Source: Squalus acanthias
Taxonomy: Eukaryota
DNA length: 64,000 nucleotides
Direction: 5' to 3'
NCBI GenBank assembly: GCA_030390025.1
Contig: CM059432.1
Coordinates: 87,980,001-88,044,000, forward strand
Under the pieces are notes generated by a model that was not told the origin of the DNA, searched no databases, and saw only the letters and a program-made list of their open reading frames with translations. The translations under genes were made by a program, and so were the position numbers. This document shows positions 1 through 64,000 of this stretch, piece by piece (position 1 is the stretch's first letter; each line of letters starts with the position of its first letter).

Positions 1-3000
1 TTTTCTTTTCCGAGTGCTTCTATGAGATGCAACCCTTGTGGCTTCAGCAGAGGTAGAGGCAGGCTGCTCACTTCCCTGCTGCGACTGGTTAGACCCTTTT
101 GGCGGACGTCCTCTGGGTTTTGGAGCCTGTGATGGCCTCGCCCAAGTCTGCTCCTCTTGCGACTGTGCAGGGGCAGACTCGGCCATCGGGATCTGAGGAA
201 ACATGTGGGGCTCTGACTGAGGGGGAGGCAATAGGATAGAAGTGTGAGCGCTTTGAAAAGGGCCCCCACTTCCATGTCCCCTCTCACCATCATCTCTCTC
301 ATGGGCCACTCGCACTTCCCTGCTAGCAAGAAGCTGGAGAGCACCTTGCTGCACAGCAGTGGGGCGATGAACACCCAAGTCGATGTTTACATCCCTCCTA
401 GAGAGGAGGTCTATGAATGCCTGCCACAGATAGTATGTGCTCATGTGACTGACGCATTAGCTGCTCCATGCAGGTGGCCATCCTTTCCATGGAACAGCAC
501 ATCGTCGCCATCGCCTGCGAGATGGTGGTGCTCATGTTGGAGATGGACTCCTCCATTCTCTGAACATTTGCAGACATCATGGCTGCAAACGATGCCAGAG
601 CCTCATGCAATTGTTGCTGCCCCTCCAAGATCACCCTCTTTCTCGATGGCCCCCGAGGCTCAGCATCTGCATCCAGCTCAGCAAAGCTTGGAGCATCCTG
701 TGCCCTCCGGCGAGGAGTCTCCACTCCTGTCCCTGTCAACATCACCTGCTCTTGCTCACTTGTGAAGTGTGAGACACCAGGTAACAACTCTACTCTATCT
801 CGCACAGGACCCACCGAGGTGTGCGTATCTGCGCTGGTGCTGGGTGCCCTTGGGTCTGCTGCCGATGCACCCTCAGAGGCTGGAGATTCCTCTGAGGAGT
901 TGTCTTCCTCCTCCGGCTGGACAGTGTCCGGGGCGGGTGGGGGGAGGGGGGGTGGTGGTACTTGATGGACCTGTGGGAGAGTAATGAGATGATTTAGAAG
1001 TGTTATGTTAAGAATGGGTTACGTTACCATTATGCACATGATGAAAATTCACTGGCTGCTGACATCAGTCACCATATGAGTGACTGTTGTGCCATGTGAC
1101 TGTATGAGATGTGATTCTGTCACCATTTGTTGGGATATCCTCCTCTCTCCGTCTCCAACCGCCAGCAGCTCTGCAACTCCTGATATGTCCAGGGCCCCCT
1201 ACTCTGCTGGAGTCAGTTGCATGAATACTGGAGGGCCACTCCCGCACCTTCTGTGCTCTTTTCTCCTGCAAGGATGGAAAAAAGAGAAGTTTGAGTGACT
1301 GTGATGGAATGAGTGTAAGGAATGGATGGGTTACATCTGTAGAGGGTGACTATGAGGGAGTGGGGTGCCAATGCCAAATGGCCTCTTTCTGTGGTGTTAC
1401 TTGCTATGATTGCATTAGGATGAGGGTGAGTGTCAGGGGTGGTTAGTCATCGAGTCATAGAGCCATAGAGTCATAACGGCACAGAAGGAGGCCATTCGGC
1501 CCATTGAGTCTGTGCCGGCTCTCTGTACAGCAATCCAGTCAGTCCCATTACCCCGCTCTATCCCCGTAGCCCTGCAAGTTTATTTCCCTCAAGTGCCTAT
1601 CCAGTCTCCCCTTGAAAACATTGAGTGTCTCCGCTTCCATCACTTCCGTTGGCAGCGAATTCCAGGTCAGCACCACTTGTTGTGTAAAAAAGTTTTTCCT
1701 CACGTACCCCCTGTATCTCTTGCCCAAAACCTTAAATCTGTGTCCCCTAGTCCTTGTACCATCAACTACTGGGAACAGCCTTTCCCCGTCTAGCCTATCC
1801 AAACCCGTCATAATCTTGTACACCTCTATCACCCCTCAACCTCCTTTGCTTTAATGAAAACAAATCCAGCTTCTCCAACCTGTCCTTGTAGCTAAGATCC
1901 CGCATCCCCGGAACCATTCTGGTAAATCTCCTCTGCACCCTCTCAAGTGCCTTCACGTCCTTCCTAAAGTGTGGTGACCAGAACTGGATGCAATACTCCA
2001 GCTGTGGCCTAAACAGCGCTTTATAAAGGCTCAGCATAACTTCTCTACTTTTGTACTCAATACCTCTATTTATGAAGCCCAAGATCCCATATGCTTTGTT
2101 AACCATTCTCTCAATATGTCCTGCCACCTTCAGGGATCTATACACATTAACTCCCAGGTCCCTCTGTCCCTGCACACTCTTTAAAACTATGCCATTAAGT
2201 GTATATTGCCTCTCCCTGTTCCTTTAGCCAAAATGCATCACCTCACACTTCTCTGTATTAAATTCCATCTGTCACTTGTCTGCCCATTCTGCTAGCCTTT
2301 CTATGTCCTGTTGCAGTCGATTGGTATCATCATCACTGTTTGCCACACCCCCAAGTTTGGTGTTAACGGTAAATTTAGAAATTCTACTCTGTATTCCAAT
2401 ATCCAGGTCATTTATATATATATATCAAAAAACGTTAGTCAGATTGGGATGTGAGTATGTACATAGACAGAGAGGGATGGGTGGACGTGCAAGGTGGGTT
2501 GGTGTGAGGATTAAGCTTGGGAAGGCAGAGTGATGGGGATGTGTTGACAGGCACATCAGGATGAGGCTGAGTGTGGCCTTGCACTCACCTTTCCTGACCT
2601 CATGAGATCATTGTATTGTTTCCTGCACTGTATCCAGGTCCTACTGACCACATCCCTGCTGCTGACCTCCTCTGCAATCTCCAACCATGCCCTTTTGGTG
2701 TCTTTGGGAGGTCTCTTGCGCCTATCTGCAGGGAACAGGACCTTCCTGCGTGCTCTCACTGCCTCCACCAGGATGCATCACTGAATCTGGGTGCAGCCCT
2801 CTGCCTTTGAGTATCCAACATTTATAGTTTTGAACAGTAATGAGACGTTTCTATTTCACCTTGCACACTCCTCTAGCAACCTTCAAATGAGATGTGCGTA
2901 AGGCTGCTTTAAATATCGGCACTGGAAATTAGTCATCGATGACATCATCAGACCCGCTCCATTTAATTGGGCCGGGAAACACGCATGACTGCTTTAAGTG

Positions 3001-3100
3001 GGGCCATTAAGTTAAAGTCGCCCTGAGCAAAACATCGCATTCCCGACCTGCTACGTGGCCCGCACGCACCAGACCCGACTCCAAGGTAAAAATCCTAGCC
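1..3100 (-). mobile_element. PIF/Harbinger element (truncated by window start) with a degenerate 3-exon Myb/SANT gene on minus
   Basis: Exon-1 remnant 2821-2589 (APRFSD...SRTWIQCRKQYNDLMRSGK, donor GTGAGT); exon-2 remnant ~1268-1100 (QEKRAQKVRE); exon-3 remnant below ~975 homologous to 11525-12663; terminus AAAATCCTAGCC at 3089-3100. Confidence 0.8.
1450..2433 (-). mobile_element. CR1 LINE, 5'-truncated, inserted in intron 1 of the Harbinger Myb gene
   Basis: RT C-terminal peptides (LYKALFRPQLEYCIQFWSPHFRKDVKALERVQRRFTRM; TRGHRFKV); 8-bp tail repeats; TSD GTTAGTCA at 1442-1449 and 2434-2441. Confidence 0.92.
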
Positions 3101-3796
3101 TATAGATCTGACTTTAGCCCTGCCTGCCCAGTGAAAATGGAGCGGGTGAGTGGTTAAAATGGCGGTCACGCGCTTACCGCTGTGTTCCTGATGTGTTCTT
3201 GCCTGCCACCATTTTAACTGCTAGATTTTCAGCAGTGCCGGGGCCACCCACTGCAGGTAGTCGGGGGCCTCATTAATATTTAAATATCGGGGTCTGATGA
3301 TGTAATTCGGAACTCGATGCGATCTTAACTGCCGATCGTGTCAGTGGCCCCCAATGCTAGAACCGCCAGTGAAAACTACCAACAGGAGTGCTCCTTCACC
3401 TGCCGCTAAATCCATAGCCTGCTTCTGAGTCACTATATCGAATCAGCTTGGATACTAGATTTACAGAACAGTATACTGCGGATAGGAGTGGTATTATATT
3501 GATAGCAAAAACATACATCAAATCACTGTACAATGGATAGGAGATCAGCTTCAATTGTTACAAGTTAAAAATGTAAGAAGCAAAAGCCAACTCTAGCTCA
3601 AATATATGGCAATAATATGTAAAGGTTTTAAAATCAAGCATTGTAGCTTATACAATAAAGAAAAACACCCTTTGATATAGAAAGTAGCACATGTAACACA
3701 GCAACACTCAAAACCTGAACCCTTGCCTTTCAGACTTACAAATATTCCTATTTGTGAAACCCAAACTCTGTCACCAGTAACAGATTATATAAATGT

Positions 3797-4981
3797 CAAG
3801 CAAGGCTGTGTCATCGCACCGACGCTCTTCTCGATCTTCCTTGTGGCAATGCTCTATCTCACCCTCAGTAAGCTCCCCGCTGGAGTGGAGCTAATTTACA
3901 GAACAAACGGGAAACTGTTCAACCTCCGTCGCCTCAGTCCAGATCCAAGGTCGTCCCTTCCTCTGTCGTCGAATTACAGTATGCAGACGACGCTTGCGTC
4001 TGCGCACACTCGGAGGTTGAACCCCAAACCATCATTAACACCTTCACCGAAGCGTACGAGAGCATGGGCCTTACACTAAACATCAGTCAGACAAAGGTCC
4101 TCTACCAACCTACCCCCGCCACACAGTACTGCCCCCCGATTATCAAAATCCATGACGAGGCCGTGGACAACGTGGACCACTTTCCATACCTCGGGAGCCT
4201 ACTGTCAACAAGGGTAGACGTCGATGACGAAGTCCAACACCGCCTTCAGTGTGCCAGTGCAGCCTTCGGTCGCCTGAGGAAGAGAGTGTTTGAAGACCAG
4301 GACCTCAAACCCGGCACCAAGCTCATGGTCTACAGAGCAGTAGTAATACCCGCCCTCCTGTATGCCTCAGAGACATGGACCATGTACAGCAGGCACCTCA
4401 AAGCACTGGAGAGGTACCACCAACGCTGCGTCCGCAAGATCCAGCAAATCCATTGGCAGGATAGGCGCACCAACGTCAGTGTTCTCGCTCAGGCCAACAT
4501 CCCCAGCATCGAAGCTTTGACCACGCTCGCTCAGCTCCGATGGACGGGTCACATCGTCCGCATGCCCGATATGAGACTTCCAAAACAAGCGCTCTACTTG
4601 GAGCTCCGACACGGCAAGAGAGCCCCAGGTGGGCAGAAGAAATGCTTCAAGGACACCCTCAAAGCCTCCTTGAAAAAGTGCAACATCTCCACCGACACCT
4701 GGGAATCCCTGGCCCAAGACCGTACAAAGTGGAGGAGAAGCACCCGGGAAGGCGCCGAATACCTCAAGTCTCTTCGCCGGGAGCAAGTGGAAGCCAAGCG
4801 CAAACAGCGGAAGGAGCGCACGTCAACCCAAGCACCCCACCCACCCGCCCCTTCAACCACCATCTGCCCCACCTGTGACAGAGACTGTAGGTCCCGCATT
4901 GGACTCATCAGTCACCTGAGAACTCATTTTTAATGTGGAAGCAAGTCATCCTCGGTTCCGAGGGACTGCCTAAGAAGAAGG
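3797..4981 (+). mobile_element. RTE-clade LINE, 5'-truncated (RT C-terminus plus C2H2 finger, one frameshift)
   Basis: VKQGCVIAPTLFSIF, QYADD, VDHFPYLGS, LRWTGHIVRM, CPTCDRDCRSRIGLISHLRTH; very short 3' UTR ending (AAG)n; TSD ATATAAATGT at 3787-3796 and 4982-4991. Confidence 0.9.
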
Positions 4982-5224
4982 ATATAAATGTGTCATCACA
5001 AATACAATTGTATATATTTTTCATTTATAACCACCAATGGTTAACAGAACTAAATAAGGTTTGCTTCATGCGGTGATTGTGTTAGTACTATTTTAGAATC
5101 TATACTAATTGCTTCTATGGCTGTCAGGACTCTGGAGTTTGGATTGTTTTGCCTCTGTGGCCACCTGGTGGACATTTTGAGCACTTCCAACAGTCAACCT
5201 AACCTAATTGATGTCATATTGGAT

Positions 5225-6973
5225 GGATAGATGTATAAAGTTGGATTGGAAAGTTTGCTTTGTGGTGGCTTTTATTTCAGCATTGTGACCAAGAGGAGGC
5301 TGTGATGGTCAGTAACAGAGGGAAGGTAAGATGTGGGACAAATGTTGAAAGGGGAATTGGGGATTGTGGTCACTGGTACCACAGGTGGATGATTCCATCC
5401 CGGATATCCTGGCCAGAAAGGGGCTATCTGGGACGCATCCTTCTTTCTGCTACCTCCTCTTCTGCTTCCTCCTCTTCTGTGTCTTCCTCTTCCCTCAGCG
5501 AGCGGATGCTGTATATCTGAAATATCAGCATAAAATGCTGGAAATACTCAGGGTCAGGCAGCATCTTGACCTGAGACATGGGGGGCGATTTTGCCGGCGC
5601 TCAGGGGTCAGGTTTGGAGGCGGGACTGCTGGCAAAATCAAAAAGATTGGCAGCGGGTCCCGAACCCGCTTCCAACCCGCCTCCAATCAATCTTCCCGGG
5701 AGTCGGGAACCTGATTTGCGCAGGGACCCGACTCCTAGCGGTGGGAAGAGGATTATAGCCACTTAACTGCCTGTTAACAGGTACTTAACGGGCAGTTAAG
5801 AGGCTTTTTCCAATTTTGACACTTCTACTGCGGGCTTCCCGACGTCGGGAAATCCCGCCAGGGTAAGTGTGGCGTGCTTTGGGTCTACTGTAATGTTTGT
5901 GTATAGATGACAGCTGCAGAAGTGGTGTGAAGGATCTAATGGGACACTGGTGAGTTGCAGAGGTAAGAAAATGTTGGGAAAGTCATTTTTAATGTGTTTA
6001 GAATTTTCTGTACGTGACAAGTTTTGAAGTGTTTGTGTAATCCCACCTCATTGGGAGAACTTCTCTCACCAGTGACAGATCGCTTCTGTAACCTCACCTG
6101 CAGCTGCCATCTGTTTTAGCCTAAGGAGAGAGTCACTGGAGAGCCTGGGGGCAATGGCTCACCTTTGTACAGTGATTGTCAGTGTTTGCAGCACCTCAAT
6201 GCTGTCAAACACTGAAGAAAATCATCTGTTAAAAAGAAATGGTGGTGGCCCCTTTAAGAAAATCGGCAGATGCCGCGTCATCAACTGACGTCATCTGACA
6301 CCGGCTTTCACTTAATTGGCCAGCAAGCCTGCGGGGCGGGCTTAACAAGGCCAATTGACGCAAAATAGCGTCTGTGCGTCGGACGTCGCTGGGGGCGGGA
6401 CTAGAACCCGAAAGGCAGCAGTCCCACCGCCAATGCGCCTCTTCAGGTAAGATCCCAGTGTTTCTATCTCCACAGATGTTGCCTGACCTGCTGATATTTG
6501 CAGCATTTTCTGTCTTCTCAGAGGCCTTCCTTTACCATTCGAGGCCTTTCAAGCATCCAGCAGCACTCTCTACACACTTAAAAAACTTTTAACATCTATT
6601 GCAGCAAATCACTACTTCAATAAATTAAAAAAAAACAATTCCAAAAGTTTAAATGCAAACTTACCTGAAAGATGTATGTGTCCCTTTAAGAGGTGCTGAC
6701 AGCACCTCTGTCAGTGTGCTTGCACACTAGATTTACCTGGCGTGCTTAGGACCCAGCGGGGTTGAAGTTCGCAGTGGCGACGTTAAGACAGTTAAGATGT
6801 CACCACGCCGCCATTTTTTTTCAGGGCGTTACTTAAGAACGGCAGCGCTACTGGGACATCAAAAATGGAGAATGCCATGGGATCCGCCACCAGCTGGCGG
6901 AAGAGGGGCAGCCGCCGCTTTATTGACTTAACGCCACGCTAACGGGTGGCGCTAAAGTGAGGAATTTCTCCCA
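5225..6973. mobile_element. Deleted Harbinger-family remnant, interrupted by a Penelope-type repeat and a MITE
   Basis: 5230-5500 and 6515-6700 align by eye with 54005-54600 of the Harbinger derivative at 51957-54872. Confidence 0.6.
5581..6455. mobile_element. Harbinger-type MITE
   Basis: Begins GGGGGCGATTTTGCC...GGTTTGGAGGCGGGAC, the reverse complement of the right ends at 14658 and 55698; CRE TGACGTCA at 6286; far terminus degenerate. Confidence 0.65.
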
Positions 6974-7254
6974 CCTATTGTTCCTTTATATTAGATTGTA
7001 TTGCTTTCCATTGCAATCTACTACCCATGACTTGAACTTAGATCTTGAAATAGATTTTGCAATAATTTCAATTTATAAAAGCATAGATGAGTTTTATCTG
7101 AATGAATGAATAATTCACAATAAAGTATTCATGAATTTTTTTCAAAATTACTTACAGTAATAGCAGAAACCTAGCTCAAACAAGGGGAGGAACGGACACT
7201 TAATATTTCTGGCTACAATGTATTCAGGAAAGATAGGCAAGGAAAGGAGCCAAT

Positions 7255-9175
7255 TACTTGCCAATCTTTGATTCCAATCCACCTGGGCCAGATCCCTTTA
7301 CAACTCACTGAAATTAGCCCTCCTCCAGAGGAGTATTTTTCACATTTGATTTTTCCTTGTCCTTTTCCATAAGAACTCTAAACCTAATGATATTATGATC
7401 ACTGTTTCCCAAATGCTCTCCCACTGAAATTGCTCCACTTGCCCCAATTCATTCCCCAGAACTAGATCCAGCACTGCTTCCTTCCTCATTGGGCTGGAAA
7501 CATACTGATCAAGAAAGTTCTCTTGTATACATTTCAGGAATTCTTCTCCTTCTTTGCTCTTTACACTGTTATTTTCCCAGTCTGTATTCGGATAATTGAA
7601 GTCCCACATTATCACTAATCTAAAGTTCTTGCATCTTTCTGCAATTTGCCTTCAAATTTGCTCCTCTATCTCCTTCTCACTATTTGGTGGCCTATAGTAT
7701 ACACCCAGCCAACCTTCCCTCTAAGTTGTGTAGCTCGGGACCGGCTTTTCCAATGTTAAGTTTTGGGCGAAACTGTGAATGGGCCGTGCATCCAAAAAAA
7801 TTAGAGGGAACATTGCACCCAGCAGTGTAATAGCTCCTCCATTGTTCCTCAATTCTAACCAAATAGATTTTGTCTTTGAACCCTCAAGTACATCATCCCT
7901 TTCTAGTGCTGTAGCAGTATCTTTGATCAATACTGCCCCCTGCCCTCCTTTTTTCCTTGCCTATCTTTCCTGAATACATTGTAGCCAGGAATATTAAGTG
8001 CCCATTTCTCCCCTTGTTTGAGCAGGTCTCAGTTATTGCCACTATATCATAATCTCATGTGGCTACTTGTGCTTGCAGTTCACCAACCTGATTTACCACG
8101 CTCCATGCATTTACACACATGTACTCCAAACCCATCGTAGTCTGCCTCACATTCCCCCCTGTCTGATCCATCCTATTTCTGAACTACTCTTTATTCTAAT
8201 GCTGTTTGTCTCTCCCAGTTCTCTGTGCACCTTGTATCTCCTCTCTAATGCTTCATCCTGGTCCCCTATCCCCAGCCAAATTAGTTTAAACCCTCCCCCA
8301 AAGAATTAGTTAACCTCCCTGCGAGAACATTGGTCCCAGTCCTGTTGAGGTGCAACCCATCCAACTTGTACAGGTTCCTCCTGCCCCAGAACTGGTCCCA
8401 ACGCCCCAGGAATCTGAAGCCCTCCCTGCTGCACCATTTCTCCAGCCATGTGTTAACCTGTCTTATCTTACTGCTCCTATACTCAGTAGCACGTGGCACT
8501 GGGAGTAATCCAGAGATTACTACCTTTGAGGCCCTGCTCTTTAACTACCTCCCTAGCTCCTGAAAACTCTGTCTGTAGGACAACCCTTTTCCTACCTATG
8601 TCATTGGTTCCAACATGGTTCCCTTTCCCCTTGCAAAATGGTCTGCACCCTCTCAGTGATGTCCTTTGTCCTGGCACCAGGGAGGCAACACACAATGCAA
8701 GACTGGTGGTTGCAGATACGTCTGTCTATCTCTCTGATTATCGAATCCGCTATGACTACTGCATTTCTACACTTTGCTGTGCCCCCACTGTGCAGTCATT
8801 TGCCCATGGTGCCCTGCATGTGATCTAAACTGCACTCCCCGATTTTAGAGTGCCACTCTCCCAGAGGATTCCTACACTGCCTGCCTCTTCCTACCCTGCC
8901 GGATGGCCACCCACTTAGTATTCTCCTGAACTCTCTGTAGCTGCGGGGTGACCACCTCCTGGAACATGCACTCCAGGAAATTCTCAGCCTCCCATATGCC
9001 CTGCAGTGACTCCAGCCACTCCTCAAACTCACAAACCCTGAGCATGACTTTGAGCAACTGGAGGCACATCCTGCGCACGTGATTATCCAGGACACATGAA
9101 GCATTCTGTAGTTTCCACATGGCACAGGAATTGCAGGCAACAGGTCTCAGCTGTCCCATCACTTTACTTAAAAGT
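7255..9175 (-). mobile_element. CR1 LINE 5' portion: ORF1 (zinc finger plus SGNH esterase-like domain) and APE endonuclease, decayed
   Basis: ORF1: VACNSCAMW, HVGTNDIG, LDGLHLNRTGTNVL. EN: IWLELRN, DFNYPNTDW, ENFLDQYVSSPMRKEAVLDLVL. Confidence 0.88.
7710..7815. mobile_element. 106-bp hAT-type MITE
   Basis: TIRs CAACCTTCCCTCTAA / TTAGAGGGAACATTG (13/15); 8-bp TSD CACCCAGC at 7702-7709 and 7816-7823; interrupts the CR1. Confidence 0.85.
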
Positions 9176-9179
9176 CTTT

Positions 9180-9865
9180 GGGGGAAAAACTGGGTCGCGA
9201 CCCCTTTGGGGCGCTAAGTTCACCGGGGCGCTACTCCCAAAAAAGTTGGCGCCCCCGCACCCAAAATTCACCAGTAGCGCTACTGGAAGCATCCCACCTC
9301 CCTCTTGGGGCGCTGTGGGTGAATAGCGTGGCGCAACATGCCGCAGTACTGCAGGCCATCCTCCCCTTATTAAAGGGGAGGGGCCGAGCGCAGCGTGACC
9401 CGGGGCCCAGCTGGGCCACCAGGGATCGGACTGCCAGCAAAAGAGCCCAGCAATCAAGAGAAGTGTCGGGCTCATGGAGCGCAGCCGGCACCCCGCGGGA
9501 GACCTTCACAGAAGGCCGGGGACGGCAAAGCGGGCAGGTGCTGTCAGGCGGCCAGCAACAAAAATGGCCGCCCGGCACCTTCCCTTTAATTTGCGCCGCC
9601 CCGCCCACAGGTAGGCCCCCCTGACCCTGTCGGATATAGCGTCCGGCGGTAAGTCAGGGGGAGCTACTGAAAATCGCGGCTGGGGCGCTGCGCATGGCGA
9701 TGACGTCATCGTCGGCAGTGCAGCGCCGCGGGGCGCTAACGGTTACCGCCGCTGCTAACCTCCCGCTGAATTTCGTGGGAGGCGTTAGCGGCGCCGCGCC
9801 CAGGCGCTAGTTGCTTTGCGCACTGTTAGCGCCCTATTAGGCGCAAATCAAACGAATTTTCCCCC
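9180..9865. mobile_element. GC/CpG-rich TIR MITE (same family as 57256-57955)
   Basis: Ends GGGGGAAAAAC.. / ..GAATTTTCCCCC; colinear similarity with 57256-57955; CRE at 9701. Confidence 0.75.
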
Positions 9866-9989
9866 CTATCTACTTATGTTTTTATATATATATCTAGATC
9901 TCTTATATTATTTATATAAATATATATATATGCTTTTTGTTTCGTATCCCCTTACCCCTATTTATTATTTATGTATACCAGATTTTTAT

Positions 9990-10270
9990 TTAAGATTTGA
10001 GGTAATTGGCAAAAGAACCAGATGCAACATGAGAAAAAATACATTCCGCAGTGAGTTGTTTGATCTGGAACGCACTGCCTGAAAGGTTGGTGGAAGCAGA
10101 TTCAATAATAACTTTCAAAAGGGAATTCGATAAATACTTGAAGAGCAAAATTTGCAGGGCTATGGGGAAAGAGCAGGGGAGTGGGTCTAATTGGAGAGCT
10201 CTTTCAAAGAGCTGGCACATGCACGATGGACCGAATGGCCTCCTTCTGTGGTATATCATTCTATGATTAT
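9990..10270 (+). mobile_element. CR1 3' end fragment
   Basis: WNALPERLVEADSIITFKREFDKYL followed by the CR1 3' motif GACCGAATGGCCTCCTTCTGTG. Confidence 0.85.
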
Positions 10271-10638
10271 GAGTTGAACTTCAGTTATCCAGACACCTTG
10301 AGAATGGAAGGCCGTTCTTCACACTGAACTAGGCAACACGGAGATTACTGAATAACAGATATCATGGGGGTGATTTTCCCAATGGAGGCGGGTTTCGGTT
10401 TGGGTGGGTTCCAAACTCACCTCCACTGTCAGGTGGGAAAAATTTGCGATTTTCCCCTAATTGGCCAGTTGATTTCAGAGGTGTGGGTTCCCCTGGGCCA
10501 ATTAGTGTTTTGGGACTGAAACTCGCCTCTGCTGACATCACTTATCCAGCTTCATTTAAGGGCTGCTTGCTGCCTTGGCTCATTCCACTGGTTTTTGGTC
10601 GATGGTGCACCACCTCCAGACTTTTATCTCCTTGAAGA

Positions 10639-12663
10639 ATGGCCAGCTCCAAGGCAAGGGCCTCCCCGAGGTTCTCAGATGAGGCGCTGGGAATGTTGGT
10701 TGAGGGGGCGAGAGCTAGCAGGGAGGTGCTCTTCCCCTCATCTGAGAAAGAAACCAAGGCTGTCTGGGTACAGCTGGCAAGGGATATAACCTCCAGATCA
10801 GTGTGCAGCAGGACATGGCTGCAGTGCCGTAAAAGATTCAATGACCTTGTAAGATCAGGCAAAGTGAGTATACCTTCAGCTTGACCCTCCTTCTGCTCCC
10901 CTTCTCCTCTCATCACCAGCACACTGCATTGTCAACTTCCTCCTCCACATCCCACTTTACCCTTACAACCCTTGCACCCTTCACCATTCCTCTCACTCTA
11001 TGAACTCAATCACTTCACTATTCGACTATACTGCCCTCACACTCCCTTTCAATGTTATGCAATGACAACGACTAACAACGCACATGGAGGGCCCTTGGAC
11101 ATGGAACCTCACTCCATCTTTGTCTCCTTCTAAGCATCTATGCTCTGGACTCTCTACACTCACTCCATCATTCTCACTCCAACTCCACTTGTCTCCCTCA
11201 CTGCAGGAAAAGAGAGCCCACAAAAGAAGGGAAAGGGCAAAGACAGGAGGATGGCCACCTTCCCTCGCCCTTCTCACCCAGGCTGAAGAGGCGGCCCTGG
11301 ACATCACCGGCGCAGAGGTGGAGGTGGAAGTGGGGGACGGACAGACAGGCGGGGCAGAGCAAGCTGGTGACAGAATAGTTTTGCGTCTCTCTCATTTACA
11401 CTGCTTGAGTGACTGAAATGGCTGCTGGTGTACATTATTAGAATGCCACTTGAGCATCTGCACTATTGCATGTGCATGCCACACTTCCGTCAAATGTCTA
11501 ACCCATGCCTTTACTCCCCCACAGGACCATCCACAGAGCCCCCCCCCCCCCCCCCCACTGTCGACGAGGAAGAGGCTGAGCAGCAAGACTCCTCAGGAGA
11601 ACCTGCAACCTCTGAGGACGCAGCGTCAGCAGAATTAAGCGCACCCAGCACCAGCGCAGATACGCTCACCTCGGTGGGACCTTCGGGACATAGAGTAGTG
11701 TTGTCACCGTGTGTATCACATCTCACAGGTGAACATCAGCAGGTGGTGGAGACAGGGACAGCAGTGGAGAGTCCTTGTCGGAGGTCGCAGGACTCTCTGA
11801 GCATTGCTCTGCTGCATGTGGACCCTGTGCCTCTGGGTCCATCCAGAAGGAGAGTGGTGCTGGAACTCCAGGAACAGGTGCAGGAGTCTCTGACAGGTTT
11901 TGTCTCCAGGGTCACTGTGAGTGTGGAGAGAATGGAGGAGTCCAACTCTAACATGAGCAGTGCCTTTGTGGAGGCAATGGAGCATGAACGCACCACCACG
12001 GAAAGGATGGCAACCTCCGTGGAAAGGATGGCTACCTCCGTGGTAATGATGGCTACCTCTCTGGAAAGGGTGTCTACCTCTCTGGAAAGGGTGCCTACGG
12101 TAGAGGAGAGGATGGCTACGGTCATGGAGGAAATCAGTCGCCAGAGTCTGGAAAACATGGTGAATGTTCAGAATAGACTGACATCTCTGGAGAAGCGATG
12201 GGCAGCTATTGAACAGAGAAACCAGAGCTTCATGGAAGTCCTTTTGAGTAGGCCTGCCAGTGCAGATACGGGTCCCCATGGCCCCCCTGATGTGCAGCAA
12301 GGTGCTCTCAAGCCACTTGCAAGCGCTGAGGTGGATCTGATCCATGAGAGGGAAGTTGGTGGCAGAGAAAAAGGAAGTGGGGGCTCCTCTCCAAGCGCTC
12401 ACACTTCCATGCTACTGCATAGTCCTATGTCAGAGCCCCACCAGAGTCCGCACCCAACTGAGATGGGCGTCTCAGCCCCTGCACTGCCGCAGGATGAGCA
12501 GACGTTTGGCGAGCCCTCACAGGCTCGGAAACCCAGAGGACGCCCGCCAAAGGTGTCGAAGCAGGAGCAGCATGAAAGTGAGCAAGGGGCCTCTACTTCT
12601 GCTGAAGCCACAGGGGGAGCACCAGGTAGGAGCACGCGTAAGAGAAAAATAAAGCACCATTAG
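10639..12663 (+). CDS. Harbinger Myb/SANT-like DNA-binding protein; predicted exons 10639-10863, 11207-11366, 11525-12663 (507 aa, open)
   Basis: PRFSDEAL...W...RTWLQCRKRFNDL trihelix motif; GT-AG junctions with compatible phases (0, 1); 225+160+1139=1524 nt with no internal stop. Confidence 0.85.
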
Positions 12664-12920
12664 TCACAGGGGTAGGCACTTGGGTGATTGTTTCTGTTTA
12701 TTGATGAAATGCCATCCCTGTTTGATTGTATTAAAATGAGGTGATGGCAAACTGTTGGCGTGATGGCATCTGTTATTTCGCCTTAGGCAACTCCACATTG
12801 CGGGCTCCGCGACACTTGCGTGGTCAGGTTGGTGGTCAGAGTGAAAGGAGGCTAGAGAGTCATGTCCAATGTCTATCATGTGTTAAGAAAGAGCCAAGCA
12901 CATGTGCCACAATGGGCAAC

Positions 12921-14132
12921 CTATATAAATCTGGCCAGGAACAGTGCATCCCTTGCATCACGGGCAGCCATGTGCTCGCGTGCTGCCGCTGCTGCTGGTA
13001 GATACGCCGCCGCTCGGTCCTCCTCCTCATCTGAGGAGGCTATGAACTGAGCCACTTGCTCATCAGGAAGCTGCAAGCCACGACGCTGTGCCATGTTGTG
13101 CAGTGCACAGCAGACCACAACCATTCTGGAGACCCTGGCTGCTGAATACTGCAGGGCTCCACCTGATCTGTCAAGGCATCGGAATCACATCTTCAGCAAG
13201 CCAATGGTTTGCTTGATGATGGACTTGGTCGAAATGTGGCTGGTGTTGTAGCGCTCCTCAGCCTCATTAGCTGGCCTCCTGATCGGCGTCATTAGCCACT
13301 TTTTCAGGGGGTAGCCCTTGTCACCAAGGAGCCATCCGTTAACTTGGTTTGGCGGATTGAAGAGCGGAGGAACACTAGAGTTCTGCAGGATGAACGAGTC
13401 ATGGCAACTACCACAGAACTTGGCGCAAACATGCAAAATCTCCTTCTTGTGGTTACACACCAACTGTACGTTGAGGGAGTGGAAGCACTTGCAGTTGACA
13501 AAGATAGCTGGGTTGTGATGGGGTGCCCTAAGAGCCACATGTGTGCAGTCTATGACGCCCTGCACCATTGGCAAGCCTGCCATATTTGCAAAGCCAACTG
13601 AATGCGCGGCTATACTTGCTTGATCCCTTGAGAAGTGGATGTAATTATGCACCTTTGCGAAAAGGGCATCGGTAACCTGCGTGATGCAACTGTGGGCGGC
13701 CGACTGGAAGATGCCGCTGACGTCTGCTGATGATCCCTGGAAGGAGCCTGAGGCAAAAGAGTTGAGTGCGGTGGTGACTTTGACAGTCACTGGTAAGGGG
13801 TGTCCACCTGTTCCTCTGGGCACCAGGTCTTGCTGCAGCAGTGCGCAGATGACTCCGACAACCTCTCGCGAAAGTCTCAGCCTTCTTTGGCACTGCTGCT
13901 CACTCATGTTGAGGTAGCTCATCCTCTGTCTGTAAACCCCGAGAGGGGGGTATCTCCTGCGGCGATGTGCTTCCATGCGCTGGCGCCTTCTGCCCTGTGC
14001 AGCATCAGGTGGGTGAGCAGGAGGTTGGGGCTCCTGCTGCTGTTGCTGCTGAGCTGCCTGGTTCTACTGCTGCCGTGGCTGCTCCTCATCCGAATCTGAG
14101 GTCCGTGATGAAAGGAAATAAATGGTTCCCAT
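12921..14132 (-). pseudogene. HARBI1-like DDE transposase with two in-frame nonsense codons
   Basis: Single frame from ATG 14132 to TAG 12921 with stops at 14064-14066 and 13185-13187; motifs [33 protein letters not shown]; the usual IE(R/Q)T glutamate reads K ([10 protein letters not shown]). Confidence 0.9.
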
Positions 14133-15904
14133 GCTGCTGGCAGATACCTCCATTGGGGAAGTGCTCAGTCCAAGCGGGGTGAGGGTCTTCCAAGGAGGTC
14201 CCACAGTTGAGAGATAGAAGCTGCAGCACCTCTGACTTCGGTAGGCCTGATAGAAGTGCTGAAAGACCTGTGGAACAAAGGTTCTGCCACCTGCAACTGC
14301 TCCCTGATGAAAGGTCCGTTTTAATGGTGGAGCTGCAGCTGTGAGGAGGCCACCCACTTGTCAACCCGTCAGATTAGCTGGCGTGGTTTAGGAGGGTCGT
14401 GCAACATGCACAAAATGTGGCAAAATAACAAAGGTCTGGCAAAATAGGATTATAGAGGCCCTTAACGACTATTTAAGGGTCTTAACTACCTCTCCCGACT
14501 GGTGGAGGCGGGACCGAATCGCACCCATGAAACCCGCCTTCGGCAAAATTGCGCGGAGGCGGGTTGGAGGTGGGTTCCGAACCCGCCCTCACTTTTTGCG
14601 ATTTTGTCAACTGTCCCGCCTCCAAACCCGCCTCCTCGGGGCTGGGAAAATCGCCCCCCATGTGACAGACTTTTCCACATCTATAGTCAAGTATACATGC
14701 ATGCATAAGCATTGGAAGATAATAATTTGAGGGAGAGATTTTAATACATGGTGAGAAGTGTTAGGTCACACAGGAAGTACCTGTACTGCCAAAACATCTA
14801 CAACTAGCTGAATTAAGGCTGAGGTTATCAGATGCATCATCATGCATAATCACACAATTACCTCCTTTATCTCTTGGTGTACTACTTCATTGCAGTCGAT
14901 GCGACAAGTTCGTAAACTAATGAAGCCATGGTGCAATGAATTGAAATTTCCTGGGAGAATTTCAATACAGAACAGAGGCAGCAATAAGGGGGAAACTTTT
15001 GTACAATACTTAGGGCAACAGTATATTTGTATAATAATGCACAAAAAAGGCTTTCCATTGATAAATGCACAATGTAATCTTCATATTTTTGCATAAAACA
15101 AGTAGGAAACATGCACCTATATTTACTATATCCATTATTAAATAGTAGAGCAAAGGTCAATCTTTATCTTACATTTATATATTTGCCATGTTTAAGCATT
15201 GCTAACACTTTTTCTAAGTAACTAATATATAGAAATGTATTTTAATATACATGACAATGCAGTCTCCTTGGCATTTGCCCATTTTTATAAATGTCATCAT
15301 ATGATACTTGATAATGATTCACCCCCCAGTTGCTAGTATTGCTACCTTCTTAAATTTCTTTCCAAAACAATATGATCTCAATATAAATTACTGGTACTGT
15401 TGAAATTACTAACGGCCTTAAATAGTGAAGAGGTCTAGATTCTTCAAGTTTTGAGAGTTCATTTGTGAAATTCCAGTAGGAGCCTGGACTGTAACAATAA
15501 ATGACTGAGCTCACCAGCTGCTTCAAGCAAATGTGAAATTATTCTCGGTGGAGAATGGTTGTTTCTGGACACAAATCCATTGGCTGCCGCCTCTACTAGA
15601 ATGTCTGGAATTGAAACCGTCTTGTCACATCTGGCAAGAAGAATGAAAGTGTCAATTAGATTGATACAAACAGAATCCTAGAAGAAATGAACACGAGGCT
15701 TAAGTTATAAAAAATGTTCTGCGAGAATATGGCGTTGATGTAGCATTCCCACTATAAATAGTACATGCCACTGCATCACTTCTTTCACCAATGATTATAT
15801 TGCATTACTCAGATTTATATACTGTTTTATTATGTTGAAGCATCTCAAAGCTTCTCTTTCACACAATTAATTACTTTTAGGGTGCATTGATAGAACTACT
15901 TTTT

Positions 15905-17973
15905 TTAAATTATTAATTCCTGGGATGTGGGCGACGCTGGCAAGGCCAGGATTTATTGCCCATCCCTAATGAGGTCAGGAGCCGAGTGGTCATGGTGGAA
16001 TCCAAACTGGGCATCAGTGAGCAGGTTATTGGTGAATAAATGCCGCTTGATAGCACTGTCGACGGCACCTTCCATCACTTTGCTGATGATTGAGAGTAGA
16101 CTGATGGGGCAGTCATTGGCCGGGTTGGATTTGTCCTGCTTTTTCTGGACAGGACAAACCTGGGCAATTTTCCACATTGTTGGGTAGATGCCAGTGTCAT
16201 AGTTGTATTGGAACAGCTTGGCTAGAGGCACGGCTAGTTCTGGAGCCCAGGTCTTCAGCACGACAGCCGGGATGTTGTCGGGGCCCATAGCCTTTGCTGT
16301 ATCCAAAGTGCTCAGCCGTTTCTTGATATCATGTGGAGTGAATCAAATTGGCTGAAGACTGGCTTCTGTGATGGTGGGGACCTCAGGAGCAGAACAAGAT
16401 GGATCATCCACTCGGCACTTCTGGCTGAAGATGGTTGCAAACGCTTCAGCCTTGTCTTTTGCACTCGCGTGCTGGGCTCCGCCATCATTGAGGATGGGGA
16501 TGTTCATGGAGCCTCCTCCTCCTGGTTGTTGTTTGATTGTCCACCACCATTCATGACTGGATGTGGCAGGACTGCAGAGCTTTGATCTGATCCGTTGGTT
16601 GTGGGATCGCTTAGCTCTGCCTATAGCAAGCTGCTTCTGCTGTTCAGCATGTATGCAGTCCTGTGTTGCAGCTTCCCCAGGTTGGCACCTCATTTTTAAG
16701 TACACCTGGTGGTGCTCCTGGCATGTTCTTCTACACTCCCTATTGAACCAGGGTTGGTCCCCTGGCTTGCTGGTAATGGTAGGGTGAGGGATATACCGAG
16801 CCATGAGGTTACAGATTGTGGTGGAATACAATTCTGCTGCTGCTGATGGCCCACAGCGCCTCATGGATGCCCAGTTTTGAGCTGCTAGATCTGTTCTTAG
16901 TCTATCCCATTTAGCACGGTGGTCGTGCCACACAACACAATGGAGGGTGTCCTCAGTGTGAAAACGGAACTTCATCTCCACAAGGACTGTGCGGTGGTCA
17001 CTCCTACCAATGCTGTCATGGACAGATGCATCTGCAACAGGGAGATTGGTGAGGACGAAGTCAAGTGGGTTTTTCCCTCGTGTTGGTTCTCTCACCACCT
17101 GCCACAGGCCCAGTCTGGCAACTATATCCTTCAGCACTCGGCCAGCTCAGTCAGTAGTGGTGTTACCAAACCACTCTTGGTGATGGAACATTGATGTCCC
17201 CCACCCAGAGTACATTCTGTGCCCTTGCTACCCTCAGTGCTTCTTCCAAGTGGTGTTCAACATGGAGGAGTACTGATTCATCAGCTGAGGGAGGGCGGTA
17301 GGTGGTAATCAGCAGGAGATTTCCTTGCCCATGTTTGACCTGAAGCCATGTGACTTCATGGGGTCTGGAGTCAATGTTGCGGACTCCCAGGGCCACTCCC
17401 TCCTGACTGTATACCACTGTGCTGCCTCCTCTGGTGGGTCTGGGACATTGACTGAAAGGTATGATTCTGTATGTATGACTATGTCAGGCTGTTGCTTGTC
17501 CAGTCTGTGGGACAGCTCTCCCAATTTTGGCACAAGTCTCCAGATGTTGGTGAGGAGCACTTTGCAGGGTCGATTGGGCTGGGTGTGCCTTTGTCGTGTC
17601 CGATGCCGAGATCGATGCCGGGCGGTCTATCCAGTTTTATGCTTATTATTGTTTTCTGACTGAGTGGCTTGCTAGGCCATTTCAGAGGGCAGTTAAGAGT
17701 CAACCACATTGCTGTGAGTCTGGAGTCATGTATAGGCCAGACCAGAGCAGCAGATTGCCTTCCCTAAATGGGACATGAGTGAACCAAATGGGTTTTTATG
17801 ACAATCCGGTACTTTCATGGTCACCATTACTAGCTTTTTATTCCAAATTTATTTAATTAACTGAATTTAAATGCACCAGCTGCCGAGGTGGGATTTGAAC
17901 TCACATCTCCGGATCATTAGTCCAGGCCTCTGGATTACTAGTCCAGTAAAAATAACACAATGCTACCATGCCC
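15905..17973 (-). mobile_element. CR1/L2-group LINE with tRNA-like 5' head, APE endonuclease and partial RT; internally deleted
   Basis: EN: LLTNIWRLVPKLGEL..PDIVIHTESYL, WVGDIN, EPTRGKNPLDFVL. RT start: KAMGPDNIP, PISLLSIISKVME, QFGF. 3' end matches 29505-29560; head at 17973-17880. Confidence 0.85.
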
Positions 17974-17979
17974 GCTATG

Positions 17980-18335
17980 CACTGAATGCAGTGAATGTTG
18001 TTATATAAACAATGCAGCAGCCATTCTGCAACAGCAATATCCTTCAAATAGCAATGAGATGAATGACCTCCAGTTAATCTGTTTTTAATGGTATTTGGTT
18101 GAGTGAAGAACTTTGGCCAGAACACTGGGAGAACTTCTCCTCTTCTGAAATAGTACCCTGGAATCTTTAATGTGCAACTGGCCAGAGAGACAAGACCTTA
18201 GTTTACTGTCTCATCTGAAGGACTTCAGTTCCAACAGTGCAGCACTCTCTCAATGGTGCAGTGACCTGCCAGCCTAGACTATGAGCTTAACCTCTGACCT
18301 AGAATTGAAAGTGCGACCAATTCACCAAAGCTGAT
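17980..18335 (-). mobile_element. Old SacSINE1/DeuSINE-type SINE; its 3' remainder probably lies at ~15810-15895
   Basis: Degenerate colinear match to 60961-61410 (GTCTCATCTGAAGGAC...CCAACAGTGCAGCACTC). Confidence 0.7.
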
Positions 18336-18611
18336 TTACAATATACCAGAGTATCATAAAAATATATTTTAATTGTAAGTAGAACTGTGCCTAACTCAAA
18401 GGTCAATGCTGCTGCATTACTGTGTAATTGTTCTCTTGTATAATCCATTTCAACTGTGCAGCTTGTTTTAAGTGCACAAATTTCAAGTGCTTTTTATAAT
18501 ATGGACATCTGAATGAGTTTGTGCAGGCTGACAATACTTGAGCACTTGGACTGTTGCCAATGCTGAAATTATACAAAAGAATGTTTAAATATATTTAATA
18601 TTAATAGGTTA

Positions 18612-18848
18612 TTCCCCTCCAAGTCACACACTATCCTGACTTTGAAATATATCATCGTTTCTTCATCGTCGCTGGGTCAAAATCCTGGAACTCCCTCCCT
18701 AACAGCACTGTGGGAGTACCTTCACCACACGGACTGCAGCGGTTCAAGAAGGTGGCTCACCACCACCTTTTCAAGGGCAATTAGGGATGGGTAATAAATG
18801 CTGGCCTTGCCAGCGACGCCCACATCCCACGAATGAATTTAAAAAAAA
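18612..18848 (+). mobile_element. 3' fragment of the same LINE family as 15905-17973 and 29495-30985
   Basis: Reverse complement of 29505-29740 (TTCAAGAAGGTGGCTCACCACCACC...GCCAGCGACGCCCACATCCC). Confidence 0.85.
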
Positions 18849-19671
18849 TGATCCACCAGGGTTGCCATCTCCATAATTACAAAACCTCTTGGCCAACAAT
18901 GTTAGAAATTGTGTTGCAAGAAGATACAATATAATGGCCTCCCCAGTGTAATATTGAATGCTGCAAACTATGATATGTAATTCCCTCAATTACAGAGAAA
19001 TCAGATGAATTATCCTCTCTACTATATACTGCTTACTGCAATACAACCTGAAAGCTGGCCGCAGAAAGCTCACTGTACACCAGAAATACTATAAAACAAC
19101 CACAAAAGGGACAGTTTATTATTGTCAATATTGTGATAATAAATATGCAGGAAATATACAAACATATGAAAATGACGGACAGGGGATGTGAAGGAATGAG
19201 CCATACCTATTCAGAAAAATACACCATTCTATGAAATATTCTGACTTTATTAAAACATGACATACTGGGTTTGAAAATCTAAAAGCCTCAATGACACAAA
19301 GCTGTAAACAGCATACAAGCTTTTGAGATAAGAATCAGTTGTTGACACTAAAACAATAGCCCCATTGAAGCAGCAGATTGGAGCTTCCAGAAAGTCTGAG
19401 CTTTCGGAAGAACACAGTAAGAATACCCAGTTAAATTGTTTTAAACCAACACTTCGGGAAACAGAAACACAGAACATTAAAGAAACATATGCCTTCATAA
19501 ATATGACATCAAATGAAACAAGGAGACACGAAGTCTGTAATACAACCAATTGAAGTAGCTAGGAAGACAATCATGTACTCGGTTGAAGTGTTTTTAATTT
19601 ACATGTTGTAAAAGATACAAACAGAAGACTTTGTAAATATGACATCAATAGATGCACCAAGCAATCACATT

Positions 19672-20432
19672 GGGCTGGATTTTGATACTGGGGAGGGTTG
19701 GGGTCGTGTCATCCACATTTCGTGTTATTTCTTAAAGCTAAAGGTATCAAGGGATATGGGGAGAAGGCAGGTACAGGGTACTGAGTTGGGATGATCAGCC
19801 ATGATCTCATCGAATGTCGGAGCAGGCTCGAGGGACCGAATGGCCTACTCCTGCTCCTATCTTCTATGTTTCTATGTTTCTATGTTATCCACCCGACTGC
19901 AATTGGATGTGGGAGATTGATGCAATTTTCACCTAATTGGGCAATTGAGTTCCAGCATGTGGGAACCCATGAACCAATTAGTGGGTTCAGTCTGAAAGTC
20001 GGCTCTGATGATGTCATCATTGATGCTGCATTGACTGCCTGGCCTTTGCTGTGAGAGGACCTGGATGCAAAATGAGCAGCAGCTCTATCTGGAGAGAGAG
20101 AGAGAGAGAGGTTTTTTTTGGCTCCACCACTCCCAGCTCCCGCCAGGTTTCACAATCGTGTTTCAGAACAGGCGTGCTTCACGTAGAACAAGGGTTAAAA
20201 TCACAAAGGCCTTTCAAAATGGCATTATAGAGCCAATTTAGTGATTGTTAAGGGCCTTAACAGCCTATTCCGTCTCTTAAAGGCGGGACGCAGGCGAGAC
20301 GAGCAGACACGATTTCATCAAAATTGCATGGAGGCGGGATGGAGGCGGACTTGTGCCCGCCCGCTACTTTTCGCAATTTTAACCCCCACACGCCTCCAAA
20401 CCCGCCTCCACGGGTCAATGAAAATCCAGCCC
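19672..20432. mobile_element. Harbinger-type MITE with a nested CR1 3' fragment (~19729-19881)
   Basis: Perfect 12-bp TIR GGGCTGGATTTT; TSD ATT; sibling of 52331-53073, which shows the empty site for the CR1 fragment (duplicated TGTTAT). Confidence 0.88.
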
Positions 20433-20618
20433 ATTGTGTTTGTGTTGAACTTGGAACAACTAGGAGACATGAAGTCTGCTTTCAACCAGCTGAGGTGATT
20501 TAAGAATTGAATTGAAGATCTTCGTAAGAATGACATCAAATAGATACATCTGTTATAACCGTTTTTTATGATAAGTTTTGAACACCTAAAGGTAGAGACA
20601 CAAGTCTGCAAGCTAACA

Positions 20619-21052
20619 CGGTGGCATAGTGGTTAGCACTGGTGCCCCACAGCGCCAGGGACCCGGGTTCGAATCCGGCCTCGGGTGACTGTCTGTGTGG
20701 AGTTTGCACATTTTCCCCGTGTCTGCGTGGGTTTCCTCCGGGTGCTCTGGTTTCCTCCCACAGTCCAAAAATGTGCGGGTTAGGTTGATTTGGCTATGAT
20801 AAATTGACCCTTAGTGTTAGGGGGGATTAAATATGTGGGGTTACGGGGATAGGATGGGATATGTTAGGGGGAATTAAATACGTGGGGTTACGGGGATAGG
20901 GTGGGATATGTGTCGGTGCAGGCTCGATGGGGATTCTGTGTGGGAAAGCAGGGACAGGGTACTGGATTTGGATGATCAGCCATGATCGTTTTGAATGGTG
21001 GAGCAGGCTCGACGGGCCGAATGGCCTACTCCTGCTCCTAGTTTCTATGTTT
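20619..21052 (+). mobile_element. tRNA-derived V-SINE (HE1-like) with CR1-derived tail
   Basis: A box TGGCATAGTGG 20622-20632; B box GGTTCGAATCC 20666-20676; V-domain GTGGAGTTTGCA...GTGGGTTTCCTCCGGGTGCTC; CR1 tail GGGCCGAATGGCCTACTCCTGCTCC; TSD CTAACA. Confidence 0.9.
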
Positions 21053-21809
21053 CTAACAGCTGAACTGACAGTAAGAATAGAAAGAAGTCAACAGAAATAT
21101 AACTAGAGATAATTAGCTTACATCAGCAGGAAACTTCAAAAGATATACCACTGCAAAAAGGGTATAAAATATAGAACTTTCAAATAGGAAGACAGAATTC
21201 GCTGGAAGGGGCAGAGCGATTCTCAGCTTCAGAGACAGGCTCTGTAAGCCTACAAATCTTTGAGTCTCGGGTAATCAAAGGTATTTGATTTTGGTGGATA
21301 TCCTGGATTAAGAATAAGTAGAAATGTAAAAATGTAACGAATTTAAGATTTGAGAATAAGGATCTCTGATGATACGAATTGTAAGCTATTTGTTTTTGGA
21401 ACTGTTAAAGTTGCAATTGACTCACCAACTGTTAACTGCATGTCGGTTCTTTAATAAATCTATATATTTTTAGAATTGTCTCACATAGTACTTCTGTATC
21501 AAACTTGCGAACTCAATCTCTGTACACTCTTTGGTGAGGAGTTGCAGAATTCTGGGGGAGTTTTCCGGACCCTCATAATATCTGGAAGGTTACAGTCTAG
21601 TTAAACTTATTAAAAGTGCTATCTGGAAGACGGTAACATCTTCAAGTCATTCCGTTCCTTTAGGGAGAGCTAGTCTGAACCTTTAGACCCAATTAAGCGT
21701 CTTGTAGGATTCGGCTATCTCTAACTTTAGTTGAAGGTGAACGTCTGGGGAATACGCCTGATCCGGGCTGGCCCGAAAAGGGCTAGGACTAGTAATTATC
21801 CCTTCAGGA

Positions 21810-24453
21810 AGACCTTCTGATCCATCAAGCTTGCCTCACACAGTTTTGATTCCTGAAGTATCATGATTGGATACCCTTACCCGACAGCAGCCATGTCATT
21901 TCATGGGAGAGGAAAAAAACCAGTTCAAACCCAAGGTCAATTAGGGAAGAAATCTGGAAAATTCCTCTCTGACCCCCTTAGGTGATTGAAACTTGTCTAG
22001 GCGACTACATTAACCATGCATACATTACTTGGTAATTCACTTACCTTTCATAAGACGTGATCTCTGTTCCAGCCAGGAACTGGTCCATCTCTAGTCTGAA
22101 GGTATGCAGAGAGTCACCACAAATCACATGAGCCAGCAACGTGTTCCATAGCTCTATTATCCTCTGGGAAAAGAAAAACCACCTAACATCTAACCTAGCT
22201 CTACCCTTGCACAACTGATATGCATGACCCTGGTCTTCCCCAATCCATCAGTAGGAACAAAATCTAGCTCTTGAACTATATCTATATACCTCTAGCAAAT
22301 CAGCCCAAAGTCCATGCATCTCTAAAGTGAATACACCCAGATCTTTCAGCCTATCTGAGTAGCCGAGGTTGTTTAAGTTGGGAATCATTCTTGTCACCCT
22401 CCTCTGAATCTTTTCCAAAGCTTCTATATCGCCCACCATTTGAGGGGACAAAAAATGGATGCAGTATTATAAATGTGGTCTAACCAAGATATTGTATAAC
22501 TCTCCTCATCACTATCTACTACTTTGCCAAGTTTCGTATCATCTACAAACTTTATAATGCTGTTCCCTATTCCCGAGACTAGGTTGTTTATAAAAATTGA
22601 AAAGAGTAATGAACCCAAAACTGACCCTTGGGGAACACTACTGCAAACCACCTCCCAGTCTGAAAAACATAAGAACATAAGAATTAGGAACAGGAGTAGG
22701 CCACACGGCTCTTCGAGCCTGCTCCGCCATTCAATAAGATCGTGGCTGATCTTTAACCTTAACTTCACTTTCCCGCCTGATCCCCAGATCACTTGATTCC
22801 CCATCAGTCCAAAAATTGAGCTAACTCAGCCTTGAATATGCTCAACAATTCAGCATCCACAGCCCTTTGGGGTAGAGAATTCCAAAGATTCACAACCCTC
22901 TGAGTGAAGAAATTCCTCCTCATCTCAGTCTTAAATGGCCGACCCCTTATCCTGAGACTATGCCCCCTAGTTCTCGACTCTCCAGCCAGGGGAAACAGCC
23001 TCTCAGGATCTACCCCGTCAATTCCCCCAGAATCTTATATGTTTCAATGAGATCACCTCTCATTCTTCTAAACTCCACAGAATATAGGCCCAATCTTCTC
23101 AATTTCTCCTCATAGGACAACCCTTTCATCCCAGGGATCAATCTAGCGAACCTTTGTTGCACCGCCTCTAAGGCATGTATGTCCTTTCTCATATAAGGAG
23201 ACCAAAACAGTGCACAGTACTCCAGGTGTGGTCTTACCAACGCCCTGTACAATTGTAGTAAGACTTCCTTACTCTTGTACTCCAACCCCCTTGCAATAAA
23301 GGCCAACATTCCATTTGCGTTCCTAATTGCTTGCCTGCATGCTAACTTTCTGTGTTTCCTGTACATCCACCCACCATCACCCATTGCTTCCTGTCACTGA
23401 GACAATTTTGTATCCATACCATCACTTTCCCCTTAATTCCATGGGCTTCTATCTTCTTAATAAGCCTCCTGTGTGGCACTTTGTCGAATGCCTTCCGCAA
23501 ATCCATATATCCATCTACTGCACTACCTGATCAACCTTCTCTGTTACCTCATCAAAGAATTCAATCAAGTTAGTCAGACATGATTTACCTTTCACAAATC
23601 CATGCTGGCTCTCCTTGATTAACCCGTGCCTTTCCAAATGAAAGTTTATTTTGTCCCTGCTAATGGTTTCCAATAACTTTACCACCATCGATGTTAGGCT
23701 GACTGGCCTGTAGTTTCCTGATTTATCCCTCTCCCCTTTCTTGAATAGTGGTATAACATTAGCAACCCTCCAGCCCTCCGGCACTACTCCTGTATCCAAT
23801 GAGGATTGAAAGATTTTGATCAATGCCTCTGCTATTTCTACCTTTGCTTCTTTCAGCAACCTGGGACACATTCCATCTAGAGCAGGTGACTTTTTTTATT
23901 CGTTCTTGGGATTTGGGCATTGCTGTTTATTGCCCATCCCTAATTGCCCTTGAGAAGGTGGTACTGAGCCCCCTTCTTGAACTGCTGCAGTCTGTGTGGT
24001 AAAGGTACTCCCACAGTGCTGTTAGTTAGGGAGTTTCAGGACTTTGACCCAGTGACTATGAAGGATCGGTGATATATTTCCAAGTCAGTATGGTGTGTAA
24101 CTTGGAGGGGAACTTGGAGGTGGTGGTGTTCCCATGCGCCTGCTGCCCTTGTCCTTCTAGGTGGTAGCGGTTGCGGGTTTGGGAAGTGCTGGCAAAGAAG
24201 CCTTGGTGAATTGCTGCAGTACATCTTTCAGTAATGCTAATCTTTTTAGTATGTCTTCTCTATCTATTATTATCCTGTCCATAACTTCCCTCTCCTCTTT
24301 TAGTGTAAAATTCACATCATCCACTTCCTTTGTGAAGACAGATGCAAAGTACTCATTTAATACTTTAGCCATGTCTTCTGCCTGTACATGAAGATTTCCC
24401 TTTGGGTCCTTAATAGGCTCAACTTTTACCCGAGCTAACCGCTTACACTTCAT
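21810..24453 (-). mobile_element. Stack of CR1 fragments (at least two subfamilies) plus a 3' fragment of the tRNA-headed LINE family at ~23890-24220
   Basis: VPQGSVLGSLLFSIFINNL; LYRALVRPHLEYCALFWSP (22665-23360 with its own tail); NYRPVSLTS...SQHGFVKGKSCLTNLIEFF. Confidence 0.85.
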
Positions 24454-24454
24454 A

Positions 24455-27400
24455 GGGGTGAAATTGGGCTCAGTAGCGCCAGTTTTTTGGGTGCTATGGG
24501 TCCCCTTAAGGTTCCAAAATGCTACCCGCAGCATGCGTGCACACTTATGACACAAAGTGTGCCCAATGCCATATTGGTAAAGGGGTTAGCGCACACCTAA
24601 CGTCCGCTGGAAGTATGCAGAGCAGGCAGATCATGACGTCAATCAATGTGCAATGCTGATTTGACGCCACACAGCCATTTTGGAGCTCCACGCTCTAGCC
24701 TACACCCTCTCTTAACCTCCCACAGCTGAACACACATTCAATGGCATGAAGGATCCCCCACCAACACTATTTAAAGGGATCATCAACTTCTTACAGGTTA
24801 GTTGCTGGATTATTTCTTCTGGCTTTTGCTGCAATCTATACATTTTGGGTGCTTTTCTATACTTGTTAAAAGTTTCAGTAATCTACAGGGAGTGGTCTGG
24901 CTGGTGCTGAAGTACTTTTTAGGTGACTTGCGCACAAACCAGTTGCTTCCAGACATGGGTGACCTAGTAGGGCTTCCTCTTGGCATTGAGCATGTTGGGA
25001 GAATGAGCAGAGGTCATACAGAGCAGGACAAGCTGCTAGAAAGGGGAGGAGGGGGAGAAGGGCTCTCAGCAGGAGGCCATATCCGCAGAGGGTCTTTAGG
25101 AAACAGATCTGTTGGAGAACAGATTGCAGGAGTGCTATGACACCCTGGAAGCTCCTTTGCAAACTGGTATCCAGAGCCATGATGGCAGCAGTCTGAGCTT
25201 CCATGGCAACAAGCTGAAATTGCATGACAGCAGTCTGAGATTCCACTGCAGCACTCAGACATTGGGTGGCTGCTGCTTGTGCTGCAATGAAAGCTGAGAC
25301 ATCGGCCATCAGACGATGTATCATGGTTGGCTCCACAGGTGTGTTGATGGAGGTGGCCACCCATTCCATGTTGGAAAGGATGGGCTCCAAGTTTTGTGCA
25401 AAGTCCTGTGCCAAGTTGGCGCCGGACTCCTCAATGCTCCTTGACATTGAACGCAGGGTTTCTGGCAGGCTTTCCAGTGCACCAAGCATTGAGGTATGTA
25501 TACCCATCAGCCTTCTTCTGTAGTCTGACACCACAAAGTCATCATCTGACTCCTCTGCAGCAAAATTAGTGTGTGACCTCGCCCTCTGGCGAGCTGGCAC
25601 CTGCGCTGTCCTTTCCCCCTGCCCTGGCTGCAGCGCACTTTTGCCTGGTGTCTCACCACGTGCAGATCCCACCTCTATCCTATCCTCTAAACTACGTTCA
25701 GTGTCAGTATCTGAGCTGGAGGCTGCGACTGTGCAATTGAATGACGGTGTGTCTTCACTTTCACTGTCATCTTGCTCTTCCTCCACTGCCTGGGCAGGTA
25801 GCAGTTCTTGGGTATCTGAAATGAAAAAGGGAAAAGGGTAGGGTTGTGGTGACGGGGGAGTAGAAAGTAAGAAGTGCATGCTCAAACCATCGGCAGCTTC
25901 TCAGTCAGAACAGACTGTGGGATGAGGGAGAAGTGGGATGAGAGAAGGAGGATTAGGTATGTGGATACCCTCATCTTCAATGGCTTCAGCCCTGCCATTG
26001 GCCACGGCCTCAGCAATAGCCCTTCCCATAATGGCCAGCACCGTTTTTTCCATGGGGGTTAGAACATGCAGGTGTGCCTCTCCCCCTCTGGTTAGTTCCT
26101 GCTACCTTTGTCTGTGCGCCACCTTCTCCTACAAGAGAGAGGGAAGAGTGTCAGTGAGTGTCGTGCAATCTGTTTGGATGATGTGGCTTTCATAGTTGAA
26201 TAGCTGCCAGTGTGTGCAAGCTGTGAGATGTGGGTTTGAGGCTTGCAATAGTGCTAAGTGTGTGAGGGTGAGGTGAAGCATATGAATGTTAGGTATCAGT
26301 TCTGATTGATAGAGATTGTTGGTAGGTGAGTGATGGGGTGTGGTGAATTGAGCAGTGGCTGAGGCTAGAGGTGCAGTTGGTAGGATATGGCATTTGAAGA
26401 TGCATTCACTGACCTTGACCACATGTGTGAGATCATTAAACTTCTTTCGGCACTGCATCCAGGTCCTTGGGGCTATACTCCTGGCATTGACCTCCGCCAC
26501 TATCTGTTCCCACTGCCTTTTCATCATATGTCTGGAGGGTCTCCTGTCCCCCTGAGGATACAGGAAATCTCTCCTCCTTTCCACCTCCTCCACCAAGACC
26601 TCCAGTGCAGTGTCCAAAAACCTGGGGGCCTGCTCTTTCCCATGGCCAGCCATTGATCTCTCTTTCCCAAGTCAGATTCAGTTGCAGAACGACTCCCAGC
26701 ACCTGCTGCAGCCACAATGTACATTCCCTTTAAGTAGTGCAAGCTAGTTTTAAGAAGTGCAGCAACAACAACAACTTGTATTTATATAGCGCCTTTAACG
26801 TAGTAAAACATCCCAAGCCGCTTCACAGGAGTGTTATAAGACAAAAAAAATTGACACCAAGCCACATAAGAAATTAGGGCAGATGACCAAAAGCTTGGTC
26901 AAAGAGGTAGGTTTTAAGGAATGTCTTAAAGGAGGAAAGAGAGGTAGAGAGGCGGAGAGGTTTAGGGAGGGAATTCCAGAGCTTAGGGCCTAGGCAACAG
27001 AAGGCACAGCCACCAATGGTTGAGCGATTATAATCAGGGATGTGCAAGAGGGCAGAATTAGAGGAGCGCAGATATCTCGGGGGCTTGTGGAGCTGAAGGA
27101 GATTACAAAGATAGGGAGGGGCAAGACCATGGAGGGATTTAAAAACAAAGATGACAATTTTGAAATCAAGGCATTGCTTAACCGGGAGCCAATGTAGGTC
27201 AGCGAGCACAGGGGTGATGGGTGAACGGGACTTGGTGCAAGTTAGGACACAGGCAGCCGAGTTTTGGATGACCTCAAGTTTACGTAGGGTAGAATGTGGG
27301 AGGCCAGCCAGGAGTGTGTTGGAATAGTGAATTCTAGAGGTAACAAAGGCATGGATGAGGGTTTCAGGCTGAGGCAGGGGCGGAGACAGGCAATGTTATG

Positions 27401-29160
27401 GAGGTGGAAATAGGCATTCTTAGTTATGCCACGGATACGTGGTCGGAAGCTCATTTCAGGGACAACTATGACACCAAGGTTGCGAACAATCTGGTTCAGC
27501 CTCAGACAGATGCTAGGGAAGAGGGTTGGAGTTGGTGGCTAGGGAACAGAGTTTGTGGCGGAGACCAAAGACAATGGCTTTGGTCTTCCCAATATTTAAT
27601 TGGAGAAAATTTCTGCTCATCCAGTACTGGATGTCGGACAAACAGTGTGTCAATTTAGAGACCGTGGAGGGGTCGAGAGAGAAGTGGTGCTGAGGTAGAG
27701 CTGGGTGTCGACAGCATACATGTGAAAACTGACGCCATGTTTTCGGATGATGTCGCTGAGGGGCAGCATATAGATGAGAAATAGGAGGGGGCCAAGGATA
27801 GATCCTTGGGGGACCCCAGAGGTAATGATGCAGGAGTGGGAAGAGAAGCCATTGCAGGTGATTTCCTGGCTATGATTAGATAGATAAGAATGGAACCAGA
27901 CGAGAGCAGTCCCACCCAGCTGGACGATGGTGGAGAGGCGTTGGAGGAGGATGGAGTGGTCAACCATGTCAAAGGTTGCAGACAGGTCGAGAAGGACGAG
28001 GAGGGATAGTTTACCTTTGTCACAGTCACATAGGATATCATTTGTGACTTTGATGAGAGCTGTTTCGGTACTGTGACAGGGGCGGAAACCGGATTGGAGG
28101 GATTTAAACATGGAGTTCTGGGAAAGATGGGCACGGATTTGGGAGGTGACAACACGTTCAAGGACTTTGGAGAGGAAAGGGAGGTTGGAGTTGGGGCGGT
28201 AGTTTGCAAGGACGGAGGGGTCAAGGGTTGCTTTTTGAGGAGGGGTGATGACGGCAGATTTGAAGGAGAGGGGGACAGTACCTGAGGAGAGCGAACTGTT
28301 AACATTGTCAGCTAACATGGGAACCAGAAAATGAAGTTGTGTGGTCAGCAGTTTAGTGGTAATAGGATCGAGGGAGCAGGAAGTGGATCTCATGGACAGG
28401 ATAAGCGTGGAGAGGTCAAGAGGGGAGATCGGAGAGAAACTGCAGAATTATGCGAGTTCAGGGCTAGGGCAGGGGTGAACCTTAGAGGAAGTTTGGCCCG
28501 GTGGGCTAGGGGAAGGAAGGGAAGTAGCAGAGGCAGCTGATTGGATGGTCTCAATCTTCGAGACAAAGAAGTCCAGGAGCTCCTCGCACTTGTTGTTGGA
28601 GGTGAGTGTGGAGGAGACAGGGTGAAGGGGTTTAAGAAGACGGTGAGCAGTAGAAAATAGTAGCCGTGGGTTATCTTTGCATTGCAGAATGATCCTGGAA
28701 TAGTGAGCAGTTTTGGCAAACAAGAGTAGGACCCGATAATGCTTTATGTGGTCCAGCCAAATCTGGCGGTGAATGGCTAAACCAGTTGTCTGCCATATCC
28801 GTTCAAGTCTGCATCCCTTGAACTTGAGGGAGCGAAGATGTGGGCCATACCAGTGGGAACGGCCAGGGTGAGAGAGAGTAATGGTTTTAATAGGGACTAG
28901 GGCATCAAAGGTGGTGGTGAGGGTGTGGTTGGGCAGATCGGTAGCTGCAGAAATGTCGTGGTGAATGGAGGGCCATAGGCCGGACAAGTTAGCAACGATA
29001 TTGGGCCCCCTGCTGATGCATGCAGCCAATGAACAGTGCGGGAAGCGCTGGCTGCACCTAAAAATCATTATCATGTCGCCTGCATTCCACTCAACGAGCG
29101 TGGGTTAATCGCGCATCGTGATCCCTGTGTCCATTTGCTGGTGCTAACCAATTTATGTCC
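24455..29160. mobile_element. Internally deleted Harbinger (Myb pseudogene on -, transposase 5' remnant on +) split by an L2
   Basis: Ends GGGGTGAAATTGG / CCAATTTATGTCC; Myb exon 26653-26414 (APRFLDTAL...RTWMQCRKKFNDL), exon 2 from 26128 with a stop; RRPYPQRVFRKQ near 25072-25107; CR1 sequence resumes on both sides. Confidence 0.75.
26767..28990 (-). mobile_element. L2 LINE, 5'-truncated
   Basis: ANYRP.SNLPFLSKVLER, QSGFRPCHSTETALIKV, LLDLSATFDMVDH, GVPQGSILGPLLF, LHWLPVKQ; tail GCGCTATATAAATACAAG(TTG)n; probable TSD AGCAAC. Confidence 0.92.
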
Positions 29161-29494
29161 ATGTTTATAAAAGGTTTTAGGGTTCAAATTAATGTTGCCT
29201 GCTAATCTTTTCTTGTAACCTCTGTTTCAAATCCTTCCCATACTTTCCATAATCTTCCTAGTTATTAACTGAATCTTGCCCCTGATATTTGTCATAAGCC
29301 TCCTTTTTCTGTTTTTTTTAAACTTTGGATGCTCTGCCTTTTCCCTTCAAAGGAATATGCCTAGTTGATACCTGAACTATCTCTTCCCTGAATGCCTTCC
29401 ATTGCTTCATTACTGCTTTACACTGAAATTGCCTTTTCCAATCTACCTGTGCTGAGTCCCTTCTTAAATCACTTCAATTAGCTCTTTCCCAGTT

Positions 29495-30985
29495 TTTTTA
29501 AATTTGTTTATGGGATGTGGGCGTCGCTGGCAAGGCCAGCATTTATTGCCCATCCCTAATTGCCCTTGAGAAGGTGGTGGCGAGCTGCCTTCTTGAACCG
29601 CTGCAGTCCGGGTGGTGAAGGTGCTCCCACAGTGCTGTTAGGGAGGGAGTTCCAGGATTTTGACCCAGCAACGATGAAGTATCAGCGATATATTTCCAAG
29701 TCAGGATGGCGTGTGACTTGGAGGGGAACTTGGAGGTGGTGGTGTTCCCATGTGCCTGCTGCCCTTATCCTTTTAGGTGGAAGAGGTCGCGGGTTTTGGA
29801 CGTGCTGCCGAAGAAGCCTTGGCGAGTTGCTGCAGTGCATCTTGAAGATGGTACACACTGCAGCCACAGTACGCCAGTGGTGGAGGGAGTGAATGTTTAA
29901 GGTGGTGGATCGGGTGCCAATCAAGCGGGCTGCTTTGTCCTGGATGGTGTCGAGCTTCTTGAGTGTTGTTGGAGCTGCACTCATCCAGGCAAGTGGAGAG
30001 TATTCCATCACACTCCTTACTTGTGCCTTGTAGATGGTGGCAAGGCTTTGGGGAGTCAGGAGGTGAGACACTCGCCGCAGAATACCTAGCCTCTGACCAG
30101 CTCTTGTTGCCAAAGTTTTTATGTGGCTGGTCCAGTTAAGTTTCTGGTGAATGGTGACCCCCAGGATGTTGATGGTGGGGGATTCGGCGATGGTAATGCC
30201 ATTGAATGTCAAGAGGCGGTGGTAAAACTCTCGCTTGTTGGAGATAGTCATTGCCTGGCACTTCTGTGGCGCGAATGTTACCTGCCACGTATCAGCCCAA
30301 GCCTGAACATCGTCCAGGTCTTGTTGCATGCGGGCATGGACTGCTTCATTATCTGAGGAGTTGTGAATGGCACTGAACACTGTGCAGTCATCAGCGAACA
30401 TCCCCATTTCTGACCTTACGTTGGAGGGAAGGTCATTGATGAAGCAGCTGAAGATGGTTGGGCCTAGGACACTGCCCTGAGGAACTCCTGCAGCGATGTC
30501 CTGGGGCTGTGGTGATTGACCTTCAACCACCACAACCATCTTCCTTTGTGCTAGCTATGACTCCAGCCAGTGCAGCGTTTTCCCCCCGATTCCCATTGAC
30601 TTCAGTTTTACTAGGGCTCCTTGATGCCACACTCGATCAAATGCTGCCTTGATGTCAAGGGCAGTCATTCTCACCTCACATCTGGAATTCAGCTCCTTTC
30701 TTCATTTTTGGACCAAGGCTGTAATGAGGTCGGGAGCCGAGTGTCTTGGCGGAACCCAAACTGGGCATCAGTGAGCAGGTTATTGGTGAGCAAGTGCCGC
30801 TTGATAGCACTGTCGACGACACCTTCCATCACTTTGCTGATGATTGAGAGTAGGCTGACGGGGCAGTAATTGGCCGGGTTGGATTTGTCCTGCTTTTTGT
30901 GGACAGGACATACCTGGGCAGTTTTCCACATTGTCGGATAGATGCCAGTGTTGCAGCTGTACTGGAACAGCTTGGCTAGAGGCCC
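29495..30985 (-). mobile_element. 5'-truncated LINE (RT and 3' end), same family as the tRNA-headed copy
   Basis: GVPQGSVLGPTIFSCFINDL, MFADDC, IYKAQVRSVMEYS; 30725-30980 nearly identical to 15970-16230. Confidence 0.9.
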
Positions 30986-33500
30986 CGATGAGCATTTTGC
31001 CTTCGATATTTTCTGGTCTCTTTCCATAATTACTTTAAACCGAATTATGTTGTGGTTACAGTTAGCTAGATAATCTCCTACTGTAACACACTCCACTTGC
31101 CCTACTTCATTTCCCAAAACCAGATCCAACATTGCTTCCTTCCTTGTTGGACTGGAGACATATTGATCAAGAAAGTTCTCCTGTACAAATATCAGAAATT
31201 CCTCTCCTTCCCCACCCTTAGCACTGTGTTTTTCCCAGCCTATATTAGGGTAATTAAAGTCTCCTAATATTACTACTCTGATTTTGTTACACGCCTTTGA
31301 AATTTGCCGACAAATTTGCTCATCTATCTCTTTCTCACTGTTTGGAGCTTTATAAAAACCTCGCAACAATGTAACAGCTCCCCCTCTGTTTCTCAACTCA
31401 AGCCAAACAGATTCAGTCCTAGAACCATCCTTTCTATTTAGAACTGTAACATCACCCTTAATCAATACTGTTACACCCCCTCATCATTTTCCTTCTCTAT
31501 CATTCCTGAATACTTGGGGCTTGGTTTTACGAACCTCGGTAGGTCCATGGTGGGCGATGTTGGTGGTGGGTCCCGACCCCGCTGCTGTCTCTATCCCGGC
31601 CTCTGAAATGAATTTACCGTGATTGGGCTTGTTAAGCCCGCTCAGCGAGTTTGCCTGCCGATTAGAGGAAGTGGGTCTGGTGACGTCATTTGATGACGTG
31701 TCATCAGCCGGTTTCCTTAAAGGGACCACGGCCAACTTTCTTTTGACATTTGTGCTGTCAGTGTTCTACAGCATTGAGGTGCTGCAAACACTGACAAGCA
31801 CTGCACAGAGGTGCAGGGCTGCACCTAGGCTCTCCCATGACTCCCTCCATATGTTTATGTAGGGAGTCACAGCACACAGGGAGGTCCTCTTCCCTTCCCA
31901 TGGGCGGAAGAGACCTCCCTAGGAGATCAACACAGCCTGGTTGCACATTGCAGAGGAGGGTACAAGCAAGGATGTGGTCAGGAGGATCTGGGTGCAGTGC
32001 TGCAAATGATTCAATAATCTCAGTAGATCATGAAATGTTAGTACAAAGCCATGCTCAACCTCATCCTGCTGTGCCTCTCATCACATCCCCATCACGCTGC
32101 CTTCCCTACCCTACTCCTGCACATCCTTACTTACCTTGCACCTCCACCCATCCCTCTCTATCTACATTATCACATCCCCATCTCACTAGCAACCCCTCAC
32201 ACTCACCCTCATCCTAGTGCAATCATACCAACTAACAACACACAAGGTTAGGCACTTGGGTGTTTTATGCAATGTTCATGTAAAGTTTCTGTTAACGTGG
32301 TGTCAAAAATTCAAACCTTTATTTTCAACACTTTGCATTCTTGGACTGATTTGTGTGCACCTTTGGAAGTGGATAAGTGAGTTGCAGTGAATAGTGAGAC
32401 ATAATGGTACCCCCCGCAATGGCGATGAGCGTGAAAGGAATGGCTTGGGCATTGTAGGGATGCTTTATGGTGCTGGTCTGGGGTGGTGCCAACCTGGCGC
32501 ATCATGTGGCAGCCAGGGTGTACAGCATCAAGTGAAGTAAATCTGGCCATGGAGATGCCATCTCTGACCTCCCGGGCAGCAATGTGGTTGGGTGCTGATG
32601 CCCTGTGTCCTGTGCAGCATCAGTTGATTGCGGAGAAGGTTGGTGTTGTTGCTGGTGCTGCTGGTGTGCCTGGTGCTGCTGGTGTGCCTGGTGATGTTGG
32701 TGTGCCTGGTGATGCTGGTGTTGAGGCTGATCGTGGTGGGATTCTGAGGACCAAGGTGAAAGAGTTTCAAGGGCACCCATGATGATGGGATAGATGGCAG
32801 GTGAAGTAGAGATGATAGAAGTGATCTGTCAATGTGGGAAAGGTAATGAGGTCAGACTGGATGGAGACTTCTGTAAAGACTTGCAACATCCTGAATCTGT
32901 AGTGGAAATACAGTTTAGAGAAGCTCGTGGTTAAGGGAACATTTCTCAATCAGCTGGGAGCTTCGACTTGACATTTGAAGCTGTCAACTCATCAGCTGAT
33001 TCAATGGCCACTGACCTCCCGCCTCAGCTTCACAGACGTGATCTAGGCACTGCAGGAAGCCGGTGGGCGACCTGACAAATGCAAAAATCTGGAAAAAAAA
33101 TTGATAAGTGGCTGTAAACAAGCCACTAATGATTTTAATTGCCTCCCCCGCCGCTGCGTATCGGGTCTGCTCAGCACTGACAGGCCCGACATTTGGTAAA
33201 GGTGCGTGGTGACGGGTTCACAGCGGGGTCCCGACCCACTGGGGGAAAAAAACACTTTCCCACCCGACCCACCACCGATCGCGCCTGCTGACCCCGTGCA
33301 AAATCCAGCCCTTGGTAACCAAGAAAATTAAGAACCTGTTCCTGGCCTTGTTTGAGCCATGTCTCTGTTAATGCAACCACGTCATAATCCCATTTGTACC
33401 TGCAGCTCACCAACTTTATGTGTTAAACTACAGACATTGATGTACATACAATTTAATACCTTCTTTGTCACTTTTGCTATTTTCCTCAATCTGGTCCCTC
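30986..33500 (-). mobile_element. CR1 endonuclease region (continuation of the fragmented CR1), split by a Harbinger derivative
   Basis: YDVVALTETWL near 33370; ESVWLELRN, VILGDFNYPNIGW, ENFLDQYVSSPTRKEAMLDLVL. Confidence 0.8.
31517..33311. mobile_element. Non-autonomous Harbinger deletion derivative
   Basis: TIRs GGGCTTGGTTTT / AAAATCCAGCCC; TSD TTG; Myb exon-1 remnant 31800-32040 (+); transposase N- and C-terminal remnants 32780-32530 (-) with an 18-bp His/Gln repeat. Confidence 0.82.
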
Positions 33501-34593
33501 AGGTAAGTCCTGGAAAGGGGGGCAAAGGACAGTGGGGGGGGGGGGGGTGGAGGGGGGCTGATCACGGCAGCAGCCGGCGGGAGAATTGTTACCCGGGATG
33601 AATTATGGAGCTGGGTGAGCATCCTGCTCTCTCTGGCTCCACAGAAATATAAAATAAAATTTCACTTTCAGTTTCAGTGGCAGCCGCTGGCTCGACCGCA
33701 TCAATGTCCCAAAAACCTGAGCAGAGCATGCGGCCCGAGACCTGCTCCGCTCAGGGCAGTCCAATTTCTTGTAAGTGTCCTGAAACAGGCGTTAGGCCCC
33801 TCGTTAGCATATGCAAGAGGCCAAACACCTGTTTTAGATGACAATCTGGACGCCTGAAAAATGGCCAATTTTGGGTGAGATGTTTTTCAGGCATCCTTGG
33901 GGTACCGGAAGTTGCACCCCCAAATTGGTCCTTTTTGCACCCATTCTATGCCTGTAAAACGGGCACAACAAAGACCAATTTCTATTCCAATTTGTCAGTC
34001 TTAAATTTCTCTCTCCACTTCTTGCTTCTTAAGCATAGAATTCTGGCTGTTATCTTGAAGAAATTCGTGTTTTTAATTAAAATGGCATTTTTTTTTGCAA
34101 AGCAAACTCAGTTTAATTTATGCCTGTTATTCCAGACACCGTACTTGGAACCTTTATTTCTGTTGTAACTTCAATAAATGTCCACAAGATGGCTACTGTT
34201 CCTTTTGGTATTCAAATGCAAGGCAAAAATAGCATTTCTTAAAGAGGTTATTCAAAAGCAAAAGATAAAGACGTCTCTAAAGGGCCAATTTTGCAAGTCA
34301 GTGCTTCCGGACTATTAAACTTAAAGGTACTTTAGGCAGACTTTCTGCATTAAATCTGTGCAGTTCTGCTCAGTTGTTTGCACTCCCATTTAGTACCACT
34401 GGACTCAATGTTAAAAACCCATGATGGACAGGAGACAGTTAAAAGTAAAAAAATCGCGAAATGCGACCCCAACCCGCCGTGTATGCGCCTGCTGACATTT
34501 TTACGGTGGTGGGTTGCGAGACTTGTCTGTGTGCCGTCTTGGAGAAGCAGGACACTTCCTTATATTTTAATATTTAAATCAGACTCCCACAGT

Positions 34594-35152
34594 GGAACAT
34601 AGGAACAGGAGTAGGCCATTCATCTCCTCGAGCCTGTTCCGCCATTCAATGAGATCATGGCTGATCTGCGACCTAACTCCATATACCCGCCTTTGGCCCA
34701 TATCCCTTAATACAAAAAGCTATCAATCTCAGATTTAAAATTAACAATTGATCTAGCATCAATTGCCATTTGTGGGAGAGTGTTCCAAATTTCTACCACC
34801 CTTTGAATGGAGAAGTGTTTCCTAATTTCACTCCTGAAAGGTCTGGCTCTAATTTTTAGACTGTGCCCCCTAGTCCTAGACTCCCCAACCAGCGGAAATA
34901 GTTTCTCTCTATCTACCCTATCTGTTCCCCTTAATATCTTGAAAACTTCAATCAGATCACCCCTTAACCTTCTAAATTCGAGGGAATACAACCCTAATTT
35001 GTGCAATCTCTCCTCGTAATTTAACCCATGGAGTCGAGGTATCATTCTGGTAAACCTACGCTGCACTCCCCCCAAGGCCAATGTATCCTTCCTAAAGTGT
35101 GGTGACCAGAACTGCTCACAGTACTCCAGGTGTGGTCTAACCAGAGTTTGGT
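34594..35152 (-). mobile_element. CR1 3' fragment
   Basis: YQTLVRPHLEYCEQFWSP...RRLRGDLIEVFKI...TRGHSLKI plus CR1 tail. Confidence 0.9.
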
Positions 35153-35362
35153 ATATCTGCAATTGGGAGCCTGATTTAAATTTAACAGATGCCAGCCAGG
35201 TTTCCCAGGGGTCGGGAAAACCAGCAGCAAAATGGATATGGGAGCAGTTGGCTGGAAAAGATAAATGCTTTTTAGAGCACTGCTTGTGGGCCAGGAGGAG
35301 CAGGAGTGCTCCGCATGGCCCCTCAAGCAAATCTCCTACTGATCGCTGCCTCTCCTCGCAGC

Positions 35363-37560
35363 CACGATCGGCCGACGCCCCCCAAACCCCCGATCTCAAG
35401 TATTCTGCCTCACGATCCCCCCCCCCCCCCAACCCCCGATCTCAAGTATTCTGCCTCACGATCGGCCGAGCCCCCAAACCCCCGATCTCAAGTATTCTGC
35501 CTCATGATCGGCCCCTCCCCAAACCCCCGATCTCAAGTATTCTGCCTCACGATCGCACCCCCCCAAACCCCCGATCTCAAGTATTCTGCCTCACGATCGA
35601 CCCCTCCCCAAACCCCCGATCTCAAGTATTCTGCCTCACGATCGCACCCCCCCAAACCCCCGATCTCAAGTATTCTGCCTCACGATCGGCCGAGCCACCA
35701 AACCCCCGATCTCAAGCCGTCTGCCTCGTGATCGACCCCTCCCCAAACCCCCGATCTCAAGTATTCTGCCTCACGATCGCACCCCCCCAAACCCCCGATC
35801 TCAAGTATTCTGCCTCACGATCGGCCGAGCCACCAAACCCCCGATCTCAAGCCGTCTGCCTCGTGATCGGCCCCTCCCCAAACCCCCGATCTCAAGCCGT
35901 CTGCCTCACGATCGCCCCCCCAAACCCCCGATCTCAAGTATTCTGCCTCACGATCCCCCCCCCCCCCCAACCCCCGATCTCAAGTATTCTGCCTCACGAT
36001 CGGCCGAGCCCCCAAACCCCCGATCTCAAGTATTCTGCCTCATGATCGGCCCCTCCCCAAACCCCCGATCTCAAGTATTCTGCCTCACGATCGACCCCCC
36101 CCAAACCCCCGATCTCAAGTATTCTGCCTCGTGATTGGCCGACCCCCAAACCCCCGATCTCAAGTATTCTGCCTCGTGATCGGCCGACCCCCAAACCCCC
36201 GATCTCAAGCCGTCTGCCTCACGATCGCCCCCCCAAACCCCTGATCTCAAGTATTCTGCCTCACGATCGCCCCCCCCAAACCCCCGATCTCAAGTATTCT
36301 GCCTCATGATCGGCCCCCCCAAACCCCCGATCTCAAGTATTCTGCCTCACGATCGACCCCCCCCAAACCCCTGATCTCAAGTATTCTGCCTCGTGATCGG
36401 CCGACCCCCAAACCCCCGATCTCAAGTATTCTGCCTCACGATCGGCCGAGCCCCCAAACCCCCGATCTCAAGTATTCTGCCTCACGATCGACCCCTCCCC
36501 AAACCCCCGATCTCAAGTATTCTGCCACACGATCGCCCCCCCCAACCCCCGATCTCAAGTATTCTGCCTCACGATCGCCCCCCCCAAACCCCCGATCTCA
36601 AGTATTCTGCCTCATGATCGGCCCCCCCAAACCCCCGATCTCAAGTATTCTGCCTCACGATCGACCCCCCCCAAACCCCTGATCTCAAGTATTCTGCCTC
36701 ACGATCGACCCCCCCCAAACCCCTGATCTCAAGTATTCTGCCTCACGATCGCACCCCCCCAAACCCCCGATCTCAAGTATTCTGCCTCACGATCGGCCGA
36801 GCCCCCAAACCCCCGATCTCAAGCCGTCTGCCTCGTGATCGGCCCCTCCCCAAACCCCCGATCTCAAGTATTCTGCCTCACGATCGACCCCTCCCCAAAC
36901 CCCCGATCTCAAGTATTCTGCCTCATGATCGCCCCCCCCAAACCCCCGATCTCAAGTATTCTGCCTCACGATCGACCCCCCCAAACCCCTGATCTCAAGT
37001 ATTCTGCCTCATGATCGGCCCCTCCCCAAACCCCCGATCTCAAGTATTCTGCCTCACGATCGGCCCCCCCCAAACCCCCGATCTCAAGTATTCTGCCTCA
37101 CGATTGCGCCCCCCCCAAACCCCCGATCTCAAGTATTCTGCCTCATGATTGGCCCCTCCCCAAATCCCCGATCTCAAGTATTCTGCCTCATGATCGGCCC
37201 CCCCCAAACCCCCGATCTCAAGTATTCTGCCTCACGATCGGCCCCCCCCAAACCCCCGATCTCAAGTATTCTGCTCACGATCGCCCCCCCTCCCCAAACC
37301 CCTGATCTCAAGTATTCTGCCTCACGATCGACCCCTCCCCAAACCCTCGATCTCAAGTATTCTGCTCACGATCGCCCCCCCTCCCCAAACCCCTGATCTC
37401 AAGTATTCTGCCTCACGATCGACCCCCCCTGAAACCCCCGATCTCAAGTATTCTGCCTCATGATCGCCCCCCCAAACCCCCGATCTCAAGTATTCTGCCT
37501 CACGATCGCCCCCCCCCAACCCCCGATCTCAAGTATTCTGCCTCGCGATTGGCCGACCTC
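35363..37560. repeat. Minisatellite, ~45-bp unit, roughly 48-50 copies
   Basis: Core AAACCCCCGATCTCAAGTATTCTGCCTCACGATCG followed by a variable C-rich linker of about 7-11 nt. Confidence 0.97.
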
Positions 37561-38246
37561 CCACCCCCACCTTCAATTCCCGAACTTTCCCTCCCTCCCG
37601 ATTGCTGGTCACTGTCCCCAACGGTCCCAGACTGTGGCCTCCTACTGCTGGCTTTCCCGCCTGGCAGCGCCAGTCTATCAATCTGACCAGCTACCAGGCG
37701 GGAAACAAAATAAAAAATGATAATGAGGTCCTGCTGTTAAATTCAACAGGACCTTCACATCCTCAGGATTTCTGGGTATTCCCCTGTAACCGCGCTCCCA
37801 TGCTCCTTTCCCGCCTCCCCGTAAATATAGAGCCTAACTTAGGCCATCTAATTGGATACTAACTTAAATTATTTTAATACACATTTTAATAAATGGATAT
37901 AGTTCATTTTATTGATGCAAATAACTGCACTAGTGGTAGTTAAACATATTGAGGGGGGGGGGGGGGGGGGGCGGGGTTGGGGGGAGGAATCATGATACCG
38001 GTCACATTAGCCTGTGTTTTGGTGAGATAGAACTTCATGTGTTAGTTACACAGTACAAAAATGCTAAGCCACTGCAATTAGACACAGCATAGGCGATTCT
38101 TGCCAAAAAAATGTATAAAAGTGTAAAAGTATTGTTGAAATCTGAAAGGGACTGCAGAAAATATATTAGCTTGAAAAGGGCTGCAAAAGCTAAGTTACAA
38201 TACAATAGGACATGAAACCCAACAGCACAGGACCGAAGGACTCTAT

Positions 38247-39071
38247 GGGCTGGATTTTGAATGACCCGTGGAGTCGGGTTTGGAGTCGAGGGGGGGGGTT
38301 AAAGTTGCAGATTCGGGGGTCCCGACCCCATCCCGACTCCAACCCGCCTCCATGCCAGTTTCTCTGGCGGCGGGTACCCGACCTGGTCTGAGACCCAACT
38401 TCCTGAGGCGGGAAGGGATTACTGACAATTAACTGCCTGTTAACTACCCATAATCCCCATTTTCAAAGGAAAAGTGTGGGCTTCCCGACAGGTGGCAAAC
38501 ACTCCAAGTTATCGGGTCGGGCCGTGGGTCTGCAGGGGTTGGAGGGGTCGATATGTCCGGTGGGCGGGTGAGTGATGGGTGCATGTGTGCAGAGGTAAGT
38601 GTGTAAGGTAAGTGCTAAGTGTTGAAAAAAGTTTTACTTACCTTAACTTCCTCCTGCAGGTGTCAGCCCTTCAGTTCTCGGGAGTTAGAAATCTCACCGG
38701 CACAGAAAGCAGGAAAGCCATGGACCTGTCAAAAACAGCAGCCTTCTGATTTCTGTGGTGGAATGATTTCTAACTCAGCCTGAGAGGAAGGACTGAAGTT
38801 AGAAAGCATATTGTGAGTGTTTGACAGCTTCACAGAGCTGTCAAACGCTGATATTTTATCTGTCAAAAGCTCGTGACAGATTAAATGTCAGTCTGTGACG
38901 TCACCTGTTGCCGGGTGGCCCTTAATTGGCCTGCTGAGCCCACTGGGCGGGCTCAACAAGGTCAATCAAGGGAAAATACAGTGGGTTGGCCACATCTCGA
39001 TGGAGGCGGGTTCACAAGCCAGAATGTGTGATTCCCGACCTCAACACGACTCCAACTTCAAAATCCAGCCC
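38247..39071. mobile_element. Harbinger-type MITE
   Basis: Perfect 15-bp TIR GGGCTGGATTTTGAA; CRE at 38896; imperfect TSD (TAT/TTA). Confidence 0.85.
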
Positions 39072-39656
39072 TTAGGAAATATTTTTCATTGTCTGAGCAG
39101 ATGATAGTCCAACTGTTCAAACTACAGGGCAACAAAGAGAACACCTCGATATGAGAGTCCACTGCTGAAGCTGAGAAGTGATGTCAATATGGCTGCTGAA
39201 TGTTTTGGTCAAAAATAAATATCAGCAATGCCCATAAAACCTCTAGTATGCACTCCAACAATAATTTTTTATGTAACCTCTGGTATCATGCTCTGCCTTC
39301 TTATTGTTCACTGTATTTGTAATAAATTAATTAATGTGAAGCTCTCAGTCTTCTTCGACATTTTATTGCTTCCTCCTGCTTCAAAAACAAGTAGCAATTT
39401 TAAGGAACAGGCCCCATTTAATCACGACAATGACAGGTATGAAAGAATGAATGAATGAATGAATGAAACACACCACAGCACCAAAGACACAATGGCCCAG
39501 AATTTGCGGTGGGTAATAACAGCGAACAAACCTCCTTCGCTGTTATTACCCCTTTGGAACTGACTGCAACTTCAGGATTTAGCACATGCGCATCCTAACG
39601 CGGAAATCCTGATTCTGCGGTCAGTCATTCATCGCTCCGACACTGGCTGCGTTGTG

Positions 39657-40436
39657 ACTGTTGATGGGTGCTAACAGTTCAACAGACCCATCCCACACCA
39701 AGAGCATGCGAGAACAGATCATTCACCAGCTTTATGATGGAGGGCAGAATATTCAGGCAATTGTGTAGTCTGGATACACCCAGTTTGTAGAGGAACATAA
39801 CAATATTGCAATACATTATGCAATTTGATTGTCACGATTGGAGGAGGAGGTTGGATCGCCAGTAAAGCTGCTCACAAAACTGAGGTGAACCCAGCAGGCA
39901 TTCTCCCCACAGCGCTACAATGTTGCCATTCAGAACACCCTAGAATCTTACAAAGGCAGCATGCAGTTTGTTGGACCAACGTTTCTGTGGCTTATGTTCC
40001 ACCCAAACCAGGGTATCACCCTTCAAGTGACAGATCTCGCCATAATTTGGCAATCACTCAGTACATTGGTGAATAAAACAAATGTTTTAATATATATTTC
40101 TGTAAATAGGTTTAACAATATCGATTTCAATGGCGTCAGTTTTACGCCCCTGCAGAAGTTGAAAGTTACCCCCATGGTGTTGTCCCTACCTCTGCATACT
40201 TCTTTCAGCCCTGTGTTCCATCACGCACTATCCTTTCTTTTGATTCTGGCCTCCTCTGTGACCCCCATCCTCTGCTCCATCTTTGGAGGCAGAGCTTTCA
40301 GCTACCTTAGTTCCACACTCAGGAATGCTCTCCTGAAATTTTGTCATCTTGCTACCTCTGTCCCATTCTTTAAAAAGTCCTCTTTTGTCTTGCCTTCAGT
40401 CACCTCCCTGTTGAACTGTTAGCACCCATCAACAGT
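39657..40436. repeat. Segment bounded by perfect 29-bp inverted repeats
   Basis: ACTGTTGATGGGTGCTAACAGTTCAACAG (39657-39685) and its exact reverse complement (40408-40436). Confidence 0.9.
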
Positions 40437-40698
40437 GGCTGATGTTTCTTCCGGTGAGAGGGTTTCCTGTTGACCACAACAGTCACCTATGCAAATCTCC
40501 AGATACTAGCCTGTAATTTGCGGTCAGCGGCGAAACAAAGGCGTTTGCCGCTGACCCCGAAGTAAGCTTCCCACAAAGATCTTGCGATCCCTATGGTGAG
40601 AAGTTTGGCTTTTCCGATGTTCAGTTGAGATTTGACAAAGTACCACAGAGAAGGCTGGTTAACAAAATTGAGGTCATGGAATAGGTGGGTCAGTAGCA

Positions 40699-40830
40699 CA
40701 AAAGCAAAATACTGCAGATGCTGGAAATCTGAAATAAAAACAGAAAATGCTGGAAATACTCAGCAGGTCAGGCAGCATCTGTGGAGAGAGAAACAGAGTT
40801 AACGTTTCAGGTCGATGACCCTTCGTCAGA
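40699..40830 (-). mobile_element. Penelope-type terminal-repeat fragment
   Basis: 132-bp insert flanked by AGCA (40695-40698, 40831-40834); related fragments at ~5515-5575, 6458-6515, 45275-45360, 58800-58860. Confidence 0.6.
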
Positions 40831-40831
40831 A
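40797..40831 (-). ncRNA. Minimal type I hammerhead ribozyme motif
   Basis: Minus strand reads UU CUGACGA AGGGUC AUC GACCU GAAA CGUU AACU: both core boxes, stem II with one bulge, palindromic AACGUU at stem III; helix I truncated. Confidence 0.65.
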
Positions 40832-41323
40832 GCAGCTTGGATAAGGAATTGGCTTAAGGACAGAAAAAAGCGAGTTGTGGTAAATGGCTGTTTTTCAGAC
40901 TGGAGGATGGTAGACAGTGGTGTTCCCCAAGGGTCAGTGCTGGGGCCACTGCTTTTTTTGATATATATAAATGACCTGGATATTGGAATACAGAGTAGAA
41001 TTTCTAAATTTGCCGATGACACCAAACTTAGGGGTGTGGCAAACGGTGAGGATGATACCAATCGACTGCAACAGGACATAGAAAGGCTAGCAGAATGGGC
41101 AGACAAGTGGCAGATGGAATTTAATACAGAGAAGTGTGAGGTGATGCATTTTGGCAGAAGGAACAGGGAGAGGCAATATACACTTAATGGCACAGTTTTA
41201 AAGAGTGTGCAGGGACAGAGGGACCTGGGAGTTAATATGCATAGGTCCCTGAAGCTGGCTGGACATATTGAGAGAATGGTTAGCAAAGCATATGGGATCT
41301 TGGGCTTCATAAATAGAGGCATT

Positions 41324-42082
41324 GGGCCAGAAATTCGGGTCTCCACGGGTGAATACGCGCTGGGTACTCACCCGTAGACCCAACGAAAGTGCCGGTTTCG
41401 CGCATGCACTGCGCATGCGCTGGAAACTGGAACTTCCGTTCCCCTGAAGGAAGGGGTTCAGAGGTCGAACGCGTGCACCGGAGAGGCAGCGCGTAGACCT
41501 CAAACTTCATTTTTTTTTCAGGTTTCTCCGTGAGGGTAAGTACGGAGAAGCTGCGCGGGGAAAAAGGAGGCGCAAGGCCTGCTTCTAACAAGGTAAGTGG
41601 TGAATTATGTACAATTTAAACATTTTTTCAACAGGTTTATCTTTTTTACATACTTTAAAGAAAGGTAAGTTTATTTCTAGCACAGTTAAAAAGTGTAATT
41701 AATTTTTTCAAAAATTTAAATTTTAAATTTTGTTTAAAGTAGTTAATTTATGTAATTTATAGTTATTTTAAAAATGTGATGTTTTTTTTAAATTTATTTG
41801 AAGTTTTAGTGAGGTTTTGGGGCCGATCTCTATTCATAGATTTGACAGGTCTTCCTGTCAAATCTGTGAATGAAGATTCCCTGCTCCGATTGGCTCTCCA
41901 TGGCCCACGTGATCCCAGGGACGCTTCAAACTAACTGCGCCCCTGGGATACGCAAGCCGGCAGCTGGAGGAGGCCCAGGAGCTGAATTCCACGCGGGCCC
42001 AAAGCACAACGGCAGGCACAGTATGTAAGTATGCGCGCGATTCTTGCACCCGCGGGAAGCCGGAGAGCTGAATTTCTGGCCC
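41324..42082. mobile_element. Harbinger-type MITE
   Basis: Perfect 13-bp TIR GGGCCAGAAATTC; TSD ATT, confirmed by the empty site in the CR1 sibling near 2060. Confidence 0.9.
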
Positions 42083-42527
42083 ATTGAGTACAAAAGTAGA
42101 GAAGTTACGCTGAACCTTTATAAAGCGCTAGTTAGGCCACAACTGGGGTCGTGCGTCCAGTTCTGCTCACCACACTTTAGGAAGGATGTGAAGGCACTTG
42201 AGAGGGTGCAGAGGAGATTTACCAGAATGGTTCCGGGGATGGGGGATCTTAGCTACAAGGAGAGGTTGGAGAAGCTGGATTTGTTTTCATTAGAGCAAAG
42301 GAGGTTGAGGGGTGATTTGATAGAGGTGTACAAGATTATGACGGGTTTGGATAGGCTAGACGGTGAAAGGCTGTTCCCACTAGTTGATTGTAGAAGGACT
42401 AGGGGACACAGATTTAAGGTTTTGGGCAAGAGATACAGGGGGGACGTGAGGAAAAACTTTTTTATGCAGCGAGTGGTGAGGACCTGGAACTCGCTGCCGA
42501 TGGAAGTGGTGGAAGCGGAGACACTCA

Positions 42528-43418
42528 GGGAGAAATTCAGTATCGCCCCATTTGGGGCGCAATTATCGGCCGGGCGCAAAGATTAGCGCCTGTCGCTAAT
42601 TATCACCACCGACTGCAAACTTGACTTTTATCGCCGCTGGAGGTGATTGCAGCGCTATATCAGGCGCTTCACACCTGTCTTAAGGCGCAAAGGCCGAGGA
42701 GCGAGGCGCTACCTCAGAGCGCTGGCGAAGCTCATGTAATGTCAGTCAGCAATGGAACACACACACAATGGCACGGGCCAGTTCTTAAAGGGGATGGTTA
42801 ATCTTGCTTTCCATCCACATCCTGCTCATTGCAGCCTTGAATCTTGGCCTGGAGAGACCTGCACATCAAATGTGCTGGAAAGAACAATAGAGAGTATCAG
42901 GCAAAGAGCTCAGAGTGCAGCCCCCACAGTCTCTGCTAAATCGATACAAGGAATGGCAAATCAAAATGAACCTGCAAAGTGCTGCTCAGTACCCAAAACT
43001 CCTTCACACAACGTTGAATCTCTCCAGAAGTCTCTCCCTCTCTCTCTCAGAATGCGTAGTTCAAAAATGGCACCAACAATAAAAGGCAGGAAGCGGACAC
43101 CTTTAAATAGCGCTCCCCCTTTCCCTTCATGACTGCAGAACGCTCCCCTCAACCTGTCGTTGCTAGCGTCAGGCGGTAAGGCAGGGGGCGCCACTCAATA
43201 TCCGCTCCGGGGCGATACCGGGGCGTTGCGCACTCGAGTGACGTCATGATCTGCCGGCGCAGGAGATCGTGGCGGTAGTGTTTAGCGCCACCGCAAAATG
43301 TCTAGTTAATTTCGCGAGCGGCGCAAACTTCGCCGCGCCTGGGCGCTAGATGCTTTGCGCCCCATTAGCGCCCTCTTAAGGCGCTAACGGGAGGCGCAAC
43401 CAACTGAATTTTTCCCCC
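42528..43418. mobile_element. GC-rich TIR element related to the 9180/57256 family
   Basis: Ends GGGAGAAATTCAG / CTGAATTTTTCCC; interrupts the CR1 at ACACTCA|ATGTTTT; CRE at 43239. Confidence 0.8.
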
Positions 43419-43934
43419 CCAATGTTTTCAAGGGGAGACTGGATAGGCACTTGAGGGAAATAAACTTGAAGGGCTACGGGGATAGAGCGGGGGAATGGGA
43501 CTGACTGGATTACTCTACAGAGAGCCGGCACGGACTCGATGGGCCAAATGGCCTCCTTCTGTGCCATTATGACTCTATACCCTTCTCCCTCCACTACATA
43601 TCGTGTCTGATTTTTTTTACTTAATCTCTGTGAAGCGATTTCGGACATTTGGTTATGTTAAAAGTTCTACAGAAGTACAAGTTGTTCTTGATCATAAATA
43701 TGACATAACATTTCTCTGATGTTGATTTCTTCATGACAGCATCTCTTGTGTCATATTACTAATTAATGCCCTGTCTCCACGCCTTTAAGAATAGAGCAGG
43801 GATAGTGGGATTTAAATTTTTTTTATTTTAGCACACTGTTAAGTAGGATTGGTTCTGTAATTGTGATTTTAACATGATCTAGTGACAGTGCAAGAGGTAG
43901 AAAGATTAATACATCATGCCTCCGAGTTTCTTTT

Positions 43935-44342
43935 GAATTAATTCTCGGGATGTGGGCATCACTGGCAAGGATGACATTTGTTGCCCATCCTTCGTTGCCC
44001 TGAGAAGATAGTAGGAGGACACCTTCTTGAACGACTGGGATTTTTTGATACAACTGAGTGGTTTGCTACACCACTTCAGAAGGCAGTTAAGAGTCAACTG
44101 GAGTCACCTATAGGCCACAGCGGGTAAGGATGGCAGGTTTCCTTCCCTAAAGGACATTAGTGAACCAGTTAGACTTTTACAACAATCCAACAACTTCATG
44201 GTCACTTTTACTGATACTAGTTTTTTATTTCCAGGTTTAAAAAAAAAATGAATTCAATTTCTCAAGCTGCCATAGGTGGAATTATGAACTCACTCTCTCT
44301 GGGTTACTAGTCTAGTAACATAACCACAACACTACCATCCCC
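43935..44342 (-). mobile_element. tRNA-headed SINE sharing 5' head, body and 3' tail with the LINE at 15905-17973
   Basis: 44342-44050 aligns with 17973-17655; 44035-43940 aligns with the LINE 3' end (29505-29600). Confidence 0.8.
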
Positions 44343-44874
44343 TTTTACCCATTGACATTAAACTTTGATGACCAAGCTTTATCTTTACTTAAATAACTCC
44401 ACAACTGGCAATTTTGATGCACATTTTTACCACAACTAGTTGATCAAAACATTTGCTAAGAAACGCACTAAATATGGTGAGCTCATGGTCCCATGGGTTT
44501 TACTTGTGGAGCTCTGCTTTCAAGATGAGAATACTTTGCATTATATTTCACGATGTGTTTCACCTAAACTTAAATGAACCATTGTCAAATTACAGACCTA
44601 TAAAATTTTTCAAGTTAGTAACATGAAAAACTGTTTTGTTTTCAGCATACACTAAACTGATTTTTTTTAACCTTGATGTTTCAAATAAAAACAATTAAAT
44701 AGATATTTAACACTTAGATAATCTGATTATTTCAATATTTCAAAACTGTATTTGCTATGGTCCTAATGTATTTGAATATTACAGTCTTGCATGCCAAAAA
44801 TAATAGGTATTATCACTTCATTAATCGATGTACTCAGCATATGACTCCGTATCTCTGTCCATTACACATACTTG

Positions 44875-44982
44875 GATTCCCACATTACAACAGTGCCTAC
44901 ACTCCAAAAGGACTTCATTGGCTGTAAAGTGCTTTGAGATGTCCGGTGGTTGTGAAAGGCGCTATATAAATGCAAGTCTTTC
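44875..44982 (+). mobile_element. SacSINE1/L2-type 3' tail fragment
   Basis: Reverse complement of 60968-61075 (AAAGGCGCTATATAAATGCAAGTC). Confidence 0.8.
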
Positions 44983-45509
44983 ATACCCGATGCTTCTTCA
45001 AGCAAAAGGGACAGGGATTGTAAAATAACTTATACAAGTCAACTTGAATTAACACTGTCCTACAAATACCGCATTCATCCGATTGCCAGGGCTGTTTTTC
45101 ATATAAAAAAAACAAACACAAACAAAAATGTTGGGAGTTACCCAACATAATTAGACAAGCATCTCTACAAATGGATCAGAAACATTGCTGGAAAGCATTT
45201 CAACCACATTACTAAAAATATAGAGGATCTTTTACAAAACTTGATATTGTAGAGATAAAAAGATAGACAATTAATGCTGGAAATCTGCAACAAAAACAGA
45301 AAATATTAGAAATTCATAGAACACCAACTAGTATTTGAAAGTAAGATAGATTCACATTTTAGGTGGGACTGCTGCAGGCTGCTCTGAAAATGCTGATCAG
45401 ATATTGGACAGTAAAGATAAACTGATTGCAACGGAAGTGGGATCTGCTTAAGGGAGAGACTGGTGACGCTGTTCCCGAAATAATATATAGTGTAGAATCA
45501 AAATTTGAA

Positions 45510-47005
45510 ATGCCCTTTTTCTGTATTGTCACTCTGTTGCTTTTTTTTCCTCTAGATTAGCCTCTCTCCTACCCCTCTCTCTGGATTGCCTCTCTGCTGC
45601 TTCACTCTCTGACTTGTTTACTCCCTTGCTCCTTTCTCTGCATTACCCCTTGTTCTCTCTCTAGATTTTTCCCTTTCCAGAACCTCTTTATGAAATCCCC
45701 CTTTATTTTGGATACTCCCTGCCTTGCTGCTTTCTATGGATTACTTTTTTTTGGGTTGTCTCTTTTTTATATTATCCTTTCTCTGGATTGTTCCTCTTTT
45801 CTGCATTGATCTCTCTGGATTGCCCATGTATTTTGAATTGCCACTTATCTCTGGATTGCCTCCTTGTTTGGTTTGTTCCCCTCTTTTCCAATGCCCCATT
45901 TCTGCCTGCCTCCTCTCCTATCCTTTTCTTTGGATTGCCCCTTATTTCCTTATTGATCTTTCTTATCTCCCTATCTCTGGAGTAATTTATTTTTGGATTG
46001 CTTGTTTTCTGGATTAGTCCTCTTTCCTGCCACACTCTCTGGTTTACCCTATTTTTGTCCTGTTTCCGAGATGGTCTTTTTTATTGTCCCTTTCTTCTCC
46101 ATTTCTCTGAATTAGCCCCTTTCTAGATAGTACCTCTCTCCTGTCACTCTCTCTGGTTTGCCCCTTTTTTCATTGTTAGTCTAGTTAGTTCCTCTTTCTA
46201 ACTTACTCCTTTATTTTGTGCTATCCTCGCTCCTGGATTGCCTTTTTTTCTTGTCCCCTCTCATGTCCCTCTCTCTTTATTGCCCCTCGATTTGCATTGC
46301 CTTTTTTTGGATTGCTCCCTCTGGATTACTTTCTATTGTCCTATTTCCTGGATGACCCCCTTTTTTCTTTATTGTCCCCCTCTCTGGATTGCCCCATCTT
46401 TCTAGATTGTCCCCTTTCCTAAATTGCACTTTTTTTCCTAGATTGTCCCTTTGCCTTGATTACCCCTTTTTGGGGTTGCCCATCTGTCATGGTGCGCCTT
46501 TTTTTCTGAATTGCTCTTTTTTCTGGATTTGCCCTATCCTGTCTCTCCCTTTAAATTGCCCCTTCTAGATTGCCCTTTTCCCTGGATTGCCCTTTTTCCT
46601 GGATTATCCCTTTTTCTGGATTGTCCTTTTCCCTGAATTACCCCCTATTCTGGATTGCCCATTTCCCTGGAATACCCCCCTTTTCTGGATTGCCCTTTTT
46701 CCTGGATTACCCCCTTTTCTGGATTGTCCTTTTCCCTGAATTACCCCCTATTCTGGATTGCCCATTTCCCTGGAATACCCCCCTTTTCTGGATTGCCCTT
46801 TTTCCTGGATTACCCCCTTTTCTAGATTGTCCTTTTCCCTGGATTACCCCCTTTTCTAGATTGCCCTTTTTCCTGGATTGCCCTTTTTACTGCGTCGGTT
46901 CTTTTTTTTCTGAATTACAGTACCCCGTTTTGGATTGCCCCGATGGGATTGTCCCTTTTTCTGGCATGCCCCCCTTTTCCCGCTATGCCCTCTATCTGGA
47001 TTGCC
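45510..47005. repeat. Pyrimidine-rich tandem repeat, ~17-18-bp unit (CTGGATTGCCCTTTTT-like)
   Basis: Recurrent TCTGGATTG/ACCC motif; ~103-bp higher-order duplication at ~46610-46815. Confidence 0.85.
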
Positions 47006-47230
47006 GTGTGTCGGGATTGCGGCTCTCCGGCCGCGCGCCTTTGCGTTGCGGTGTGGGGCGCGGGCGGACACGTCACTCGGCTCTGGATAAAGGCGGCTGA
47101 AGCGGCGGAGAGTCCGATCCATCATCGCGCCGCCGCACCGCAGGCAGGCAGGCTGACGCTGCACCGCACCGAGCGGCCGCACAGCACACTGGCAAATTCC
47201 CCTCTTCGAGGAAACCTCTCAAGCCGCGCT
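47000..47230 (+). promoter_or_regulatory. CpG-rich putative promoter of the CRISPLD1-like gene
   Basis: Unique CpG-dense stretch; GC box GGGCGG 47062-47067, CRE/E-box-like CACGTCA 47069-47075, TATA-like GATAAA 47086-47091. Confidence 0.7.
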
Positions 47231-47328
47231 TTGTTGTTTTCTTGATAAAAGTTGCAGATATTTAACATCATAAAAGCCTTTTTGCATCAAATCGAAAGCG
47301 AGAGTTGTTGCTTGTGAGAGGAGTGAAG
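47115..47328 (+). other. CRISPLD1: Probable non-coding exon 1 (start approximate)
   Basis: Consensus donor AAG|GTAAGT at 47328/47329; acceptor TCTTCATCATTGCAG ending 47815, upstream of ATG 47887. Confidence 0.6.
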
Positions 47329-47886
47329 GTAAGTGTTGCCCGAACCGTTCGCCAGTGACCGAAATGCGGTGTATTAGTTAAAAAGTTCTCGTTAATTGTG
47401 TGACTGAGATTTCTGCTTCCCCTGACCAAGCACTGGAACCGTGTCAACTGAGCGGCGGGCTGTCATGGCACTGGCTGCCCCTCAGGCTGGACACCAGCAG
47501 CTTACTTGGAATAGATTCCCCTCCTGAACTGTATATGCGGAACATGTCTCAAATAGATGGATCCTAATTTCATTTGCCCGCTTTCTTGTTAAAACAAAAC
47601 ACGATTCAAGTGCCTGTAGCTCGGGCAGACGATAAATTATCTGCTCATAGCTTTTGAATGAATGGACGGCTACATTTACTGGCGTCCGGGGCTGTCTCCA
47701 TGACAACGCAAGCGGCACACTTTCCTCCCAACACAGGAATATTTGCTTTTGTTATTTAGCAAATTAATACATCGAGTCCTTTAACCTGCAAATAGTGCAC
47801 TCTTCATCATTGCAGCTTCAGAGTTGGCCGGGATTTTGAGGGAAGTGTCTTGGAGTTAATCGCAGAGTGTCCTGAGGCCATTCATC

Positions 47887-48225
47887 ATGAAGTGTTCAGA
47901 GTTGGTGACTGCTTTGCTATTAGTTGCACAAACAGTTGTTGCGATGATGAGCCCCAATGTTACTTCCGAATTGGATGCAATATTGGTAAGATTTATGGAA
48001 GACGATGAAGAACTCTTGACAACTGAAACAGTCACTAAAATGAGCAGCAATTTTACTGATGGTTTGGATTCAATCATGGCAAGATATATGGATCAAAATG
48101 AACAACAGTGGACATCCAGAAGAGCGAAAAGATCTATCACAGATAGTGATAGAGAAGTAATCTTGGATCTTCACAATAAACTGAGAGGTCAGGTGTCACC
48201 AAGTGCCTCTAATATGGAACATATG
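47887..48225 (+). CDS. CRISPLD1: CRISPLD1-like, first coding exon (signal peptide, propeptide, start of CAP domain)
   Basis: MKC start, hydrophobic signal peptide, furin-type [26 protein letters not shown], phase-0 donor ATG|GTAAGT. Closer by recall to CRISPLD1 than CRISPLD2; orthology needs phylogeny or synteny. Confidence 0.88.
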
Positions 48226-49789
48226 GTAAGTGCCCACCTTTCTGCTTTAAAGCATCATAAATGCTTAATTTTAAAAACACAGTGTAAAACATTGTGGCTT
48301 GTTATGGCCAGAAATTGGGAGCAAGGGTTCATTATTGTTCAACTTGTATTATTGTATCACTGTCATATGTGCAAACAAAACACCACCTTCTGGTAAGGCT
48401 GGTAATGCCAAGATGGCAATGCACAGTTAGAGTATTATGCCACCATGTGTGTTTTTTCTTTCTTTTTAGAAGTAAAATTGAAGTAGCTATTACTTTCCTT
48501 CAGAAGGACCATATGACCTTTGTGGCATTTTCAACTTGGTTGCCATTTTTTTTCGGAGATGTGCATTTAGGAGGAACAGTCACTGTAACACCTCATGCAG
48601 TATATGGTCAGAGCTGTCCTGGATTTTTGCAAAAAATTAGTCATGGTAGGAAATCTACTTAAATTTAGAGCTAAATAATATCTACCATATTGCACTGAGC
48701 AAAACAAAATGTGTTCTGTTGTCTCAGATTGTACGAAGATGCTTTATATGAATAACATCTTGTTCTCCACATCTTGTTCTATCTGTTCAAAAATTAAGCA
48801 CTGGACTATTTTGTTTCAGGAACATTGTCACAAAAGCCAATCGCTGCATTTTGGTTATGTTTGCTGTGGCGCTATGTGCTCTTAGAATAATTTATGAATA
48901 CTTTTTTAAAAAAAACTAATTTTCCCTCATTAACAGTGTTAGAGCAAAATATCAAAACTCTGTTGCTTGAGGGAGGGTGTGTGCAGAATAATGATTACAC
49001 ATAAAATTACTTTAACTATTTTAGATAGAAATGCAGAGTTGATTTGTAGAGGGAGTGAAATAATCATGCAAATAGGTGCATATGAAATACCTGTCTGCAT
49101 TTTAATGAAGGCATTAATCAGTTTAAATTAAACGGGCTAACACACTTGATAAAATATCAGCCAGAGGATTTTTATCTGAAAATGTTAACACATTTGTTGC
49201 AAATATACAGGACACTTTCATCAGATAAGGCTTCTTCCAGAGAGTTGAAACCACTGTAGGATTTCATTGATGACTAGCATTAAAAAAAGTGAAACTTCTT
49301 TACGACAGTTGGCAAATTTTAGTGTAGAATTTCCTCTACGTTGGTGGAAACCCTGAGGACACTAATTTGGCAATTGAGTAAAGGCACGATGCTTTCTCTT
49401 TCAATTGCATGAAGGAAAACCAGAATTTATAACTGCATCTGTGTCATTTCTGAGTGATACAGCAAACTTTGCAAAATTCGACTGTGCAGAAGAACAAGAG
49501 AGCGAGCAGCAGAGAGAAGGTCTTAATTTACAGTGTTTCTCTCCAATGCTCTCATATTGACTTTTTGGTGCTGGCATAGGTGACTAAAAGAAACCAAATT
49601 GACACGTATGCATTCGAATTGCCATTTGTAATGTCATGCTATGCTGCCAAATAGAATTTATTTTTCAGTTTATCACACTGAAGTTTAAGTCCCAATACTA
49701 ATAGTGATAATACTATTATGAATGTATTTTTAATAAATAAAAATATTCTATGCACATGCACACTTTTGGATTTATAAAATTGACCACTA

Positions 49790-50327
49790 GGGCTGGAATT
49801 TTCACAGGAAAAAACAGGTGGGTTGGAGGCTGGGGGGTTGCGGGGGGGGAGTAAAAGTTGTAAAAATCTAAACCCAACCACAAACCGCCCACTTTCACCT
49901 TTTACTCAGGCAGGACGGGGGGGCGGCTCGGCAATTTAAATATTATAATGAGGCCTGAAGTCTCTACTTTAACCTGCTTTGGATTCCCGGTAGCTGCAAC
50001 GAGGTGGCCACAGCCTCGGGGAGCAATTCTTGTGGGCCGGGAGGAGCAGGAGTGCTTCCCGTCGGCCTCCCAAGCTCACCCAACAGCAGCCCCAGCCCGC
50101 ACCCCCCGGGGTCGGGGTTCGGACCCCCCCCAGGGATCGGAACCCTGACCCTGGGCTTGGAACAACCTGTTAATCAGGCTGGCTTCCGGGTGGGGAACCC
50201 GCCCTTTATGTCACACGCACGCTGTGTCAAAACTCCACAGCGTGCCGGGAAACCTGAACTTCCGGGTTTCCTGCCATCTCCCGGGTCCCCCCACACCATG
50301 CGGGTGGGAAATGGGATAATCCAGCCC
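49790..50327. mobile_element. TIR MITE in the intron
   Basis: Ends GGGCTGGAATT / TAATCCAGCCC; GC-rich body. Confidence 0.75.
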
Positions 50328-51956
50328 TAGGTTAGGTTGTGTTTATTTATTATACCAATACGGAGCCAGCTTGAATGATTTTTCTAATGGATTTTTTATT
50401 TATACATGTTTTTTCTTGCAATTTCAAATTAAACATTGAACAGTAAGCATATAATACTGAATCATCCTAGTATTAGTCCACATTCAATATGCATGTGACC
50501 TAGGTTTCGGTAATTATGTGAATACTCTTTTTTGCTTGTGTGAAGGTAACTTGAACCCACTAGAGGAGATTTCTTGATACACAAATCAAGTAAAGCACAT
50601 TCATGTAGGAAGTAACCAGCCTTTCTGGCAGCTGTGCTTTCCACCATTCCCTTCAGTTGTGTATTTAAATATGGAGTATATTTCTACGCAGAAAACAAAT
50701 GTTGAGACTTCTACAAACTTGTTGTAATTTCAGTAATCTAGCAAAGTGCAGGGACAGTCATTCCTTTTGTAGGCCTGCTAGAGCTTAAACTGCTTATTGC
50801 CTGTTCAACCATGTTTTGGCTTATACAAATATTCCAATGAAAGATTATTTAATTCATTAAGTTGAAAACTAGATTTTAGTGAAAACAATCAATACTAAGC
50901 TGCCATACCCTTCTATCTGTTTGTCACTCTCTAATAATATGAGGTAAGTTACAGATATAATACAAAAAAAATTACTTCATTGTAAGTATTGCAAAATAAT
51001 AATAAATGAAGCGAAAATGCGAAAAGCGAAAATCCCCGCTTGACCGGAAGCCAAGCCTGTCAATCAGGCTGACTTCCAGGTGGGGAACCTTTCAAGGAGA
51101 AAAGAGTTACAACTCCACAGCATGCGGTGAAACCCGGACCGGGTTCCCCCTCCGCCTATGCAATCCGCCCTTGTTAATATCCAGGCCAATGTGTTTGTAT
51201 GAAATTCCTTTCTCTTTTATTTTAAAATGGGTGTTAAATGGTTAAGGGTACAATTAAAGCTGAATGTCAAAGGAAATAAAATATGTAACGGATGTTCTGT
51301 GGAATACAGAGAGAGTGTGAACTGTGCTCAAATATAACCCCTAAGGGGTATTTGTTATACTGTACTTTCGCATCTATATGAAGTAGTTTTGGATGTACAT
51401 CACTGCAACAGTAGCAGTATAACTCAGGAGTTGGGATCCAAATTGACTCCAGAACACACTAAAGTTGTGAGAACCCCTCCAGACAGCTGTTTTAATTGCT
51501 TGGGCTTCATGGTTTAAAAAGTTTTGGGGCTGTCCTTTGTATCTGCTGGGTACTTTACTGGGGTCATTTTCTGACTTTGTGGGGGATGAGGCTCACTTGG
51601 CAGTAGTTTATATTGGAAATTCAGACATAAGCTGTGCATAATTTTCCAACGATTTAAATTGTTAGTTGGAAAATCGTGTACAATCCCAAATTTCTAATGT
51701 GCACTCCAAGCAGATGATGCCAGGAGCATAAAGTCAGAAAATTACCCCTTATAAACTTAGTGCTGAGTCTTTTTAATGACTCAGAATTTCCTGGAGACAT
51801 GTGCCATTGCAATAGCACATCTATAGCATTGGGTTTGTTATACACCATAAAAGTCCTAGGAAATGATGGTGTGAGTTACGCCATTATTTATACCACGCCA
51901 GAATCTTGCTTTTTCTTGATGTTTTTAATTCTTAGCTAAAACAATCAAAACACTAT

Positions 51957-54872
51957 GGGGGTGAATATCCATAAGGCCTGAAAACGGGCGTGGGCACCGC
52001 AATGCAAGATAGGCCCGTGCCCGTTTAGAAAGCGCAGGCAGCACATCAATTTGATGCTGCCTGCTACTTTACATGATAGGAGCGCATAGCCTAACGACTA
52101 TCGCACTGCTGACAGGCTGTGCACTCAGCAGGCTGCCAAGTTAGCGTCGCTGGAGCGAGACTGCCTTTCCTTAAAGCTAGGCTGTGTGTTTTCAAGGCCG
52201 TCTCTAGCCCTTAAAGCTGAACTTCCTTCTGCAAAAAAAAATCTTTCAGAACTAGGCAGTCTGCAGCTCTTAAAGCCGAATTGCCTTCTGCCCATAGAAA
52301 ATGCTAAAAGTGCTTCAGCACTAACACAAAGGGCTGGATTTTGTCTTGGGGTCGGGTTGGGGTCGTGTCATCCGCATTTCGTGTTATCCGCCCGCCTGAA
52401 ATTGGATGTGGGAGATTGATGCAATTTTCACTGAATTGGGCAATTGAGTTCCAGCATGTGGGAACCCATGAACCAATTAGTGGTTTCAGTCTGAAAGTCG
52501 CCTCTGATGATGTCATCATTGCAGGTCAGAGACTGCCGGGTCTCAGAGATTGCCTGGCCTTTGCTGTGAGAGGACCTGGATGCAAAATGAGCAGCATCTC
52601 AGAGAGAGAGAGAGAATTTTTTTTTCCATCCAGGTCCTCCAAAGGCCCCGGCAGTCTCTGAAGACATTCAATGCAGCAGCATCAGAGGCGACTTTCAGAC
52701 CTAATACTACTACTACCTTCATCACATCTCTGTTGTAATAGTGGACCTGCAGCTGATAGTCAGCTATCCACTTGTGCTCCCGCCAGGTTTCACTGGCGTG
52801 TTTCACATCAGGCGTGCTTCACGTCAGAAAAGGGTTAAACTAGCTAAAATGTTTCAAAATGGCATTACAGAGCCAATTTAGGGCTTGTTAAGGGCTTTAC
52901 TGGCCTCTCCCGCCTCTTGGAGGCGGGACGGAGTCGGGAACACCGCACATGATTTTATCAAAATTGCGTGTAGGCGGGTTGGAGGCGGGATGGGGTCGGG
53001 ACCCCCGAATCTGCAACTTTAACCCCCCACACGCCTCCAAACCCGACTCCATGGGTCATTGAAAATCCAGCACAAAGGGTTCAACTGGCCAGGGAAAGGG
53101 CAGCCAGGGTCTCGGACGCAGCACTCGACCTTTGTGCAGGGTGTTAACACTGGAAGAGAGATTCTCTAACCACAGGGGGCCAGGAGGCCCTCCAGAAAGA
53201 AGGATGTGGGACCAAATCGGCGAGGCAGTCACTGCCAGCAGTGTCGCCCCCAGGACCTGGCTCCAGTGCCCAAAGAATTTTCATGACCTCAGACGAGTGG
53301 TCAAGGTCAGCGAATGCATCTTCAAAAGCCATCTCCTACAAACTGCACCACTAGCCTCACACACTGCTCAATGCACCATACCCTCCATCACTCACCTACC
53401 AACAATCTCGACCAAACACGAGACACACCTCGCACTCCTAGCTTCACTTCACCCCTTTGGAGGAGACGGTGTTGGCCACTCTTAGCAGAGGCATGGCTGA
53501 GCCCTTGGCCCACGGCGGGGCTGAAAGAATACAAGATGCCGGTATCCTCATACGTTATCCTCCTTCTCACATCCCACTTCCCCCTCATCCCACAATATCT
53601 TCTGATGTACAAACTGCACATGGTGTAAGCATGCACCTCTTGCCTTCCCGCCCTCCCTTCCCCACAACCCTACTCTTGTGCCTTCCTCATTTCAGACACC
53701 CAAGAAATCCAGCCTGCCCAGCCAATGGTTAACCAAGAAGAGAGATGGGAGAGTGAAGAAGAAGAAGAAATACTGTCACTCGATTTCACACTCCCAGCCA
53801 CCAGCTCCTTGAAGTGGTCCTGCAAAGCCATCTGCAGTCTCCCCCACTGAAAGTCAGCAGCCTTCCATCAGCCATGCTGCAGCCACTGGGGTGGCCCTGC
53901 GAAACATCACAAAGGTTAGGCAAAGGCAGATGCAAGACAATCATTAAGGGATTGCACAAGGGTGATTAGTTGATTTTTTGATGTAATATTGGATGCATAT
54001 ATGGATAAAGTTAGATTGGAAAGTTTGCTTTGTGGTGGCTTTTATTTCAGCATTGTGGCCAAGAGGACGCTGTGATGGTCAGTAACAGAGGGAAGGTAAG
54101 GTGTGGGACTAATGTTGAAAGGGGAATTGGGGTTGTGGTCACTGGTATCACAGGCAGATGATTCGATCCCGGATATTCTGGCCAGAAAGGGGCTGTCTGG
54201 GTTGCATCCTTCCTTCTGCTTCCTCCTCTTCTGTTTCCGCCTCTTCTGCTTCCTCCTCTTCTGCTTCCTCCTCTTCTGCTTCTTCCTCTTGCCTCTGCGA
54301 GCAGCTTGTCCCCTTTGCTGCCTCTGCTTCATCTCCATGTGATGTTCTCAAGGGGGACTGCAACTAGAGCCCCCAGGACTGTGAGCCAGTGATGTTCTCA
54401 GAGGCCTTCCTTTAACATCCAAAGCCTTACAAGCGTCCAGCAGCACTCCCAGCACTCCCTGCACACTTTAACAACTTTTTAAATTGCACCAAACCACTAT
54501 GCCAATAAAATGTAAAAAAAAACACTCCAAAAGCTAAAATCTAAAGTTACGTGAAAGATGTGTGTGTCCCTTTAAGAAGTGCTAGCAGCGTCTCTATAGT
54601 ACTGCTGCACTAACACTCTTCTGTGCGAGGTTTTGAAAGGGCGGTATCCAGAGCGACAACATCCAAAATCACAGTCGTGCATCAATTTAGACGTTGCACG
54701 CTGATTGACGTCACATTCTGCATATTTACATGTGAGCGGCGAGCGCAGGCAATGGCAGCGCTACAGACCTCCCCCAAAATGGCGGCCACTGCGTTCTGCA
54801 CCGGAAGCGGGCAACCACTATTTTTTCAGAAAAACCGGCCTTAACAGCTGCGCTAGACCTCCGAATTTCGTG
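51957..54872. mobile_element. Decayed Harbinger derivative in the intron (Myb remnant on +, transposase remnant on -)
   Basis: APRTWLQCPKNFHDLRRVVK at ~53245-53305; homology to 25750-26650 and 5230-5500; 15-bp acidic repeat at 54215-54290; ends degenerate. Confidence 0.7.
52331..53073. mobile_element. Harbinger-type MITE nested in the previous element
   Basis: TIR GGGCTGGATTTT / AAAATCCAGCAC; TSD AAA; sibling of 19672-20432. Confidence 0.88.
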
Positions 54873-54945
54873 TGTTAGGTTTAGTGCATACAGTATGCAT
54901 GGTGCAGAGCACTGAAATGCCTGCACATGTCAATGATGAAAGTGA

Positions 54946-55698
54946 GGGGGTGATTTTGCCAATGGGGGCGCGTTGGAGGCAGGACTGCTACTTGTCGGGT
55001 TTTAGTCCCGCCTCCATCGACTTGTGGCCAACCCACGCTATTTTCCCTTGATTGACCTTGTTAAGCCCGCCCAGCGGGCTTAGCTGGCCAATTAAGGGGA
55101 AGCCGGTTACAGAGAACGTCAGCGTATGATGTTTCATCTGTCAAAAATTTTTGACAGATGAATTGTTATCGTTTGACAGCTCTGTGAAGCTGTCAAACAC
55201 TGACATTCTATGTTGTTTGATGAGTCCTTGTATTCAAGACTCATCAAACCTATCTGCTGAGCAGAAATCAGATGGCTGTTGCATCGGAGAATGCAGCAGC
55301 CATCTGTCATCTCTGCCAGTGAGATGCGGGAGTCTCCGGTTCCCCAACTGTTGAAGCCTGCAGGAAGAAACAAAGGTAAGTAAACATTTTCTATCACTTT
55401 TCACTCACCTCACATACTTACCTCTCCACACTTGCACCCATCACTCACCTCTACAGCGCACCTTTGCACCCCTCCGACCCCCGCAGACCCACTGATCGCC
55501 TCGGTGACCCTGGTGGGGTTTCCTGACGTGAGGAAGCCCGCACCTCTGGTGGAAAAATGGGGATAATCCTCTTAACTGCCTGTTAACTACCTGGGAAGAT
55601 GGCACGGATCCAGGTTGGGTACCCGCCCCCAGATTCTGCCATTTTCCTGGCAGTCCCGCCTCCAAACCCGCCTCCTCAGGGCTGGCAAAATCGCCCCC
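54946..55698. mobile_element. MITE with the same termini as the full Harbinger at 10366-14658
   Basis: TIR GGGGGTGATTTTGCCA / TGGCAAAATCGCCCCC; TSD TGA. Confidence 0.9.
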
Positions 55699-57255
55699 TG
55701 AGAGTGGGGGAGAAACTTGTTTAGGCTAATTTTTGGGCCCAAAATGGTCAATGCATTTGCAGTGCACACCAGAAGCTGGAGGCCTAAGACTCGTTCGAAA
55801 TTGGCCCTCATGCCTCACCTGAATAATTCTGGTGAGCTGCGGGCAACTGTCGGTTCTCCTGAGTTTGCTTGCCAGTTTCCTCTAGACAAATTTGGGCCAG
55901 CTCTGATTCCAGCAGCAGTCCTCAGATAGGTCCTGGGAGACAGGGGAGTCGAACCGGAGGGGCAGGCAAGCGCGAATTGGCAGCGGCCCACAGTAATGCT
56001 GTGGAAGCAGAAGCAGCACTCCTACTCCTCCAGGCTCCCCATTAAAGTAAGTTAACAAGAGAAAAACGTACCTTATTGTTGGTGGCCTTCAGCAGTCCCT
56101 TCAAGGATCGCTGGTTAGGCCGCAGAAAAAACCAGAAGACCTTTTCTGACCAATTTTAGGGTGGGGTCCTTAAGCAGACATTAGGCCTGTCATTAGCATA
56201 GCCTGTTTAGCACGGCCACCAAAGACCAGTTCCACCCCCAAGATGGCAGCATGTTTTGCAGCATGCATTATGTGAGAAAGGTCAACTGTGAATATTGATT
56301 ATTATATCTTCCAAAAAAAGGGGCTTCACTTTAAGTTTTAAATCAATCATATTTCTGAAAGGAAACTCTCTGTTGTCTGGAAGACTTACATTGCCACAGC
56401 ACCACCAAGAGTGCAAAGAACAAAGTGGGTACTATATTGGACTCCCACAGAGACCAACCTGTGTTGTGCCAAACCTCAGTTTTTGTTGAATTATTTTTTT
56501 TCTTGTAAGATACACTTTTTGTATTATTTAACCAATCAATAGTTTATTTTCTGTAGTGCCTGGGCATTTTAGAGTTTAATTTGCTTGGAGTCCCAATGTT
56601 GTTCACTAAAGTTCCACTATTTCTAAGGAATATGGTTATAATTAGGATTTCAATTAAACATCCTTTATATCTACATTATTTCATTGAATAGTTGTGCATC
56701 ACATTTTTCCAACATGATATCAAGTTAACCTTACCTGCAGTGATAGTCTGTATATGTGTACTGTGTTTTACTCGTGTGTAATATTGACTGCAGCCCGAGT
56801 GGATGTAATTTTCATCAAGAAGTGCACAGGTGAAAAGGTGAAAGTTGTATGTATACACCATTGGAGTCATTTTAATCCCCTGCATTTTAATTCTCTTTGT
56901 AGCTTGTGAAAAAAAACACACTTGATCTTCTTAACTTGCAAAAAGCAGCTTTTTTCAGATTTGTATCTTATGCCATCTAAAGAAAAGCACTGCAAGTTAA
57001 TACTACTGCAGTTAAAATTCAACTATAATTATAGGATTTGTTCCAAGCTGATAAAACAGTGAACCAGTTGCACCTTGTTGGCCTTCCTTGTTTGAGTTGA
57101 AAGCCAATTTACACGGTGAAATCAAATTTAATTTGAATCAAGTTGATTTGACGTGAATGCGGTCTCTTGTAGATGTTTACAACAACCACTGTGCCATCCA
57201 AGTTTTCGGACTGTCTAGCATCAAGTGACGCCTGTATTGCTTCCTAGGACAGAAA

Positions 57256-57955
57256 GGGCTAAAAATTGAGTATCGCCCCATTAGCGCCCCGGAAAAATTA
57301 GTGCCCCCCGCACCGGAAATTGAGTGGTTGTGCTCCAAGAGGGAAGCGGGGCGCTACTGGAAGCGTCCCGCATCCCTCTTGGGGCGCTGCGAGTCAATAT
57401 TGCGGCGCGATGGCGCTGCAGCACATCCTGCCATAGTATTGCAGGCCTTCCTCGCCTTCTTAAAGGGGAGGGGCCTTGCGCAGCGTGATCCGAGACCCAG
57501 CTGGGCCCCCGGGGATCGGGAGTGCCGGCAAAAGAGCCCGGCACTCAAGAGAAGTGCCGGGCTTTGGAGCGCAGCCGGCACTCCGCGGGGAGGCCGTTCA
57601 GGAGGCCGGGGACGGGAGCGCAGGCAGGTGCTGGCAGGCGGCCAGCAACATAAATGGCCGCCCCGCTCCTCGCCTTTAAATAGCGCCTCCCTGGCCGCAG
57701 GTAGGCCCCCCTGACCCAGTCGGACGTAGCGTCCAGCGGTAAGTCGGGGCGCTCCCAAAGATCGCGGCCGGGGCGCAAGCGGGGTGCTGCGCAAGGCGAT
57801 GATGCTGCCGGGCGCTACCGGTTAGCGCCGCCGTGAACCTCCCGCTGAATTTTGCGGGAGGTGTGGGCGGCGCCGCGCCTGGACGCTGGTTGCACCCCGT
57901 TAGCGCCCTCTTAGGGTGCTAACGGGAGGCACAAAGCAACCCAATTTTTTCCCCC
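57256..57955. mobile_element. GC/CpG-rich TIR MITE
   Basis: Ends GGGCTAAAAATTG / CAATTTTTTCCCCC; TSD AAA; sibling of 9180-9865. Confidence 0.8.
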
Positions 57956-60164
57956 AAAGTGTTTTAATAAAACAGGTCATGCCCTGGCCGCAATCTTCGG
58001 GAGTGCCTCTTGACTTACCGCTGGACGCTACGTCCGACGGGGTCAGGGGGGCCTACCTGCGGCCGGGGAGGCGCTATTTAAAGGCGAGGTGTGGGGCGGC
58101 CATTTTTGTTGCTGGCCGGTTGAATAACATTAACTTGCAATCAACTTTAACATTCTGAAACGAAAGCGAGAGTATTGTAATCTAAACTAGGATTCATATA
58201 AATAACTGTGCAGCAATAGCATTTTTACTTTGGATCAGCTATAAATCCACAACACATCCCAAATTTCCAACTAAAACATAAGCAGGACTTAAGTGACTTT
58301 AGTTTTACAGAGTAAGTGGAGTGACGTGCTTTGTTTATTGGGAGGGGTAATTTTTGTGCTCATCAAGGTGAAAACAGCCAGTGCTGGGGAGTAAAACATT
58401 TTTTCCCTAATTTTGCCAGCTTTAAGCACTCGTAGCTCGGATGCATCAAAGCCAGCTGAAGAGCAAAACTCCCTGTACTCTTCACCAACAGTAATCTTTA
58501 CACCAAAAGTGATCCTCTCACTACATACAGTAATGGATGTGAAATAGCTTTCCATAAAACACATTTATTACTGTGTCAGTTAACCCATTTGAAAGAATAG
58601 GAGGGTATACTTTCTTCTGTGTGGAAAGTTAAAGGACACTTTTACTAAAATGCCATTGGTTTATAAGAGGAAAATATACTCCATGACTGGAAGTTACAAC
58701 ATGAAGCTAGATACAGATGGACAAATAATCTTTTTTGATCAAAGCATGGCAACATAGTTCACTAGTTCTTCAGTTGGTTATCCCAAAAATAAAAATAAAA
58801 CCATGAATACTGAAAATATGAAATAAAAGCAGAAATTGCTGTTAATACATAGGAGGTCATTCCGTATAAATTAGTTATTTAAATGTATATGGAATGATTT
58901 GGTTTGTGTGCAAATATTCTTATTAATACACATAAGCTACTTGAAACTTTTGTTTAGAGAAACATTTGCTCATGTGTGCATGTGCTAGTCTAAGTCTATG
59001 AAAGCTTAGTTACCATAAGAACACACAGATAATGTTTCCAGGAGCTGAAAGTGTGGCACAAACAGTAGATTGACCTCACTGGTGGCTTGGTCTGGGAAAA
59101 GTAAGTAGAGCCGAGTGCCTCCATGGAGGGAAAATAAACAGCTAAATCCCTCGAGGCAGAAAACTGTTGAATGATTGAAATGCAAATGATGTGTGATCAT
59201 GAATGAGCAGTCTTGGATAGGAAACAGGCTCAGATCACAAAAGAAGGTTTCTTCGTTCCGTAATTTGGACTACAGCAATTTTGTTGAGTCTAGAAACAGA
59301 TACCAGTTTGTTTCTCTCCAACTTGATAAGGGCACTACTGTAATTATAGTGTGGTTGCATAACCTTTGTTTTTAATAATGCCACATTTCCTTTATGTTTA
59401 AGTTACAACTATTGGTTACAATTTGTAAAATACATGCATATTAAATTAACAGTAACATTTTCCTGATAGTTGTTAGATTGAACTCATCAGTATAGGTAAT
59501 GAAATAATAAGGTTGGGACTGTGTTGTTATCACAGCTGTTAAAATAGATGGCCAGCATTAGGTACATGGACACAGAGCATTATTATAGCATCGACTTTAC
59601 AGATAAAAGAGGCACAGAGAGAGGAAGGAAAAGTCATGTTCGTCTTTGTTTATTTCCTCATGAGAGCATTAGAATGTTCAGGAGCAGGAAGCAGCCATTT
59701 GGTACGACAAATCTGTCCTTTTTTGGTAGACTTCAATCCAAGTAAAAATCTGTTCTCTTCGGACAGAATGTGCTCTCTACAGAAGAAACCTAGGGAAGGG
59801 AGAAACAAAAAGAAATGTGAGAACCCAAAGTCTAGAACTGAAAATACAGGGTGAGAAAATAGCAATTGAGGATATATGAATCTTAATAACACAAGTTTCC
59901 TTTCTGTGAAAAGGGAGGTGACTACACAGGTGACACTGGATTGCTGGAAATCAAAAACAGTTGGTGTGCGACATCACAGTGAACATCTGATGCTGTAAAG
60001 ATAAAATGATGAGAAAACAATTTGCTTTTATTATAAAATATAAACACAAATATAAATTGCAAAAGAAGATGAGTATAAGGAATTTAGATGTCCTGCAGAA
60101 AAAAATTAAATCGCAGGTTTCTGCAAGCGTGAAAAAAAAATCAAATTTTTTGTAATCTACCTAT

Positions 60165-60960
60165 AACAGCAACTTGCATTTATGTAGTGCCTTTAACAGA
60201 AAATAAAGCCCTAAGGCACTTCACAAATAGAAACAGATAGGGAAATGAACACTGAGACTACTTGGAGGGGGTGGGGAGGGGTGGTGGCGGGGAGTGACCG
60301 AATTGTTAATCGAAAAAATGGGTTTTGTAAAGATTGCTTTTAAAGGAAGGGAGAAGTGGAGCAGTTTGGGGAGGAAGTTCCAGAGAGTGGGGCTAAATTG
60401 GCTGAATGCACTGCACCAGTGGTGGGGTGAAGGGAAGGGGGACGCACAAGAAGCCAGAGCCAGAGGACCAAAAGATGTGGGGTGGGGGGGGGGGGGGGGG
60501 GGGGGGGGGGGGTGGCGGGGAATATAAGGCTGGCTGAGGTTGTAGAGAGAGGGTAGAGTATAGTGGGGAGGAATTTGAAGATGAGTTTACTGTAGGGGCC
60601 AAGAACATTGGCTTTATCTTTCCAGTATTAAATTGGAGGAAGTTGTAGCTGTTGCGTGACTTGAATTTAGCCAGACAGTCTGACAGCATGGAGGTGGTTG
60701 TGGGTAGAGAGAAAAGGTGAAGAGGAACAGCTGGGTGTCTTATGGAAGTTGATTCCCTGCCAGTGGAAAATGTCACTAGGCAGCAGCATGTGGAGGAGGG
60801 GTCCAAGGATAGACCCTTGTGATTCTCTGGAAGTGACAATGTGGATCTGAAAGAGAAGCCATTGCTGTAGATGTGTTGGCTGGATTCGGATAGATAGGAG
60901 TTGAACCATGCAAGGGCTGTCCCACTGGACAATAAAAGAGAGGAGAAGGAAAATGTGGTA
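60165..60960 (-). mobile_element. Old L2 fragment
   Basis: SGTALAWFNSYLS and QGSILGPLL remnants; 3' tail like 26767-26830. Confidence 0.7.
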
Positions 60961-61410
60961 AGAAAAGAAAGACTTACATTTATATAGCGCCTTTCACGAC
61001 CACTGGACGTCTCAAAGCGCTTTACAGCCAATGAAGTACTTTTTGGAATGTAGTCACTGTTGTAATGTGGGAAACGCGGCAGCCAATTTGTGCACAGCAA
61101 GCTCCCACAAACAGCAATGTGATAATGACCAGATAATCTGTTTTTGTTATGTTAATTGAGGGATAAATATTGGCCAGTACACCAGGGATAACTCCACTGG
61201 TCTTCTTCGAAATAGTGCCATGGGATCGTTTACGTCCACCTGAGAGAGCAGATGGGGCCTCGGTTTAGCGTCTCATCCAAAAGACGGCACCTCCAACAGT
61301 GCAGCGCTCCCTCAGCCTAGATTTATATGCTCAAGTCCCTGGAGTAGGACTTAGAACCCACAACCTTCTGACTCAGAGGCGAGTGTGCTACCCACTGAGT
61401 CACAGCTGAT
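60961..61410 (-). mobile_element. SacSINE1-type DeuSINE (tRNA head, Deu domain, L2-like tail)
   Basis: Head at 61410-61340; Deu-like GTGCCATGGGATC..ACGTCCACCTGAGAG..GGGGCCTCGGTTT..GTCTCATCC..AAGACGGCACCTCC; tail shared with L2. Confidence 0.85.
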
Positions 61411-63354
61411 ACTGAGCTGCAGAAACCCTGGAAAAATTGTGTAAATGGTGTTTACGTCATTTTTTCCAGGGTTTACGTAGCTCTTCTGCAAAAGTCATGG
61501 TGGACAAGCGGGAGAAGTCCCATAGATATTTACTGCGGGTCATTGCTAATCAAGAACTATGTGGTTATGATTCTAAAGAAAAAATAACTTTATTACTAGG
61601 TGGCCCAAAAGCGGGATTACTTTACACCACATTACAGTTACAGGTTGAGGTTTCAACATACGAAAGCATAGTTTACGTCATAGAAAATTTAAAAATATTA
61701 CACTTTACAAAGTTAGACACAGTTGAGCACATTCTTGTACCTTAATTGTAGGCCTGGACTAACCCACTTTTGTTCTTGCAGGTCTCAATTACATAGACTG
61801 CCCCTATTGTCTGAATACATGGAGTTTGGTTATCAATATTTTCCTTGAACTTGGAGAAGTCTAACATGGATTTTCAGGCTCACTTCCTCGGTTTTACTGT
61901 GGTTCAGTATCTCTCTGCCTGTCGCTTTCTTTGAGCTGCTCTCAGATCTCTATCCCTCTACAGGCTGTTCTTCGGGCTGTCTCTCTGCAGGTACTTTATT
62001 TTCTCTGCTAGACTAGAGTGCTCGGATCAGAGCACTTCTTTGCACCTTTGAATCAGCCGGATCAGGATTCCTGGCAACCGGTGATCTCTGCCACATGTCC
62101 AGTTCTGCACCCACAGGCATTTCTTTCTTGCTCCCAGAGCTCTTTTCTGTTACTCTGGGGTTGAAATTCATCTTTGGTGGTAGAGCAAAATTGGCGATAG
62201 GAATCGGCAGCCCATTTTACACTCTGCTCGATACTCTTTTCCATTTACTTCTTGAAAAAGAATATTGGGCAGTGTAAACGGGCTGCCGATTCACTAATGC
62301 CCATTTTGCGTTATCGCCCAAGACATATTTTAACCCCTCTATCACGTTGTGCCCCTGTCCAGTCCAAATTCTCAACCTCTGCTTCTTTAATGTATTCATT
62401 CACTCTCTGTTGCACTTCTGGCCTCAACTCACTTCTCAGTACAGTCCAAGACTCTAGCCTGTTTTGTCTCAGTCCCAGGCCCTTGCCTACATGTTTGTCT
62501 TGCTGTGACTGTGTATGAGTCTACTATGCCAGCTCATGCTTTGCTTTCTGCTCTTGGCCTTCATGTGTTTCTGGTTCCTAATCTCCTGCAGTCATGTTCT
62601 GTCCCTCAGTTCCCTGAATTTCCTCCTGTATTTTCTTGGTTACGACTCCCTGAACTCACTTCTGCGCTTTATAATTACTAACTATTTCCCGTTAGCCTTT
62701 GCTGCTTCTAATTTATGTTTTTATTTCCCACACCCAATTTTTCTGCACTAATGTTCCTGTTCTCAATGGCTTTTGTTTTGCTGCTTATCTTCGTTATCAT
62801 TCTTTCTACCTCCCCTACTTTCCCATTCATGTCGCTGCCCCAGTGGCTGCTTAGAAGCACATGAGTTAATACTGAAGATCACTTTATAATGTATTGTTTT
62901 ATTCATCCACCTATTTAGTACAATAAGGGGGTAAAAATAGTAAGATCACATATCCCTTTAAACAATGGCCTCACTGTGTCATGGCAATGAGAACTTCCAT
63001 GGTTGTTAGTGCATATCTGATATCTGCCACTTTTGCACACTGTGAAGCAATTTTCAGCAGTAATGTAAAAGTGGCACTATAACTGTGGAGTTAGGTCCCA
63101 ATGTGACTCTACCCGTACTCTTGAAGCATTCAAAATTTATGATCTGGGTGCCAAGTTCTGTGCATATGTATAAGTAAGCATGCACAGAGCTCTCTTATGC
63201 TCTGCTGGTTTGCTCAGAAAACAACTGATTATTTTATGTCAACATTTTTGATTGATTAGTAATGTTACATTTTTAGTTTAAGTAATTCTGCTAGAAAAAT
63301 CAGTATCATCCAGCAGTGTCTCCAAACTATTTTTTAAAACTTCTTTCTATGCAG

Positions 63355-63473
63355 ACGTGGGATATTGAACTGGAAAGGTCTTCGGAAGCTTGGGCTGCAG
63401 ACTGCCGATGGGAACATGGACCTGCTTACCTGCTACCTTCTATAGGGCAGAATCTGGGTGCACACTGGGGCAG
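63355..63473 (+). CDS. CRISPLD1: CRISPLD1-like coding exon 2 (CAP domain)
   Basis: [56 protein letters not shown]; 119 nt, phase 0 to 2. Confidence 0.93.
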
Positions 63474-63569
63474 GTATTGTATGCAATACCTGACTGAGAT
63501 AAATTAGATTGAGATATGTTAGTTTTTGTCTGCAAAGATTACTTTTTATTTTTAATTTTAAATCCACAG

Positions 63570-63702
63570 ATACCGACCTCCTACCTTTCATGTTCAAGCA
63601 TGGTATGATGAAGTTAGAGATTACATGTATCCTTATCCTCAAGAATGTAACCCTTGGTGTCCCTTTAGATGTGTTGGTCCAGTATGCACCCATTATACTC
63701 AG
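63570..63702 (+). CDS. CRISPLD1: CRISPLD1-like coding exon 3 (CAP domain); gene continues beyond the window
   Basis: CCACAG|(R)[50 protein letters not shown]; 133 nt, phase 2 to 0; 96-nt preceding intron. Confidence 0.93.
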
Positions 63703-64000
63703 GTATGCTTGAGTTTAAATAAAATCTTTAATGTGGTTGCTATTTTTTGTAAATGTTTTCAATGGTAAGTGGTTTTAATTGTAAAAAGAAATGCTTGAGA
63801 CTGGGTGGCACAGTATTTTAACATGCTGCCTCATTCACCTCTAAGACATAATTCAAAATCCAGCCCATGTAATGAAAGACTCCTCTTTCTGTTGTGTAAA
63901 ATAAACCTACATGAAATTAGTTTGGTCAGACTCAATTTGGGCTCACAACGCAAAACTGACACTAAATTGGCAATCACACTATGCTAGGCAGTGTGGGAAA

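Follow-up and report, generated by a model that had tools for sequence, protein, structure and literature searches.

The divide between SINEs and LINEs is one of promoter type, with RNA polymerase III (Pol III) heads on non-coding SINEs and RNA polymerase II (Pol II) UTRs on coding LINEs, and Kojima 2018 (PMC5786205) states that SINEs are unable to code for proteins. The described system closest to the element analyzed here is Zenon, a LINE reported in elasmobranchs, coelacanth and hagfish by Stuart et al. 2026 (PMC13343379), in every case without ORF1 and with a poly-A tail. The supplement of that paper holds 10 vertebrate Zenon consensuses, built through flank extension, of which the elasmobranch ones are reported as absent from repeat repositories; the name CR1-Zenon also appears in a whale shark paper. 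In Lepidoptera, an ORF1-less Zenon of the CR1 group likewise gives rise, time and again, to internally deleted short forms joined at microhomologies, the SIDE Persaeus (Wang et al. 2019, PMC6740152). Persaeus, however, is described there without tRNA homology or a Pol III promoter, whereas the shark LINE and its short forms are both tRNA-headed.

Other known elements share single traits with this system. In Bov-tA and SINE2-1_ACar (Kojima 2015, PMC4494074; Kojima 2018, PMC5786205), a tRNA head is followed by LINE 5' and LINE 3' portions, as in the short form that we found at 44342-43937, but the published descriptions place the head on the non-autonomous form only, with RTE and Vingi as partners, while in the shark the coding LINE is headed too. 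The shark SINEs HE1 (V-SINE) and SacSINE1 (DeuSINE), both kinds of which occur in our window (20616-21045 and 61410-60972, respectively), also have tRNA heads, yet their heads and bodies are unlike those of Zenon and only the tail is common with the partner LINE. Cassandra TRIMs carry a Pol III (5S rRNA) promoter in the LTRs of a retrotransposon that is not a SINE, in this respect like the headed Zenon, but are described as non-autonomous, non-coding LTR elements. Our search of the openly accessible literature found no autonomous LINE with a tRNA head.

Identity and architecture of the element

The window, that is, the whole 64-kb stretch of DNA analyzed, is presumably shark-like DNA with CR1, L2, RTE and Harbinger-like fragments. 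The element on its minus strand, spanning 17973..15900, represents the elasmobranch Zenon LINE (CR1 group) in a decayed form with an internal deletion. Read from its 5' end, this copy shows a tRNA-like head, the UTR block of 220 nt, a short leader, the broken EN-RT ORF, a jump, a stem-loop tail and A7. We compared by eye the first 400 nt of each Zenon consensus in the PMC13343379 supplement and found that SquAca_Zenon-1 and the window copy agree at 131 of their first 146 nt, second hairpin included, and that the consensus is collinear with the copy through the UTR into the leader; the window element is therefore elasmobranch Zenon. It belongs to the same family as CarCar/HypSab/RhiTyp/ScyCan/SquAca_Zenon (~90% over the first 146 nt by eye) and, like them, has a single EN-RT ORF, no ORF1, a poly-A tail and a length of ~3.3 kb, with no sequence difference setting it apart in the part compared. 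Since the published family as a whole is without ORF1, an ORF1-less element is ordinary here. The initial annotation had named it a candidate for an undescribed system; the family, the consensus and the ORF1 loss are already published, and what stands is the tRNA head, of which the main text of PMC13343379 makes no mention. The terms tRNA, promoter and polymerase have 0 occurrences in that main text, which also gives no description of the head, the short forms or the out-of-frame AUG considered below. New here are the Zenon identity of the window element and the cross-species conservation of its head.

The tRNA-derived head (17879..17973), supported by the SquAca_Zenon-1 match and a read-contig consensus, starts at 17973 and has an A-box-like 11-mer at 17965 with two mismatches to the A-box consensus; the box is mutated in the window copy but intact in the reads and in the published consensuses. 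The head also contains a D-arm-like stem, the anticodon-type arm CTGGA-CTAGTAA-TCCAG (17946-17930), a second arm or hairpin 21 nt beyond the first (17925-17909) and the B box (17900-17891, minus strand), so that the A-box-like start and the arm with its degenerate tandem copy, as first noticed, were both located. It is followed by the 5' UTR body (17659..17878), an AT-rich linker and then a block nearly invariant in the compared consensuses of five species, which is common to the short forms and whose folding in the window copy is not out of the ordinary (z=+0.62). Linker and leader occupy 17564..17658, the linker being ~14 nt shorter than in the consensus.

The broken single ORF (15968..17563) comprises an APE endonuclease, a linker and the start of the RT, the single-ORF organization of Zenon. 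EN-RT relatives aligned by tblastn at 17620-15968, with an E value of 8e-81 for the relative P0001, which bears PF03372/PF14529/PF00078. Two frameshifts, one near 17435 and one near 17187, break the ORF together with stops; the frameshifted EN pieces have no Pfam match, and the RVT_1 start gives a weak profile match (E=0.016). The first EN strand (KVLLTNI) begins at 17563, ~410 nt from the 5' end of the element, in agreement with the ~400 bp initially estimated and with the claim that no space is left for an ORF1; the longest ATG ORF has 76 aa and no Pfam match, and there is no ORF1.

Reads and alignment place the junction of an internal deletion at a 4-nt microhomology (15967..15970; ATTA on the minus strand, TAAT on the plus strand), and the deletion, at first put at ~1.2 kb, measures 1162 nt. 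Read continuations past this point run into the RT (5232) or into the normal tail (4142+10413), and the deletion is private to the window copy, or rare. With it restored, the length is ~3.24 kb, plus small private deletions. The absent segment is present at 30722-29560 in a 5'-truncated copy with RT and tail (29493..30983, minus strand; RVT_1 E=3e-17), which is 92% identical to the 17973..15900 copy over a 262-nt overlap and does supply the missing RT, as had been suggested for 29495-30985. The 3' tail (15900..15970) is formed by a stem-loop and an A-run (15906-15900); for the homologous tail at 29570-29495 the folding z score is -2.75, and 2 of 200 shuffles do equally well. A short 3' fragment of the same LINE lies at 18608..18847 on the plus strand, and A-runs terminate all four window copies, which matches the poly-A tail, without a microsatellite, published for Zenon. 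At 30983, a canonical CR1 endonuclease fragment (30990-31480) adjoins the truncated Zenon RT in one open frame, a contact that probably reflects a nested insertion and not a chimera.

An RT tree of 41 rows (36 of 120 matches and 5 window pieces, with no labelled Zenon among them) grouped the Zenon RT with unnamed EN-RT proteins, the nearest at 46-49%, in a clade supported at 100/99 and separate from the CR1 pieces of the window and from its short L2 piece, whose row was 31% filled. Canonical CR1 (HER1-type) or L2 membership was accordingly rejected, as the RT falls outside both in this tree. From the list of clades first considered (CR1/L2/Crack/Daphne/Kiri), the CR1 group is retained and the other four are dropped, the clade itself being Zenon.

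Insertion site and other features of the window

Head and LINE jointly interrupt one older Deu-type SINE on the minus strand, as had been proposed: its 5' part (17984..18335) and 3' part (15807..15881) follow one another in a full copy at 61410-60972, where they meet at 61046, and the right half scores 42, the maximum of 300 shuffles being 33. The target-site duplication sought around 17973..15900 was not found in clean form; there are 29 extra nt, and the best repeat is 7/8, off the ends. The reference copy (60972-61410, minus strand) is a near-complete Deu-type SINE, which we take to be SacSINE1-like.

The window also contains a tRNA SINE of the conventional kind (20616-21045, plus strand), in which the A box and the B box are both perfect and whose tail is common to CR1 3' ends at 19763, 22805, 34666 and 1512 and whose body is presumably V-domain-like, of HE1 type. 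What we take to be remnants of Harbinger-like nuclease and Myb/SANT-like ORFs lie at 13185-14063 (minus), 26129-26671 (minus) and 53063-53485 (plus). A long C-rich minisatellite with many overlapping open frames extends over 35300-37700, and a probable host exon at 47860-48300 (plus strand) codes for a signal peptide together with the beginning of a CAP/CRISP-type domain, presumably CRISPLD-like.

The tRNA-like head across the family

All 7 elasmobranch Zenon consensuses, which represent five species (white shark, whale shark, catshark, spiny dogfish with three, and one stingray), begin with the head, including the A box, the anticodon-type arm and the B box; among the hagfish and coelacanth consensuses, 0 of 3 have it within their first 400 nt. 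Six B-box 10-mers gave 6 occurrences in the first 400 nt of the consensus table (rows to 910), all in elasmobranch Zenon, and in the stingray a single base of the B box is different. Inspected by eye, the consensuses have their A box 6-11 nt from the 5' end, and it is intact though the adjoining head sequence varies. A Pol III start is expected at such a distance upstream of an A box. In the supplement, the top insertions are 3220-3322 nt long for five shark consensuses and 2870 nt for a sixth, and near-full copy counts reach 2313. The stem of the second hairpin (17909-17925, minus strand) is apparently kept through double-sided changes between the Squalus and Carcharodon consensuses; the hairpin is absent from the stingray consensus and from the 44342 copy, and some reads have a further 36-nt repeat.

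Outside 15900-17975 there is almost no read depth, and at the 5' end of the head it drops from ~600 to ~9; the head has one and the same 5' end in 493 contigs, the consensus of their loose ends having an intact A box. The reads by themselves leave the continuity of head and EN unproven, because the loose ends at 17659 are mixed (agreement 0.5) and the head bins of run X24 are shallow (600-800 per direction vs 1500-4100 over EN), probably because the head has diverged in the species of that run; the uninformative runs X21 and X22 had 66 and 0 reads. Judged on the assembled sequences, head and EN-RT are one unit family-wide, and the suspicion that their junction is unique to this locus fails, since the two are joined in 7/7 elasmobranch consensuses and the 5' end is discrete in 493 contigs.

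Taken alone, the window head is a weak tRNA: Rfam gives it 18.7 bits (E=1.9), ARAGORN at default thresholds calls no tRNA in it, and 0.7 pairs of A and B boxes are expected by chance per window. The tRNA assignment therefore rests on the family, whose consensuses preserve both boxes, a D-type stem that can pair and an arm of 5 bp closed by a loop of 7 nt, the acceptor stem being lost. On this family basis the element has the tRNA-related head with A and B boxes that defines a tRNA-derived SINE (SINE2), but the 'short, non-coding' part of that definition does not hold for a 3.3-kb EN-RT element and applies only to the short forms. Ribozyme-led LINEs (R2, RTE, Ingi) have an HDV-like ribozyme at their 5' end; in this element, a search of Rfam to E=10 matched no ribozyme of that or any other catalogued type.

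The AGT/Thr anticodon initially read in the arm is doubtful. A pattern of arm and T-loop with the anticodon left free had 12 matches in viral contigs, all of them tRNA genes (5 Gln, 4 CUA, 1 Lys, 1 Pro, 1 His and no Thr), and the same pattern with the Thr anticodon loop had 0. The 5' (D-arm) part of the short-form head, which lies outside the pattern, resembles 2 of these 12 viral tRNAs more than shuffled sequences do, both among the 5 Gln (P<=0.002, uncorrected); for the head of the window copy the corresponding count is 0/12. The scaffold is thus more likely Gln-like, of Gln type rather than Thr. ARAGORN with relaxed thresholds reads the short form as tRNA-Thr (83.8) and arm-deleted heads as Asn (85.7), calls that we do not count because a similar threshold yields 9 mostly spurious calls across the window, and Rfam detects no tRNA in the short form (43937..44342). 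Four large viral contigs (L081, L084, L085 and L092) carry CUA-anticodon tRNAs on a Gln-like scaffold and are probably amber-recoding phages.

Short forms of the element

The SINE-like short form at 43937..44342 (minus strand) unites a single-arm head, the 5' UTR, part of the linker and the last ~105 nt of the LINE. The coding part is skipped in at least 2031 reads of run X24 (10 joint rows; 897 further rows), with breakpoints at 17659-62, 17681 and 17693 among the joints listed, and the copy at 44342 is a fourth form. These short forms would be SINEs born through loss of the middle of the LINE, and the variety of their breakpoints is consistent with a headed LINE having been deleted repeatedly; in the order published for the bipartite SINEs of RTE and Vingi (PMC5786205, PMC4494074), the head is acquired after the deletion. 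Read depth is 7100 in the UTR bin vs 1500-3000 in early EN, and short forms may outnumber full-length LINEs.

Translation start and Pol III terminators

All five EN-frame ATGs between 17975 and 17400 of the window copy are closed by stops before EN, which bears out the earlier observation that no in-frame ATG directly precedes the endonuclease. The family AUG position corresponds to 17640-17638 (ATA in the window copy) and is out of frame with the EN valine codon, which follows 80 nt later. By eye, a leader ATG is present in 6/7 elasmobranch consensuses; that of the stingray is likewise 80 nt ahead of the EN valine codon and out of frame, a spacing equal to that of the ATA at 17640, and in SquAca_Zenon-2 a deletion brings the AUG into frame. 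No canonical slippery heptamer was seen, and a by-eye tally of changes among the consensuses favoured no frame of the leader as under selection. The longest ORF2 is reported in PMC13343379 as 739-747 aa despite 99% EN coverage, compared with 934-976 aa in relatives, which fits ORF callers beginning at the first Met after EN. Synthesis of the EN-RT would begin through a -1 shift or from a codon other than AUG.

Sense-strand runs of T4 or more number four in the Zenon copies of the window (17952, 16964, 18768 and 30227), and the first three are private changes: those at 17952 and 18768 are absent from the consensus and the reads, and ~89% of reads differ at 16963. Inspection by eye of the 7 elasmobranch consensuses over their first 400 nt showed no T4. 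In the coding part, 2 runs were seen vs 2.6 expected over 2145 nt, a difference that is not significant, as even zero would give P=0.04. The CR1 copies of the window have T4 runs in common. A low count is not unique to Zenon, because the 3' part of an RTE-type LINE at 3600-4933 (plus strand), with a 353-aa open frame, is also T4-poor in its ORF. Among 80 loci of relatives, all 43 long ORFs hold 4-49 T4 runs, relatives being mostly more T-rich. At these 80 metagenome loci no tRNA lies upstream of an ORF and neither head nor tail is matched at the DNA level, a weak negative because the relatives are distant (mostly 26-45%) and many are incomplete; no close copies occur in the prokaryote or viral contigs. 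T4 avoidance in Zenon is only suggestive. Of the 'autonomous SINE-headed retroelement' of the initial annotation, the joining of head and EN-RT holds, and we put Pol III synthesis of its mRNA at about even odds.

Discussion

We favour, with a probability of about 0.6, the reading that this is an elasmobranch Zenon of ~3.3 kb, dead at this locus, with a captured tRNA head, whose Pol III RNA would be both mRNA and template and whose deletions would yield SINEs. An ancestral Zenon may have gained the tRNA-type head by template switching, after which the internal type-2 promoter would direct Pol III to make a 3.3-kb RNA, the promoter travelling within each new copy. This RNA would act as mRNA and, through its 3' stem-loop and A tail, as template for target-primed reverse transcription. 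As no in-frame AUG precedes EN, its protein would have to be initiated either at the conserved AUG, 80 nt upstream, with a -1 shift, or at some codon other than AUG, and repeated internal deletions of the headed LINE would create ready-made tRNA SINEs. The most far-reaching form of the idea is an autonomous coding Pol III retrotransposon since the shark-ray ancestor, with an uncapped 3.3-kb RNA that is free of oligo-U terminators and yields EN-RT though it lacks an in-frame AUG, possibly through a -1 shift from the conserved AUG, and that gives birth to SINEs by loss of its middle; we would put it at about an even bet. Translation would meet a real obstacle, in that the RNAs made by Pol III are as a rule short and have no cap.

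In a possible, though rather unlikely, alternative, the LINE has the head as a fixed part but its coding RNA comes from Pol II, which would use an internal promoter within the conserved 5' UTR block or be aided by the B box as a TFIIIC-bound helper, and Pol III drives the short forms only. A capped RNA explains translation better, T4 avoidance is only suggestive, the ~220-nt UTR block is by eye more conserved between species than the head, and headless Zenons are described in moths, hagfish and coelacanth, with a promoter presumed to lie in their UTR. Against this, full-length copies need transcription from the first base of the head, the expected Pol III start, A and B boxes are retained in the consensuses of five species, and Pol II cis-elements and Pol III are in conflict according to Kojima 2018 (PMC5786205). 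We consider it less probable that the SINE came first, as a tRNA head with a bipartite Zenon derivative, and that the headed LINE arose later by recombination in the shared UTR, a history that fits either polymerase. It has the same order as the published RTE/Vingi SINE model (PMC5786205, PMC4494074) and is favoured by the excess depth in the UTR bin, as short forms may be commoner; yet at least four short-form breakpoints come about more easily by repeated deletion of a headed LINE, as Persaeus is described to have done from Zenon, and none of the 7 elasmobranch consensuses is a headless full-length Zenon.

It is improbable that the head persists chiefly for its RNA structure, for stability or as tRNA mimicry in AUG-independent initiation, with transcription by host read-through. 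The lack of an in-frame AUG and the stem of the second hairpin, maintained by eye through double-sided changes between the Squalus and Carcharodon consensuses, speak for this, but the consensuses have lost the acceptor stem and retained both boxes, and the sharp 5' end requires a start or a cleavage site, with no Rfam ribozyme there. Chance adjacency at the locus or a chimeric consensus, suggested by the lack of a clean TSD and by consensus building through flank extension, is effectively refuted by the identical head, UTR and junction in the genomic copy and the five species' consensuses, by the full-length insertions recorded in the supplement and by the single DeuSINE that head and LINE interrupt jointly.

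A high-copy LINE bearing a conserved tRNA promoter contradicts the rule that assigns promoter types to SINEs and LINEs. If the favoured reading of a Pol III-transcribed Zenon holds, deletion of a headed LINE would be a one-step birth of SINEs, in the opposite order to the published model. Headed Zenon lets one ask, in a natural setting, whether long transcripts made by Pol III can act as mRNA, and the consensuses of five species make this idea directly testable.
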